In this document: one piece after another, positions 1-19,208 of the stretch
Numbering within the stretch: the first letter of the stretch is position 1
How the letters are laid out: every line of letters begins with the position of its first letter
Source of the DNA: an uncultured cyanobacterium
GTDB lineage: Bacteria > Cyanobacteriota > Cyanobacteriia > Cyanobacteriales > FACHB-T130
Length of the DNA stretch: 19,208 bases
Assembly: GCA_936920195.1 (NCBI GenBank)
Contig: CAKZHE010000145.1
Location: 1-19,208 of the forward strand
Direction: 5' to 3'
Program-made: the position numbers and the translations under genes
Notes under the pieces: generated by a model
The model's database searches: none
What the model was told of the DNA's origin: nothing
Seen by the model: only the letters and a program-made list of their open reading frames with translations

Positions 1-254
1 GTGTCGAACCCCCTAGTTTAACCGCGCTTACATCCCCGCCCACAAGGGGACGGGGTTTTACGCACGATCAATAAAAACAGATCGCTTAATAAAACTCATT
101 ATTTCAGCATAAATAGCAATCAAATTCTCAGATAGAAGCAAAGTATTGCAAATATCTCCAAACAAGTCTTGCGAAAGAGGGCATCATCTCGAAAAGTTAG
201 TAATAATCAAGGTATGAAATCAAATTTTTAGAAATTTAATAGGAGAGTGGCGTT

Positions 255-407
255 ATGGGTATCTCCAAACTGTTTGGCAGAATGACCAAGTATATTTCCG
301 AAGCAGTAGCGCGGATATTTGGTCCTAACGATGATTCCTATCCAGCAACTGGCGTGCAACCTTTTGAAGGCGTGCCTTTTGAAGCGGGAAAGAATTCTGA
401 TTGGTAA
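255..407 (+). CDS. small hypothetical protein, 50 aa (MGISKLFGRMTKYISEAVARIFGPNDDSYPATGVQPFEGVPFEAGKNSDW). It is absent from the supplied ORF track.
   Basis: Hand translation. ATG at 255-257 is preceded by AGGAGA (243-248) at canonical SD spacing. The frame is open to TAA at 405-407. It is in a different frame from track ORF 319..519. Confidence 0.35.
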   Translation: MGISKLFGRMTKYISEAVARIFGPNDDSYPATGVQPFEGVPFEAGKNSDW

Positions 408-504
408 TGACTATACACAAAAGTTTGTAGTTGGGCTTCAGCCCAACTACAAATTAGGGCTATTGACTTTAACGGTACGTGGAGGGGCGGGTTTATTTAG
501 TATT

Positions 505-588
505 AGTAGGGTGCGTTAGCGATAGCGATAGCGTAACGCACCGTTAACTGGTAGGCGGTGCGTTACGCTGCGGCTAACACACCCTACT
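505..588. repeat. nested palindromic element (hairpin within hairpin): possible small structured RNA or MITE-like repeat
   Basis: Outer stem agtagggtgcgttagc (505-520) pairs with gctaacacaccctact (573-588): 16 bp with 1 mismatch. Inner perfect 12-bp stem gcgtaacgcacc (531-542) pairs with ggtgcgttacgc (558-569). A GCGATA x2 tandem sits between them (519-530). Confidence 0.5.
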
Positions 589-594
589 GGATAA

Positions 595-630
595 AATATG
601 GGGAAGAGTTGTCTTAACTCTCCCCCATAT
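595..630 (-). terminator. probable intrinsic terminator hairpin for the 637..1374 minus-strand gene
   Basis: atatggggaagagtt (595-609) pairs with aactctcccccatat (616-630): 15-bp stem with 1 mismatch and a 6-nt loop. It lies directly 3' of the minus-strand stop at 637-639. On the minus strand it is followed by TTTTAT. Confidence 0.45.
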
Positions 631-636
631 TAGTTT

Positions 637-1374
637 TTAACCCAGAATCGTAGTAGTTAACCAAAAACTCAAAGCCGCACTACCGAGGGGAACAGTCAAA
701 TTATCAATCCCTAGCTTAGAAAATAATTCTACAATAGTGGCAAATAGGGCGACGGCAAGGGAAATTAACCAAATTTGCCAAAAATAGCCTAAACCGAAAA
801 ACAAGACCAAACAACTAACCGCGAAGCTAGCTACAAACATCGTCAAAGAACCTTCCCAACTTTTCTGGATTCCCCAAACCGTGTAGGGATGCTTGCCAAA
901 TTTTTGTCCAATTAGGGCAGCTAACCCATCCCCCCAAGCCATAATTAAAATTCCTAATGCTGCCTGCCAAGGTTGCTCCAGAGGCCAAAACCAGGCTACC
1001 AAAGATCCAATACTAATCGCATAAAAAAAAGTTCCTAGGCTTTTGCGCCCAACGCTATTAATTCCGGGCAGGAAGGGAAATTTATAGGATAAAAGGGCAA
1101 CTATCCCGGCTAAAATTGCAGCAGCGATGATGACGACAGCGGGAATTCCCAGCCACCAAGCGAGTAAAATTACATTGCCAGAACCGATATGAACTAACTT
1201 GCGGGCATTCTCGGAATTGATAACTTGGTAGCGGTGCAAGCCTTCTGCGGTTAACACAACTGCTGCCAGCCAAAAACCCACCATGGCGCTTTGCACCCAA
1301 GGATTAGAAAGGGATGAGAACCAAGATTCAGAAATGAGCAAGAGGTTGGCGGGGAAAAATATTTGATTAAACAC
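637..1374 (-). CDS. polytopic membrane protein of the CTP-dependent polyprenol/phytol kinase (VTE5 / dolichol kinase / CdsA-like) family
   Basis: 245-aa ORF. It is highly hydrophobic with multiple predicted TM helices. The C-terminal motif MAWGDGLAALIGQKFGKH is characteristic of the phytol kinase / dolichol kinase / cytidylyltransferase superfamily. The terminator hairpin lies downstream. Confidence 0.55.
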   Translation of the reverse strand: MFNQIFFPANLLLISESWFSSLSNPWVQSAMVGFWLAAVVLTAEGLHRYQVINSENARKLVHIGSGNVILLAWWLGIPAVVIIAAAILAGIVALLSYKFPFLPGINSVGRKSLGTFFYAISIGSLVAWFWPLEQPWQAALGILIMAWGDGLAALIGQKFGKHPYTVWGIQKSWEGSLTMFVASFAVSCLVLFFGLGYFWQIWLISLAVALFATIVELFSKLGIDNLTVPLGSAALSFWLTTTILG

Positions 1375-1383
1375 TTGATTTAG

Positions 1384-1632
1384 ATGGTGGAAAGAGTGAA
1401 AAGTTTATTAATTTTACTAATTCGCGGTTATCGGTTGATAATTTCGCCTTTATTTCCGCCAGTCTGTCGGTTTCATCCGACTTGCTCCCAATATGCCATA
1501 GAAGCGATCGCTCGTTTTGGCAGTTGGCGGGGGAGTTGGCTGGCAATCCGCAGAATTTCCCGCTGTCATCCTTTGAATCCTGGGGGTTACGATCCTGTAC
1601 CTTTAAGGGAAGAGGAAACAGGGAATAAATAG
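1384..1632 (+). CDS. yidD: membrane protein insertion efficiency factor YidD
   Basis: 82-aa ORF. Hallmark YidD motifs are present: [39 protein letters not shown]. Confidence 0.88.
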
Positions 1633-1931
1633 ATAGGGCTTGCTGAAAAAGCTAAGAAAACCGGAGCCAAATATAACTTGCTAGAATATTCAGCGGCTTG
1701 GGATGCGATCGCCATTTCGCGCCGGGGGAAATCTACTTGCTTATGGAATTGCGATCGCCAATCTCTCTCACCACCCCATATTCCTACAATTTAGCAAATT
1801 ATTGTATAATAAGATTTTACTACAAAATATTTTATCTTTCTTAATAAAAATATAAACGACCTTTTGTGTTTTTAGCTTTTTTATCTTTTATAATAAAGAC
1901 ATAGATTTAAAAAAAATAATGAAGGTAACTT

Positions 1932-2384
1932 ATGGATCCCCTAACTACGGCGGTAACTACCCTACTTTTTAAAGCATTTGAGAAGGGTGGTGAAAAGCTA
2001 GGAGAAGCTGTATCAGCTAAGGTTGGTCAACTGCTAAATATAATTCAGGAGAAATTCAAAGCAGAGCGTATTGAAGGAAAACTCATAAACGCTCAAAAAG
2101 ATCCTTCTGAAGATAATAAAAGCAGATTAGCTCAGGAATTAGCATATCAAATGAAAAATGATGAAGCATTTACCAAAAAAATAAAGGAGTTAGTAGAAGA
2201 GAATTCAGATCAGCATACTCATCATACTCAAAAAATCCTTGCAAACATTGATGTAAAAGGCGACATTGAAGTTGATGGTGGTATAAAGCAAACTGTACCA
2301 TCAGGTGGTTCATCTCAGCAGGAAGCCATCACTAATTCTACGGTTGGTGGTAGTATAAAAGTCGGTAATATAATACAGGATTAA
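1932..2384 (+). CDS. hypothetical protein (150 aa): helical, Lys/Glu-rich N-terminal part and a C-terminal G/I/V beta-repeat (GDIEVDGGIKQT...GGSIKVGNIIQD)
   Basis: ORF track. An AT-rich promoter-like region lies upstream with TATAAT at 1889-1894 and GAAGG 8 nt before the ATG. The gene sits inside the low-GC island (the 2101-2160 line has 18/60 G+C, versus 34/60 at 5521-5580). Confidence 0.6.
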   Translation: MDPLTTAVTTLLFKAFEKGGEKLGEAVSAKVGQLLNIIQEKFKAERIEGKLINAQKDPSEDNKSRLAQELAYQMKNDEAFTKKIKELVEENSDQHTHHTQKILANIDVKGDIEVDGGIKQTVPSGGSSQQEAITNSTVGGSIKVGNIIQD

Positions 2385-2396
2385 TCCAGGGTAAAC

Positions 2397-2445
2397 GCAT
2401 CTGAACAATCATCGGCAAAGTTTCCTAGTTGGATTGTTCAGATGC
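2397..2445 (+). promoter_or_regulatory. perfect 14-bp-stem hairpin between the two island genes (attenuator, processing or regulatory structure)
   Basis: gcatctgaacaatc (2397-2410) pairs with gattgttcagatgc (2432-2445) around a 21-nt loop. No U-tract follows. TATAAT at 2451-2456 and GAGGA at 2477-2481 precede the ATG at 2491. Confidence 0.4.
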
Positions 2446-2490
2446 AACAATATAATTGTGAAGTAAATTTTACTATGAGGACTAATCAAA

Positions 2491-3978
2491 ATGAACGATC
2501 AACCAGAAAAGATTTCTACTCCGACAAATCAAGAAGCGGTGAAAAACCTTACTGCTGGTAGAGACATTACAATTGGAAATATTACTCAAAAAGCTGGGGA
2601 CCATATAGTTAAAATCATCAAAAAACCAGTTAGTATTGCTGTTGGTATTTTTACCGCAATAGTTGGTACAGTTGGTATTATTTTCGCAGGTCGCAATACA
2701 AATAATTCCATAATCACTTATGGAAATGTTACAGATTCTACTATTGCTAATGAAGTAACTATTTATACAGGTGATTCTCCAGAAGTTAAGAAAAAGAAGA
2801 TAGAACAAGCTAAAAACATAATTGCTGTGGAGATATTCACAAATATCCACAACATAGATGCCAGACTGGGTTTAGTTGAAACTGCGCTAAAAGATGATAA
2901 CTTTGAGCAAAATCTACGGGATGTCCGTAACAAAGTTGCACCTTCTCTCAATGAAATCTTTGATTCAGGGTATGGCGTATTGATAAATCAGCAAACAATT
3001 TCATCTCTTCGAGCAGGATTTAATGGTCTTCCCTTAAATGAAGTGCGATCGCCATTGATTCAGGTATTAATTGATGGCAATGCAGATGCTAAAACAGTTC
3101 AAGCATTTTCCAGCAGTTTAACAGAAGTTCAATATGTGTCAGAATCCTTATTTAATGATTTATCGACGACACAGGAAACGTCTACAAAAATGGCACAATC
3201 TTCCAAAAAATTAAGCATAGCAGCCTATAATAAAAAGTCAATAAAGCTTGATGTAGCGCGATTGAAAAATCGTTCTCAAATTGCGTATCTTCGTGGTTTA
3301 ATAGTGCTAGATAGTCTAAAAATTACATTATCTAATGCCCAAGAGAGTCTTAGTTCTCTTAAGCATCTTGAGCCACGTCAACTTGTTACTAAAGAAGAAG
3401 CCATTCAACTGTTAACAACGAAAGTTAAAGAAGGAGAACGTATTCTAGCAGAAAGGACTATACTCTTGGCAGAAATAAAGAATTTACGGGACGCAGCATT
3501 AGATGAATATGCAAAACTTGAAGCGGCAGTAATCCAACCTTCTGATCCTTGGAATGTCGTTAGTGGTAAAGCCATTGCTTTACGCCAGCTAGGACGAACT
3601 ACTGAGTCTGTAGCAGCATTCTCCCGTTATGCTGATATGTTCTCTGAAAAAGATTCAACCGCAAAACAATATTCGCGAACTGCTCAACAATTTACAACTC
3701 AACTTCATAGTCTTCATGTTGACGGTGGCGTATATATATATGAGGTTGTACAAGGTGGAGTTGCCGAAAGTAATGGCATCAAAGTTGGTGATATTATTAT
3801 TCAATATGGAGATAAAGCGATTGCCAATATGCCTGATATTGTGATGGCTCTACATGATCATTCCATAGGAAATTCCATTCCAATAACATATTTGCGGATG
3901 AGTAGTGCTGGGGTATTTCAACGTCAAACAGTATCGGTTAATTCTGCTGCCATTGGTGCGTCAATGATGCCTATCTAA
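2491..3978 (+). CDS. single-pass membrane protein with a C-terminal PDZ domain. The N-terminal cytoplasmic part has a short G/I/V beta-repeat. The central part is long, helical, coiled-coil/TPR-like.
   Basis: 495-aa ORF. Predicted TM helix PVSIAVGIFTAIVGTVGIIFAG (aa ~46-67). The HtrA-type PDZ signature is GGVYIYEVVQGGVAESNGIKVGDIIIQYGDKAIANMPDIVMAL...IPITYLR. The N-terminus AGRDITIGNITQKAGDHIVKII resembles the C-terminus of the upstream ORF. Confidence 0.7.
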   Translation: MNDQPEKISTPTNQEAVKNLTAGRDITIGNITQKAGDHIVKIIKKPVSIAVGIFTAIVGTVGIIFAGRNTNNSIITYGNVTDSTIANEVTIYTGDSPEVKKKKIEQAKNIIAVEIFTNIHNIDARLGLVETALKDDNFEQNLRDVRNKVAPSLNEIFDSGYGVLINQQTISSLRAGFNGLPLNEVRSPLIQVLIDGNADAKTVQAFSSSLTEVQYVSESLFNDLSTTQETSTKMAQSSKKLSIAAYNKKSIKLDVARLKNRSQIAYLRGLIVLDSLKITLSNAQESLSSLKHLEPRQLVTKEEAIQLLTTKVKEGERILAERTILLAEIKNLRDAALDEYAKLEAAVIQPSDPWNVVSGKAIALRQLGRTTESVAAFSRYADMFSEKDSTAKQYSRTAQQFTTQLHSLHVDGGVYIYEVVQGGVAESNGIKVGDIIIQYGDKAIANMPDIVMALHDHSIGNSIPITYLRMSSAGVFQRQTVSVNSAAIGASMMPI

Positions 3979-3993
3979 ATCATAGAAAATACA

Positions 3994-4036
3994 AGGTGTT
4001 TTTTATGCTATAATTAGGGCTGGCTGAAAAACACCT
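3994..4036 (+). terminator. possible terminator or stem-loop downstream of the island
   Basis: aggtgttttt (3994-4003) pairs with aaaaacacct (4027-4036): perfect 10-bp stem with a ~23-nt loop. The 5' arm ends in a T-run. Confidence 0.25.
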
Positions 4037-4150
4037 GAAAGCCAACCTAGATGCCACACAGCGTGAAAAATAGTGGCTTCGGGGGTTAATTCCCAAATTT
4101 ACCCAGCAATTTCCCAGCAATGTGCAAGGGTTTTGAGGCTATAGATAATT

Positions 4151-4879
4151 TTGAATTTTGAATTGATAACAATGAAGCCATATCAACAAGTTCCCATTGA
4201 AGAATGCCAAGAAGCCTTAGTAGCAATTCCTCTGGAAAAATTTGCCGTTGAGTCGCCCCATCCCTACGAAAAACTGGGTGCGCCCTACGGAGAGAAATCG
4301 CCCTATTATCTCCGTCAAAGCGTCCTCGCGGCTCTTGAGCAAGCTCAAGATAATTTAGCAGAATATCGTCCCGGCTGGCGAATTCAAATTTTTGATGCCT
4401 ATCGCCCGATTGCCGTCCAACAATTTATGGTTGATTATACTTTTAATCAACTTGTCCAGGCTCAGGGACTGAAAATAGCCGAATTAAGTACCCCTCAGCA
4501 ACAAGAGATTCTAGAACAGGTTTATCAATTTTGGGCAGTTCCCAGCCACAACCCTGCTACCCCACCCCCCCACAGTACCGGGGCTGCCATTGATATTACC
4601 TTAGTCGATGGGACAGGCCAACCAGTAGATATGGGTTCAGCGATTGATGAAATTTCGCCCCAATCCCATCCCCACTACTTCGATCAAAAAACTCTGCCCA
4701 AAGAACTGGAATATCGCGATCGCCGTCATCTATTGTGGAAAGTGATGCACTTGGCAGGATTTCAGCGCCACCCCAATGAATGGTGGCATTTTTCCCTGGG
4801 CGATCAAATGTGGGCGTGGCTGTGCCAAAGGGAAAACCCAGCATTTGCAACTGTAGCTCGCTACGGTCGAGTAAAATAG
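4151..4879 (+). CDS. ddpX: D-alanyl-D-alanine dipeptidase (VanX/DdpX, peptidase M15D)
   Basis: 242-aa ORF. VanX family motifs are present: FDAYRP, the zinc-ligand motif HSTGAAIDITLVD, and EWWHFS. The true start may be the internal Met at 4172 (MKPYQQ). Confidence 0.85.
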   Translation: MNFELITMKPYQQVPIEECQEALVAIPLEKFAVESPHPYEKLGAPYGEKSPYYLRQSVLAALEQAQDNLAEYRPGWRIQIFDAYRPIAVQQFMVDYTFNQLVQAQGLKIAELSTPQQQEILEQVYQFWAVPSHNPATPPPHSTGAAIDITLVDGTGQPVDMGSAIDEISPQSHPHYFDQKTLPKELEYRDRRHLLWKVMHLAGFQRHPNEWWHFSLGDQMWAWLCQRENPAFATVARYGRVK

Positions 4880-4912
4880 CTGGATAACTTCAGTGAAATT
4901 AATTTACCCATC

Positions 4913-5281
4913 GTGGCAGCATCCATGCGCGTTTACATCTTGCTATTCAATGCCCGGAAAGAAAACGAAGGTATTCATACCATCCGGATTGGCGATCGCA
5001 ACCGAGTGCTAATGTTCGAGTCAGAAGACGATGCGACTCGTTTTGGTTTAATGTTGGAAGCTCAGGATTTTCCCTGTCCTGAAGTCGAACCAATTGATGC
5101 CGACGAAGTGCGGGAATTTTGCCAAAGTGCTGATTATGAGTGGCAACTTGTGCCAGAAGGCGCTTTAGAGCTACCGCCAGAAACCAATCTGGAAGTAACT
5201 GACTGGCAACCAGAGGTCAAAAAACCAGATTTATCTGATGACCTGGACGACATTCGCCGCCAACTGGAACGATTATTGTAG
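4913..5281 (+). CDS. DUF3110-family protein (conserved in cyanobacteria and plastids)
   Basis: 122-aa ORF. MRVYILLFNARKENEGIHTI matches the DUF3110 N-terminal signature, and the C-terminus is acidic. The probable true start is the Met at 4925. Confidence 0.65.
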   Translation: MAASMRVYILLFNARKENEGIHTIRIGDRNRVLMFESEDDATRFGLMLEAQDFPCPEVEPIDADEVREFCQSADYEWQLVPEGALELPPETNLEVTDWQPEVKKPDLSDDLDDIRRQLERLL

Positions 5282-5298
5282 TACCGAAAAATATAGGC

Positions 5299-6213
5299 AT
5301 GGCAAATCTGGAAGAACGGGGGCATTTGCTGACAGAGCAGATTAATCCCAACAGTCAAAATTTAGATCAACTAACGTCTTTGGAATTAGTCGATCTGTTT
5401 AATCGGGAAGATGCTCAAACTCTAGCAGCGATCGCATCTGCCCGCCATCAGTTAGCCCAAGCCATTGACTTGATTGCCGAGGCACTGCGGCACGGGGGCA
5501 GATTATTTTACATCGGAGCGGGGACTAGCGGACGTTTAGGCGTGTTAGATGCGGCAGAATGTCCGCCGACGTTCTGTTCGCCCCCGGAACTGGTACAGGG
5601 GATTATCGCTGGGGGAGCGGCAGCGCTATTACGCAGTTCCGAAGAGTTGGAAGATAAAGCTGAAGATGGAGCCGCTGCGATCGCCCAAAGGCATATTACC
5701 CAATTAGATGTCGTTGTGGGCATTACTGCTGGGGGAACTACTCCCTATGTCTTGGGAGCCATCCAAGCTGCCCAACAACGGGGAGCCGCTACAGTTTACA
5801 TTGCCTGCGTTCCCGCCGATCAAGTTGCCATCGAAACCGACATTGATATCCGGCTGCTGGTTGGTCCGGAAGTAGTCGCCGGATCGACTCGTCTAAAAGC
5901 CGGAACTGTGACTAAAATGGCTTTGAATATCCTTTCCACCGGGGTCATGGTCAAGTTAGGCAAAGTCTACGGCAATCGGATGGTGGATGTAGCGGTGACA
6001 AATAAAAAGCTTCACGACCGGGCTTTAAGGATGTTACAAGATTTGACCAATCTCAGTCGAGAAGAAGCTGCTTATTTGCTCGAACAAAGCGGCAGATCGG
6101 TAAAATTAGCCTTATTAATGCACTGGACAGGTTTAGGCAAAGAAGAAAGCGATCGCCTACTGACCAAATATCAAGGTAATCTCAGATCTGCTGCCCTAAG
6201 TTATCAAAAATGA
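5299..6213 (+). CDS. murQ: N-acetylmuramic acid 6-phosphate etherase
   Basis: 304-aa ORF. SIS-domain signature RLFYIGAGTSGRLGVLDAAECPPTF. The catalytic-region motifs GSTRLKAGTVTKMALN and LKLALLM are typical of MurQ. Confidence 0.9.
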   Translation: MANLEERGHLLTEQINPNSQNLDQLTSLELVDLFNREDAQTLAAIASARHQLAQAIDLIAEALRHGGRLFYIGAGTSGRLGVLDAAECPPTFCSPPELVQGIIAGGAAALLRSSEELEDKAEDGAAAIAQRHITQLDVVVGITAGGTTPYVLGAIQAAQQRGAATVYIACVPADQVAIETDIDIRLLVGPEVVAGSTRLKAGTVTKMALNILSTGVMVKLGKVYGNRMVDVAVTNKKLHDRALRMLQDLTNLSREEAAYLLEQSGRSVKLALLMHWTGLGKEESDRLLTKYQGNLRSAALSYQK

Positions 6214-6259
6214 AGGTTTGTAAAACTTGAGCCAACCCAATTAGCACCCACAAAAAACT

Positions 6260-6402
6260 CCCTATCTTCCCTATCTTCCCTATCTTCCCTATCTTCCCTA
6301 TCTTCCCTATTCCCCATTCCCTATCTTCCCTGTTCCCTGTTCCCTGTTCCCCGTTCCCTGTTCCCTCTTCCCTGTTCCCTGTTCCCTATTCCTATTCCCT
6401 AT
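6260..6402. repeat. heptanucleotide tandem repeat array (TTCCCTA / TTCCCTG variants; STRR-like), ~20 units
   Basis: Direct reading: ccctatcttccctatcttcc...ccctgttccctgttcc...ccctattcctattccctatt. It lies immediately upstream of the ATG at 6410. The plus strand is polypyrimidine. Confidence 0.9.
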
Positions 6403-6409
6403 TAAAAAA

Positions 6410-7921
6410 ATGTTTACTGCATCAGAAACTACCGCCACAGTTTTAATCGTATTAGTCGCTTTAGGCATTCTCGGTTGGGGCTTTTATCGTGCTAAACCCT
6501 TCGGTAAAATCGGCATCCTAGCCTGGTTGCAATCCGTAGCCCTGATGACTCCCTGGCTATTATTTTTCGGCTTATTTGCCGCCGGAATTTACATCAATTT
6601 AGTTGGCATTCTCTTGCTGCTAATTGTTTCCACTGGTTTGTATATCTTCTTGGGCAGTAAACTGCGAGCCGCTAGTCAAGATTTGGGATTGAGAGAACAG
6701 GTGGCTCGCGCTGTCAGAGAGCGACAAGAATCATCAAATCAACCTACTGAGGCAAGTGCCGCGACAACTCCACCTACAGATCCTCTCAAAGTCGAAGTTG
6801 TGCCAATTCCCGATGAAGATTTGAAAAAGATTCAGGGAATTTTTGGGTTTGAAACCTTTTTTGCTACAGAAACTATACCCTATCAGGATGGGGTGATTTT
6901 TAACGGCAATCTGCGGGGGGAACCAGCAACAGTCTACGAACGACTATCTGCTAGTTTAAAAGAAAGATTGAGCGATCGCTATCGGTTATTCCTGATTCAA
7001 AATCCCGAAGAAAAACCCGTAGTCATTATCCTCCCCAGCAGCAACCAACCTCAACCCAGTACCACTGCTCAAAAAGCTTTAGCCGTAGCTCTTTTCCTGG
7101 CTACCGTACTTACCAGCTTAGAAACAGCCAGTTTTTTACTCGGTTTTAGTTTATTTGATAACTTCAATCGTCTCCCCGAAGCCTTACCCCTAAGCTTAGG
7201 TTTTTGGGTAGTCTTAGCCGCCTACGAAATTGGACGGCGATGGGTAGCCAAACAAGAAAAAGTTAGCCTCAGTTGGCCTTTGTTTATTCCCACCGTTCAA
7301 ATTGGATCTTTTGGAGCCATTGTTCGATTTGAATCCCTGCTCCCCAACCGCAGCACCCTGTTTGATATTGCCCTAGCCGGACCCGCAGCCAGCGCGATTA
7401 TTTCAGTCATCATGTTACTAACTGGCTTATTGCTTTCTCATCCCGGCAGTTTATTTCAGATTCCATCGGAGTTTTTTCAAGGCTCAATTTTAGTTGGCAG
7501 TTTGGCTCGCGTTGTCCTCGGTTCGGCTCTCCATCAAACGATTGTTGATATTCACCCGCTAACTGTAATTGGCTGGTTGGGTTTAGTAATTACCGCCTTA
7601 AACTTAATGCCTGCCGGACAACTGGATGGAGGGCGAATTATCCAAGCTATTTACGGACGAAAAATTGCTCGTCGCTCTACCGTTGCCACCCTAATTATTC
7701 TGGGGATTTTATCATTTGCAAATCCCGGCAATCCTTTAGTTTTATATTGGGCGATTGTCATTCTCTTTTTGCAACGGGATTTAGAACGGCCTAGTTTGAA
7801 TGAACTTTCGGAACCAGATGATGCTAGAGCCGCTTTAGGATTATTAGCATTGTTTTTAACCATTGCCACACTCTTACCCCTAACTCCCGGATTAGCTGGT
7901 CGTCTGGGAATTGGCGGATAA
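6410..7921 (+). CDS. site-2-protease (peptidase M50) family membrane protein, EGY-like, with a degenerate zinc-binding motif
   Basis: 503-aa polytopic ORF. The conserved third motif NLMPAGQLDGGRI (NxxPxxxLDGG) is present. Where HExxH is expected, the sequence reads LAAYEIGRRWVA (H to Y and H to R). Confidence 0.7.
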   Translation: MFTASETTATVLIVLVALGILGWGFYRAKPFGKIGILAWLQSVALMTPWLLFFGLFAAGIYINLVGILLLLIVSTGLYIFLGSKLRAASQDLGLREQVARAVRERQESSNQPTEASAATTPPTDPLKVEVVPIPDEDLKKIQGIFGFETFFATETIPYQDGVIFNGNLRGEPATVYERLSASLKERLSDRYRLFLIQNPEEKPVVIILPSSNQPQPSTTAQKALAVALFLATVLTSLETASFLLGFSLFDNFNRLPEALPLSLGFWVVLAAYEIGRRWVAKQEKVSLSWPLFIPTVQIGSFGAIVRFESLLPNRSTLFDIALAGPAASAIISVIMLLTGLLLSHPGSLFQIPSEFFQGSILVGSLARVVLGSALHQTIVDIHPLTVIGWLGLVITALNLMPAGQLDGGRIIQAIYGRKIARRSTVATLIILGILSFANPGNPLVLYWAIVILFLQRDLERPSLNELSEPDDARAALGLLALFLTIATLLPLTPGLAGRLGIGG

Positions 7922-7929
7922 TATCAATT

Positions 7930-8010
7930 GTAGGTTGGGTTGCGCGACAGCAAAACCCAACAAACTACTTATAAATGTTGGGTTTCCACTGTCGTTCCAA
8001 CCCAACCTAC
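7930..8010. repeat. dispersed hairpin repeat, copy A, present as an imperfect inverted pair (MITE- or terminator-like)
   Basis: gtaggttgggttgcgcgacagcaaaacccaacaaac (7930-7965) is identical over 36 nt to 18978-19013. Its imperfect reverse complement lies at 7977-8010. The unit contains an internal hairpin gttgggtt...aacccaac. Confidence 0.7.
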
Positions 8011-8162
8011 TTTGAGTATTATTGAGATCTGCATCACTAGGCCGAAAGTAAATTATCACTAACCAAACCCCTCTGAAATCCTAGTAAGTCAGGAAAGTCC
8101 CATGAATACTATGAAGTAAAGGGATAATTGCTTTCTCAAGCCCTGCTACTAGAGCCGATTTT

Positions 8163-8744
8163 ATGAATGACTCAGAGTGCCAAGAAGATATCATCGCTGC
8201 CAATGAGGAATCGCTGTTGCAATTGAAGCGATCGCTCATTCTCTCCCAAGGCGATTTTTCGATAATATTGGCTTATTGTCCCTCAAAACGCCTGCGGAAG
8301 CAAATTGCCCAACAGCTACATGAGTCATTAGCGATCGCCATCCAAGATCTTACTCTGCCTCCGTCTGCCCAAACGCTATATACTACAATTTATCATGCTC
8401 TGCCCGAACCCCATCCCGAAGCCTTGATGGTATTTGGTTTAGAGTCTGTGGTCAATATTGAAGAATTGTTAGTTGCCACCAACTTTGTCCGCGACGAGTT
8501 TCGCAAGCAATTTTCTTTTCCCCTAGTTCTGTGGGTTAATCAAGAAATTTTACAAAAAATGATTCGGCTCGCCCCAGATTTTAAGAATTGGACAACCACA
8601 GCGATTCGCTTTGAACGAGTCTGCAATAAAGTAGTGGATTTTCCCCATCGTCCCAGCACCTCAACCAAGAGGAGAAAAAAGGCTAAACATAGTTTACCAC
8701 CAATCCAACGCCGATATGATGACGATCGCCCAATCAGTTTATAG
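8163..8744 (+). CDS. hypothetical protein (193 aa) with a basic C-terminal tail
   Basis: ORF track. Coding-like composition. It is convergent with the 8746..9495 ORF and their stop codons abut. From memory, the motif block GDFSIILAYC...LMVFGLESV...FPLVLWVN...LAPDF resembles an N-terminal module of large cyanobacterial multidomain proteins. This is unverified. Confidence 0.5.
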   Translation: MNDSECQEDIIAANEESLLQLKRSLILSQGDFSIILAYCPSKRLRKQIAQQLHESLAIAIQDLTLPPSAQTLYTTIYHALPEPHPEALMVFGLESVVNIEELLVATNFVRDEFRKQFSFPLVLWVNQEILQKMIRLAPDFKNWTTTAIRFERVCNKVVDFPHRPSTSTKRRKKAKHSLPPIQRRYDDDRPISL

Positions 8745-8745
8745 T

Positions 8746-9495
8746 TTATCGCCTTCTCCGTTTAGTTCTTGTGGGACGTTCTGAGCGATACTCCCGCTCA
8801 TCATCGGGATATTCTAACTGGCGGCTAACTTCAGCAAAAAGATCTCTTCGCAGATAGGGATAGTCGCTTACCCACAAATTACGATCGGGAATATAAATAT
8901 CAGAAGTTTTGACAATGCTGCTGAGATCTCCCCGGTAGGACATAACTAGCATCTCCGCAATTAAACCTGGTGCGATCGCTTTGTGTTCCCGACGCAAAGG
9001 AACTTGCAATTGGGTAGTAAATCCGGTTTCATCTCCTACTTCAATATTCAGCCTGCGTTCGCGATTTTCGACAATTACTAATTGGCCTTTTTTATTAACA
9101 GTTTCTTCTTCCCCAATCAACTCTTCGGTAATGTAGATATCTAAAACTTGACCGCGCCAAAAGCCACTATAGGGGAGTTTGCGATTGCTGGCATTGCGAA
9201 TGCTCGCCCATAATACGGGACCCCACAACCAGTATAAACCAAGAAAAATCCCAATTAAAAATAGGATGCCTTCGGAATCTTCCCCCAAAAATGACCGGAG
9301 CAGCAGCAAAACGACGATCCCGACTACCGAAATCAACAGTCGTTTTAAAAAATCTGGAAATTTCCCCCAATAGAAGGTGTACTGAGGGCCAGTCGCCATC
9401 AGGGGGATAATCTGTTCAAATTTTTTGCGGGTTAAGGGGATGAGCATAAGGCCAGAAGCGACTAAAAAGCCAATAATTTTAATTATAACAAACAC
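8746..9495 (-). CDS. hypothetical membrane protein: 3-4 N-terminal TM helices, a soluble C-terminal domain and an Arg-rich tail
   Basis: 249-aa ORF. Its start lies 22 nt downstream of the GH3 gene stop on the same strand, so it is probably the last gene of the operon. Confidence 0.55.
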   Translation of the reverse strand: MFVIIKIIGFLVASGLMLIPLTRKKFEQIIPLMATGPQYTFYWGKFPDFLKRLLISVVGIVVLLLLRSFLGEDSEGILFLIGIFLGLYWLWGPVLWASIRNASNRKLPYSGFWRGQVLDIYITEELIGEEETVNKKGQLVIVENRERRLNIEVGDETGFTTQLQVPLRREHKAIAPGLIAEMLVMSYRGDLSSIVKTSDIYIPDRNLWVSDYPYLRRDLFAEVSRQLEYPDDEREYRSERPTRTKRRRR

Positions 9496-9517
9496 TTTGT
9501 TGAAAATGACTATCAGT

Positions 9518-11044
9518 TTAAAAAAGGGATTTCAATGTTTGTAGCAGTGTATCATTAATGGGGGTTGCGGTCAAAATTGGATGTTTAATTCCGCCCCAAA
9601 TACTCCCGTTACGAACGCGGTCTAATGCTAAAATTTCAGGAATGCGATCGCCTATCAAAACCTGGGTTGGAGCAAGTTGCTCGAGCAGTCTGGCGCGGCG
9701 ATAGTGGATGGATTGGGATAAGAGATTATCCAAATCTTGAGCAATGATATCTGGGGTTTGGATGGCTGAATCTAGTAACAGGATATAGTGCGGGGGATGG
9801 GCAACGGGAACTAAGGTTTTAAAACAGTTTTCTGGCAAGTTTAATTGATTTAATACCTGATGAACAAAGGTTTCTTGAAGTTTTTCGCCAACTAAATCGC
9901 TAATAGAGCTATCGCGCCCTAGAAATTCTAAGCAAGGAGTGTTGTGATACCAATGGGTGACGCGAATGCGATCGCCAATCCGATAGCGATATAAACCGCC
10001 TTTTTGGGATAGGATAATAGTGTATTCCTGCCCGGTGCTGAGTTCGGGTAATTTGTATAAATTGCCAGCATTATCTTCAAACTCAAAAAAAACTTCATCT
10101 AAAACTGGTACATATCCCTCGGCGGCAATTAAGGGAATTGTCATGGGAGCTTCGGTAGCTAATAAACCTTTGCCTTGAATAAATACGCCGGGAAAGTGCG
10201 ATCGCAGTCCTTTAGCTTGATCGGCGGCATTAGCACTATCCCAACAAGAAATTAGTTTTAAATTTGACCAAAGTTCTGTCCAAGGAATATTAGGCTCTGT
10301 TAGCAGTTGTAGACGATGGGCAGAAAGGCGATCGCGCAATTCTGCTTGTAATAACAGATGATTTTCTTGAATATATTTTAAATGGACTTGCAAAAAACTG
10401 GGACTCCAAACAGAAATAATTTCGAGATTTTCTGCCTGTAATAAGGCTAAACAAAGTTGATGTTTAAACCTTTGGGGATCGCGGAGGCGATTAAGTCCAG
10501 CAGGCATGACTAACCAAGGGCGCAACAGCCACTGCAACCAACTATCTAAATAGTCTAAATCATCTTGCAAAGATAGGGGGCGATCTGCGGAGGAATTGGC
10601 TGAATCTAATTGAGGGGAAATACAAGCATAAAGTTTTCCGGTGGAGAATTTCGGTCCATGTTGAATTAAATCCTGCGCCCAGATACAAAACATCTGGTTA
10701 AATGATTTCCGCAGGGAACGAGTATAGGGAATCCATTTAACTGCCCCGCTACTACCAGAAGTTTTTTCATAAAATAAGATTTGTTCGGGAGTTAGGGGAA
10801 TTTTATTTGGTTTAGAATCAGTTAAAATCCAAGGTTCAATGGTATCATAATTCACAATGGGAACGCGCTGCCAATCGGCAACAGAATTAATTCCCAAGAA
10901 TTGACCATACTGGCTAAAAATTAGGCGATCGCAGATATTTTGTTGGACGGCGGCTTGAGTTAATTCGGGGTGATTGAGGGCTTGCTGAAATCGGCGAGCC
11001 GTTGGGGTGAGAACCTGCCCAAAAAGCTGAATAAACTTCCGCAT
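9518..11044 (-). CDS. GH3-family acyl-acid amido synthetase (adenylate-forming; JAR1/GH3-like)
   Basis: 508-aa ORF. GH3 motifs are present: EKTSGSSGAVKWIPYT (the SSGTxxGxxKxIP box) and GLYRYRIGDRIRV (the YRYxxGD box). Confidence 0.78.
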   Translation of the reverse strand: MRKFIQLFGQVLTPTARRFQQALNHPELTQAAVQQNICDRLIFSQYGQFLGINSVADWQRVPIVNYDTIEPWILTDSKPNKIPLTPEQILFYEKTSGSSGAVKWIPYTRSLRKSFNQMFCIWAQDLIQHGPKFSTGKLYACISPQLDSANSSADRPLSLQDDLDYLDSWLQWLLRPWLVMPAGLNRLRDPQRFKHQLCLALLQAENLEIISVWSPSFLQVHLKYIQENHLLLQAELRDRLSAHRLQLLTEPNIPWTELWSNLKLISCWDSANAADQAKGLRSHFPGVFIQGKGLLATEAPMTIPLIAAEGYVPVLDEVFFEFEDNAGNLYKLPELSTGQEYTIILSQKGGLYRYRIGDRIRVTHWYHNTPCLEFLGRDSSISDLVGEKLQETFVHQVLNQLNLPENCFKTLVPVAHPPHYILLLDSAIQTPDIIAQDLDNLLSQSIHYRRARLLEQLAPTQVLIGDRIPEILALDRVRNGSIWGGIKHPILTATPINDTLLQTLKSLF

Positions 11045-11652
11045 TATTCCACCTTTTCATTAATATAAAGTGTGGTCTGAAATTCTATATAAGCGCGATC
11101 GCCAATTTCTGTTCCTGGACCAAGATGGGAACCCGCACCTAGAAAAACATCATTGCCAACTTTAACTTTTTTCAGATATAACATTAAGTTTTGTTTGCGG
11201 GGTTTGATAATGTGAGAACACATGATCACGCGATGTCCAACCAGAACGCGATCGCCAATTTCTATGAAACCGCGATCGGCAATCTCTAATCCCGGAGTCC
11301 AATAAACATTTTTCCCCACCTTCGCTCCCCAAAGTCGCAACCACCAGGAAAATACCCCTGGAATTAGCCGCAGCACCACCTCTAACGCTGGAATTGCAAT
11401 ATAAATAGCTTGAATTTGATGACTGCCCCACCAAGGGCTATAATCCTTACTTAGCAAATAACTAATTCCCTCCTGGACAGGATAGAAATATTGATGCCAT
11501 CGGTACACTAGCAATGGGAATCCATAGAGAGAAAATAACACAGCCAAAAGACCAAATATACTCTGTGAATGCACCCAATAAACTATTGATGCTCCAGTTA
11601 AAAGTAACACTGAAGCCGGAAAAAACAAAAGAACTTTGCTGAGAAAAGTCAT
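11044..11652 (-). CDS. membrane-anchored hexapeptide-repeat (left-handed beta-helix) acyl/acetyltransferase
   Basis: 202-aa ORF. Two N-terminal TM helices. The C-terminus carries LbH repeats: IGDRVLVG, VGNDVFLGAGSHLGPGTEIGDRAYI. Its start overlaps the GH3 stop by 1 nt. Its stop is 2 nt from the upstream gene. Confidence 0.6.
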   Translation of the reverse strand: MTFLSKVLLFFPASVLLLTGASIVYWVHSQSIFGLLAVLFSLYGFPLLVYRWHQYFYPVQEGISYLLSKDYSPWWGSHQIQAIYIAIPALEVVLRLIPGVFSWWLRLWGAKVGKNVYWTPGLEIADRGFIEIGDRVLVGHRVIMCSHIIKPRKQNLMLYLKKVKVGNDVFLGAGSHLGPGTEIGDRAYIEFQTTLYINEKVE

Positions 11653-11653
11653 A

Positions 11654-12406
11654 TTATTTAAAAGGAAAAAAAAGCTTTTTGGTCAATGTTAGGGGTGTGG
11701 TAATTCCGATTTCTGCTGGCAAATCTTTCCCTGGATAAAATGTCCCATGCCATCTATCCCAGAGTTTAAAGTTAGCCCCATAATTGTAGTAGTGAACGCT
11801 ACAAGCATGATGACGAGCATGATCTTGGGGTAAAATTAGCCAAGGCGAGAGGTAGGAGTAGAGCCAACTATGGGGAGAAATAATCAATCGGCTATGTCGC
11901 CATAAATCCAAGGCTGAAGTTAGGCTAATTCCCAAAAGATAGCCTGTGGAATCAGCGAGTAGATATAAAAACAGGGCATGAATCCACAAATAAATAATTA
12001 AAAAACTTGCCCACAGAGTATTTCTAGATGTGCCGAAAACATCCATTTGAGTAACAGTATGATGAGTTTGATGAACTTGCCAAAACCATCCCCTATGCAA
12101 TAAACGATGATTCCAGTAATACCCATAATCGACTACCACGAAACTGAGGATAAAAGTAAAAATTGGCGATAATTGTAGACATCCCTGTTGAGCAGGCAGT
12201 AAATAATTATAAAGTTGATAAATCAAGGTAATTTGCAGCAGGGGAATTAACATTCCTTGAATAGATAATCCGGTACTATCTAGCAGCCAATCTTGCCAAC
12301 TTTTCGTTTTAAGTTGAGTTCTAGCCACGCGATCGCAGATTGTCCAGATTATCAAGCTCCCAAAAACTATTAAAACTAAAAGTTGGGTAAACATTGGCAT
12401 ATTCAC
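11654..12406 (-). CDS. fatty acid hydroxylase superfamily (sterol desaturase / FA hydroxylase, membrane di-iron) enzyme
   Basis: 250-aa hydrophobic ORF. Three His boxes: HRLLH (HX3H), HQTHH (HX2HH) and HARHH (HX2HH). Confidence 0.8.
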   Translation of the reverse strand: MNMPMFTQLLVLIVFGSLIIWTICDRVARTQLKTKSWQDWLLDSTGLSIQGMLIPLLQITLIYQLYNYLLPAQQGCLQLSPIFTFILSFVVVDYGYYWNHRLLHRGWFWQVHQTHHTVTQMDVFGTSRNTLWASFLIIYLWIHALFLYLLADSTGYLLGISLTSALDLWRHSRLIISPHSWLYSYLSPWLILPQDHARHHACSVHYYNYGANFKLWDRWHGTFYPGKDLPAEIGITTPLTLTKKLFFPFK

Positions 12407-12409
12407 ACC

Positions 12410-13432
12410 TCAAACCCAAAAGGTAACTTTAACTGATTGGTGGGAAAGCGATCGCGGATCTTCTCCAGCAGCGATCGCGTCTCGAATTGATTCGACAAAG
12501 ACATGAATTGTATCTGCTGGAGTATTCTGAAATTTTGTGCCATATTTGGCGATCGCCTCACCCTGAATCCCCAATATTTTCACATCTTGTCCAATAATAT
12601 GTTGTGCCGTCCACCAGACAAACGGACGAGCAAACCAATTCCAAATCCCATAATTATAAGTGACATCTGTATAAACCAAAGTTGTATTATCTGTTTCTGG
12701 AATCGATTGGCTAGTAATCAACAAACGGCGATTTTTTCCCATTTTATATTCCACAGAGGTAATATTGGGCATATAAAAGCGATCGATATGCTCAATCTTA
12801 GTTCCTTGGGCATTGAGAAAACCAGCATACCAACCTAAATTGGTTGTTTCATTCTGATATTCTACCAACACGCTACCATCTTTTCGCTCGACAGTCATCT
12901 CTAGTTTTTGCTTACGAGAAGTCCGAAAAACTCCGGGATGAACAGAAGCCGTATGGGGAATATCAATAAAGTTTTCGGCACAATTAGTCACATTGTTCTG
13001 AAAACGATTAATTACTCGGACTGTTTCCCAACCTGGTTGTCCATAATAAGGCATAGGAAAAGGCGTAAAATCTTCGCTGCTGCTATCGGCTAACCGGACA
13101 TAAACATAGCCATCCTGTTCTTTGGTAGCATAAACCTTGGCTTGCCGATGGGGAGAAGGTTTAAAATTATCACCTTCCGAGGGAACAGCAATTACCTTGC
13201 CATGACTATCATATACCCACCCATGATAAGGACATTGCAAAGCATGATTACAAACTTTTCCCACCGACAAACGGCTATTACGATGCAAACAGCGATCGCG
13301 CAATGCCACAGGTTCGCCATTTTCGCCGCGAAATATTGCCAGCCACTCTCCTAAAACGGTTCTTGCTAGTACCGTCTTTGGTTGCAGTTGTTCGCTCAGT
13401 GCTATAATATACCAGAAATCTTCAAATTTCAT
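12410..13432 (-). CDS. Rieske [2Fe-2S] non-heme iron oxygenase (alpha-subunit-like; KshA/PAO/SxtT-type size)
   Basis: 340-aa ORF. Rieske motif CLH-X16-CPYH (RCLHRN...QCPYHGW). Mononuclear iron motif NCAENFIDIPHTASVHPG (E/N-x2-D-x2-H-x4-H). Confidence 0.8.
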   Translation of the reverse strand: MKFEDFWYIIALSEQLQPKTVLARTVLGEWLAIFRGENGEPVALRDRCLHRNSRLSVGKVCNHALQCPYHGWVYDSHGKVIAVPSEGDNFKPSPHRQAKVYATKEQDGYVYVRLADSSSEDFTPFPMPYYGQPGWETVRVINRFQNNVTNCAENFIDIPHTASVHPGVFRTSRKQKLEMTVERKDGSVLVEYQNETTNLGWYAGFLNAQGTKIEHIDRFYMPNITSVEYKMGKNRRLLITSQSIPETDNTTLVYTDVTYNYGIWNWFARPFVWWTAQHIIGQDVKILGIQGEAIAKYGTKFQNTPADTIHVFVESIRDAIAAGEDPRSLSHQSVKVTFWV

Positions 13433-13477
13433 GCTGGTTAGTTGGCAAAGTCGAAGACAATGATATCATTATAAATT

Positions 13478-13768
13478 ATGACATTACAGGAATTGCAAAA
13501 ACAGGTATTGCATTTACCAATTAGCGATCGCTGTATATCTACTCTTTCTAATGAACGAATTTTAGCACTGACAGAACTAGAAATGGCAGCAGATCAAGAT
13601 GCTCGGTTGAGTGAATTACTCGATCGCCAGCAGGCAGGCATTCTTGCCGAAAATGAGTTTCCAGAGCTACAAATTCTTATGCAGACTTATCAAGAAGGAT
13701 TATTGCGGAAAGCAATTGCCCTCAGTGAAGCTGTTAAACGTGGATTAATTGAACCTTTGAGCCAGTGA
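13478..13768 (+). CDS. hypothetical small protein (96 aa), on the opposite strand in the gap between the ferredoxin and Rieske genes
   Basis: ORF track. It occupies a 374-bp gap with no competing minus-strand ORF. It is helical and Glu/Leu-rich. It weakly resembles small addiction-module / antitoxin-like components (MTLQELQKQVLHLPISDR...). This is unverified. Confidence 0.35.
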   Translation: MTLQELQKQVLHLPISDRCISTLSNERILALTELEMAADQDARLSELLDRQQAGILAENEFPELQILMQTYQEGLLRKAIALSEAVKRGLIEPLSQ

Positions 13769-13806
13769 ATCAGATTTCTGAACAAGTCCGAATACAAGAA
13801 TGTGAT

Positions 13807-14133
13807 TTATTGTTTTATTCGGCGAATTTCAAGATTATTCGTTAGGTTAATTTGGCAGGCTAATCGAGCATTTGGATTTTCGGGATATAATGTATCTAGC
13901 ATCTCTTGTTCATCCGGTTGAGGGGGAGAAATATCGCCAATTACCTCAACCAAACAAGTCCCACAAATTCCCGTTCGGCAACCAAACAATAGCGGTGAAT
14001 TGCGAATATTGAGATGCTCAGATAAATTTTGATGCGCTGACAGAATTACCGGAGGATATTCTGTGCCTGGAAAGTAAATCGTACATTGCTCAGACATGGC
14101 AAAAATTCTCCCGCTCAAACCGTTCAAAAGCAC
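13807..14133 (-). CDS. plant-type [2Fe-2S] ferredoxin (electron donor for the Rieske oxygenases)
   Basis: CX4CX2C...C motif: GCRTGICGTC ... ARLACQ. The likely true start is the internal Met (MSEQCTIYF) at about 14097. That would reduce the overlap with the upstream gene to a few nt. Confidence 0.75.
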   Translation of the reverse strand: MLLNGLSGRIFAMSEQCTIYFPGTEYPPVILSAHQNLSEHLNIRNSPLLFGCRTGICGTCLVEVIGDISPPQPDEQEMLDTLYPENPNARLACQINLTNNLEIRRIKQ

Positions 14134-15301
14134 TCTGTTGTGTTGCCAAATATCGGGGAATGGAATTACCTGCCATTAAAGACATTTCTCGATTCCTTTT
14201 CCACAAATAATCCAATTTTTCGATATAGACTTTATAAGATGCCATCGCCTCTTGATGAGTCAAAAAACTTCGGTGTAACCCTTCCGATTCTTCCAGAAAA
14301 CAGCGCCGCATCATCGCTTTGGCATCTCGATCGCTCATTTCAAAAATAGGCGATCGCAACACCCGATAAATCTTACCATACAGGGCGGGATCGTACCAAA
14401 AAATCCCATTAATCGCCGCTGAAAAGTGAAAATGATCCCGCTGACATCCCAGCAAACCTAAATTAGCTACCAGACTTTCAAAAGCTGTTGGCGGTGCTAA
14501 ACAGGTAATTACATCCTGAGAAACAATTGTGGAACTATTGAAATGAAAGCTTTCATCTAGAAAGTGATAATAAGAAATTTGGGCGGGAATCGGAGCCTGT
14601 TCTTGATGGGGATGCTTTTGATAATAATTACTGAGTTTGTGCTGAACAAGTTTGCCATTCAGAGTTCGCACCCCCCGCACCGTGAAATACTGACAAGCCA
14701 AGAAAGTATTATTGGCAGAAATTAGCCCAAAATACTGTAATTGGATCTTTTTCCACCAGGCTTTTAAGGCATTTGTATCGGCAAATACCATTGTTTCGGT
14801 AAAGGGTCCCCGCATCGGATAAGTGAAAATTAGCTCTCCAAATAAAGCCTGTTCAACCTGTTTAGAAATTGTCCGAAAGGCATTGATATGAGCGCGTTCT
14901 TGGGAGGATTCCAAATCTAACGTATCGCAAATTAATCGAAAGTCTTCCTGGGCATAAAGTCCGGTAGCACTGGTTTGATTAAAGAAAATAGTGGCAATTT
15001 CCGCCGAAACTATTTGGGAATAATATGCCACCCAATAAAGTTGATTTAAAATTACTCGTTGCTGGGGGCTAGCTTGTTCCCATAAAGGCGTACCATAGAG
15101 TAAGGAAAACTCCTCTGGATTCCAATATTCATCCCGGCAATCTTCATACCGAAACTTGCCTACTGTTTCATCCATCAAAGCCGTATGATCTTGTTGCTGG
15201 TTACGGTTGTGGTTAATTTGCAACTTCCGATATACTAGGGAACTACTAGATAATTGAGCAGGAGCTAGTGACATAGAATTAGCTGTTTTTAAAAAACACA
15301 T
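14090..15301 (-). CDS. dimetal-carboxylate (ferritin-like) oxygenase. It is AurF-type N-oxygenase-like, or possibly CylC-type halogenase-like.
   Basis: 403-aa ORF. EXXH motifs at QERAH and DESFH, with upstream carboxylates (SAEIATIFF). It overlaps the upstream ORF by 13 nt. The probable start is Met10 (MSLAPAQ). Confidence 0.5.
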   Translation of the reverse strand: MCFLKTANSMSLAPAQLSSSSLVYRKLQINHNRNQQQDHTALMDETVGKFRYEDCRDEYWNPEEFSLLYGTPLWEQASPQQRVILNQLYWVAYYSQIVSAEIATIFFNQTSATGLYAQEDFRLICDTLDLESSQERAHINAFRTISKQVEQALFGELIFTYPMRGPFTETMVFADTNALKAWWKKIQLQYFGLISANNTFLACQYFTVRGVRTLNGKLVQHKLSNYYQKHPHQEQAPIPAQISYYHFLDESFHFNSSTIVSQDVITCLAPPTAFESLVANLGLLGCQRDHFHFSAAINGIFWYDPALYGKIYRVLRSPIFEMSDRDAKAMMRRCFLEESEGLHRSFLTHQEAMASYKVYIEKLDYLWKRNREMSLMAGNSIPRYLATQQSAFERFERENFCHV

Positions 15302-16191
15302 TGATGAGCAGGTAACGGTTGAAAAGCGCCGCGATTTTCCAGACTTTCTACAATTGATTGTACCGAGTCTCCAACCATGAGCGATCGCAACAGATCCAAT
15401 CTCGTCCGACTATGATTTTCCGTATCCAATTCTTGCAAAATTTGAATCTTCTGCTTCCGGGAAAGATGTCCTTTCACCTGTTCAATTGCCCCCAACACAT
15501 TTTGAGGTCCCACTTGCACCATCAACAAAAACCGTGACAACAAATCAATGATATTTCCTCGACTAGATGGTGACAGGGAAATTTGATGAAACAGAATATT
15601 TCCGGTACTGTGATGTCGCGCTTCTGCTTGCAAAAAACTCCGAAACACCTCTGCCAAAGGTTGATGATGACATTCTTTCGCCAGTCGGCGGTAATGGCTC
15701 AATCCCCATCCTTCCAAAACCACTTGCAGCACAAACAATAATACCGTTTTATCCGCATCTTCAATGACTTCTGCCAGTAAAGATAAAAACGGATCTTGAC
15801 TATTAGTTAGTTCTGATTCTGGACAGAAATAGCTCAAATGACTAAGATGAATAGTTTCATCAGCCGTAAACAATCCATAAAGCATCCGCTCCTCAATTGT
15901 TTCTGCTAGCAATACCATTTTCGCCATATAGCCCACCCCAGCTTTTTCGATGAAATATGCCTCTTCTAAAAGGCTGCGATTGGCAATTTCTACCATCGCC
16001 AATTGTTCGGCTGTACTAGCTTCTTGAAAAATTTTTACTTGGGGCAAATTAAAAAATGAAGCATCCCAATAAGTAGCGGGCAAATTGGGAGAATTTTTGC
16101 TGCCATTCTGATTTGGTAATGCCGCTGCCAGCACTTTCCGCAATCGGTTATCAGCATTGATATGGGGCAAATCAATTTCAAGCATTGGCAA
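15289..16191 (-). CDS. ferritin-like di-iron carboxylate protein (second putative oxygenase)
   Basis: 300-aa ORF. Twin E...EXXH pattern: LEEAYFIEKAG ... ADETIHLSH and VLEGWG ... QAEARHH. It is not ADO and not AcsF (see rejected). Confidence 0.5.
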   Translation of the reverse strand: MPMLEIDLPHINADNRLRKVLAAALPNQNGSKNSPNLPATYWDASFFNLPQVKIFQEASTAEQLAMVEIANRSLLEEAYFIEKAGVGYMAKMVLLAETIEERMLYGLFTADETIHLSHLSYFCPESELTNSQDPFLSLLAEVIEDADKTVLLFVLQVVLEGWGLSHYRRLAKECHHQPLAEVFRSFLQAEARHHSTGNILFHQISLSPSSRGNIIDLLSRFLLMVQVGPQNVLGAIEQVKGHLSRKQKIQILQELDTENHSRTRLDLLRSLMVGDSVQSIVESLENRGAFQPLPAHQCVF

Positions 16192-16197
16192 TCCTAA

Positions 16198-17247
16198 TTA
16201 GTTTTCCGAAAAAGAATGAGAGCGTTCAAGTTTATCCTGGCTTTCAACAGCTTGCCATGTCCCCCAAGTCAGGGCTTTTTGGTGATTAACGTGCTGAATA
16301 AATTGTAAAATTGAGCGATCGGCAATTGTGGGAGTTTTGAGATCGAATTGAATTGTTTGAAATACTTGAGTATCTCCAGTAGCAAAGTAATTTCCTACCT
16401 GCTGAGTTACCCAAAGTAAAAACCGATTCACCGCCCATCCCCAACATCCCAACCGCTTAGGTGTCACCAGAATAGTTTGCCCTTCAGTTTTACCATCCTC
16501 CATCATTCTTAGGGCAAATATAATATAGAAATGCAGAAGATCTGGACCGAGGGTGACAGTTCCCGTACTACCATACCAATAGCACATACTATAGGTAACT
16601 TCCTGACGGTATAGAGGACGAATTAAACGGATTAACCAAGATTCATCTCCTCCCCGCGTAGTATTGCTAAAAGTCACTGCATTAGGATTGAGATCTTGCT
16701 GTTCAAAGACAATTTTCAAAGGTAAATTGTGGACGGTATTAAAGTGATGAGCATCAATGGCATTAATCAGTAAGACATTAGGATGGCAATTTTTAATAAA
16801 GTGAGTTCCCAAAATATAATCGCAATCTATTTCTGCTAATTCCGGAACAAAAGGTAACGAACTTGGCATTTCTTCTCCTGCCCAAACCCAAATCATCCCA
16901 TATTTTTCGGCGGTATGCCAGGTTTTGAGACATACAGGTAAAGGATTTTTTTGTGAGGGAATATCTACACAAATTCCCTGCTCGTTATATTTCCAATTAT
17001 GGAAAAAGCAGCGAATACCATCGCCGTCTACTTTGCCTTCCGCTAGATGAGCGCCCATGTGCGGGCAATAGGCATCTATCGCCACCACTTTACCGCTATT
17101 TCCGCGATAAATGGCTAAGTTTTTGCCTAGTAGCTTCAGGGGTTTAACTTGGCGGATTTTTAATTTTCGGGATGGTAGCGCCCAGTACCATCCCTCAACG
17201 AATTGGCAGGGATTATTGAAGGTGGATTGTGCTATAGTAGAAGACAT
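16198..17247 (-). CDS. Rieske [2Fe-2S] non-heme iron oxygenase, first gene of the cluster
   Basis: 349-aa ORF. Rieske motif CPH-X16-CFFH (YCPHMGAHL...IRCFFHNW). Iron motif NAIDAHHFNTVH (D-x2-H-x4-H). Confidence 0.8.
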   Translation of the reverse strand: MSSTIAQSTFNNPCQFVEGWYWALPSRKLKIRQVKPLKLLGKNLAIYRGNSGKVVAIDAYCPHMGAHLAEGKVDGDGIRCFFHNWKYNEQGICVDIPSQKNPLPVCLKTWHTAEKYGMIWVWAGEEMPSSLPFVPELAEIDCDYILGTHFIKNCHPNVLLINAIDAHHFNTVHNLPLKIVFEQQDLNPNAVTFSNTTRGGDESWLIRLIRPLYRQEVTYSMCYWYGSTGTVTLGPDLLHFYIIFALRMMEDGKTEGQTILVTPKRLGCWGWAVNRFLLWVTQQVGNYFATGDTQVFQTIQFDLKTPTIADRSILQFIQHVNHQKALTWGTWQAVESQDKLERSHSFSEN

Positions 17248-17509
17248 CTCTTTATTTAAAATTTCAATTATACAACAATAGTGATGTGCCTTAACTCAAT
17301 CTATGGCAATGAGCGATCGCCGTCCCATTAAGCAGATACGTCATCCACTCAGAATCCCCGCAACTTTATCGCTGTTATGCGTGCCACAAATTCATCGCCA
17401 CCATCTTCAAAAGGTTCTATTATTTTAAATATAGCGATCGCTTTTAGCAATCTAGCAATGTTACGATGCTGTTACGATCGCATCCAGTTCCGCTATTGAT
17501 GGTTGAAAC

Positions 17510-18946
17510 ATGGATAAAAACAGTCCAGAAAATACCTATCGGCAACAAGTTCTGCAAGAACAAGAAGAAGTTGCTCGTCAGTTGAAAAAAAACAGCATCA
17601 ATGCCCCACAGTCCTTGGCATCGGGGAGTAACATTAGAGGAATTACCCAGACAAATAAAGCGATTGATTATCGCATTACGGGCTTTTGGTTCTGGCGTAG
17701 TGTGGTTGTTCCGCCTAATGTTTATGTGATTCATACCAGACAAGGAAAGAGCGAACCCATCCATATTGGCATGGGCATTTCCTTCCGCTTCAATCCCCTG
17801 AGCGATGCCTTTCTGGTCATCCCCTCCTCCGTACAAACTATCCTAATTAATGCTAATTGTATTTCTATTGAGCGACAAGGGGTATTAGTCCAAGCTTACC
17901 TGCAATGGATTATTGGCGATATCAAAATCGCCTACTGGAAATTGGATTTTTCCGATCCTGGCGATCCGATGGGCATTGTCAATTTGCAACTGAAAGAACA
18001 AGCTGAAGCTGCGATTAAAGATAAAGTTGCTACCATGAGTATTGACGAGATTCTCAGCGATAAACAACCGATTATTGAAGAACTAACTCGTCGGTTGAAA
18101 GCAGTTGCTGAGGGCAGTAGAGAAGACAGCGGGACATCGGGTGGATTAGGGTTGAAAATTGTCACAATTCAGATTAAGGAAGCTGTAGTAAGTTCGACTC
18201 GATTGTGGCAAAATCTGCAAGCTCCTTTTCGTGCCGAAAGAGAAAGATTAGCGCGTCTGGCAGAATTAGCGAGCCATCAAGCGATCGCTGCTCAAGAATT
18301 GGAAAACCAGATTACTTCCCAAAGATCGGAATTAAATGCCCAAAGCGAACTTGAACAACTGCGCTCTGAACAAGATCGCCGGAAGTACGATCGAGAACAG
18401 AGCGAAAATCAGCGCCGTCACTCCCTTGAACAAGAGGCAGCCCGACAAAAACTGATCGAAGAAAATCAAACTATTCAGGCACGTAATGAAGCTAAATTAG
18501 CATTAGTTCTCCAAGAATTAGAGTTGGAAAAACGCAAGATTACCGCAGAAATTGAGCAAGTAGAACAGCAAATGCAGTTAGATGCAGTGGAACGACAAAA
18601 AGAACTGGCAAAAATTACGGCTGAACTGGAAATTAAAGAGAGATATAATTTAGCTGAATTTACCCAGAAGCGAAGGGAATTGGTATTGGCTAAACAACAG
18701 CAGGACATTGAAAACGATCTTTCAGCAACTTATCTACAATCGGAATTAATTGCTAAGTTGCCCGAAATTGCCGAAAACCTGCCGACTGCCCAAGAACAAC
18801 GCACAACCATTATTGCCACTGATGGCAAAGAGGGGGGAGGAATGACGCAATTATTAACTTTTGTTGCCAGCGCCCTGAGTTTAACCCAAAATTTTCTGAG
18901 CCAAGCTAATTCAGGAAATCAAAGTATAGAAAAGGTCGATGAATAA
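17510..18946 (+). CDS. flotillin-like SPFH/band-7 domain protein with a long EA/Q-rich coiled coil
   Basis: 478-aa ORF. SPFH-like N-terminal half (VVVPPNVYVIHTRQGK...). Flotillin-type C-terminus: LIAKLPEIAENLP...TTIIATDG. It lacks the N-terminal TM hairpin typical of FloT. Confidence 0.75.
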   Translation: MDKNSPENTYRQQVLQEQEEVARQLKKNSINAPQSLASGSNIRGITQTNKAIDYRITGFWFWRSVVVPPNVYVIHTRQGKSEPIHIGMGISFRFNPLSDAFLVIPSSVQTILINANCISIERQGVLVQAYLQWIIGDIKIAYWKLDFSDPGDPMGIVNLQLKEQAEAAIKDKVATMSIDEILSDKQPIIEELTRRLKAVAEGSREDSGTSGGLGLKIVTIQIKEAVVSSTRLWQNLQAPFRAERERLARLAELASHQAIAAQELENQITSQRSELNAQSELEQLRSEQDRRKYDREQSENQRRHSLEQEAARQKLIEENQTIQARNEAKLALVLQELELEKRKITAEIEQVEQQMQLDAVERQKELAKITAELEIKERYNLAEFTQKRRELVLAKQQQDIENDLSATYLQSELIAKLPEIAENLPTAQEQRTTIIATDGKEGGGMTQLLTFVASALSLTQNFLSQANSGNQSIEKVDE

Positions 18947-18977
18947 GAAATGAAAAATCAATAACTTCATTATAATC

Positions 18978-19023
18978 GTAGGTTGGGTTGCGCGACAGCA
19001 AAACCCAACAAACCACTTAATCA
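18978..19023. repeat. dispersed hairpin repeat, copy B
   Basis: Identical over 36 nt to 7930-7965, and similar through acttaW. It lies directly downstream of the flotillin stop and just upstream of the IS left end. Confidence 0.7.
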
Positions 19024-19029
19024 AAGCGC

Positions 19030-19208
19030 GATCGCCCTACTTTTATCAGAGAAATGGGTTTTAAACCCCGTCCTTCTAGGACGGCTTGATATTTCTTGAT
19101 TTTTTGCCCCAATTCTATGCTAAAATAGTCCCGATAAAATTCAGCCCAACCATGTTAGTTCTCGAAGCCAAACTCAAAGGTAAAACAGAGCAGTACGGAC
19201 TCATAGAT
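19030..19208 (+). mobile_element. IS200/IS605-family (IS1341-type, tnpB-only?) element: left end plus the 5' part of tnpB, truncated by the window edge
   Basis: Subterminal hairpin ccgtcc-ttcta-ggacgg (around 19068-19084). The tnpB start follows about 70 nt later. Confidence 0.55.
19152..19208 (+). CDS. tnpB: TnpB/OrfB (RNA-guided endonuclease of the IS200/IS605 family), N-terminal 19 codons only
   Basis: ATG at 19152. The translation MLVLEAKLKGKTEQYGLID matches the highly conserved TnpB N-terminus (MLxxxYKLKxxxxQ). Confidence 0.6.
   Translation, partial: MLVLEAKLKGKTEQYGLID

Follow-up and report, generated by a model that had tools for sequence, protein, structure and literature searches.

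Amyloid signaling from a receptor to a pore-forming effector is known from fungi, animals, NLR-linked gene pairs of filamentous bacteria, and one dissected Escherichia coli system. In fungal HET-S/NWD2, which uses the HRAM motif, and in animal proteins with RHIM or cRHIM motifs, the receptor carries one copy of the motif and the effector one or two, and ligand-induced clustering of the receptor nucleates the fold. The Drosophila receptor PGRP-LC spans the membrane and joins an extracellular sensor to a cytoplasmic amyloid motif. It senses peptidoglycan via its PGRP domain, and its output is gene expression, not a pore-former.

Among the bacterial systems are the Bell/BASS pairs, in which the effector, a protein of about 150 amino acids, begins with a helical domain of Bell type (Dyrka et al. 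2020, bioRxiv 10.1101/2020.01.06.895854). Bell domains are five-helix bundles of about 100 amino acids in which hydrophobic helix 1 is cupped by four helices, with an acidic residue at position 2/3 and an N-terminal “MEPIS” motif (Dyrka et al. 2020). The effector ends in a G/N/Q/V-rich motif of about 22 amino acids that is found again at the N-terminus of the product of the adjacent, collinear gene. In the published pairs this product is an NLR (NB-ARC/NACHT plus TPR/WD), and in most of them the genes are 10 bp or less apart. The class BASS4, which has cyanobacterial examples, often occurs in repeated form in the Bell protein (Dyrka et al. 2020). Fibril formation has been shown for BASS1, BASS3, and BASS11; BASS4 is not among the motifs so reported in the passages available. 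In E. coli, Bab/Agp (BASS11) combines a Bell-type effector with a non-NLR receptor that shares its BASS motif and acts as an abortive-infection antiphage system, with experimental support for amyloid templating followed by membrane targeting and cell death (Ibarlosa et al. 2024, bioRxiv 10.1101/2024.11.07.622273). The EAD/TRADD-N conflict systems, as described in the available passages of Kaur et al. (2020, 2021; PMC7159879, PMC8195603), likewise have a constant sensor core with swappable N-terminal adaptors or effectors. According to the same passages, they are sporadic, horizontally spread, enriched in filamentous cyanobacteria, and built on NTPases (STAND, GTPases, MoxR-vWA) or EACC components.

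Here, we describe a two-gene insert (Table 1) in a stretch of 19,208 nucleotides from an uncultured cyanobacterium (contig CAKZHE010000145.1), referred to below as the window. We think it probable, though well short of certain, that the insert is a horizontally acquired Bell/BASS amyloid-signaling pair for cell death or defense, with a new, non-NLR transmembrane PDZ receptor. The preliminary description of this DNA gave both open reading frames as we find them and proposed a membrane-signaling or protective module of unknown function. That proposal was right in spirit but missed the BASS4 motif shared by the two proteins. Because this published motif is shared and ORF150 looks to be of Bell type, a specific and testable mechanism can replace “unknown function”.

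Table 1. Features of the two-gene insert and its borders (window coordinates).
Feature	Positions	Strand	Basis or remark
Left copy of imperfect 22-nt direct repeat (ATAGATAGGGCTTGCTGAAAAA)	1629..1650	+	Spans left junction; repeat search
Inserted segment (~2.5 kb, two-gene module)	1639..4140	+	Missing from ~96%-identical relative L045
Extended -10-like element TGTATAAT	1803..1810	+	Read from sequence; candidate promoter of the pair
Two 25-nt direct repeats (TTTTATCTTTCTTAATAAAAATATA, TTTTATCTTTTATAATAAAGACATA) in AT-rich leader	1830..1903	+	Possible operator sites
ORF150, putative Bell-type effector with BASS4 tail (150 aa)	1932..2384	+	ORF list
Bell-like helical domain, ORF150 aa 1-89	1932..2198	+	Five helices; helix 1 hydrophobic, starts MDPLT
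Degenerate first pseudorepeat of motif, ORF150 aa 100-120 (QKILANIDVKGDIEVDGGIKQ)	2229..2291	+	Internal alignment with second repeat
Effector BASS4 motif, ORF150 aa 128-149 (SQQEAITNSTVGGSIKVGNIIQ)	2313..2378	+	Aligns with ORF495 aa 12-33
Perfect 14-bp-stem hairpin in 106-nt intergenic spacer	2397..2445	+	Inverted repeat, 100% complementary
ORF495, BASS4 motif, TM, helical bundle, TPR-like hairpins, PDZ (495 aa)	2491..3978	+	ORF list, Pfam, AF2
Receptor-side BASS4 motif, ORF495 aa 12-33 (TNQEAVKNLTAGRDITIGNITQ)	2524..2589	+	Matches ORF150 C-terminus
Single TM segment, ORF495 aa 46-67 (PVSIAVGIFTAIVGTVGIIFAG), predicted N-in/C-out	2626..2691	+	Kyte-Doolittle peak
Long helical bundle, ORF495 aa 97-345, predicted outside cytoplasm	2779..3525	+	
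TPR-like helical hairpins, ORF495 aa 354-408	3550..3714	+	Most conserved part of family; K360, R365 invariant
PDZ domain and conserved extreme C-terminus (...SMMPI)	3721..3975	+	
Two predicted hairpins, 3' non-coding end of insert	3981..4049	+	Possible terminator region
Right copy of 22-nt direct repeat (ATAATTAGGGCTGGCTGAAAAA)	4010..4031	+	3' non-coding end of insert

Horizontal acquisition of the insert is supported by an empty site in the relative L045, by the outlying GC3 of both genes, and by the rarity of homologues, in line with the preliminary description. With blastn, window positions 595-1638 correspond to L045 positions 1814-2865 (94.5% identity) and 4147-6222 to 2880-4955 (96.9%). 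In L045 the two aligned blocks are separated by 14 bp, and ddpX lies directly after yidD, 34 bp apart. This comparison bears out the right border first placed at 4140, but shifts the left border from 1790 to about 1639. The stretch from 1790 to 4140 (2351 bp) has a GC content of 35.9%, the lowest of any window of the same size, compared to 43.1% in the rest and 42.2% overall, and GC3 is 0.238 in ORF150 and 0.232 in ORF495, compared to 0.337-0.452 in the 16 other genes of the window. The island is indeed of low GC; however, the contrast of 30% with 57% originally given for it came from two unrepresentative 60-nt samples, the latter being the window’s single GC peak, and the actual difference is about 7 points of GC and 11-22 points of GC3. 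Homologues are confined to 39 and 20 clusters (20 for ORF150) among 5.8 billion and to 13 of 185,579 species genomes; these are not ubiquitous core cyanobacterial genes.

The ends of the insert have no transposase or integrase genes and no clear target-site duplications, just the 7-nt sequence ATAGATA, present at the left junction and again at the right junction (4141-4147) in the junction alignment, and the imperfect 22-nt repeat (19/22 identity between copies), a repeat of uncertain significance. Within the insert, HIP1 sites occur at 1705, 1751, and 3045-3052. Only the last had been reported, as a single site and a possible sign of partial amelioration. We rejected that use of HIP1: the 2-kb coding part has one site where about 3.6 are expected (Poisson estimate, P ~0.13), a depletion that is not significant, and the site is uninformative about amelioration because all close homologues are cyanobacterial, as the donors probably were. 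The flanks in this window consist of housekeeping genes, not a defense island; by Pfam, the neighbors of the pair include the housekeeping or cell-wall genes ddpX, a MurQ-like SIS protein, and an M50 protease.

ORF150 looks like a Bell-type protein, predicted to target membranes and form pores. AF2 modeling places helices at residues 3-17, 25-44, 48-56, 60-76, and 78-89, followed by a low-confidence tail, and block pLDDT in the helical domain is 73-93, except for 56 at residues 21-30. Position 2 is acidic in 17 of 18 family members, and 13 of the 18 start with MEPLT. With five helices, a hydrophobic helix 1, and an acidic position 2, ORF150 resembles Bell domains in fold class and N-terminus. 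Its earlier characterization as a 150-aa soluble protein is correct in length, but “soluble” is incomplete for a protein with a predicted membrane-targeting domain. All homologues are 145-171 aa long save one 86-aa fragment. No match above cut-off was found in Pfam, NCBIfam, PHROGs, or PADLOC; a DUF6175 hit (21.5 bits, cut-off 23) was treated as noise, and PF20701, precomputed on two homologues, was not reproduced with current Pfam. In composition the tail follows published BASS motifs, with an excess of G, V, and Q and a shortage of P and L, and short beta-strands are predicted. The internal alignment that defines the first pseudorepeat is statistically weak (z 1.8-3.9). Members of the effector family are also paired with proteins that combine BASS4, a P-loop NTPase, and multiple TM segments and, in the literature, with NB-ARC/NACHT NLRs (Dyrka et al. 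2020).

The alignment of the ORF150 tail with the ORF495 N-terminus has an SW score of 56 (z 6.3), a value reached by none of 2000 shuffles, and ORF150 is the best match to this N-terminus among neighboring ORFs, the runner-up scoring 33. Judged by comparison with published instances, the shared motif is the BASS4 amyloid-signaling motif, roughly Q..(I/L)..(V)xVGG(N)LxxG(N/D)(I/V)xQ, with a conserved GN whose N is N146 in ORF150 and N30 in ORF495. The ORF150 sequence SGGSSQQEAITNSTVGGSIKVGNIIQ is identical at 15 of 26 residues (hand count) to the BASS4 of Leptolyngbya PCC 7376 AFY38362.1 at the same protein position (aa 127-152, SGGNVSQEAITDVKVGGNLKIGNVDQ), and ORF495 NQEAVKNLTAGRDITIGNITQ resembles ILQSILQNVQVGGNLTTGNITQ, one of the NLR N-termini paired with BASS4 (Dyrka et al. 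2020, Table S2). Cognate pairing extends to other loci. In 8 of 11 loci from cyanobacteria, the best match of the receptor N-terminus is to the small ORF immediately upstream in the same orientation; no partner was found nearby in L008, L025, and L026. Four motif classes (z 5.9-12.6) form a block-diagonal matrix, with SW scores of 42-88 within and 19-40 between classes. As the preliminary description would predict, the pair is kept in every locus of motif class A examined (the window, L023, and L052/L053). A fragment search of the published BASS table did not recover classes B, C, and D. The neighborhoods of homologues include toxin-antitoxin genes (ParE, BrnT/BrnA, Gp49/HTH, DUF433/DUF5615) and IS605 TnpB.

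For ORF495, hydropathy, Pfam, and NCBIfam confirm the single TM segment, C-terminal HtrA-type PDZ domain, and lack of a protease domain previously noted. The sequence KIIKK lies on the N side of the TM segment. AF2 models the protein as this segment followed by a helical bundle and the PDZ domain. PDZ is the sole Pfam match, nearest to RseP/MucP and HtrA-type PDZ domains, and in NCBIfam the strongest partial hits fall on the PDZ portion of HtrA/Do proteases: the SerProtHtrA, degP_htrA_DO, and RseP models cover the PDZ only (aa ~400-472), at 12-38 bits compared to cut-offs of 147-800. Pfam detects no protease domain of the trypsin-like serine or M50 type, and neither Pfam nor NCBIfam detects an NTPase or P-loop. 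Neither protein matched the PADLOC-DB v2 defense models at E up to 1, and PHROGs gave no defense match for the pair.

The receptor core defines a family of about 153 cluster representatives from Cyanobacteria, Desulfobacterota, Chloroflexi, Gammaproteobacteria, and archaeal MAGs. Among 89 members scanned, the domains detected include TIR_2 (13 members), TRADD-N (2), and DUF4062 (2), with one each of caspase, trypsin, metallophosphoesterase, EAD7, EAD9, and protein kinase. As in EAD/TRADD-N systems, the core thus carries swappable N-terminal effector or adaptor domains (TIR, caspase, TRADD-N, EAD7/9, trypsin, or phosphoesterase) in place of the motif, and in four short-motif classes the adaptor occurs both on the core and on a separate partner protein; unlike the systems in the available passages, this core has no NTPase. 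No description of a TM-helical-PDZ core was found in those passages, and a full-text literature search of incomplete coverage returned nothing relevant on a receptor combining BASS or TIR with TM and PDZ, which is weak evidence for novelty. A TM segment precedes the core in 61 of the 89 members. In one-TM members with an N-terminal domain, K+R are more numerous on the N side in 23 of 27 cases and the reverse holds in none; positive-inside counts place the core outside in both 1-TM and 2-TM forms. The core therefore appears to face outside the cytoplasm, although it may also work within it: no TM segment is predicted in the remaining 28 of 89 members, which weakens the proposed role as an external sensor.

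The pair would work like a BASS pair, yet it falls outside the original NLR-based definition, since ORF495 has neither an NB-ARC/NACHT NTPase nor NLR-type TPR/WD repeats, but a TM segment followed by a helical bundle and PDZ domain predicted to be external. Its genes are also 106 bp apart, with a hairpin between them. Bab/Agp likewise joins a non-NLR receptor to a five-helix, Bell-related effector whose N-terminal helix is conserved, the only link being a shared amyloid motif of about 20 residues. However, its motif is BASS11 rather than BASS4, Bab is shorter (109 aa), and the two receptors have no detectable sequence similarity. In layout, the closest analogue of ORF495 is PGRP-LC/Imd, to which it has no sequence relationship.

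The AT-rich repeats and TATAAT reported upstream of the pair are present. The 25-nt repeats, at 1830-1854 and 1879-1903, contain TTTTATCTTT and are 84% identical with 49-nt spacing; they are not conserved upstream of the homologues in L023, L048, L050, and L052, and the upstream regions of homologous pairs have only the RBS and start (AGGTAAnTTATGGA) in common. A consensus scan did not list the extended -10-like element because no good -35 element accompanies it. The spacer hairpin (RNA fold of 2380-2495) has a predicted energy of -28.8 kcal/mol (z -3.6), and the intergenic distance in homologous pairs is 4 bp in L023, L048, and L050 and 5 bp in L052. The 3' hairpins (fold of 3975-4060, -19.6 kcal/mol, z -2.3) were not called by a terminator scan. 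Promoter and terminator sites predicted in the window were no more numerous than in shuffled sequence, and Rfam gave no RNA family within the window.

We propose that ORF495 is a membrane-spanning sensor whose 45-residue N-terminus, with one BASS4 motif, would lie in the cytoplasm and whose helical bundle, TPR-like region, and PDZ domain would lie outside it. The external module would sense a signal, which we guess to be a peptide with an exposed C-terminus or damage to the envelope from phage or neighbor-cell lysis. For the PDZ groove, the signal may compete with the conserved hydrophobic-MPI tail of the receptor itself, after which the receptor would oligomerize. Clustered cytoplasmic BASS4 motifs could then nucleate a cross-beta, amyloid-like fold that templates the BASS4 tail of ORF150. 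Refolding of this tail would free the hydrophobic N-terminal helix of the Bell domain (MDPLT...), which would insert into the membrane and kill or arrest the cell. Four elements of this scheme are inferred: that amyloid forms, that the membrane is attacked, that the outcome is lethal, and what kind of signal is the trigger.

Other roles for the pair must be weighed against this one. It could be a non-lethal envelope-signaling or scaffold module in which the PDZ domain reports periplasmic stress in the fashion of DegS or RseP, ORF150 is an adaptor or regulator, and the shared motif is a stoichiometric beta-strand contact with ORF150 that involves neither amyloid nor death. The closest PDZ domains do act in envelope-stress signaling, the genes around the pair in this window serve housekeeping or the cell wall, and the amyloid state of the motif is a prediction. 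We nevertheless regard this role as unlikely. The motif belongs to a published BASS class tied to Bell domains and NLRs, and N-terminal swaps with TIR, caspase, TRADD-N, and EAD are typical of death and immunity, not of stress regulons. The module is also a rare, strain-variable insertion rather than a conserved regulon member, and it comes without a protease, sigma, or anti-sigma partner. Unlike the PDZ sensors of envelope-stress proteolysis (DegS, RseP/MucP, and HtrA/DegP), ORF495 lacks any protease domain, and its proposed output is a cytoplasmic adaptor motif or death effector rather than anti-sigma cleavage.

A toxin-antitoxin-like addiction module, selfish and sensing nothing, in which ORF495 restrains a membrane toxin, ORF150, via the motif, would fit a two-gene, horizontally mobile, strain-variable cassette whose homologues adjoin classical toxin-antitoxin pairs. 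This seems to us very unlikely: a 495-aa membrane protein with a conserved helical bundle, a TPR-like region, and a PDZ domain is much more elaborate than antitoxins are, a core fused directly to TIR or caspase effectors cannot there be the antitoxin of a separate toxin, and in Bab/Agp, which has been studied by experiment, the larger protein switches on the smaller instead of inhibiting it. Least credible is an origin without horizontal transfer, either as native low-GC core genes or through a deletion in L045. The GC difference of 7 points is modest, the insert has HIP1 sites as host DNA does, and its ends show no integrase or transposase and only short, imperfect repeats. However, the GC3 of both genes (0.23) is outside the range of all 16 others, homologues occur very sparsely and in scattered phyla, and the junction falls exactly between genes that are adjacent in L045.

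If the favored reading of a Bell/BASS pair is true, what is new is that a published BASS4 motif and a Bell effector are wired to a membrane-spanning sensor whose conserved part, with the PDZ domain at its end, is predicted to face the periplasm. It would follow that signals outside the cytoplasm can set off regulated cell death in bacteria, that the amyloid motif is a freely exchangeable plug, equal to TIR, caspase, TRADD-N, and EAD modules on one sensor core, and that a rare, widely scattered sensor family (about 150 cluster representatives) exists that the defense-system catalogues searched did not recognize. Since two natural strains differ in the 2.5-kb insert, the hypothesis can be tested directly. 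A further possibility, about which we are doubtful, is that ORF495 represents an undescribed family of prokaryotic transmembrane immune receptors that watch the periplasm with an external module of helical bundle and PDZ domain and relay to interchangeable cytoplasmic death outputs, which may be a BASS motif here and TIR, caspase, TRADD-N, or EAD elsewhere. As a functional counterpart of Drosophila PGRP-LC/Imd, this would be the first bacterial case in which a membrane receptor sets off amyloid signaling. The cells of filamentous cyanobacteria share a continuous periplasm. With such receptors, a filament could sense that a neighboring cell is lysing or under phage attack and sacrifice cells ahead of the infection.

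The two genes of the low-GC insert between yidD and ddpX encode proteins that share a short motif. The C-terminus of ORF150, a 150-aa Bell-type effector candidate (SQQEAITNSTVGGSIKVGNIIQ), aligns with the N-terminus of ORF495, a 495-aa PDZ receptor candidate (TNQEAVKNLTAGRDITIGNITQ), with a Smith-Waterman score of 56, compared to 33 for the next-best neighbouring ORF; none of 2000 shuffles reached 56. Bell domains are helical, comprise about 100 aa modelled as five-helix bundles, and combine a hydrophobic helix 1 with an acidic second or third residue; the bacterial amyloid-signalling (BASS) motifs of about 25 aa at their C-termini are found again at the N-terminal end of a neighbouring NLR (Dyrka et al., bioRxiv 10.1101/2020.01.06.895854). 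Sequence comparison identifies the motif shared by ORF150 and ORF495 as the published BASS4. Table S2 of the same study lists as BASS4 aa 127-152 of the Leptolyngbya PCC 7376 protein AFY38362.1 (SGGNVSQEAITDVKVGGNLKIGNVDQ), with which the ORF150 tail has 15 of 26 residues in common by hand count; the two proteins are alike in size and carry the motif at the same position. The N-terminus of ORF495 agrees with the NLR-side BASS4 pattern in that table, for example KKIIQKAISDIVVHGNLTVGDITQ and ILQSILQNVQVGGNLTTGNITQ. G, V, and Q abound in the tail of ORF150 and P and L are nearly absent, the same composition bias reported for BASS motifs (Dyrka et al.). BASS4 is often repeated on the Bell side (Dyrka et al.), and ORF150 has a degenerate, statistically weak upstream copy.

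Matching between neighbours extends beyond the window. In 8 of 11 cyanobacterial loci, the receptor segment preceding the transmembrane (TM) helix best matches the small same-strand ORF immediately upstream (scores 52-88, z 5.9-12.6). The motifs form four classes, each cognate: class A (VxVGGxxKIGNVxQ) in the window and locus L023, class B (SQSIxIxxSxVSGxQxGQAxxxLTQ) in Pseudanabaena, Stenomitos, Oscillatoria, and Halomicronema, class C (GVAGNVEGxQ) in locus L007, and class D (GNxGIGxMSxGVIKxNAQxIG) in Pleurocapsa. The class B motif lies at the N-terminus of a different helical protein of 142-147 aa. Scores form a block-diagonal matrix (42-88 within classes, 19-40 between them), so that the constant feature is a short motif matched between neighbours, irrespective of the globular domain of the partner, which is an adaptor signature. 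A fragment search of the published BASS table gave no match for classes B, C, and D. Partners in these classes carry other globular domains, among them a helical domain ending WLGVAAGFF and a domain ending GWQK that is common to class C and class D partners. In L007, a third protein, of 623 aa with pentapeptide repeats, contains the class C motif internally.

Features of the window and of comparison loci (L0xx); window coordinates unless a locus is named
Feature	Position	Details
ORF150	1932-2384 (+)	
ORF150 helices	aa 3-89	five (AlphaFold2)
ORF150 upstream motif copy	aa 100-120	internal repeat z 1.8-3.9
ORF150 C-terminal motif	aa 128-149	
Spacer hairpin	2397-2445	perfect 14-bp stem; fold z -3.6
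ORF495	2491-3978 (+)	
ORF495 disordered N-terminus	aa 1-81	holds motif (aa 12-33) and TM segment (aa 46-67) (AF2)
ORF495 long helices	aa 97-345	AF2
ORF495 TPR-like hairpins	aa 354-408	AF2; most conserved region; K360, R365 invariant
ORF495 PDZ domain	aa 414-494	AF2
ORF495 C-terminal tail	aa 491-495 (3961-3975)	directly after PDZ
Left flank alignment	595-1638	L045 1814-2865, 94.5% (blastn)
Right flank alignment	4147-6222	L045 2880-4955, 96.9% (blastn)
Imperfect 22-nt direct repeat	1629-1650, 4010-4031	
Tandem array	6259-6400	9-mers TCCCTATCT, ~8.6 copies; 7-mers TTCCCTG, ~14 copies
Reciprocal indel	8011-8020	L045 6617-9047
Dispersed repeats	7928-8010, 18972-19019	41-83 nt
Operon-like cluster	9518-13432 (-)	
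Class B, C, D partners and third L007 protein	L007 5302-5901, 7920-9791; L014 4899-5288; L005 7532-7960	
Internal class C motif	L007 623-aa protein, aa 466-500	
NTPase-TM proteins	L048 5461-7443; L050 5461-7545	660 and 694 aa
Small ORFs upstream of effector-less two-TM ORF495 relatives	L015 1746-2021; L040 5693-5983; L021 5384-5770	
Genes upstream of a two-TM family member	L030 1704-5501	

AlphaFold2 models ORF150 as a helical block (pLDDT 73-93, falling to 56 at residues 21-30) followed by a low-confidence tail with short strands. The family begins MEPLT and ORF150 itself MDPLT; these starts and the five-helix model agree with the 'MEPIS' N-terminus and 'four helices cupping helix 1' published for Bell/Babybell. 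Since PDB searches by structure and by sequence were uninformative, support for homology of the helical domain is only indirect.

As the preliminary description had it, the insert contains two ORFs, and ORF495 has one hydrophobic segment, a C-terminal PDZ domain, and no protease domain; it also lacks an NTPase. Its AF2 model has a mean pLDDT of 75. An exhaustive profile search yielded a core family of 153 representatives at E <= 1e-30, and Pfam was run on 89 members whose core was nearly complete. N-terminal domains are swapped across this family: TIR_2 in 13, TRADD-N and DUF4062 in two each, and a caspase, trypsin-like peptidase, calcineurin-like phosphoesterase, EAD7, EAD9, and protein kinase in one each, with HTH domains in some; where checked, extra domains lay N-terminal to the core. 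At least one TM segment is predicted between the N-terminal module and the core in 61 of the 89. Of the members with one TM segment and an N-terminal domain, 23 of 27 have K+R counts pointing to N-in and none to the reverse; where there are two TM segments, the loop between them is the most basic part. Based on this charge distribution, both forms are predicted to place the core outside the cytoplasm. As 28 members lack a predicted TM segment, there are probably versions located in the cytoplasm as well. The family ends in a conserved hydrophobic-M-P-I-COOH, with I as the final residue in 78 of 89. This conservation hints that the PDZ groove has a ligand in cis or trans; since the tail directly adjoins the PDZ domain, it could act as an autoinhibitory or oligomerising ligand.

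Two-TM relatives without an effector occur in non-cyanobacterial MAGs and in Desulfogranum marinum. There, a small ORF upstream (called at 91-128 aa, 4-bp overlap) encodes a predicted membrane protein whose N-terminal segment (MEIASFIQIAKHLTPPLLLVGLAV) is similar to the N-terminal TM segment of the receptor itself (MNLASFLNHPLTLIGLVLLG), and this likeness may be a membrane-embedded version of the shared-segment principle. Upstream of another two-TM member, N-terminal sequences judged by eye appear caspase-like, metallophosphoesterase, and IS200-type transposase; on these calls the neighbourhood would again be a conflict-system context.

The effector also has other partners. In Cyanobacteria bacterium UBA8553 (L048) and in L050, ORF150 homologues are followed after 4 bp by proteins with an N-terminal BASS4, a P-loop NTPase (GAGKT), and a multi-TM C-terminus; these have no Pfam matches on record and look like NLR-like receptors with a membrane C-terminus. 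In L052, the partner is a PDZ receptor. Counting the published NLR pairs, the same effector thus joins three or more kinds of receptor: NLRs, NTPase-TM proteins, and TM-PDZ proteins. Toxin-antitoxin genes and IS605 TnpB are frequent in homologue neighbourhoods. Homologous pairs elsewhere are separated by just 4-5 bp, compared to 106 nt in the window, where the spacer hairpin may set the effector:receptor expression ratio.

With 32 HIP1 sites (GCGATCGC), compared to 0.15 expected by chance, and an overall GC of 42.2%, the window is cyanobacterial. The preliminary description had contrasted 30% GC in the island with 57% in its flanks. Those figures came from two extreme 60-nt samples; positions 1790-4140 do have the lowest GC of all 2351-bp segments, at 35.9% compared to 43.1% in the rest. 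The signal is clearer at synonymous sites, with GC3 of 0.238 for ORF150 and 0.232 for ORF495 against 0.337-0.452 for the 16 other genes. The repeated TTTTATCTTT motifs, which lie in 25-nt direct repeats, the TGTATAAT element, and the HIP1 site at 3045 were found, and HIP1 also occurs at 1705 and 1751 within the insert.

JGI metagenome contig L045, which encodes a 97%-identical DdpX, has yidD and ddpX 34 bp apart. Since the flanking blastn blocks leave only 14 bp in L045 in place of about 2.5 kb, the insert spans about 1639-4140: the right border proposed earlier is exactly correct, and the left one has to be moved 150 bp to the left. Given the low GC3, gain in the window's lineage is more likely than loss in L045. 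The insert contains no mobility gene, and its junctions show only the 7-nt ATAGATA and an imperfect direct repeat. The left junction falls within short repeats of the GGGAATAG/AGATAGGG type; in reverse complement, these correspond to units of a tandem array downstream. This array has extreme GC skew and lies upstream of an M50 protease gene; its reverse-complement units (AGATAGGG, GGGAATAG, CAGGGAA) also occur at the yidD 3' end, the island's left junction, and the L045 empty site. In a reciprocal indel, L045 is about 2.4 kb longer where the window has just 8 bp. The extra segment, with two genes (230 and 480 aa) lacking Pfam matches, is a second strain-variable two-gene cassette in this neighbourhood. 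Short dispersed repeats in the window match two or more sites each in L045 and could represent small mobile or repetitive elements. The island's own flanks are housekeeping genes. An operon-like cluster encoding a GH3 acyl-acid amido synthetase, hexapeptide transferase, fatty-acid hydroxylase, and Rieske/VanA-type oxygenase is possibly a small tailoring pathway, unconnected with the island.

Among 5.8 billion clusters, 39 are homologous to ORF495 and 20 to ORF150, and only 13 of 185,579 species genomes encode an ORF495 relative (named hosts among the cyanobacteria: Pseudanabaena PCC 6802, Oscillatoria CS-180, Halomicronema CCY15110, Stenomitos, and Pleurocapsa). The two are therefore not ubiquitous core genes, a possibility the preliminary description had raised against acquisition. 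That they are native low-GC genes is hardly credible given this rarity, their GC3, and the empty site in L045. A toxin-antitoxin module would agree with mobility; however, an elaborate sensor core that can be fused to effectors makes this very improbable. The PDZ subtype would also suit a non-lethal envelope-stress relay, which we consider unlikely because it conflicts with the BASS/Bell identity, the TIR, caspase, and TRADD-N variants, and the strain-variable distribution.

We favour an effector-receptor pair whose effector and motif are already known (Bell/BASS4). PADLOC recognised neither protein, and in the incomplete literature available (BASS papers, Kaur et al. conflict-system papers, and full-text searches) we found neither the ORF495-type architecture nor the proposal that a periplasm-facing membrane receptor carries a BASS motif. 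The closest experimentally studied system is Bab/Agp of E. coli, a Bell-related effector and non-NLR receptor with a common BASS11, in which phage infection leads to receptor-dependent amyloid assembly, delivery of the effector to the membrane, and cell death (bioRxiv 10.1101/2024.11.07.622273). ORF150 and ORF495 likewise combine a Bell-type effector, a non-NLR receptor, and one BASS motif in both, although the class is BASS4 rather than BASS11. What the analysis shows is the insertion, the common motif with its class, the pairing, the swapped domains, and the topology statistics; an amyloid state, cell killing, and its trigger are inferences. By analogy with Bab/Agp, ligand binding would cluster ORF495 and nucleate the BASS4 fold in the cytoplasm, which would convert the ORF150 tail and release its N-terminal helix to attack the membrane. 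The PDZ subtype and predicted location suggest as a possible input peptide C-termini, which envelope damage, phage action, or neighbour-cell lysis would expose.

Follow-up and report, generated by a model that had tools for sequence, protein, structure and literature searches.

The window analysed here, a stretch of 19,208 nucleotides from an uncultured cyanobacterium, encodes a homologue of the EGY-type site-2 proteases (S2Ps) of the M50 family in which both zinc-ligand histidines of the HExxH motif have been replaced, the motif reading YEIGR. We consider it likely that this gene is a vertically inherited EGY-type S2P which lost its zinc site in place and has been retained for a non-proteolytic function. 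The protein is best seen as a probable "dead protease" of recent and independent origin rather than as a relative of EGY3, the inactive S2P homologue of plants.

Domain architecture of the S2P homologue

The gene is a complete open reading frame (ORF) on the plus strand (6410..7921), as are all the features given below; it begins with ATG and codes for 503 amino acids. In the family alignment its N-terminus, MFTASETTAT, matches the orthologue consensus. We recovered 120 full-length cyanobacterial homologues with 64-97% identity, all 120 of which carry precomputed assignments to the Pfam domains PF27677 (EGY3_M) and PF02163 (Peptidase_M50). The first-pass annotation had assigned the protein to the S2P/M50 family on the strength of its letters; this is borne out by a match to PF02163 over residues 262-430 (7193..7699; E=1.1e-15; score 58 bits, cutoff 27.2), which marks the membrane core, and by alignment to the Methanocaldococcus jannaschii S2P (PDB 3B4R). 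Among solved structures the latter is the best match in both sequence (E=6.8e-4) and fold, and permits assignment of the zinc ligands; unlike the window protein, it has intact H54/H58/D148-type ligands and no GNLR domain, and the similarity, at about 19% identity, covers the core only (218-224 aa). In a Foldseek search of the PDB with the predicted model (mean pLDDT 64.9) it was the sole significant match (E=1e-3, probability 1.00, TM 0.53 on the target, rmsd 9.8). An NCBIfam scan matched no family, and scans for promoters and terminators near the ORF returned background levels only.

N-terminal to the core lies a hydrophobic hairpin (residues 1-86; 6410..6667) of two long predicted helices, which extend over residues 5-57 and 64-104 in the AlphaFold model and correspond to Kyte-Doolittle segments 1-29 and 34-86; full-length alignment of this hairpin was obtained only with cyanobacterial orthologues. 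It is followed by a variable linker (residues 94-131; 6689..6802), which is probably disordered (pLDDT <50), and by a soluble alpha/beta domain corresponding to EGY3_M, with approximate limits at residues 133-215 (6806..7054). The model predicts in this domain a helix at 135-144 and strands at 150-158, 161-168, 191-196 and 204-209, and the PF27677 assignment is indirect, being read from the precomputed domains of a 97% identical protein, P0001. The domain contains the sequence GNLR (residues 166-169; 6905..6916), the signature of the EGY family (PMC6131628), of which G166, N167 and R169 are invariant in an alignment of 44 sequences. In the membrane core, the second S2P motif, AGpxxN/S/G (as defined in bioRxiv 10.1101/101204), is retained as AGPAAS (residues 323-328; 7376..7393), with G324 and A326 invariant and A323 and P325 nearly invariant in the same alignment. 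Likewise, as the first-pass annotation had noted, the third motif, NxxPxxxxDG, is intact, in the form NLMPAGQLDGG (residues 398-408; 7601..7633); it aligns with the equivalent stretch of 3b4r. All 44 sequences, those of the motif-less lineages described below included, share N398, P401, the zinc-ligand D406, G407 and G408.

Loss of the zinc-binding motif

In S2Ps the HExxH motif holds the zinc and the aspartate of NxxPxxxxDG provides the third ligand (bioRxiv 10.1101/101204; PMC4284730). A phmmer search of the PDB aligned ...VVLAAYEIGRRWVAK... of the window protein onto ...VSVVLHELGHSYVAK... of the M. jannaschii S2P, with Y272 and R276 falling exactly on the two zinc-ligand histidines of HELGH and E273 retained. 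This residue-for-residue correspondence, which also holds against the canonical orthologues, upholds the earlier reading of YEIGR (residues 272-276; 7223..7237; codons TAC GAA ATT GGA CGG) as a degenerate HExxH. We looked for a genuine HExxH elsewhere in the 503 residues and found none. Histidine occurs at three positions only (344, 375 and 382), none of them lineage-specific; H344 and H382 show the same conservation in canonical HExxH orthologues and are therefore not new compensating ligands, and they may well lie too far from the active site. Moreover, the lineage-specific changes introduce no additional His, Cys, Asp or Glu. With only one of three zinc ligands left and no histidine to stand in for the others, the protein most likely no longer binds the catalytic zinc or cuts substrates.

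The equivalent column reads HE[ILFMV][GA]H in canonical orthologues. HExxH is present at this column in 107 of the 120 closest protein clusters, in 80 of 80 orthologues from the genome collection and in 77 of 80 from metagenomes, these three sets being partly overlapping. Judged by these counts, YEIGR is a rare deviation and not chance variation. Two further motif-less variants occur in the orthologue group, namely GEIAR/REIAR in Microcoleus and HEIAN in a Phormidium. When the motif columns were masked, HEIAN grouped with the canonical P0020/P0051 and GEIAR with the canonical P0056, each in 100 of 100 bootstraps, and groupings made up of motif-less proteins alone appeared in 0 of 100. Thus, within the group HExxH has been lost on at least three independent occasions. 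The Microcoleus and Phormidium genes lie in other gene neighbourhoods, and positional orthology has been shown for the window lineage only. Each substitution in the window lineage is a single transition, with CAY->TAY giving Tyr and CAY->CGY giving Arg. Arg, Tyr, Asn and Gln are the most accessible replacements of His, and the recurrence of Arg may reflect mutation bias.

These variants also bear on the idea that the window protein still cuts substrates within the membrane by means of a non-canonical site, for instance one in which Glu273 and Asp406 act with Tyr272 or bind a metal through water, or one with a different metal. Glu273, Asp406, N398, P401 and the AGP of the second motif are invariant in all three motif-less lineages, and constraint on the M50 core equals that on a housekeeping neighbour, both of which count in its favour. 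Against it, arginine is no metal ligand, and the three lineages, whose residues are Y, G/R or H at the first position with R or N at the second, do not converge on any common new site; the want of both histidines and of new candidate ligands in the window protein points the same way. Furthermore, substitutions of the HExxH histidines abolish activity in S2P, RseP and SpoIVFB. We therefore regard a working protease of this kind as unlikely, although the retained Glu273 and Asp406 might allow some remaining or changed chemistry.

Gene neighbourhood and evolutionary affinities

Upstream of the S2P gene, Pfam searches identified genes for an M15 D-Ala-D-Ala dipeptidase (4151-4879), a DUF3110 protein (4913-5281) and a SIS-domain protein (5299-6213). 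The same order, M15-DUF3110-SIS-S2P, is found at loci with HExxH-bearing S2Ps (L004, L007, L009-L014, L016, L023 and others) and also around a second YEIGR copy on contig L001. The closest canonical proteins, such as those of Coleofasciculus sp. FACHB-T130 (P0002, annotated as 'site-2 protease family protein') and Aphanothece sp. CMT-3BRIN-NPC111 (P0011, from L002), are 70-72% identical to the window protein over the full length. They share with it the domain order, GNLR, AGPxxG/S and NLMPAGQLDGG, and often the three upstream genes; they differ in having an intact HExxH and are presumed to be active. On the evidence of gene order and alignment, the window gene is the positional orthologue of the catalytically intact cyanobacterial EGY-type S2P. 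We found no characterised member of this orthologue group in the literature; the candidates for its Synechocystis counterpart are Sll0862 and Slr0643.

Cyanobacteria usually have several S2Ps; Synechocystis, for example, has four and Anabaena variabilis five (PMC4284730). Conceivably, the window protein might depend on a catalytically intact S2P paralogue of its own cell, serving as a partner, competitor or gatekeeper that adjusts the paralogue's access to substrates rather than as a stand-alone holdase, and its retained substrate-groove motifs would permit competition for the same clients. However, hetero-oligomers are not known in the family, and no second S2P gene lies within the 19,208-nt window; obligate dependence on a paralogue seems improbable to us. 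The names of further cluster representatives gave no sign either way of a second EGY-type paralogue in cyanobacteria.

The first-pass annotation had described the protein as a non-catalytic EGY3-like paralogue. Its non-catalytic nature is likely for the reasons given above, but its descent from an ancient branch that is kin to plant EGY3 and has long been non-catalytic is very hard to maintain. The two do resemble each other: the plant EGY3 proteins (the Arabidopsis At1g17870 family; for instance P0261, 'Zinc metallopeptidase EGY3, chloroplastic', of Rubroshorea leprosula) also have GNLR and lack the HExxH histidines while keeping the glutamate (SEIAT as against YEIGR), and the window protein carries a Pfam domain that bears the name EGY3_M. 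However, EGY3_M is found in all 120 homologues, catalytic ones too. The window protein is 72% identical to canonical cyanobacterial orthologues, the figures being 38% for the EGY1-like plant protein and 32% for the EGY3 representative; a neighbour-joining tree built from cluster representatives places it within the HExxH-bearing cyanobacterial proteins, a long way from the separate, deep EGY3 clade, and its synteny is likewise with HExxH orthologues. Of the three lesions described for EGY3-like proteins it shows only one, since it keeps AGPxxS and LDGG, whereas EGY3-like proteins lack the former or have LEGG instead (bioRxiv 10.1101/101204); representatives of the EGY3 clade have ARxxxx in place of AGPAAS, and in P0261, P0243 and P0267 the ligand Asp is replaced by Glu, giving LEGG. 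EGY3 is old, has been conserved throughout the plants and resides in chloroplast thylakoids, whereas the loss described here is confined to one little-sampled cyanobacterial lineage whose protein has the cyanobacterial-type hairpin. The loss is thus an in-place, lineage-specific event within a catalytic orthologue group and is convergent with EGY3.

As for the remaining plant paralogues, the EGY1-like P0145 is 38% identical over 371 residues, and its family architecture is the same as that of the window protein between the GNLR domain and the C-terminus. EGY1 and EGY2 are active chloroplast S2Ps with reported proteolytic activity (PMC4284730; PMC6131628) and, unlike the window protein, they have HEIGH and a transit peptide that replaces the cyanobacterial N-terminal hairpin.

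Purifying selection on the YEIGR lineage

An exact-sequence search located the window protein on no public contig, the nearest relative being P0001, the 97% identical protein encoded by the independent JGI metagenome contig L001; scans of the genome collection and metagenomes gave no further YEIGR members, their best match being 70% identical. P0001 has the same YEIGR, with its Arg codon reading CGA rather than the CGG of the window. YEIGR is thus not a sequencing error, since it recurs in an independent assembly with a synonymous difference inside the motif. The S2P genes of the two contigs differ by 52 synonymous and 13 non-synonymous changes, with a dN/dS of 0.076 (Fisher p=2e-21), a value that comes from two sequences only, spans the time since their split (dS 0.15) and does not tell which function was selected. 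By part, dN/dS is 0.29 for the N-terminal 130 residues, 0.018 for residues 131-261 and 0.062 for the M50 domain; five of the 13 amino-acid differences fall at residues 98-115 and three more (34, 83 and 84) in the hairpin. For comparison, the neighbouring SIS gene has a dN/dS of 0.065, and the GH3 and Rieske genes 0.21-0.24. The S2P gene is under strong purifying selection.

Outside the motif, alignment shows the protein to be conserved at the normal family level: once close relatives are left out, it deviates at 5 conserved columns as against a canonical mean of 3.7, and 27 of 107 canonical sequences have 5 or more such deviations. An initial count of 7 against a mean of 0.89 had suggested general decay around the active site, and this signal disappeared when the close relatives were left out. 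Individual changes such as G329A/L333V in the window protein and P325S in Microcoleus are anecdotal. The lineage is known from two sequences and its two motif changes are single transitions, but with an intact, full-length frame, conservation and selection of this order and an independent copy of the motif, a neutrally drifting relic or a sequencing or assembly error is scarcely credible.

Functional implications

Normal conservation combined with strong purifying selection suggests that the YEIGR protein has retained a useful non-proteolytic function. Its ancestor would have been an ordinary cyanobacterial EGY-type S2P, comprising the membrane hairpin, the soluble GNLR/EGY3_M domain and the M50 core, in which both HExxH histidines were replaced. 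By analogy with plant EGY3, the most likely role is the binding of transmembrane or membrane-proximal clients in the substrate groove, where they would be held, stabilised or sequestered. The part of regulator or scaffold put forward in the first-pass annotation would likewise be an analogy. EGY3, which lacks HExxH and is regarded as inactive, has been reported to bind and stabilise CSD2 (PMC12227537; PMC9355673), a Cu/Zn-SOD2, at the thylakoid membrane (PMC12227537). More speculatively, the side chain of Arg276 could fill the place that the zinc has left and form a pair with the strictly retained Asp406 and/or Glu273, thereby keeping the membrane helices packed. Loss of catalytic residues with retention of client binding is a concept shared with the plastid FtsHi proteins and the iRhom/Derlin rhomboid pseudo-proteases (PMC8197885, PMC6451368, PMC8641752); their folds and catalytic classes are unrelated, making this an analogy only.

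The one S2P pseudo-enzyme that we found described in the literature is plant EGY3, which has been called plant-only (PMC9355673). The YEIGR protein indicates that the same outcome has arisen independently, recently and minimally in a bacterium, with only two His ligands changed and the remainder conserved to the usual degree, in a gene on which selection matches in strength that acting on a housekeeping neighbour and which belongs to an orthologue group with at least two further losses. Such a minimal loss under selection, together with the further independent losses, points to a protease-independent function in EGY-type S2Ps. Since pseudo-proteases are common in other protease families, this result is useful rather than surprising.

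A broader proposal, which we offer tentatively and think possible though on balance doubtful, is that a core function which needs no proteolysis is conserved among EGY-type S2Ps, such as that of a holdase or scaffold in the membrane serving proteins of the thylakoid or envelope, and that selection from cyanobacteria through to chloroplasts has acted mainly on this function. On this view the zinc site could be dispensed with and would have been shed repeatedly, often with an Arg taking the place of the metal and pairing with the Asp and Glu that remain. Candidate sheddings would include the three or more in the present orthologue group, an older Pseudanabaenaceae-type clade (RExxx), the glaucophyte Cyanophora, plant EGY3 and a large eukaryotic 'SQxVQR' clade. 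If this proposal holds, no natural 'catalytic-dead knock-in' by which the two functions might be told apart would be younger or cleaner than the YEIGR lineage. In practical terms, the natural alleles YExxR, GExxR and HExxN could be introduced into model cyanobacteria to part catalytic from non-catalytic roles.

A cyanobacterial S2P homologue without the zinc-binding histidines

The ORF at 6410-7921 (+ strand, ATG start) encodes a 503-aa protein, residues 262-430 of which match the Pfam Peptidase_M50 family (PF02163; E=1.1e-15, 58 bits against a cutoff of 27.2); an NCBIfam scan of the protein matched no model. The sole related solved structure detected by sequence with HMMER is the M. jannaschii S2P (3b4r, E=6.8e-4), bearing out the S2P/M50 membership proposed in the first-pass annotation. 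In the HMMER alignment the query segment VVLAAYEIGRRWVAK falls onto VSVVLHELGHSYVAK of 3b4r, which places Tyr272 and Arg276 at the positions of both zinc-ligand histidines; the HExxH was rightly read as degenerate, namely YEIGR (residues 272-276, nt 7223-7237, +). Query residues 384-422 align onto the 3b4r segment with NLIPAFPMDGG and include NLMPAGQLDGG (398-408, nt 7601-7633, +), the third conserved motif, which is intact as had been noted. This alignment also shows that Glu273, the general base, and Asp406, the third ligand, are retained, and the protein contains GNLR (166-169, nt 6905-6916, +) and AGPAAS (323-328, nt 7376-7393, +). A search for alternative histidine ligands found none: there are only three histidines (344, 375 and 382), and H344 (kept in 119 of 121 orthologues) and H382 (116 of 121) are not compensatory, being conserved in orthologues with and without HExxH. 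The first-pass reading of the sequence itself is thereby confirmed on every point.

An AlphaFold model built from 44 orthologues, of moderate confidence (pLDDT 64.9), predicts a pair of long helices at the N-terminus, then a disordered linker (94-131), and beyond it a small alpha/beta domain (~135-210) and a membrane core made up of helices; at this confidence its single significant fold match in the PDB is again 3b4r (E=1e-3). Foldseek finds the soluble GNLR/EGY3_M part (residues ~133-215, window 6806-7054) weakly similar (E 0.24-0.9) to periplasmic domains of XcpY/GspL and PulM/GspM of type II secretion, with a TM-score on the target of 0.52-0.63 and a local model confidence of only 60-75; a ferredoxin-like fold is possible.

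Repeated motif loss within one orthologue group

The best 120 homologues, every one of them cyanobacterial and full length, show 64-97% identity to the query, and all carry PF27677 (named EGY3_M) and PF02163. The motif column reads HE[ILF..][GA]H in 107 of these 120, GEIAR in ten Microcoleus proteins and HEIAN in two (Phormidium sp. CCY1219 and a relative); YEIGR is confined to the query and P0001, a 97% identical metagenomic protein. In two further, partly overlapping orthologue sets HExxH is found in 80/80 proteins from one-genome-per-species contigs and at 77/80 metagenome loci, the remainder being GEIAR (two) and REIAR (one). Across the searched collections the YEIGR lineage comprises two sequences, on a long branch 28% from the nearest canonical orthologue. 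Of the four Synechocystis S2Ps, Sll0862 is reported to be thylakoid-localised and uncharacterised (PMC6878006).

In a tree of the 121 orthologues (all trees are neighbour-joining with Kimura-corrected distances) the three motif-less groups are interrupted by HExxH sequences. After masking of the motif columns, HEIAN joins the canonical P0020 and P0051, and GEIAR the canonical P0056, each in 100/100 bootstraps, and an exclusively motif-less grouping was recovered in 0/100. The first motif position also varies among these lineages (Y, G/R, H). There have been at least three independent losses inside one orthologue group, and on this sequence evidence the window protein appears to be an S2P pseudo-protease derived independently inside an otherwise catalytic group. 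In the literature consulted, S2P pseudo-proteases are described for plant EGY3 only. The outcome will be no great surprise to specialists in pseudo-enzymes; with its clean series of natural alleles, the group allows a protease-independent role of EGY-type S2Ps to be put to a direct test.

Further motif-less groups occur among the more distant representatives, the EGY3 clade being one. A cyanobacterial clade (P0123, P0132, P0135, P0136 and P0140; 43-48% identity to the query), apparently separate and older, has RE[AIL]xx for HExxH and 'AP' for 'AGP', with LEGG in one member; two members are from Pseudanabaenaceae. The glaucophyte Cyanophora protein P0138 has SYLSR in the motif position. About 20 cluster representatives (P0149-P0191; 700-1100 aa), presumed eukaryotic from length and tree position, have SQxVQR, with the Glu lost too, and retain NLLPIRQLDGG. 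This group and the Cyanophora protein have the appearance of additional S2P pseudo-proteases, so far unrecognised, from outside the land plants.

Proposed function

Histidine substitutions in HExxH abolish activity in S2P, RseP and SpoIVFB. A role of HExxH and the Asp in zinc binding is stated in bioRxiv 10.1101/101204 and PMC4284730. In the window protein two of three zinc ligands are replaced, with no change to the remainder of the active-site scaffold or to the soluble GNLR domain; we infer that it would lack the capacity to hold a catalytic zinc and would not be a protease. EGY3 binds Cu/Zn-SOD2 and stabilises it (PMC12227537), and by analogy the window protein may still bind or hold client proteins of the membrane. 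More speculatively, Arg276 could occupy the former metal site, paired with Asp406 and Glu273. One of the two His positions is repeatedly taken by Arg (YEIGR, GEIAR/REIAR, RExxx), and single representatives have it at the second (HELGR, HEFAR, HEAAR); this recurrence may reflect mutation bias, since a single transition turns His into Arg and the exchange is common. Residual non-canonical proteolysis is improbable: the retention of Glu273 and Asp406 is the sole point in its favour, but no new ligand set is common to the independent lineages. Similarly improbable is a form of the pseudo-protease idea in which the protein works only as the partner or competitor of an intact paralogue.

Relationship to plant EGY3 and selection on the motif-less gene

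The first-pass annotation had suggested a non-catalytic EGY3-like paralogue. The loss of both histidines stands and inactivity is probable, but the EGY3-like part does not hold. In a tree of 50%-identity cluster representatives the query belongs to a cyanobacterial clade whose proteins have HExxH, with the plant EGY3 clade far off, and its identity is 72% with canonical cyanobacterial orthologues, 38% with an EGY1-like protein of plants and 32% with the EGY3 representative P0261 ('Zinc metallopeptidase EGY3, chloroplastic'). EGY3-like proteins are without HExxH and AGpxxN/S/G and have Asp replaced by Glu in NxxPxxxxDG (bioRxiv 10.1101/101204); P0261 has SEIAT, ARxxxx for AGPxxG, and LEGG. Of the three lesions the window protein has just one, the lack of HExxH. 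It has GNLR, the signature of EGY-family proteins (PMC6131628), and with one of three EGY3 lesions is thus an EGY-type member outside the EGY3 clade. Upstream of the gene lie an M15 D-Ala-D-Ala dipeptidase, a DUF3110 protein and a SIS-domain protein (Pfam); the order M15-DUF3110-SIS-S2P recurs in L001, the metagenome contig encoding P0001, and at many HExxH loci (L004, L007, L009-L014, L016 and L023 among them), making the window gene a positional orthologue. Identity, tree, synteny and motif pattern together make an ancient EGY3-like paralogue highly unlikely.

L001, an independent JGI metagenome contig (Ga0366735_10373485) syntenic with the window, also encodes YEIGR, with the Arg codon CGA in place of CGG, which contradicts the sequencing error that had been raised as a possibility. 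Between the two S2P genes there are 65 differences in 1512 nt (52 synonymous, 13 non-synonymous), which give, for these two sequences, dS=0.152, dN=0.0116 and dN/dS=0.076 (Nei-Gojobori; Fisher test on sites, p=2e-21). By region dN/dS is 0.29 in the N-terminal 130 residues (hairpin and linker), 0.018 in the GNLR domain, 0.062 in the M50 core and 0 at the C-terminus; the neighbours give 0.065 (SIS), 0.093 (hexapeptide transferase), 0.14 (orf193), 0.21 (Rieske) and 0.24 (GH3). As this divergence is all later than the shared loss, the motif-less protein has been under purifying selection matching that on a housekeeping neighbour. Decay or artefact is very improbable in view of this dN/dS, the unbroken reading frame and the presence of the motif in a second assembly.

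Erosion of the active site beyond the motif was also considered and rejected: a count that keeps close relatives in the reference set is circular, and with these excluded the query deviates at 5 conserved columns outside the motif, against a canonical mean of 3.7, 27 of 107 canonical proteins having at least 5. The two histidines aside, its conservation equals that of any orthologue.

Gene neighbourhood

Directly 3' of S2P, L001 has ~2.4 kb (6618-9046) absent from the window at ~8011-8020, consisting of two genes (230 and 480 aa) without a Pfam match; its flanks align to the window at 95-97%, and the difference is an indel between two close strains. Two conserved ORFs of no Pfam family lie at 8163-8744 (+) and 8746-9495 (-) in the window. 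In several Nostocales/Fischerella loci (L015, L024 and L029; 46-58% identity) the 193-aa one of the two is present again, 2-3.5 kb 3' of the S2P orthologue, which suggests a loose conserved linkage. At 2491-3978 (+) is a 495-aa protein in which a C-terminal PDZ (residues 411-470) is the one domain recognised, its N-terminal 400 residues having no Pfam match; L001 lacks this protein at the corresponding place and has PIN-domain and YidD genes upstream instead. In Microcoleus L082 (1-4360) a GEIAR S2P gene adjoins genes for a phage-type integrase and a primase-like protein (DUF5906/D5_N), which places it beside an integrated mobile element. The co-oriented run at 9518-17247 (-) encodes a GH3-family adenylating enzyme, a hexapeptide acyltransferase, a fatty-acid-hydroxylase-type di-iron enzyme, a Rieske/VanA_C oxygenase, a 2Fe-2S ferredoxin, a weak AurF-like di-iron protein, a 300-aa unknown and a second Rieske protein, and resembles a biosynthetic or tailoring cluster rich in oxygenases; its first four genes are common to L001, which then diverges (DUF4435 and an AAA ATPase).

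Follow-up and report, generated by a model that had tools for sequence, protein, structure and literature searches.

A minus-strand run of redox, acyltransferase and amide synthetase genes in an uncultured cyanobacterium raises the question of what such a set makes when no scaffold-building enzyme accompanies it. We analysed the whole 19,208-nucleotide stretch of DNA (hereafter the window), in which a sequence-only reading had singled out nine genes as a cluster not previously described. We recovered all nine co-oriented minus-strand ORFs, numbered g9 to g1 in the 5′ to 3′ direction, at the coordinates first called, and profile searches together with intact motifs bore out the domains assigned to them. 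PKS, NRPS, FAAL, ACP and terpene synthase genes were, as first noted, absent from the whole window, and neither the window nor the relatives examined contained a carrier protein.

Gene arrangement

The junctions from g9 to g1 measure +6, −13, −8, +374, +3, +1, −1 and +22 nt. The genes had been described as tightly spaced with overlaps of 1–13 nt; these overlaps are present (13 nt for g8/g7, 8 nt for g7/g6), but so is a gap of 374 nt between g6 and g5 (13433–13806). This spacer is variable: here it contains an opposite-strand 96-aa ORF (13478–13768) of no known family, in one 96–97% identical relative a DUF6745 gene replaces the spacer segment, and PIN-domain, SUKH-like or deaminase-like ORFs occupy the same position in other loci. 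Because the ORFs overlap or nearly abut, and because HIP1 sites are evenly distributed over the cluster and its flanks, our data support the view that g9 to g2 form one functional unit. The intergenic region between g9 and a divergent Band-7 gene (17248–17509) is presumed to hold the promoter; sigma-70-like matches within it were weak, and their number did not exceed the shuffled expectation.

The cluster is conserved and has been catalogued as an orphan

GH3-seeded searches gave 80 genome loci, 66 of them cyanobacterial with an upstream flank of 8.5 kb or more. In 43 of these 66, all eight genes from g9 to g2 were found in the same order and on the same strand (Rieske, ferritin-like, CylC-like, ferredoxin, Rieske, FA-hydroxylase, TM-LbH acyltransferase, GH3), a synteny that far exceeds chance and that bears out the proposal of one functional unit. 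The conserved order was seen in Nostocales, Oscillatoriales, Microcystis, Tumidithrix and Leptolyngbyaceae. Running against a unit, GH3 stood apart from the other cluster genes in about 8 of the 80 loci, and the cluster genes are scattered in Synechocystis.

Two published catalogues already contain the window cluster: in Eusebio et al. 2021 (BMC Genomics, PMC8406957) it is the orphan CylC-homologue cluster termed 'Rieske-containing', and in Cassier-Chauvat and Chauvat 2014 (PMC4284462) it is the fed6 'cluster f'. This identity follows from the PF28091 assignment of g7, from gene content and order, which agree with PMC8406957 (text and Table S4) and with PMC4284462, from the 43 eight-gene loci, and from the FAH-LbH-GH3 series that ends each of the three loci found with the CylC-like protein as seed. 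The cluster is therefore not undescribed, as had been supposed; it is widely conserved in cyanobacteria and has been catalogued twice as an orphan, with 'Rieske-containing' the most abundant class of CylC-homologue clusters (n=36; PMC8406957). The published clusters resemble the window copy in their Rieske, ferritin-like diiron, CylC-like, ferredoxin, Rieske, sterol desaturase family and acyl transferase genes, in having a single CylC homologue without a carrier protein, and in their occurrence in Nostocales and Oscillatoriales. Nostoc sp. LEGE 12447 and LEGE 12450 (our loci L057 and L019), Microcoleus PCC 7113 (L085) and Tolypothrix tenuis PCC 7101 (L012) are common to the Eusebio et al. set and to ours. 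By contrast, the window copy is limited to two Rieske genes and lacks the sll0263-like GNAT-fold and DUF962/Mpo1-like genes at the locus. The GH3 gene is a conserved 3′-terminal member of the cluster that neither published description mentions, and is new here.

The dimetal-carboxylate proteins

Gene g7 (14090–15301, minus strand) encodes a 403-aa CylC-like dimetal-carboxylate (halogenase-family) enzyme of the sll0266 class, assigned to PF28091 in precomputed Pfam data, with a weak AurF match (4e-4). Gene g8 (15289–16191, minus strand) encodes a putative diiron, ferritin-like protein of 300 aa (298 aa in the metagenome annotation) of class sll0265, which NCBI names 'ferritin-like domain-containing protein'. 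It has no Pfam match at 0.01, and Ferritin_2 matches its own sequence weakly (E=0.055); among 35 family members, Ferritin_2 matches 34, MiaE 15 and rubrerythrin 12, and the pattern E...ExxH...E...ExxH (E82, E112xxH115, E160, E190xxH193) is invariant. Both proteins are thus of the dimetal-carboxylate type, as first proposed, but the CylC halogenase-family nature of g7 had been missed.

The conserved residues of g7 are E101, Q134-E135-H138 and H246-D249-E250-H253, and with CylC, NocO and BrtJ, of the cylindrocyclophane, nocuolin and bartoloside pathways, it shares PF28091, the helix-1 Glu, QExxH and HxxDExxH. It differs from them in its identity of only ~30–37% and in its neighbours, since the partners FAAL, ACP, PKS, CylK and BrtB are absent here and Rieske, FAH, LbH and GH3 genes are found instead. 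It also differs at Q220, which occupies the position of NocO E252 and AurF E196; this Gln in the CylC-like clade, present in 117 of 120 close homologues, is a new point. Given the Gln, and given that the clade is sister to all characterised halogenases and has no characterised member (PMC8406957), chlorination by g7 is possible but unproven.

The same operon may instead make a purely oxygenated product, with g7 acting as a diiron hydroxylase, desaturase or other oxidase, a reading that we lean only slightly against. It would fit the loss of a Glu that both the CylC/NocO clade and AurF-like proteins conserve, the more so as mutation of this residue to Ala in NocO (E252A) abolishes chlorination. 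It would also fit the separate position of the g7 clade, the absence from that clade of the ~50–60-aa insertion of the 450–470-aa CylC clade, and the lack of reports of any halogenated metabolite from Synechocystis, which has sll0266. However, the g7 clade keeps 8 of 9 signature residues, including the halogenase-typical QExxH (Gln where AurF has Asp); loss of the carboxylate at the seventh ligand position would open the site proposed for chloride binding, and Gln could still hydrogen-bond the neighbouring His.

Oxygenases, membrane enzymes and the likely substrate

The first gene of the operon, g9 (16198–17247, minus strand), encodes a 349-aa Rieske non-haem-iron oxygenase alpha subunit (Pfam Rieske, 2e-22; motifs CPH..CFFH and DAHHFNTVH). 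It belongs to the orthologue class of Synechocystis sll0264 and is syntenic in other cyanobacteria at 61–84% identity; its best PDB matches are KshA (5e-24) and SxtDIOX/SxtT (1e-19 to 6e-20). The second such alpha subunit, g5 (12410–13432, minus strand; 340 aa; sll1297/'pobA' class), has a VanA_C catalytic domain (Rieske 5e-22, VanA_C 2e-8) and matches SxtDIOX (4e-24), NdmA (2e-21) and DdmC (6e-19) in the PDB. Both proteins retain CxH...CxxH and (D/E)xxHx4H. Gene g6 (13807–14097, minus strand) encodes a [2Fe-2S] ferredoxin of the fed6 (ssl2559) class (Fer2, 1e-8; CxxxxCxxC...C intact), 96 aa as called, although the ORF reaches 14133 if started from GTG. Since g6 overlaps g7, and since a CylC-like+Fer2 pair stands alone in one non-cyanobacterial contig, we infer that g6 is the electron donor for the cluster enzymes. 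The metal-binding motifs of these enzymes are all intact, indicating that they are competent.

The remaining conserved genes encode membrane and conjugating enzymes, all on the minus strand. Gene g4 (11654–12406; 250 aa; sll1510 class) encodes a membrane enzyme of the fatty-acid hydroxylase/sterol desaturase superfamily (PF04116, 2e-23) with three His boxes (HRLLH, HQTHH, HARHH) and 3 TM helices, for which the nearest NCBIfam model is OlsE. Gene g3 (11044–11652; 202 aa; sll1511 class) encodes a membrane-anchored hexapeptide left-handed beta-helix (LbH) acyltransferase (Hexapep, 6e-11) with three predicted N-terminal TM helices; among NCBIfam models the Pls/PosA NRPS terminal domain comes nearest, though its 46 bits fall short of the cut-off of 423. 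The last conserved gene, g2 (9518–11044), encodes a 508-aa GH3-family acyl-acid amido synthetase with GH3 N/M/C domains and TSGSSG and YRYRIGD motifs; it matches JAR1 and GH3.15 in the PDB (1e-10), and the nearest bacterial GH3 model is OlsH, a lyso-ornithine-lipid synthetase (PMC12493201).

Several observations point to a lipid-type substrate: those members of the CylC family that have been characterised use fatty acyl chains (PMC12101540, PMC8406957), g4 is a PF04116 protein nearest to OlsE, the nearest bacterial GH3 model is OlsH, g3 and g4 are membrane proteins, and relatives carry accessory genes for an Mpo1-like 2-hydroxy-fatty-acid dioxygenase and a GT2/GT21 glycosyltransferase. Consistent with the first proposal that the cluster oxidises and conjugates a pre-existing lipophilic carboxylate, to which the enzyme palette points, the enzymes of the Rieske-containing cluster have been suggested to use intermediates of fatty-acid metabolism without a carrier protein (PMC8406957). 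Two observations run the other way. Scores against the Ols models lie far below the curated cut-offs (OlsH, 30 versus 620 bits; OlsE, 53 versus 475 bits), and among characterised relatives of g4 and the Rieske proteins, those that score best use steroids, alkaloids or aromatics rather than fatty acids.

A polycyclic isoprenoid (hopanoid or sterol-like) or a carotenoid acid, oxidised on its ring or side chain and amidated at its carboxyl by GH3, is an unlikely substrate. KshA, the best PDB match of g9, is a 3-ketosteroid 9alpha-hydroxylase, the superfamily of g4 includes sterol desaturases, and SdmA, a 4beta-methylsterol monooxygenase, is the top NCBIfam match of both Rieske proteins; however, at ~74 bits SdmA falls far short of its cut-off of 600, and the match lies chiefly within the Rieske domain. 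Cyclase, prenyltransferase and carotenoid genes were linked in none of the loci examined, and both the characterised members of the CylC family and the Mpo1-like gene in relatives favour fatty acids.

Cluster boundary and accessory genes

The conserved unit comprises eight genes (9518–17247) and excludes g1 (8746–9495, minus strand), a 249-aa membrane hypothetical (233 aa as annotated in relatives) without a Pfam or NCBIfam match, so the boundary first drawn around nine genes has to be moved. A nine-gene unit in which g1, with its 3 predicted TM helices, exports or anchors the product would suit a gene that is co-oriented and lies 22 nt 3′ of GH3 (~70 nt from an alternative start) with no terminator-like site between. 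This arrangement is decidedly improbable, given that neither the 80 genome loci nor the 3 CylC-seeded loci have g1 next to GH3, that it adjoins GH3 only in near-identical metagenome contigs, and that the genes 3′ of GH3 vary between genomes.

Upstream of the cluster, most relatives carry a GNAT-fold acyltransferase gene and a third Rieske gene, both overlooked initially; the GNAT fold of the sll0263-like 'hypothetical' is a new point. At the window locus we found neither of these genes, nor a DUF962/Mpo1-like gene. With the GNAT-fold and third Rieske genes missing there, the window strain either runs a shorter pathway or completes it in trans.

Source annotations ('phenylpropionate dioxygenase-like ring-hydroxylating dioxygenase', 'pobA') and the classic pairing of Rieske oxygenase and ferredoxin might suggest a ring-hydroxylating dioxygenase system that degrades or detoxifies aromatics, but this is very improbable: a beta subunit, reductase, dihydrodiol dehydrogenase, ring-cleavage dioxygenase and hydrolase are all absent from the window and the CylC-seeded loci, the genes that regularly accompany the oxygenases encode an amide synthetase, two acyltransferases and a membrane lipid hydroxylase, and the cluster is conserved in photoautotrophs from varied habitats. 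The resemblance to sxt tailoring genes first pointed out holds at the family level, as SxtT and SxtDIOX rank near the top of the PDB matches (g5, 4e-24; g9, 6e-20), SxtT/SxtH/GxtA share one broad subfamily of alpha3-type Rieske mono-oxygenases with the cluster proteins, and a small ferredoxin (SxtW in sxt) and a desaturase-family protein (SxtD in sxt) occur alongside, but goes no further: a remnant or variant of sxt acting on a guanidinium alkaloid is hardly credible when KshA, NdmA and DdmC score about equally, SxtA, SxtG, SxtB and other core genes are in neither the window nor any related locus, and very many non-toxic genera possess the cluster.

Proposed function

Since no product has been linked to the cluster in the literature, each chemical step proposed here is inferred from the family membership of the parts identified above. 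The planctomycete OlsH/OlsI (+OlsE) ornithine-lipid pathway (PMC12493201), in which a GH3 amide synthetase stands beside an acyltransferase and a PF04116 lipid hydroxylase, is a plausible analogue for the way the cluster works; it lacks Rieske, diiron and ferredoxin genes, and OlsI is an alpha/beta-hydrolase whereas the cluster acyltransferase is a TM-LbH protein.

On balance, we favour ferredoxin-driven oxidation, possibly chlorination, and then amide conjugation and acylation of a carrier-free fatty-acyl chain as the work of this catalogued orphan operon. The ferredoxin would supply four soluble iron enzymes with electrons drawn from photosynthesis or NADPH, namely the two Rieske mono-oxygenases, the CylC-like diiron enzyme g7 and the ferritin-like diiron protein g8. 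These four and the membrane His-box hydroxylase g4 would functionalise unactivated carbons of the fatty-acyl-type chain by hydroxylation or desaturation, and possibly by chlorination via g7. The GH3 enzyme would adenylate the carboxylate and couple it with an amine or amino acid, and the membrane-anchored LbH enzyme g3 would transfer an acyl group to a hydroxyl or an amino function. As the product we predict a lipid of the N-acyl-amino-acid type, oxidised and possibly halogenated, which would reside in or at the membrane.

Eight minus-strand genes form an operon conserved across cyanobacteria

Nine ORFs, all on the minus strand, span positions 8746–17247 of the window. The first gene, g9 (16198–17247, −), encodes a Rieske oxygenase alpha subunit according to Pfam and NCBIfam. 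It is followed by g8 (15289–16191, −), encoding a 300-aa protein without a match in the Pfam search of the window ORFs, g7 (14090–15301, −), encoding a 403-aa protein with a weak AurF match (4e-4), and g6 (13807–14133, −), encoding a Fer2 ferredoxin that is called as 96 aa (13807–14097) in the source annotation. Further downstream, Pfam identified a Rieske alpha subunit with a VanA_C catalytic domain (g5; 12410–13432, −), a PF04116 fatty-acid hydroxylase/sterol desaturase protein (g4; 11654–12406, −), a hexapeptide (LbH) transferase with a Hexapep match (g3; 11044–11652, −), and a GH3 protein with N, middle and C domains (g2; 9518–11044, −). The ninth ORF, g1 (8746–9495, −), has no Pfam match and is called elsewhere as 233 aa, with a later start. 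From the first to the last gene, the junctions measure +6, −13, −8, +374, +3, +1, −1 and +22 nt.

Both Rieske proteins (g9 and g5) have intact CxH...CxxH and (D/E)xxHx4H motifs, the ferredoxin has the CxxxxCxxC...C motif, and three His boxes are present in g4; g4 and g3 are each predicted to have three TM helices. The GH3 protein matches PF03321 (6e-26), PF23571 (1e-16) and, slightly below the cut-off, PF23572 (21.9 bits). Its domain set and its nucleotide-binding motifs, TSGSSG and YRYRIGD, are those of GH3 acyl-acid amido synthetases, and its PDB matches are JAR1 and GH3.15. The sequence-only reading had listed these domains as the parts of an operon acting without PKS, NRPS, terpene synthase or FAAL/ACP genes. 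Profile searches with Pfam and NCBIfam bore out the domains, none of these synthase or carrier genes was found in the window, and no PP-binding or AMP-binding (FAAL) gene is present in the window or the related loci examined. The operon had been correctly detected, and its functional reading was sensible. The eight enzymes encoded by g9–g2 are identifiable and intact, and their genes are packed like an operon and conserved in their co-occurrence, without a carrier protein or scaffold synthase.

In the window, which derives from metagenome assemblies and whose genes recur identically on a 21-kb ENA contig, the HIP1 octamer GCGATCGC is found 32 times, versus 0.15 times expected. The sites are distributed evenly across the cluster and the flanking regions, confirming a cyanobacterial origin with nothing pointing to recent foreign acquisition. 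Promoter and terminator scans of the window gave matches no higher than the shuffled expectation, and we found no Rfam families or tRNAs there. GC content falls to 0.35 at around 2000–3500, across DUF6175-like and PDZ-domain genes, versus 0.41–0.51 elsewhere in the window.

We used the GH3 protein as the seed for a scan of 185,579 species genomes, which returned 80 cyanobacterial loci with 55–76% identity, in Nostoc, Calothrix, Tolypothrix, Microcoleus, Microseira, Planktothrix, Microcystis wesenbergii, Tumidithrix, Leptolyngbyaceae, Rivularia and others. Every window protein was then compared with these loci using tblastn. Genes g9–g2 are complete in 43 of the 66 loci with an upstream flank of at least 8.5 kb. 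This count is a minimum, as in many of the other loci insertions shift upstream genes past the 10-kb flank. Gene order and strand are always identical, and the complete loci span 7.4–11.5 kb, the window copy measuring 7.7 kb. The nine-gene unit proposed from the sequence was thus correct for eight genes but not for g1, which is never syntenic in the 80 loci; nor are the convergent 193-aa ORF, the M50 protease or the Band-7 gene. The g1 protein is restricted to near-identical metagenome relatives. Genes 3′ of the GH3 gene vary between genomes, indicating that GH3 marks the 3′ boundary of the unit. As a guard against circularity, three loci were found with the 403-aa protein instead of GH3 (Crinalium PCC 9333, Allocoleopsis (Microcoleus) PCC 7113 and Laspinema), and in all three the FA-hydroxylase, LbH and GH3 genes end the cluster. 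GH3 lacks cluster neighbours within 10 kb in about eight of the 80 genomes, among them C. brevissima NIES-22. We also observed that the convergent ORFs at 8163–8744 (+) and 8746–9495 (−) lie one base apart, and that both lack a family match, encode strongly basic C-terminal tails, and occur only in near-identical metagenome relatives.

The operon belongs to a catalogued orphan class

The sequence-only reading had not recognised the cluster as a described one. It is, however, catalogued in two publications, although it remains uncharacterised. In the survey by Eusebio et al. (2021; PMC8406957), 95 CylC-homologue clusters fell into seven architectures, of which the "Rieske-containing" one is the most abundant (n = 36). 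In Calothrix brevissima NIES-22, the published order (Table S4, PMC8406957) is DUF962, Rieske, hypothetical, Rieske, ferritin-like diiron, CylC-like, ferredoxin, Rieske, sterol desaturase and acyl transferase. Seven years before, Cassier-Chauvat and Chauvat (PMC4284462) had described the identical order as a conserved "cluster f" around fed6 (ssl2559). Our synteny loci include examples from Fig. S4 of PMC8406957 (Nostoc LEGE 12447, Nostoc LEGE 12450 and Microcoleus PCC 7113) as well as Tolypothrix tenuis PCC 7101, which is in its table of cylC homologues (Table S1). The gene neighbourhood holds together in the 43 complete loci, but not in Synechocystis PCC 6803, where the orthologues are scattered over sll0263–sll0266, ssl2559–sll1297 and sll1510–sll1511 (PMC8406957).

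The published class has two to four Rieske-domain proteins, and the window has two (16198–17247 and 12410–13432). As in the class, a single CylC homologue stands beside a ferritin-like protein and a ferredoxin, here with overlapping or abutting genes, and the hydroxylase and acyl transferase genes (g4 and g3) follow in the order of Table S4. By contrast, the sll0263-like gene of the class, an upstream "hypothetical", is missing from the window copy. We are nearly certain of the class assignment: the window holds a reduced operon of an orphan class that had been catalogued before, and not a new kind of system. We found no product assignment for the cluster in later literature, where it is mentioned only in catalogues or -omics studies. 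The term "GH3" does not occur in PMC8406957 or its supplement, and GH3 is likewise unmentioned in PMC4284462. New points of this analysis include GH3 as a conserved member of the cluster and a Glu-to-Gln change in the cluster's clade of CylC-like enzymes.

The CylC-like enzyme carries glutamine at a signature position

A homologue search with g7 returned 1185 relatives, almost all cyanobacterial, with "AurF" as source annotation and PF28091 as Pfam model; PF28091 is the "CylC-like" model, by the precomputed Pfam assignment on P0001, a protein identical to g7. The g7 family is small: when 1.84 billion representative proteins were scanned exhaustively with HMMER, only 147 representatives emerged. 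The characterised members CylC, NocO and BrtJ are dimetal-carboxylate halogenases that chlorinate unactivated carbons in fatty acyl chains (PMC12101540, PMC8406957). They share the PF28091 domain with g7, but their FAAL/ACP neighbours, associated with a carrier-tethered fatty acyl substrate, are missing from the window and related loci.

Nine residues are conserved and essential in NocO/CylC, seven of them within the QExxH and HxxDExxH motifs (PMC12101540). We aligned g7 with representatives of the 450–470-aa CylC clade and with AurF-like proteins, and assigned the remaining two positions, E101 and Gln220, ourselves from this alignment. Eight of the nine signature residues are retained in g7: E101, Q134-E135-H138 (QExxH) and H246-D249-E250-H253 (HxxDExxH). 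Both motifs are present in all 120 close homologues of g7. By contrast, the ninth position (NocO E252, AurF E196) is Glu in the CylC-clade and AurF-like representatives but Gln220 in g7, and Gln in 117 of the 120 close homologues. This position is aligned without gaps, 11 residues past the invariant Arg209. The g7 clade also lacks the 50–60-residue insertion of the CylC clade. The E252A substitution in NocO leaves iron bound but abolishes chlorination (PMC12101540), which allows two readings of Gln220. Either the residue may hard-wire the proposed open site for chloride coordination, or it may signal that the chemistry is different. Whether the enzyme halogenates is, in our judgement, close to an even question, leaning slightly against.

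A ferritin-like partner and a dedicated ferredoxin

The 300-aa "no-Pfam" protein g8 is ferritin-like: 34 of 35 members of its family match Ferritin_2, 15 match MiaE and 12 match rubrerythrin, and the family has invariant residues E82, E112xxH115, E160 and E190xxH193. Its AlphaFold model is poor (pLDDT 57.7), and a fold search with this model gave nothing informative. Searching the PDB by sequence and by profile with g7, g8 and the 241-aa family gave no useful match. The idea that g7 and g8 are an alpha/beta-type paralogous pair forming a heterodimer, as in PaaA/PaaC or BMM subunits, found no support: hhalign of the two families showed no significant relation (probability 0.5%).

In one contig (L089:10001–11511), a 36%-identical CylC-like gene is followed directly by a Fer2 gene, alone among two-component regulators; Rieske, FAH and GH3 genes are absent there, and the neighbours are not cyanobacterial-looking. 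The smallest conserved module appears to be this diiron–ferredoxin pair, and its lone occurrence supports a role for the ferredoxin as dedicated reductant to the diiron enzyme.

The window carries a reduced copy with an insertion hotspot

In 37 of 41 complete loci, the first Rieske gene has an sll0263-class "hypothetical" ahead of it, which makes this "hypothetical" a frequent but not defining cluster member. Its structure is confidently modelled (pLDDT 90.2) as a GNAT-fold acyltransferase, with AAC(2′) as Foldseek match (7e-6). A metagenome relative is 96–97% identical to the window over 9565–13533 and 13822–18946, and has a third Rieske gene and a GNAT-like gene just past its Band-7 gene (L087:8861–10749). 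Homology between the two ends precisely at the Band-7 stop codon, 18946, and the window's own contig runs on into a malic-enzyme gene. Neither the GNAT-like (sll0263-like) gene nor the third Rieske gene has a match or remnant in the window or its 21-kb contig. This strain's copy of the cluster is reduced, and the site at 18946 is a strain-level rearrangement breakpoint that truncates it. In both the window strain and this relative, the two parts of the cluster flank the Band-7 gene, which has the opposite orientation.

The 374-nt spacer (13433–13806) that separates the ferredoxin gene from the second Rieske gene holds an antisense 96-aa ORF (13478–13768, +) without a family match. In the 96–97% identical relative the same spacer holds a DUF6745 gene, and in other genomes it holds ORFs of PIN-domain, SUKH-like or deaminase-like type; the spacer is a hotspot for insertions within an otherwise tight operon.

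Beside the cluster, we observed a recurrent accessory module of a SnoaL-like/CaMKII_AD protein and a GT2/GT21 glycosyltransferase (L085:620–6913, L073:11581–13088 and L078:498–2437, all in related loci). In PCC 7113 (L085), the module adds OST-HTH, amidohydrolase, Mpo1-like/DUF962 and another Rieske gene, divergently transcribed. The module is a hint that some variants of the product are glycosylated or processed further. Crinalium PCC 9333 has a classical GNAT acetyltransferase gene (PF00583; L084:15794–16303) directly 3′ of GH3, besides the sll0263-like gene upstream, and this looks like a lineage-specific extra tailoring step.

A fatty-acyl amide is the favoured product class

We propose that the ferredoxin would supply electrons to the Rieske and diiron enzymes, which, with the membrane His-box hydroxylase, would hydroxylate or desaturate, and possibly chlorinate, a fatty-acyl-type chain. 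GH3 would adenylate a carboxylate and then form an amide bond with an amine or amino acid, and the membrane LbH enzyme would acylate a hydroxyl or amine, as might the GNAT enzyme where present. Taken as a whole, this scheme is the one we modestly favour. Several observations point to a lipid: the substrates of characterised CylC enzymes; the membrane location of two of the enzymes; the accessory genes of relatives, which encode an Mpo1-like 2-hydroxy fatty acid dioxygenase, a GT2/GT21 glycosyltransferase and an amidohydrolase; and the published inference that the substrates are intermediates of fatty-acid metabolism, handled without a carrier protein (PMC8406957). Among named bacterial families, GH3 lies nearest to OlsH and the hydroxylase nearest to OlsE (PMC12493201), and both of these also belong to lipid metabolism. 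An isoprenoid or hopanoid substrate would be in keeping with KshA and SdmA as the best characterised relatives of the Rieske proteins; set beside the evidence for a fatty-acyl chain, we regard it as improbable.

The window proteins fall far below the equivalog cut-offs of the ornithine-lipid pathway (OlsH, 30.2 bits versus 620; OlsE, 53 bits versus 475), indicating analogy rather than membership. Operons for aromatic ring-hydroxylating dioxygenases combine alpha and beta subunits with reductase and dehydrogenase or ring-cleavage genes, whereas the window has alpha-type subunits and a ferredoxin, with no beta subunit, reductase or ring-cleavage enzyme found by Pfam among its ORFs. Saxitoxin core genes (sxtA, sxtG, sxtB and others) are absent, as had been claimed, both from the Pfam matches of the 19 largest window ORFs and from the related loci.

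All hints as to physiology come from -omics studies of Synechocystis. The ssl2559/sll1297 transcription unit is induced ~32-fold under phosphate stress (PMC4195498), the induction of ssl2559 is PhoB-dependent (PMC11126600), and sll0266 is repressed under iron deprivation (PMC3516471). We dropped the reported essentiality of fed6 (PMC4284462) as firm evidence for a primary function, since fx6 was later deleted completely (PMC8887894). A bolder proposal, to which we assign a low probability, is that the cluster makes a widespread, undetected class of cyanobacterial membrane lipoamino acids. These would be N-acyl amino acids or amides with poly-hydroxylated and chlorinated chains, made by a carrier-protein-independent diiron halogenase whose open metal site is hard-wired by the Glu-to-Gln change. 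Their physiological role might be, for example, membrane remodelling under phosphate limitation, as suggested by the PhoB-dependent induction of the Synechocystis fed6/sll1297 unit.

GH3 as a constant member and the GNAT fold of the upstream "hypothetical" narrow the product class to acyl-amide-type molecules. The Glu-to-Gln difference provides a testable handle on halogenation versus oxygenation in diiron enzymes. If g7 halogenates or oxidises free rather than ACP-bound acyl substrates, it would be a useful C–H functionalisation biocatalyst, a point already raised by the cataloguing authors (PMC8406957). This orphan class is the commonest genomic context of CylC-type halogenase homologues in cyanobacteria, and its interest lies in its wide distribution and in a halogenase-family enzyme that may be carrier-independent.

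Follow-up and report, generated by a model that had tools for sequence, protein, structure and literature searches.

The orphan Rieske-containing CylC-homologue cluster ends in a conserved gene for a predicted GH3 adenylating ligase

In the stretch of cyanobacterial DNA analysed here (19,208 nt, hereafter the window), genes for a membrane hydroxylase, a left-handed beta-helix (LbH) acyltransferase and a GH3-type ligase form the 3' part of a conserved cluster of eight co-directional genes, which starts at 17247 and runs in the order Rieske, ferritin-like di-iron, CylC-like di-metal enzyme, ferredoxin, Rieske, hydroxylase, LbH acyltransferase and GH3 (Table 1). This is the orphan 'Rieske-containing' CylC-homologue cluster that has already been catalogued (PMC8406957); what is new here is that a GH3 adenylating ligase is its conserved last gene and is sometimes fused to the acyltransferase. 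A preliminary description of the DNA had treated the three 3' genes (the trio) as a self-contained unit, whereas they are the end of this eight-gene oxygenase cluster. Our preferred reading, to which we assign a probability of roughly 40% on the basis of family assignments and gene context, is that the trio encodes a membrane-face module that would ligate a lipid acid to an amine and then hydroxylate and acylate the product.

Table 1. Features of the cluster and its 3' flank in the window
Feature	Position	Strand	Details
249-aa membrane protein gene	8746..9495	-	22 nt downstream of GH3; three hydrophobic segments
GH3 gene	9518..11044	-	508 aa
LbH/GH3 junction, TAATG	11042..11046	-	stop/start overlap, read from sequence
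LbH acyltransferase gene	11044..11652	-	202 aa
Hydroxylase/LbH junction, TAA-T-ATG	11650..11656	-	read from sequence
Hydroxylase gene	11654..12406	-	250 aa from GTG
Rieske1, non-haem iron oxygenase	12410..13432	-	340 aa; Rieske and VanA_C Pfam matches
Plant-type [2Fe-2S] ferredoxin	13807..14097	-	96 aa in the public gene call; Fer2 Pfam match
CylC-like dimetal-carboxylate enzyme	14090..15301	-	403 aa; precomputed PF28091 match for this exact protein
Ferritin-like di-iron protein	15289..16185	-	298-300 aa; without Pfam family
Rieske2 oxygenase	16198..17247	-	349 aa; Rieske Pfam match; first cluster gene in the window

As catalogued by Eusebio et al. (2021, BMC Genomics), the cluster has no known product and contains two to four Rieske proteins, a CylC-like enzyme, a ferritin-like di-iron protein, a ferredoxin, a 'sterol desaturase' and an 'acyl transferase' (PMC8406957). 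It occurs mainly in Nostocales and Oscillatoriales, and with 36 of 95 it outnumbers every other class of CylC-homologue cluster in cyanobacteria; outside this phylum, too, CylC-clade homologues have Rieske and fatty acid hydroxylase neighbours (PMC8406957). The gene list of the window matches Table S4 of that study: a PF28091 protein, two Rieske proteins and one each of Fer2, PF04116 and Hexapep lie in one co-directional block, and the ferritin-like protein is the counterpart of the 'ferritin-like diiron protein' (sll0265 orthologue) in the same table. The version in the window is the minimal one, with eight genes, and lacks the DUF962/Mpo1-like gene, the sll0263-like gene and a third Rieske gene. 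According to Eusebio et al., clusters of this type are without any substrate-activating enzyme or carrier protein, and GH3 is never mentioned in their paper (PMC8406957); GH3, whose gene comes immediately after that of the acyltransferase in most genomes, fills this gap. In Synechocystis PCC 6803, orthologues of seven of the eight cluster genes are listed, and two are reported to be induced by phosphate starvation.

Rieske1 and the trio make up a probable four-gene operon of which Rieske1 is the first gene, and in 17 of 53 genomes no more than 9 nt separate Rieske1 from the hydroxylase gene. The remaining four genes (Rieske, ferritin-like, CylC-like and ferredoxin) would constitute a second, upstream operon. 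The iron motif E-x3-D-x2-H-x4-H is visible in the translation of Rieske1, whose nearest solved relatives are SxtDIOX/SxtT, NdmA and DdmC; that of Rieske2 is KshA. The CylC-like protein, a putative halogenase homologue with a weak additional match to AurF, is 74-89% identical across genera, and its E101, E135-x2-H138 and E250-x2-H253 are invariant in 46 orthologues. Similarly, E82, E112-x2-H115, E160 and E190-x2-H193 of the ferritin-like protein are invariant in 44 orthologues; in one locus (L076) this protein is fused to the upstream Rieske gene. The ferredoxin is the likely electron donor. On the 3' side, the 249-aa membrane protein has no Pfam match, and its gene is absent beside GH3 in all 80 genome loci described below; one relative (59% identity) adjoins the cluster in another locus (L147), and cluster membership of this gene is doubtful.

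The trio is a module that is kept together in cyanobacteria and in other bacteria. Among 80 species-level genomes found via GH3, the LbH gene lies upstream of GH3 in 72, the hydroxylase in 70 and Rieske1 in 53, always in the same order, as do the ferredoxin (48), CylC-like (46), Rieske2 (45) and ferritin-like (44) genes. A second sample comprised 80 metagenome contigs found via the LbH protein; here GH3 follows within 400 nt downstream of LbH in 60 of the 68 testable contigs, and a hydroxylase stands within 500 nt upstream in 56 of 69. Contigs that look non-cyanobacterial (GC above 0.53 and almost no HIP1) have GH3 downstream of LbH in 11 of 11 cases and the hydroxylase upstream in 10 of 10. 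The co-occurrence of the three families elsewhere, which the preliminary description had proposed to check, is strongly positive by the counts of 72/80 and 70/80 genomes and 60/68 contigs; the outcome it had named as refuting, a trio that is not kept together in other genomes, is thus not observed. GH3 is unlinked from the other cluster genes in about 10% of genomes, for example in Calothrix brevissima NIES-22 (L063), and in nine genomes unrelated genes such as toxin-antitoxin pairs stand between LbH and GH3, indicating that co-translation is not obligatory.

The same description had reported a 1-nt gap at 11652/11654 and a shared nucleotide at 11044, and both can be read directly: base 11653 separates the hydroxylase TAA (11656-11654) from the LbH ATG (11652-11650), while A11044 is common to the LbH TAA (11046-11044) and the GH3 ATG (11044-11042). 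An SD-like AAGGTGGA is located at 11055-11048, within the LbH gene and just 5' of the GH3 start. For the hydroxylase, the public gene call begins at ATG 12400 (248 aa) as against GTG 12406, and an SD-like GAGGTG lies 7 nt upstream of ATG 12400, which is likely the true start. Since stop and start codons that abut or overlap are widespread in bacterial operons, the junctions of the trio alone are unremarkable; it is their conservation, not the junctions themselves, that exceeds chance. Of 70 species-level genomes, 56 have a 4-nt or 1-nt overlap at the hydroxylase-LbH boundary; LbH and GH3 share a single nucleotide in 50 of 72. From this geometry we infer that the trio is translationally coupled.

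Natural fusions join the same proteins. An in-frame LbH-GH3 fusion is present in P0126 and hydroxylase-LbH fusions in P0122, P0125 and P0147, the last of which was confirmed on DNA (L082). Such fusions would place the catalytic parts of all three proteins on the same, ATP-containing side of the membrane. They also lend support to a close functional link within the trio, possibly a physical one, in line with the physical or functional complex that had been suggested earlier.

The family assignments originally given to the three proteins (FA-hydroxylase, LbH acyltransferase and GH3) hold in Pfam. GH3 is by family assignment a soluble acyl acid amido synthetase, predicted to adenylate a carboxylic acid and ligate it to an amine. 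Its N and middle (M) domains score 91.8 and 60.9 bits, both above the cut-offs, and its C domain 21.9 bits, slightly under the cut-off of 23.6; all three domains (PF03321/PF23571/PF23572) are present in orthologues, and no TM segment is predicted. The AF2 model (pLDDT 82.5) has the two-lobed GH3/ANL-type fold when compared with the PDB: its best 29 matches are all plant GH3s (TM up to 0.81, E-values down to 3e-27), with a full-length TM of 0.80 to GH3.5, GH3.6, GH3.12 and JAR1. In 30 orthologues the P-loop T95-S96-G97-S98...K103, the ATE-type motif 2 (GKGLLATEA, G291-A299) and K487 are invariant, as are Y352, R353, Y354, R355 and G357 of the YRxGD-type motif 3 (YRYRIG, Y352-G357), and D358 is conserved in at least 90%. 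Judged by these motifs and the plant-GH3-like predicted fold, the adenylation site is intact and the enzyme would be catalytically competent. GH3 thus resembles the plant enzymes in fold and nucleotide-binding motifs, but it is only 15-17% identical to them, is about 60-100 residues shorter and belongs to a bacterial operon in which it is sometimes fused to a membrane acyltransferase.

OlsH, the one characterised bacterial GH3, is a remote relative. Orthology to OlsH (NF052613 equivalog) was rejected at 30.2 bits against a 620-bit cut-off; the match spans only residues 322-395 (about 70 residues), and 29 of 30 GH3 orthologues match the OlsH model weakly, with a best E-value of 3.5e-12. The remoteness of this GH3 clade from OlsH, together with its low identity to plant GH3s, speaks against a lipid-amide reading.

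The hydroxylase is assigned by family to the fatty acid hydroxylase/sterol desaturase superfamily and is predicted to be an integral-membrane di-iron hydroxylase or desaturase. It belongs to PF04116 (83.6 bits, cut-off 31), has three predicted hydrophobic segments, and its His boxes (HxxxH, HxxHH, HxxHH), formed by H100/H104, H112/H115/H116 and H196/H199/H200, are invariant in 68 orthologues. Identity with OlsE (NF052566 equivalog) was rejected, with 53 bits against a cut-off of 475.

By prediction, the LbH protein is a left-handed beta-helix (hexapeptide) acyltransferase anchored in the membrane by two TM helices at its N-terminus. It matches Hexapep in Pfam (41.9 bits) and is a predicted membrane protein, and its AF2 model (pLDDT 97.8) consists of TM helices 11-29 and 32-56, a strand, short helices and then the LbH. 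The conserved H147 aligns in a profile alignment with the histidine of the LacA 'GH' motif, which we take to be the catalytic His115. In the model, Foldseek matches of which are MAT/GAT/VCA0836, the LbH fold carries this catalytic-position histidine in the loop after the third coil, as expected of a MAT/GAT/WcaF-type enzyme. Besides the fold and the histidine, the protein shares with maltose, galactoside and WcaF-type O-acetyltransferases a conserved W-L-R-x-W-G-x-x-I-G segment before the helix; it differs from the hexapeptide O-acetyltransferases in two N-terminal helices that anchor it in the membrane, in an additional helical layer and in having oxygenases and GH3 rather than sugar or polysaccharide genes as partners.

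A second likeness is to the polymerisation domain of Pls/PosA (epsilon-poly-L-lysine and delta-poly-L-ornithine synthetases). The best NCBIfam match of the LbH protein is TIGR02353 (2e-12, 46 bits against a cut-off of 423), which spans residues 37-201 and takes in the TM region as well; 56 of 59 family members match this model and 55 of 59 the WcaF-type O-acetyltransferase model. One PosA repeat consists of a TM pair, a strand, two helices and an LbH interrupted by a hairpin (PMC10522769), and the AF2 model reproduces this order of elements, so that two TM helices, a strand, two helices and a left-handed beta-helix are the repeat common to both. Unlike Pls/PosA, the LbH protein has one repeat per polypeptide instead of three in tandem and is not fused to adenylation and thiolation domains; it probably forms a homotrimer with six membrane helices. 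Full membership in Pls/PosA was rejected on the single 202-aa repeat and the score. No A or T domain was found among the cluster genes by Pfam/NCBIfam search or in the public annotation, and a structure search returned no solved structure for either this protein type or the Pls/PosA polymerisation domain.

Several lines of context point to a lipid as the substrate. The cluster includes a CylC-like enzyme, and the CylC enzymes of known function have fatty acyl chains as substrates (PMC8406957); genes of the Mpo1-like (2-hydroxy-fatty-acid dioxygenase) family are recurrent neighbours in cyanobacterial (L089) and non-cyanobacterial (L161) versions, with a CMAS-like methyltransferase also present in L161; and distant LbH relatives adjoin FA_desaturase genes, with one fused to PAP2. 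There is a precedent: in planctomycetes, OlsH converts free fatty acid and ATP to N-acyl-ornithine, which is then O-acylated; OlsE, of the same superfamily as the cluster hydroxylase, hydroxylates the ornithine-lipid product (PMC12493201, PMC12971839). As in the OlsH/OlsI pathway and OlsE, a GH3, an acyltransferase and a PF04116 hydroxylase may act on one lipid by ATP-dependent, carrier-free chemistry. However, OlsI is an O-acyltransferase of the alpha/beta-hydrolase type, whereas the cluster acyltransferase is a two-TM LbH protein; neither Pfam nor the public annotation gives an OlsI-type alpha/beta-hydrolase gene in the cluster, and five extra redox genes are attached to the trio. No ornithine lipid has so far been identified in cyanobacteria (PMC12971839), which also counts against the lipid-amide reading. 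The lipid-type substrate of the preliminary description fits the CylC-like, Mpo1-like and FA_desaturase/PAP2 context and the OlsH precedent, while the particular product it named, a hydroxylated, acylated lipid-amino acid conjugate, is pure conjecture; overall, that interpretation is partly supported.

We infer the chemistry of the trio from family membership and gene context. The three proteins would sit on the cytoplasmic face of the membrane and there build and decorate a lipid amide, their tight or overlapping gene junctions keeping them co-expressed. Adenylation and amine ligation are established chemistry for the GH3 family, and with ATP the cluster GH3 would activate a fatty acid or another lipid-like carboxylic acid as its adenylate and join it, without a carrier protein, to an amine, probably an amino acid. 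The di-iron membrane hydroxylase might then add a hydroxyl or a double bond to the lipid, and the LbH protein could use its conserved histidine to transfer an acyl group from an acyl thioester to that position or to an amine. The two Rieske oxygenases, the CylC-like and the ferritin-like enzymes, all presumably fed by the cluster ferredoxin, would carry out further oxidations and possibly introduce a halogen.

It is unlikely that the lipid handled by the same architecture is polycyclic or isoprenoid (a hopanoid, a sterol-like compound or a carotenoid). In that case a methyl group would be converted step by step to a carboxylate by the Rieske and di-iron enzymes and the resulting acid conjugated to an amine by GH3, while a hydroxyl would be introduced and then esterified by the hydroxylase and the LbH protein. 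SdmA, a bacterial sterol 4-beta-methyl monooxygenase, is the best NCBIfam match of both Rieske proteins at about 74 bits, which is far under the 600-bit cut-off. Rieske2 has the steroid hydroxylase KshA as its nearest solved relative, PF04116 includes sterol desaturases and methyl oxidases, and SDR, 3-beta-HSD-type and SnoaL-like (ketosteroid-isomerase fold) genes recur in non-cyanobacterial versions of the cluster; the Rieske similarities and these accessory genes speak for a polycyclic isoprenoid and against a fatty-acid substrate. However, no locus inspected contains a cyclase or prenyl-pathway gene, and the CylC-like enzyme, the Mpo1-like and CMAS-like neighbours and the FA_desaturase/PAP2 context point to acyl chains.

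Decidedly unlikely, in our view, is a split, carrier-protein-free condensation machine in which GH3 would make only the acyl- or aminoacyl-adenylate and the LbH trimer would transfer it, either to a hydroxyl or amine made by the hydroxylase on a membrane lipid or even in a polymerisation. The LbH protein would then be a free-standing, possibly ancestral, form of the Pls/PosA polymerisation domain, and the products would be oxidised and possibly halogenated lipid conjugates of a class not previously described, present in cyanobacteria and some other bacteria. The TIGR02353 match across the TM region, the PosA-like order of elements in the model and the LbH-GH3 fusion are consistent with this arrangement, and in Pls the equivalent domain comes directly after an adenylation-thiolation pair. 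The match is nevertheless weak, with the WcaF-type model nearly as good, and characterised GH3 enzymes perform both half-reactions themselves. Moreover, the usual donors of LbH acyltransferases are CoA or ACP thioesters, and none of these enzymes is known to accept acyl-AMP. Finally, we consider it very improbable that the substrate of GH3 is a small soluble acid (auxin-like, aromatic or derived from an amino acid) which the oxygenases make or modify, with the membrane proteins acting only in export or an unrelated tailoring step: all solved and most characterised GH3 enzymes do act on small hormone-like acids, and SxtT, NdmA and DdmC on small polar or aromatic molecules, but two of the three trio proteins are predicted integral membrane enzymes found fused to each other and to GH3, the CylC-like, Mpo1-like and desaturase context is lipid-related, and OlsH shows that a bacterial GH3 can use a fatty acid.

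The recognition of GH3 gives an entry point to this orphan cluster in the form of one soluble enzyme and one four-gene operon. The 202-aa LbH protein, small and confidently modelled, may serve as a stand-in for the unsolved Pls/PosA polymerisation domain. If the reading of the trio as a lipid-amide module is true, the cluster GH3 would join OlsH as the second functional class among bacterial GH3 enzymes, and the cluster could point to an unrecognised class of lipids in very well-studied organisms.

The genes for a membrane di-iron hydroxylase of family PF04116, a membrane beta-helix acyltransferase (LbH) and a GH3 acid-amine ligase are closely packed on one strand as a conserved module, in some cases as fusions, and belong to a cluster that also encodes a ferredoxin and four more proteins of oxygenase type. 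Direct sequence reading places a single base between the hydroxylase stop codon (TAA, 11656-11654) and the LbH start (ATG at 11652); the last A of the LbH stop codon (TAA, 11046-11044) is common to the GH3 ATG (TAATG), and an SD-like AAGGTGGA lies immediately 5' of the GH3 start. In Pfam, the hydroxylase matches PF04116 (83.6 bits), the LbH protein Hexapep (41.9 bits) and GH3 its N, M and C domains (91.8, 60.9 and 21.9 bits). By plain hydropathy and structure modelling, the first two are membrane proteins and GH3 is soluble. Since ORFs, junctions, Pfam families and membrane predictions all agree, the families, coordinates and junctions given in the preliminary description are accurate; the sole correction concerns the hydroxylase start, for which the ATG at 12400 of the public gene call is more likely. 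A promoter and terminator scan of 8500-17600 gave counts not above those of shuffled sequence.

Genes of the trio and of the cluster directly 5' of it in the window
Feature	Position (nt)	Strand	Length	Remarks
GH3 ORF	9518-11044	-	508 aa	
LbH ORF	11044-11652	-	202 aa	
Hydroxylase ORF	11654-12406	-	250 aa	
Rieske1	12410-13432	-		end 9 nt before the hydroxylase ATG
[2Fe-2S] ferredoxin gene	upstream of Rieske1	-		
CylC-like protein	upstream of the trio	-	403 aa	precomputed Pfam PF28091 'CylC-like'
Ferritin-like di-iron protein	upstream of the trio	-	~300 aa	no Pfam family; ligand pattern
Rieske2	16198-17247	-		second Rieske oxygenase

The window is cyanobacterial in character by its density of HIP1 sites (GCGATCGC; 1.67 per kb). 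Its stretch 1932-3978 is low in GC (0.35-0.37, versus about 0.42-0.44 elsewhere) and contains two ORFs without annotation (150 aa and 495 aa), the longer with a C-terminal PDZ domain in the public call. Starting 22 nt 3' of GH3, a 249-aa protein with three TM segments and a very basic C-terminal tail is encoded (8746-9495, minus strand); it was rejected as a fourth module member because its position 3' of GH3 is not conserved elsewhere. A relative 59% identical to it adjoins a CylC-like gene on a metagenome contig (L147:2842-3474).

That GH3, LbH and PF04116 genes co-occur elsewhere, a check put forward in the preliminary description, was confirmed in both genomes and metagenomes. A scan with the GH3 protein, one genome per species, gave 80 loci, 78 of them with cyanobacterial names; the others are an 'uncultured bacterium' MAG and a locus labelled Acetobacteraceae (L056). 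Within 10 kb upstream of GH3, tblastn located LbH in 72 loci, the hydroxylase in 70, Rieske1 in 53, ferredoxin in 48, the CylC-like gene in 46, Rieske2 in 45 and the ferritin-like gene in 44, in a constant order. In 56 of 70 loci the hydroxylase and LbH genes share 4 or 1 nt, and in 50 of 72 the LbH and GH3 genes share 1 nt. Metagenome contigs, scanned independently with the LbH family as seed, yielded 80 further loci: GH3 follows LbH at no more than 400 nt in 60 of the 68 with enough sequence, and the hydroxylase precedes it at no more than 500 nt in 56 of 69. Contigs with GC >0.53 that are all but free of HIP1 are probably non-cyanobacterial; on these the corresponding counts are 11/11 and 10/10, with GH3 identities of 33-45%. 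Given these neighbour counts, conservation of the trio outside the window is clear.

Between genomes, the length of the ferredoxin-Rieske1 spacer ranges from -4 to 4365 nt, and unrelated genes occupy it, for example one for a pentapeptide-repeat protein in locus L019; this suggests that the cluster comprises two operons, the trio lying behind Rieske1 in the second. This spacer (13433-13806 in the window, and its equivalent in loci L001-L080) is an insertion hot spot; the 96-aa opposite-strand ORF that it holds in the window (13478-13768) had no Pfam match, and the other loci contain no relative of it. LbH and GH3 are themselves parted, in nine genomes, by 0.7-3.1 kb of heterogeneous DNA. Because these inserts are mostly opposite-strand and differ among genomes, they are taken as insertions and were rejected as extra pathway genes; their ORFs, judged from translations by eye, include toxin-antitoxin-like pairs (PIN/VapC-like) and an NDH-2-type oxidoreductase. 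In some Nostocales (L010, L013, L014, L023 and L080) the LbH-GH3 junction is the precise site of such inserts, and a recurrent 201-aa ORF of no Pfam family lies 3' of LbH in L014, L023 and L080.

An exhaustive search with the LbH sequence against 1.8 billion representative proteins returned 842 relatives (271 below 1e-10), mostly stand-alone proteins of 200-230 aa. One relative of 748 aa (P0126) consists of LbH, a short linker and a complete GH3, and its contig encodes, in order, ferredoxin, Rieske, hydroxylase, LbH-GH3, Rieske, SDR, an unknown protein and a SnoaL-like protein. Three more (P0122, P0125 and P0147) are hydroxylase-LbH fusions, the last verified at the DNA level in L082, a contig of 67% GC on which CylC-like, ferredoxin, Rieske and GH3 genes occur too. 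The two kinds of fusion back the close functional coupling of the trio that had been proposed from its junctions, and because of them the hydroxylase C-terminus, the LbH domain and GH3 must share the cytoplasmic, ATP-containing side. An LbH-PAP2 protein (P0257) adjoins an AurF-like di-iron gene, FA_desaturase and a SnoaL-like gene. Another relative of LbH, very distant at 27% identity, occurs in a different cluster on two 31% GC contigs (L087:5595-12074 and L088), beside FA_desaturase-like, haem-oxygenase-like di-iron (Haem_oxygenas_2) and methyltransferase genes, a relative of the ferritin-like protein and, instead of GH3, a 533-aa protein with weak, sub-threshold GNAT-type matches.

Five further genes stand directly 5' of the trio on the same strand. 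Both Rieske proteins carry the mononuclear-iron motif, and their closest solved relatives are the alpha-only monooxygenases SxtT/SxtDIOX, NdmA, DdmC and KshA; the ~300-aa protein shows the E / ExxH / E / ExxH ligands of a ferritin-like di-iron protein, conserved without exception in 44 orthologues, and all histidine boxes of the hydroxylase are kept. PDB sequence searches with the CylC-like, ferritin-like and hydroxylase proteins gave no match. The gene set matches an orphan 'Rieske-containing' class of CylC-homologue clusters defined by Eusebio et al. 2021, with 2-4 Rieske proteins, a sterol-desaturase-family protein and an acyl transferase, near which these authors found neither substrate activation nor a carrier protein (PMC8406957). 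The window's cluster likewise encodes no carrier protein. 'GH3' is absent from the text and supplement of that study, and in its reference strain, Calothrix brevissima NIES-22 (L063), the GH3 gene, unlike that of the window, lies elsewhere in the genome. In a Leptolyngbyaceae MAG (L076:4104-6131), Rieske2 and the ferritin-like gene form one 675-aa ORF (Rieske domain at residues 40-121, ferritin/AurF-like region at 404-564), and this single continuous frame suggests that the two proteins act as a unit.

We propose that GH3 is the activating enzyme missing from this cluster. It would adenylate a lipid carboxylic acid and ligate it to an amine; the lipid would next be hydroxylated by the hydroxylase and acylated by the LbH protein, and the Rieske, CylC-like and ferritin-like enzymes could introduce further oxidations or halogen. 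For this scheme as a whole, a GH3-made lipid amide that is hydroxylated, acylated and further oxidised or halogenated, we estimate a probability of about 0.4. A lipid substrate is suggested by the fatty acyl chains that characterised CylC enzymes use (PMC8406957), by Mpo1-like genes (2-hydroxy-fatty-acid dioxygenase family, DUF962) that recur in cyanobacterial and non-cyanobacterial cluster versions, by a CMAS-like methyltransferase in L161, by the FA_desaturase and PAP2 partners of distant LbH relatives, and by the precedent for fatty-acid use of OlsH, the one characterised bacterial GH3 (PMC12493201). The Rieske proteins are also similar to SdmA and KshA, and SDR, 3-beta-HSD and SnoaL-like genes are found as neighbours, which would suit a polycyclic isoprenoid (sterol, hopanoid or carotenoid); set beside the evidence for fatty acyl chains, we regard such a substrate as unlikely. 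An additional, weak lead to a lipid role comes from Synechocystis. Phosphate starvation is a condition in which bacteria produce phosphorus-free lipids. Under it, the transcription unit of ssl2559 and sll1297, the ferredoxin and Rieske1 orthologues, was reported to rise 32-fold, although this unit also includes chemotaxis-type genes (PMC4195498). The CylC-like sll0266 of strain PCC 6803 drops under iron deprivation (PMC3516471).

Larger versions of the cluster recurrently include Mpo1-like/DUF962, third Rieske, SDR, SnoaL-like/DUF4440 and CMAS-like methyltransferase genes (L089:1207-1626, L161:2605-4755, the P0126 contig, L086 and L121:2528-3451); the window contains none of these.

As judged from sequence, the GH3 ligase is catalytically intact. 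Across 30 orthologues, the P-loop T95-S98 with K103, G291-A299 (GKGLLATEA), D383-L389 and K487 are invariant, as is Y352-G357 of the YRYRIGD motif, with D358 in at least 90%. From end to end, its AlphaFold model (pLDDT 82.5) can be superposed on the plant enzymes GH3.5, GH3.6, GH3.12 and JAR1 (TM about 0.80, 15-17% identity), and all of its best 29 PDB matches are GH3 enzymes. None of the trio tested as a member of the OlsH, OlsI or OlsE families of ornithine-lipid synthesis: GH3 was rejected as an OlsH orthologue at 30 bits against a cut-off of 620, and the hydroxylase as an OlsE orthologue on score. Cyanobacterial orders are absent from those listed with OlsH homologues in a 2026 ornithine-lipid review. 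By analogy, the operation of the module may resemble the GH3-dependent ornithine-lipid route.

In the LbH family alignment, Q81, E91, W104, L105, W108, G109, G113, D126 and R127 are invariant and H147 is nearly so. In galactoside acetyltransferase, the residue aligned with H147 is the 'GH'-motif histidine, which we take to be the catalytic His115. The very confident LbH model (pLDDT 97.8) comprises TM helices 11-29 and 32-56, a strand, short helices and a hairpin-interrupted beta-helix, and the protein is probably a trimer. This order of elements is the one given in the PosA paper for every repeat of the Pls/PosA polymerisation domain, which has three (PMC10522769). In accord with this, TIGR02353, the model of that domain, is the top NCBIfam match of LbH; of 59 family members, 56 match it and 55 match a WcaF-type acetyltransferase model. 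Among solved structures, none has the whole LbH architecture, and the beta-helix part alone matches soluble acetyltransferases. Full Pls/PosA family membership was rejected on the single repeat, the lack of A-T domains and a score under the cut-off. The same likeness would fit condensation by a split system of the Pls kind, the acyl-adenylate passing from GH3 to the LbH trimer; we consider this quite improbable. A soluble small acid as substrate is, beside the evidence for a lipid, very improbable indeed.

The cluster itself is already catalogued, as an orphan (PMC8406957). Within the literature that could be searched, two points seem not to have been described: where GH3 stands in the cluster, and that the 'acyl transferase' is a relative, with one repeat, of the Pls/PosA polymerisation domain. 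We found no work there tying GH3 to the Rieske-type CylC cluster. The product question for Rieske-type CylC clusters thereby becomes directly testable.

Follow-up and report, generated by a model that had tools for sequence, protein, structure and literature searches.

Two adjacent genes for ferritin-like diiron proteins, lying between Rieske oxygenase genes, raise the question of which oxidation is carried out at this locus and on which substrate; a sequence-only reading had considered both N-oxygenation and C–H halogenation. Both open reading frames were found on the minus strand where that reading had placed them, at 14090..15301 (403 aa) and 15289..16191 (300 aa as listed from TTG 16191), within the 19,208 nt stretch analysed as a whole and here called the window. 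The first encodes a CylC-like (PF28091) diiron protein of the Sll0266-type Gln-variant clade, the second a ferritin-like diiron protein of the sll0265 type. Judged jointly with the lipid-directed mechanism proposed below, we give somewhat better than even chances to the reading that both are catalytic ferritin-like diiron enzymes, encoded by the second and third of the eight genes in a conserved cassette.

Where the 403-aa gene starts is uncertain: ATG 15301 produces a 13-nt overlap with the upstream gene, and ATG 15274 (M10) is the alternative. For the 300-aa frame, ATG 16185 is the probable true start, leading to 298 aa, because identical database proteins have this length and an AGGA lies 6 nt upstream. 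In the 403-aa protein, ExxH motifs are located at E135–H138, within QExxH (134–138), and at E250–H253, within HxxDExxH (246–253), at a spacing of 115 residues where about 114 had been claimed. The 298-aa protein displays the pattern E80 (or E75)...E110xxH113, E158...E188xxH191, numbered from ATG 16185. Three ExxH motifs were observed against about 0.8–1.0 expected (shuffle P about 0.05–0.06), and motif counting by itself is weak proof of diiron identity. That this identity goes beyond chance is argued by ligand invariance, the PF28091 match and the AlphaFold2 models. The putative ligands do not vary among 229 homologues of the 403-aa and 126 homologues of the 298-aa protein, the PF28091 'CylC-like' match is precomputed for a database protein identical to the 403-aa frame, and the models of the two proteins reached pTM values of 0.81 and 0.82, where the pLDDT of 78.5 for the 403-aa protein denotes moderate quality and its remaining four models reached 49–69.

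The cassette runs in the order Rieske, diiron protein, CylC-like protein, 2Fe-2S ferredoxin, Rieske, fatty-acid-hydroxylase-type enzyme, hexapeptide acyltransferase and GH3 ligase, all on the minus strand, with gene junctions that overlap or are 1–14 nt apart. The neighbourhood of two Rieske oxygenases proposed from sequence was confirmed, with the diiron pair between them in one operon that additionally contains the ferredoxin. Gene 1 (16198..17247, sll0264 type) encodes a 349-aa Rieske [2Fe-2S] non-haem-iron monooxygenase (Pfam Rieske 2e-22) with CxH...CxxH and DxxHxxxxH motifs, whose nearest solved relative is KshA (5e-24), followed by SxtDIOX/SxtT, and 76 of 80 related loci have a protein of this type in the adjacent position. 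The ferredoxin (13807..14133, Fed6/ssl2559 type; Pfam Fer2 9.8e-9, Cx4Cx2C...C motif) probably starts at ATG 14097, overlapping the 3' end of the CylC-like gene; its orthology to ssl2559 is given in Table S4 of PMC8406957, and Fed6-type ferredoxins are adjacent in 77/80 loci. The second Rieske monooxygenase (12410..13432, 340 aa, sll1297/'pobA' type), present in 78/80 loci, carries a VanA_C catalytic domain (Pfam Rieske 5e-22, VanA_C 2e-8), with SxtDIOX/SxtT, NdmA and DdmC as nearest solved relatives. It is followed by a 250-aa membrane diiron protein of the fatty-acid-hydroxylase/sterol-desaturase family (11654..12406, sll1510 type; Pfam FA_hydroxylase 2e-23) with the His boxes HRLLH, HQTHH and HARHH, by a 202-aa membrane-anchored hexapeptide-repeat acyltransferase (11044..11652, sll1511 type; Pfam Hexapep 6e-11), for which the Pls/PosA terminal domain is the top NCBIfam match at 46 bits, and by a 508-aa GH3-family ATP-dependent acyl-acid amido synthetase (9518..11044) with Pfam GH3 N, M and C domains, whose nearest solved relatives are JAR1 and GH3.15. 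Neither the 249-aa ORF that follows GH3 nor the SPFH gene is a neighbour in any of the 80 loci, and both were rejected as cassette members. In the window, the ferredoxin gene is separated from the second Rieske gene by a small inserted ORF on the plus strand. A PHROGs search of the small ORFs returned nothing, Rfam gave no matches, and counts in a promoter and terminator scan were at chance level.

The cluster type itself has already been published. Eusebio 2021 (PMC8406957) describes it as an orphan "Rieske-containing BGC", and Cassier-Chauvat 2014 (PMC4284462) describes the same cluster gene for gene as "fed6 cluster f". A 'Rieske-containing' cluster is defined by 2–4 Rieske proteins together with one CylC homologue, a ferredoxin, an acyltransferase and a protein of the sterol-desaturase family, and by the lack of a carrier protein; this is what the Pfam content of the window displays. 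The Synechocystis orthologues are sll0264, sll0265, sll0266, ssl2559 and sll1297, and gene set and order in the window are those of the Sll0266/Sll0265 'Rieske-containing'/'PriA-containing' clusters of Synechocystis PCC 6803. The loci of Tolypothrix PCC 7101 (L036) and Calothrix NIES-22 (L067), both named in Eusebio 2021, are colinear with the window and their CylC-like proteins are 86–87% identical to the one described here. Compared to some published members, the window is without the optional third Rieske gene, the sll0263-like gene and the DUF962/Mpo1-like gene. It is a further member of the published Rieske-containing/fed6 cluster f type; what is new here is the cross-phylum cassette order, the pattern of the Gln-variant clade and the missing insert and carrier protein. 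Of the 80 cyanobacterial loci, 49 have the whole set of eight in colinear order and 74 have the first four so arranged. The order is identical or largely so in Myxococcota and in three further contigs from outside the cyanobacteria, and the CylC-like protein without the cassette also occurs in Acidobacteriota and Elusimicrobiota. Its identity amounts to 72–89% across cyanobacterial orders and to 58–61% across phyla, soil lineages included. The essentiality reported for fed6 (Cassier-Chauvat 2014, PMC4284462) was discarded as the mark of an essential pathway, since Wang 2022 deleted fx6 completely.

The AurF/CylC-like fold class claimed for the 403-aa protein could be narrowed. It has the fold of the AurF/CmlI arylamine N-oxygenases and, within that fold class, is a member of the CylC-like family PF28091, like the halogenases CylC, NocO and BrtJ, with 26–34% identity to proteins of ~450 aa that carry NocO/CylC motifs (phmmer, E 1e-39 to 1e-61). 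Foldseek comparison of its model with the PDB gave no significant match (best E 0.18; generic R2lox, desaturase and RNR R2 matches only), and phmmer searches of the PDB with the single sequences of the 403-aa and 298-aa proteins gave nothing useful. QExxH, HxxDExxH and an N-terminal Glu, common to CylC/NocO/BrtJ and the 403-aa protein, lead to the same proposed 3-His/3-Glu set. The six proposed metal ligands E101, E135, H138, H246, E250 and H253, as well as second-sphere Q134 and D249, are invariant in all 206 members of the Rieske-associated clade among the 229 family sequences compared. The upstream carboxylates suggested from sequence were found only in part: E101 is invariant, while the second position is occupied by Gln220, which aligns with AurF E196 and NocO E252, and six of the seven residues of the 3-His/4-carboxylate set of AurF are present. 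The equivalent of AurF D135 is Gln134, the Gln of QExxH, which replaces D135 in halogenases as well; the most remote members of the family have Glu at this position. Eight of nine NocO-essential residues, matched through fragments rebuilt from published primers, are kept in the clade; the ninth, Glu252, is Gln in 206/206 Rieske-associated sequences and Glu in all CylC-type sequences examined. The segment of residues 155–200 is always 45 aa long in the clade compared to 87–108 aa in CylC-type proteins, so that the 40–60-residue insert which the latter carry between core helices is absent. No other branch of the CylC family is as large or as conserved as this Gln-variant clade; of Sll0266, screening for expression and solubility only has been published.

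For the 298-aa protein, the claimed classical four-helix bundle was borne out, with E...ExxH on two helix pairs and a complete set of four carboxylates and two histidines, and the E/ExxH/E/ExxH set is invariant across phyla. The fold is that of a generic diiron oxidase, and the protein falls into no named, characterised subfamily: neither Pfam nor NCBIfam holds a matching family, some homologues display only a weak match to PF13668 Ferritin_2, and no PDB sequence match was obtained with the single sequence or the family profile. Identity to cyanobacterial aldehyde-deformylating oxygenase, R2lox, sMMO alpha and RNR R2 amounts to 10–14%. The two diiron proteins were also considered as paralogues, which we rejected, as hhalign detected no relation (probability 0.6%) and aligned only a short 'YW..xF.L...Q.AS' stretch before helix 1.

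Among the alternatives, a CylC-type radical chlorinase or brominase acting on a free lipid survives best, as a possible though doubtful function of the 403-aa protein; the product would be a chlorinated lipid or a cryptic alkyl chloride consumed later. Membership of PF28091, the eight kept NocO-essential residues including the Gln of QExxH, and the annotation of the orthologue as CylC-like halogenase in Eusebio 2021 (PMC8406957) point in this direction, and ferredoxin-supplied, O2-dependent hydrogen abstraction is presumably shared with CylC/NocO/BrtJ. The decisive position can be read either way: the Glu-to-Gln change removes a residue needed in NocO, where E252A is inactive (Wang 2025), yet by taking away a potential carboxylate ligand it would leave a coordination site free for halide, since neutral Gln is a poor iron ligand and would preserve the proposed open halide site, and a small subset of CylC homologues with Gln at the Glu position is noted in the same work. 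In contrast to CylC/NocO/BrtJ, which reside in variable natural-product clusters with ACP, FAAL or PKS partners, the 403-aa protein belongs to a cross-phylum cassette in which ACP and FAAL are missing along with the insert, so that the C–H halogenation suggested from sequence is not established. No CylK- or BrtB-like enzyme that uses alkyl chlorides is encoded in the cassette, and the degree of identity retained across phyla, soil lineages included, is unusual for halogenated secondary metabolism. Furthermore, we know of no organochlorine lipid from Synechocystis 6803, which counts against halogenation as well.

An ordinary strain-specific secondary-metabolite cluster for a specialised natural product is improbable. 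The region is classed among BGCs by Eusebio 2021 (PMC8406957), and the cassette is absent from many cyanobacteria, fed6 being missing in several genomes of Table 1 of PMC4284462. However, no PKS, NRPS, terpene cyclase or RiPP precursor was found in the window or in 86 loci, gene order is near-invariant with the high identities given above, and HIP1 density is equal in cassette and flanks. The cassette is conserved across phyla, rather than being a strain-specific natural-product cluster.

Highly unlikely, in our view, is an AurF/CmlI-type N-oxygenase converting an amine, for example a head-group amino group, to hydroxylamine, nitroso or nitro. The 403-aa protein shares with AurF/CmlI (PF11583; PDB 2jcd, 5hyh) the HxxDExxH helix with its extra histidine, H246, typical of N-oxygenases, and a near-identical spacing of the ligand helices; its family profile matches CmlI (E 6.8e-4), and homologues bear the NCBI name 'P-aminobenzoate N-oxygenase AurF'. 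The weak Pfam AurF match (19.9 bits, residues 58–156 only), however, stays below the gathering threshold of 29.6, identity to AurF and CmlI is 11–12%, both E196 and D135 of AurF are replaced by Gln, and arylamine/PABA biosynthetic genes are absent from the window and related loci, so that N-oxygenation, likewise raised from sequence, is not established either. That one or both proteins are non-catalytic, serving as iron store, PaaC-like scaffold or regulatory subunit for the Rieske oxygenases, is the least probable alternative of all. In its favour, the two genes lie side by side and are probably coupled in translation, like PaaA/PaaC and sMMO alpha/beta pairs, but both ligand sets are complete and invariant over cross-phylum distances, whereas non-catalytic partners such as PaaC normally lose metal ligands, and at 290–400 aa both proteins are far larger than storage ferritins or Dps.

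For the preferred reading of two catalytic diiron enzymes, we infer a ferredoxin-driven C–H functionalisation of a lipid without carrier, the substrate possibly being an N-acyl amino acid. The cassette lacks the neighbouring FAAL and ACP expected for an ACP-tethered substrate, and no PP-binding or AMP-binding (FAAL) gene was found in the window or 86 related loci; Eusebio 2021 (PMC8406957) already considered that a tethered substrate is perhaps unnecessary for the Rieske-associated clade. The dedicated 2Fe-2S ferredoxin would reduce the Rieske and diiron centres. With two irons held by E101, E135, H138, H246, E250 and H253, the CylC-like protein would activate O2 and remove a hydrogen atom at an unactivated carbon. 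The lipid attacked would be free of ACP, and the acyl chain of an N-acyl amino acid, or else a similar lipid, is the most plausible candidate. The GH3 ligase may supply the N-acyl amino acid from free fatty acid, the remaining four oxygenases could introduce more hydroxylations or desaturations, and the acyltransferase could esterify a resulting hydroxyl. As the product-deciding step we consider oxygen rebound or desaturation to have a little less than even chances, and chloride rebound to be a less probable but appreciable possibility, with the remaining share going to other outcomes.

The lipid context draws on cassette variants and on a characterised pathway. FA_hydroxylase, a PAP2::GH3 fusion (a PAP2 lipid-phosphatase domain fused to GH3 in the related locus L086), a CMAS-type methyltransferase and an Mpo1-like protein occur among the variants. 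The only characterised bacterial GH3 enzyme is OlsH, which converts free fatty acid and ATP to N-acyl ornithine (PMC12493201). The OlsH/OlsI/OlsE pathway of Singulisphaera, like the cassette, combines a GH3 ligase with an O-acyltransferase function and an enzyme of the FA_hydroxylase family, all encoded in one place; OlsH takes free fatty acids, rendering ACP unneeded, and ornithine lipids are typical low-phosphate lipids. The likeness of the cassette proteins to OlsH and OlsE is at family level only, since membership was rejected by the NCBIfam cut-offs (GH3 30 vs 620 bits, FA_hydroxylase 53 vs 475 bits), the cassette acyltransferase is of the hexapeptide-repeat type in contrast to the alpha/beta-hydrolase of the Ols pathway, and only the cassette encodes a ferredoxin and four additional soluble oxygenases. 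Synechocystis responds to phosphate limitation with a PhoB-dependent, 32-fold induction of ssl2559-sll1297, which fits remodelling to a phosphorus-free lipid; upstream of the operon, 5 Pho box matches were counted where 4.9 are expected, without enrichment in the window. We know of no aminolipid reported from cyanobacteria. Three features favour a lipid with a physiological role over an exotic toxin: the conservation of the cassette outside cyanobacteria, its GH3/acyltransferase/fatty-acid-hydroxylase module, and the induction of two Synechocystis orthologues when phosphate is limiting. A speculative and rather unlikely extension of this proposal places the Sll0266-type enzyme and its Sll0265-type diiron partner in an ancient cross-phylum pathway. 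Its product would be an N-acyl-amino-acid membrane lipid free of phosphorus, heavily oxidised and perhaps chlorinated in passing, which cyanobacteria would make when phosphate is limiting.

CylC-type enzymes are the only known diiron C–H halogenases, and their carrier-bound substrates make their study hard. The Gln-variant clade is carrier-free and present in the genetically tractable Synechocystis 6803 (sll0264–sll0266), and its invariant Glu-to-Gln change offers a direct handle on chloride versus oxygen transfer at a diiron site. If the N-acyl-amino-acid lipid pathway holds true, it would represent a previously unrecognised lipid class in cyanobacteria, and the CylC-like protein would be either the first diiron halogenase to act on a free substrate or a member of a hydroxylase-like sister lineage of the diiron halogenases.

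The window carries one more example of an orphan cluster type that is already in print, and its novelty is therefore modest. Eusebio et al. (2021, PMC8406957) assigned 36 of 95 CylC-homologue clusters to this orphan type, named 'Rieske-containing'. Such clusters have one CylC homologue, a sterol-desaturase-family protein and between two and four Rieske proteins, lack a carrier protein, and group in one clade with the 'PriA-containing' clusters found in Synechocystis; Table S4 of that work lists the Synechocystis orthologues sll0264, sll0265, sll0266, ssl2559, sll1297, sll1510 and sll1511. Two of its loci, from Tolypothrix PCC 7101 (L036) and Calothrix NIES-22 (L067), are colinear with the window. 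Cassier-Chauvat and Chauvat (2014, PMC4284462) independently found the same arrangement, as 'cluster f' around fed6 (ssl2559), and reported that photoautotrophic growth requires this gene, in conflict with its later complete deletion under the name fx6 (PMC8887894). sll0266 is down-regulated upon iron deprivation (PMC3516471) and was among the homologues tried for expression and solubility by Wang et al. (2025), where no activity was reported for it (PMC12101540); our literature search found no later characterisation of this cluster type.

In the window, the eight minus-strand genes encode a 349-aa Rieske protein (17247..16198), the 300-aa diiron ORF (16191..15289), the 403-aa CylC-like ORF (15301..14090), a 2Fe-2S ferredoxin (14133..13807), a 340-aa Rieske protein with VanA_C domain (13432..12410), a 250-aa FA_hydroxylase-family protein (12406..11654), a 202-aa hexapeptide acyltransferase (11652..11044) and a 508-aa GH3-family enzyme (11044..9518), all but the two diiron genes being assigned by Pfam. 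The junctions overlap or span 1–14 nt, except that 374 nt separate the ferredoxin gene from the second Rieske gene, a junction of only 30 nt in Microseira (L005). This gap (13433–13806) contains a plus-strand 96-aa ORF (13478–13768), which matches neither Pfam nor PHROGs and appears to be a small insertion; a promoter-like site (13442–13469, 10/12 with TG extension) is located just 5′ of it. The 249-aa minus-strand ORF at 8746–9495, 22 nt 3′ of the GH3 gene, has no family match and, since it adjoins the cassette in none of 80 related loci, is probably not a cassette member; its hydrophobic segments are N-terminal and its C-terminus is very basic. Divergent from the cassette, the plus-strand gene at 17510–18946 encodes a 478-aa SPFH/Band-7 protein with a long, Gln/Glu-rich, coiled-coil-like C-terminal half and is not a conserved cassette neighbour. 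The left flank (1–8700) carries housekeeping genes, for YidD, a PDZ protein, an M15 D-Ala-D-Ala dipeptidase, DUF3110, a MurQ-like SIS protein and an M50 peptidase, and its GC content falls to 0.35 around 2000–3500.

Colinearity extends over the first four genes in 74 of 80 cyanobacterial genome loci and over all eight in 49. The loci range over Nostocales, Oscillatoriales, Microcystis, Tumidithrix, Scytolyngbya and Coleofasciculus, with 72–89% identity of the CylC-like protein across these orders. Gene order is also largely kept in non-cyanobacterial cassettes from a Labilithrix assembly, a Myxococcales assembly and three further contigs, some with the last genes absent or inverted; in the related locus L086 the first Rieske gene and the diiron gene lie at the far end. 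L086 additionally encodes a 780-aa PAP2 lipid-phosphatase::GH3 fusion and a CMAS-type methyltransferase (14054–16396 and neighbours), together with an Amidohydro plus Mpo1-like (DUF962) protein. Among the other non-cyanobacterial versions (L081, L083, L084 and L085), the extras comprise an SDR, an asparagine-synthase-like gene, a third Rieske gene and, in the interval from the first Rieske gene to that of the diiron protein, an unannotated gene of 238–269 aa. PKS, NRPS, terpene cyclase, ACP and FAAL genes are absent from all related loci examined. Cross-phylum identity is highest for the CylC-like protein (58–61% vs 37–58% for the other seven), which, on its own, also occurs in Blastocatellia and Elusimicrobiota. 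The HIP1 octamer (GCGATCGC), a mark of cyanobacteria, is found 32 times in the window against 0.15 expected, evenly across cassette and flanks; by this signature the window is clearly cyanobacterial and the cassette a long-standing resident of the genome.

The two neighbouring di-metal ORFs proposed in the sequence-only reading are present, and this observation is confirmed mainly from conservation and structure, the motif counts by themselves barely exceeding chance (P about 0.05). ATG 16185, with AGGA 6 nt upstream, is the probable true start of the 300-aa ORF and yields 298 aa, as in identical database entries. Numbered from this start, E110xxH113 and E188xxH191 are each preceded, at a distance of thirty residues, by a further Glu (E80 and E158, respectively). 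Pfam, NCBIfam and PDB sequence searches with this protein gave zero matches, and a sequence relation to the 403-aa protein is undetectable. E75, E80, D109, E110, H113, E158, E188 and H191 do not vary among 126 homologues, five of which come from non-cyanobacterial loci at 37–46% identity, and retention of the full ligand set over this range speaks for a catalytic protein and against a degenerate partner. Immediately ahead of core helix 1, the two diiron proteins (15289–16185 and 14090–15301) display a similar stretch, 'DEYWNPEEFSLLYGTPLWEQASPQQ' vs 'ATYWDASFFNLPQVKIFQEASTAEQ', which hhalign pairs without significance and which could be a common docking or lid element.

In the 403-aa protein, both ExxH motifs (135–138 and 250–253, spaced by 115 residues) are embedded in longer motifs, QExxH and HxxDExxH. 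Its earlier assignment to the AurF/CylC fold class proved right: the sequence-identical database protein P0001 is annotated with PF28091, 'CylC-like', and the family profile matches CmlI at E 6.8e-4 via the HxxDExxH helix. The AurF Pfam model reaches only a sub-threshold 19.9 bits (cut-off 29.6). The family is small (147 clusters when 1.84 billion representatives were scanned exhaustively with HMMER), and its full-length members fall into classes of about 390–410 and about 430–470 aa, the latter sharing 26–34% identity with the window protein. NocO, a CylC homologue, requires nine residues for chlorination (E94, Q128, E129, H132, E252, H279, D282, E283 and H286), six of them the proposed metal ligands, and E252, the counterpart of AurF ligand E196, is predicted to swing out and thereby provide the chloride site (Wang et al. 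2025, PMC12101540). We rebuilt NocO fragments covering each of these residues from the primers published for mutagenesis and placed them in the family alignment; the window protein keeps eight of the nine (E101, Q134, E135, H138, H246, D249, E250 and H253) and has Gln220 at the E252 position. Among 229 full-length members, the 206 that share 53% identity or more with the window protein all have Gln at this position, and in each of them the stretch from position 155 to 200 is exactly 45 residues long. Outside this clade the position holds a carboxylate, Glu in all but one distant member with Asp, one misaligned outlier excepted; the 155–200 segment of CylC-type proteins comprises 87–108 residues, i.e. 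a 40–60-residue insert, and the most distant members carry Glu in place of the Gln of QExxH. Given this clean split, the window protein belongs to a distinct subfamily, which has QExxH in common with the CylC/NocO halogenases, whereas their Glu (E252), insert and carrier-protein context find no counterpart in it.

The cassette encodes five O2-activating metalloenzymes, namely two Rieske monooxygenases (closest to KshA, SxtT/SxtDIOX and NdmA), two soluble diiron proteins and one membrane diiron hydroxylase, accompanied by one ferredoxin, an acyltransferase and an adenylating amide ligase, and no scaffold-forming enzyme is encoded with them. We propose that the ferredoxin would deliver electrons to the Rieske and diiron centres, and that the CylC-like enzyme would perform diiron/O2-dependent hydrogen abstraction from a cellular lipid free of carrier. 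The GH3 enzyme is the best lead to this substrate: OlsH, the only characterised bacterial GH3, joins free fatty acids and ornithine with ATP (PMC12493201). The GH3 enzyme is accompanied by the acyltransferase and by the FA_hydroxylase-family protein, which among NCBIfam models matches OlsE best, the OlsE and GH3/OlsH matches both being far below cut-offs. The 32-fold, PhoB-dependent up-regulation of ssl2559-sll1297 upon phosphate starvation in Synechocystis (PMC4195498, PMC11126600) fits a phosphorus-free lipid; a Pho-box search of the window found no signal.

For the CylC-like step, the N-oxygenation or C-H halogenation suggested beforehand is a reasonable lead rather than a result. Oxygen transfer or desaturation seems to us the leading candidate, at slightly less than an even chance, with chlorination a tentative possibility nearer to one chance in three and the remainder falling to other outcomes. 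The Glu-to-Gln change cuts both ways: it deletes a residue required by NocO, yet Gln remains able to act as a hydrogen-bond acceptor and binds iron poorly, so that the proposed open halide site would persist. Chlorination must further contend with the strict cross-phylum conservation of the cassette and its lack of an enzyme to consume an alkyl chloride, and we know of no chlorinated lipid in Synechocystis. Within the diiron halogenase family, the Gln clade forms the largest branch, whose members appear to need no carrier protein. An AurF-type N-oxygenase is unlikely, as the protein failed two ligand tests (Gln220 for AurF E196, Gln134 for AurF D135).
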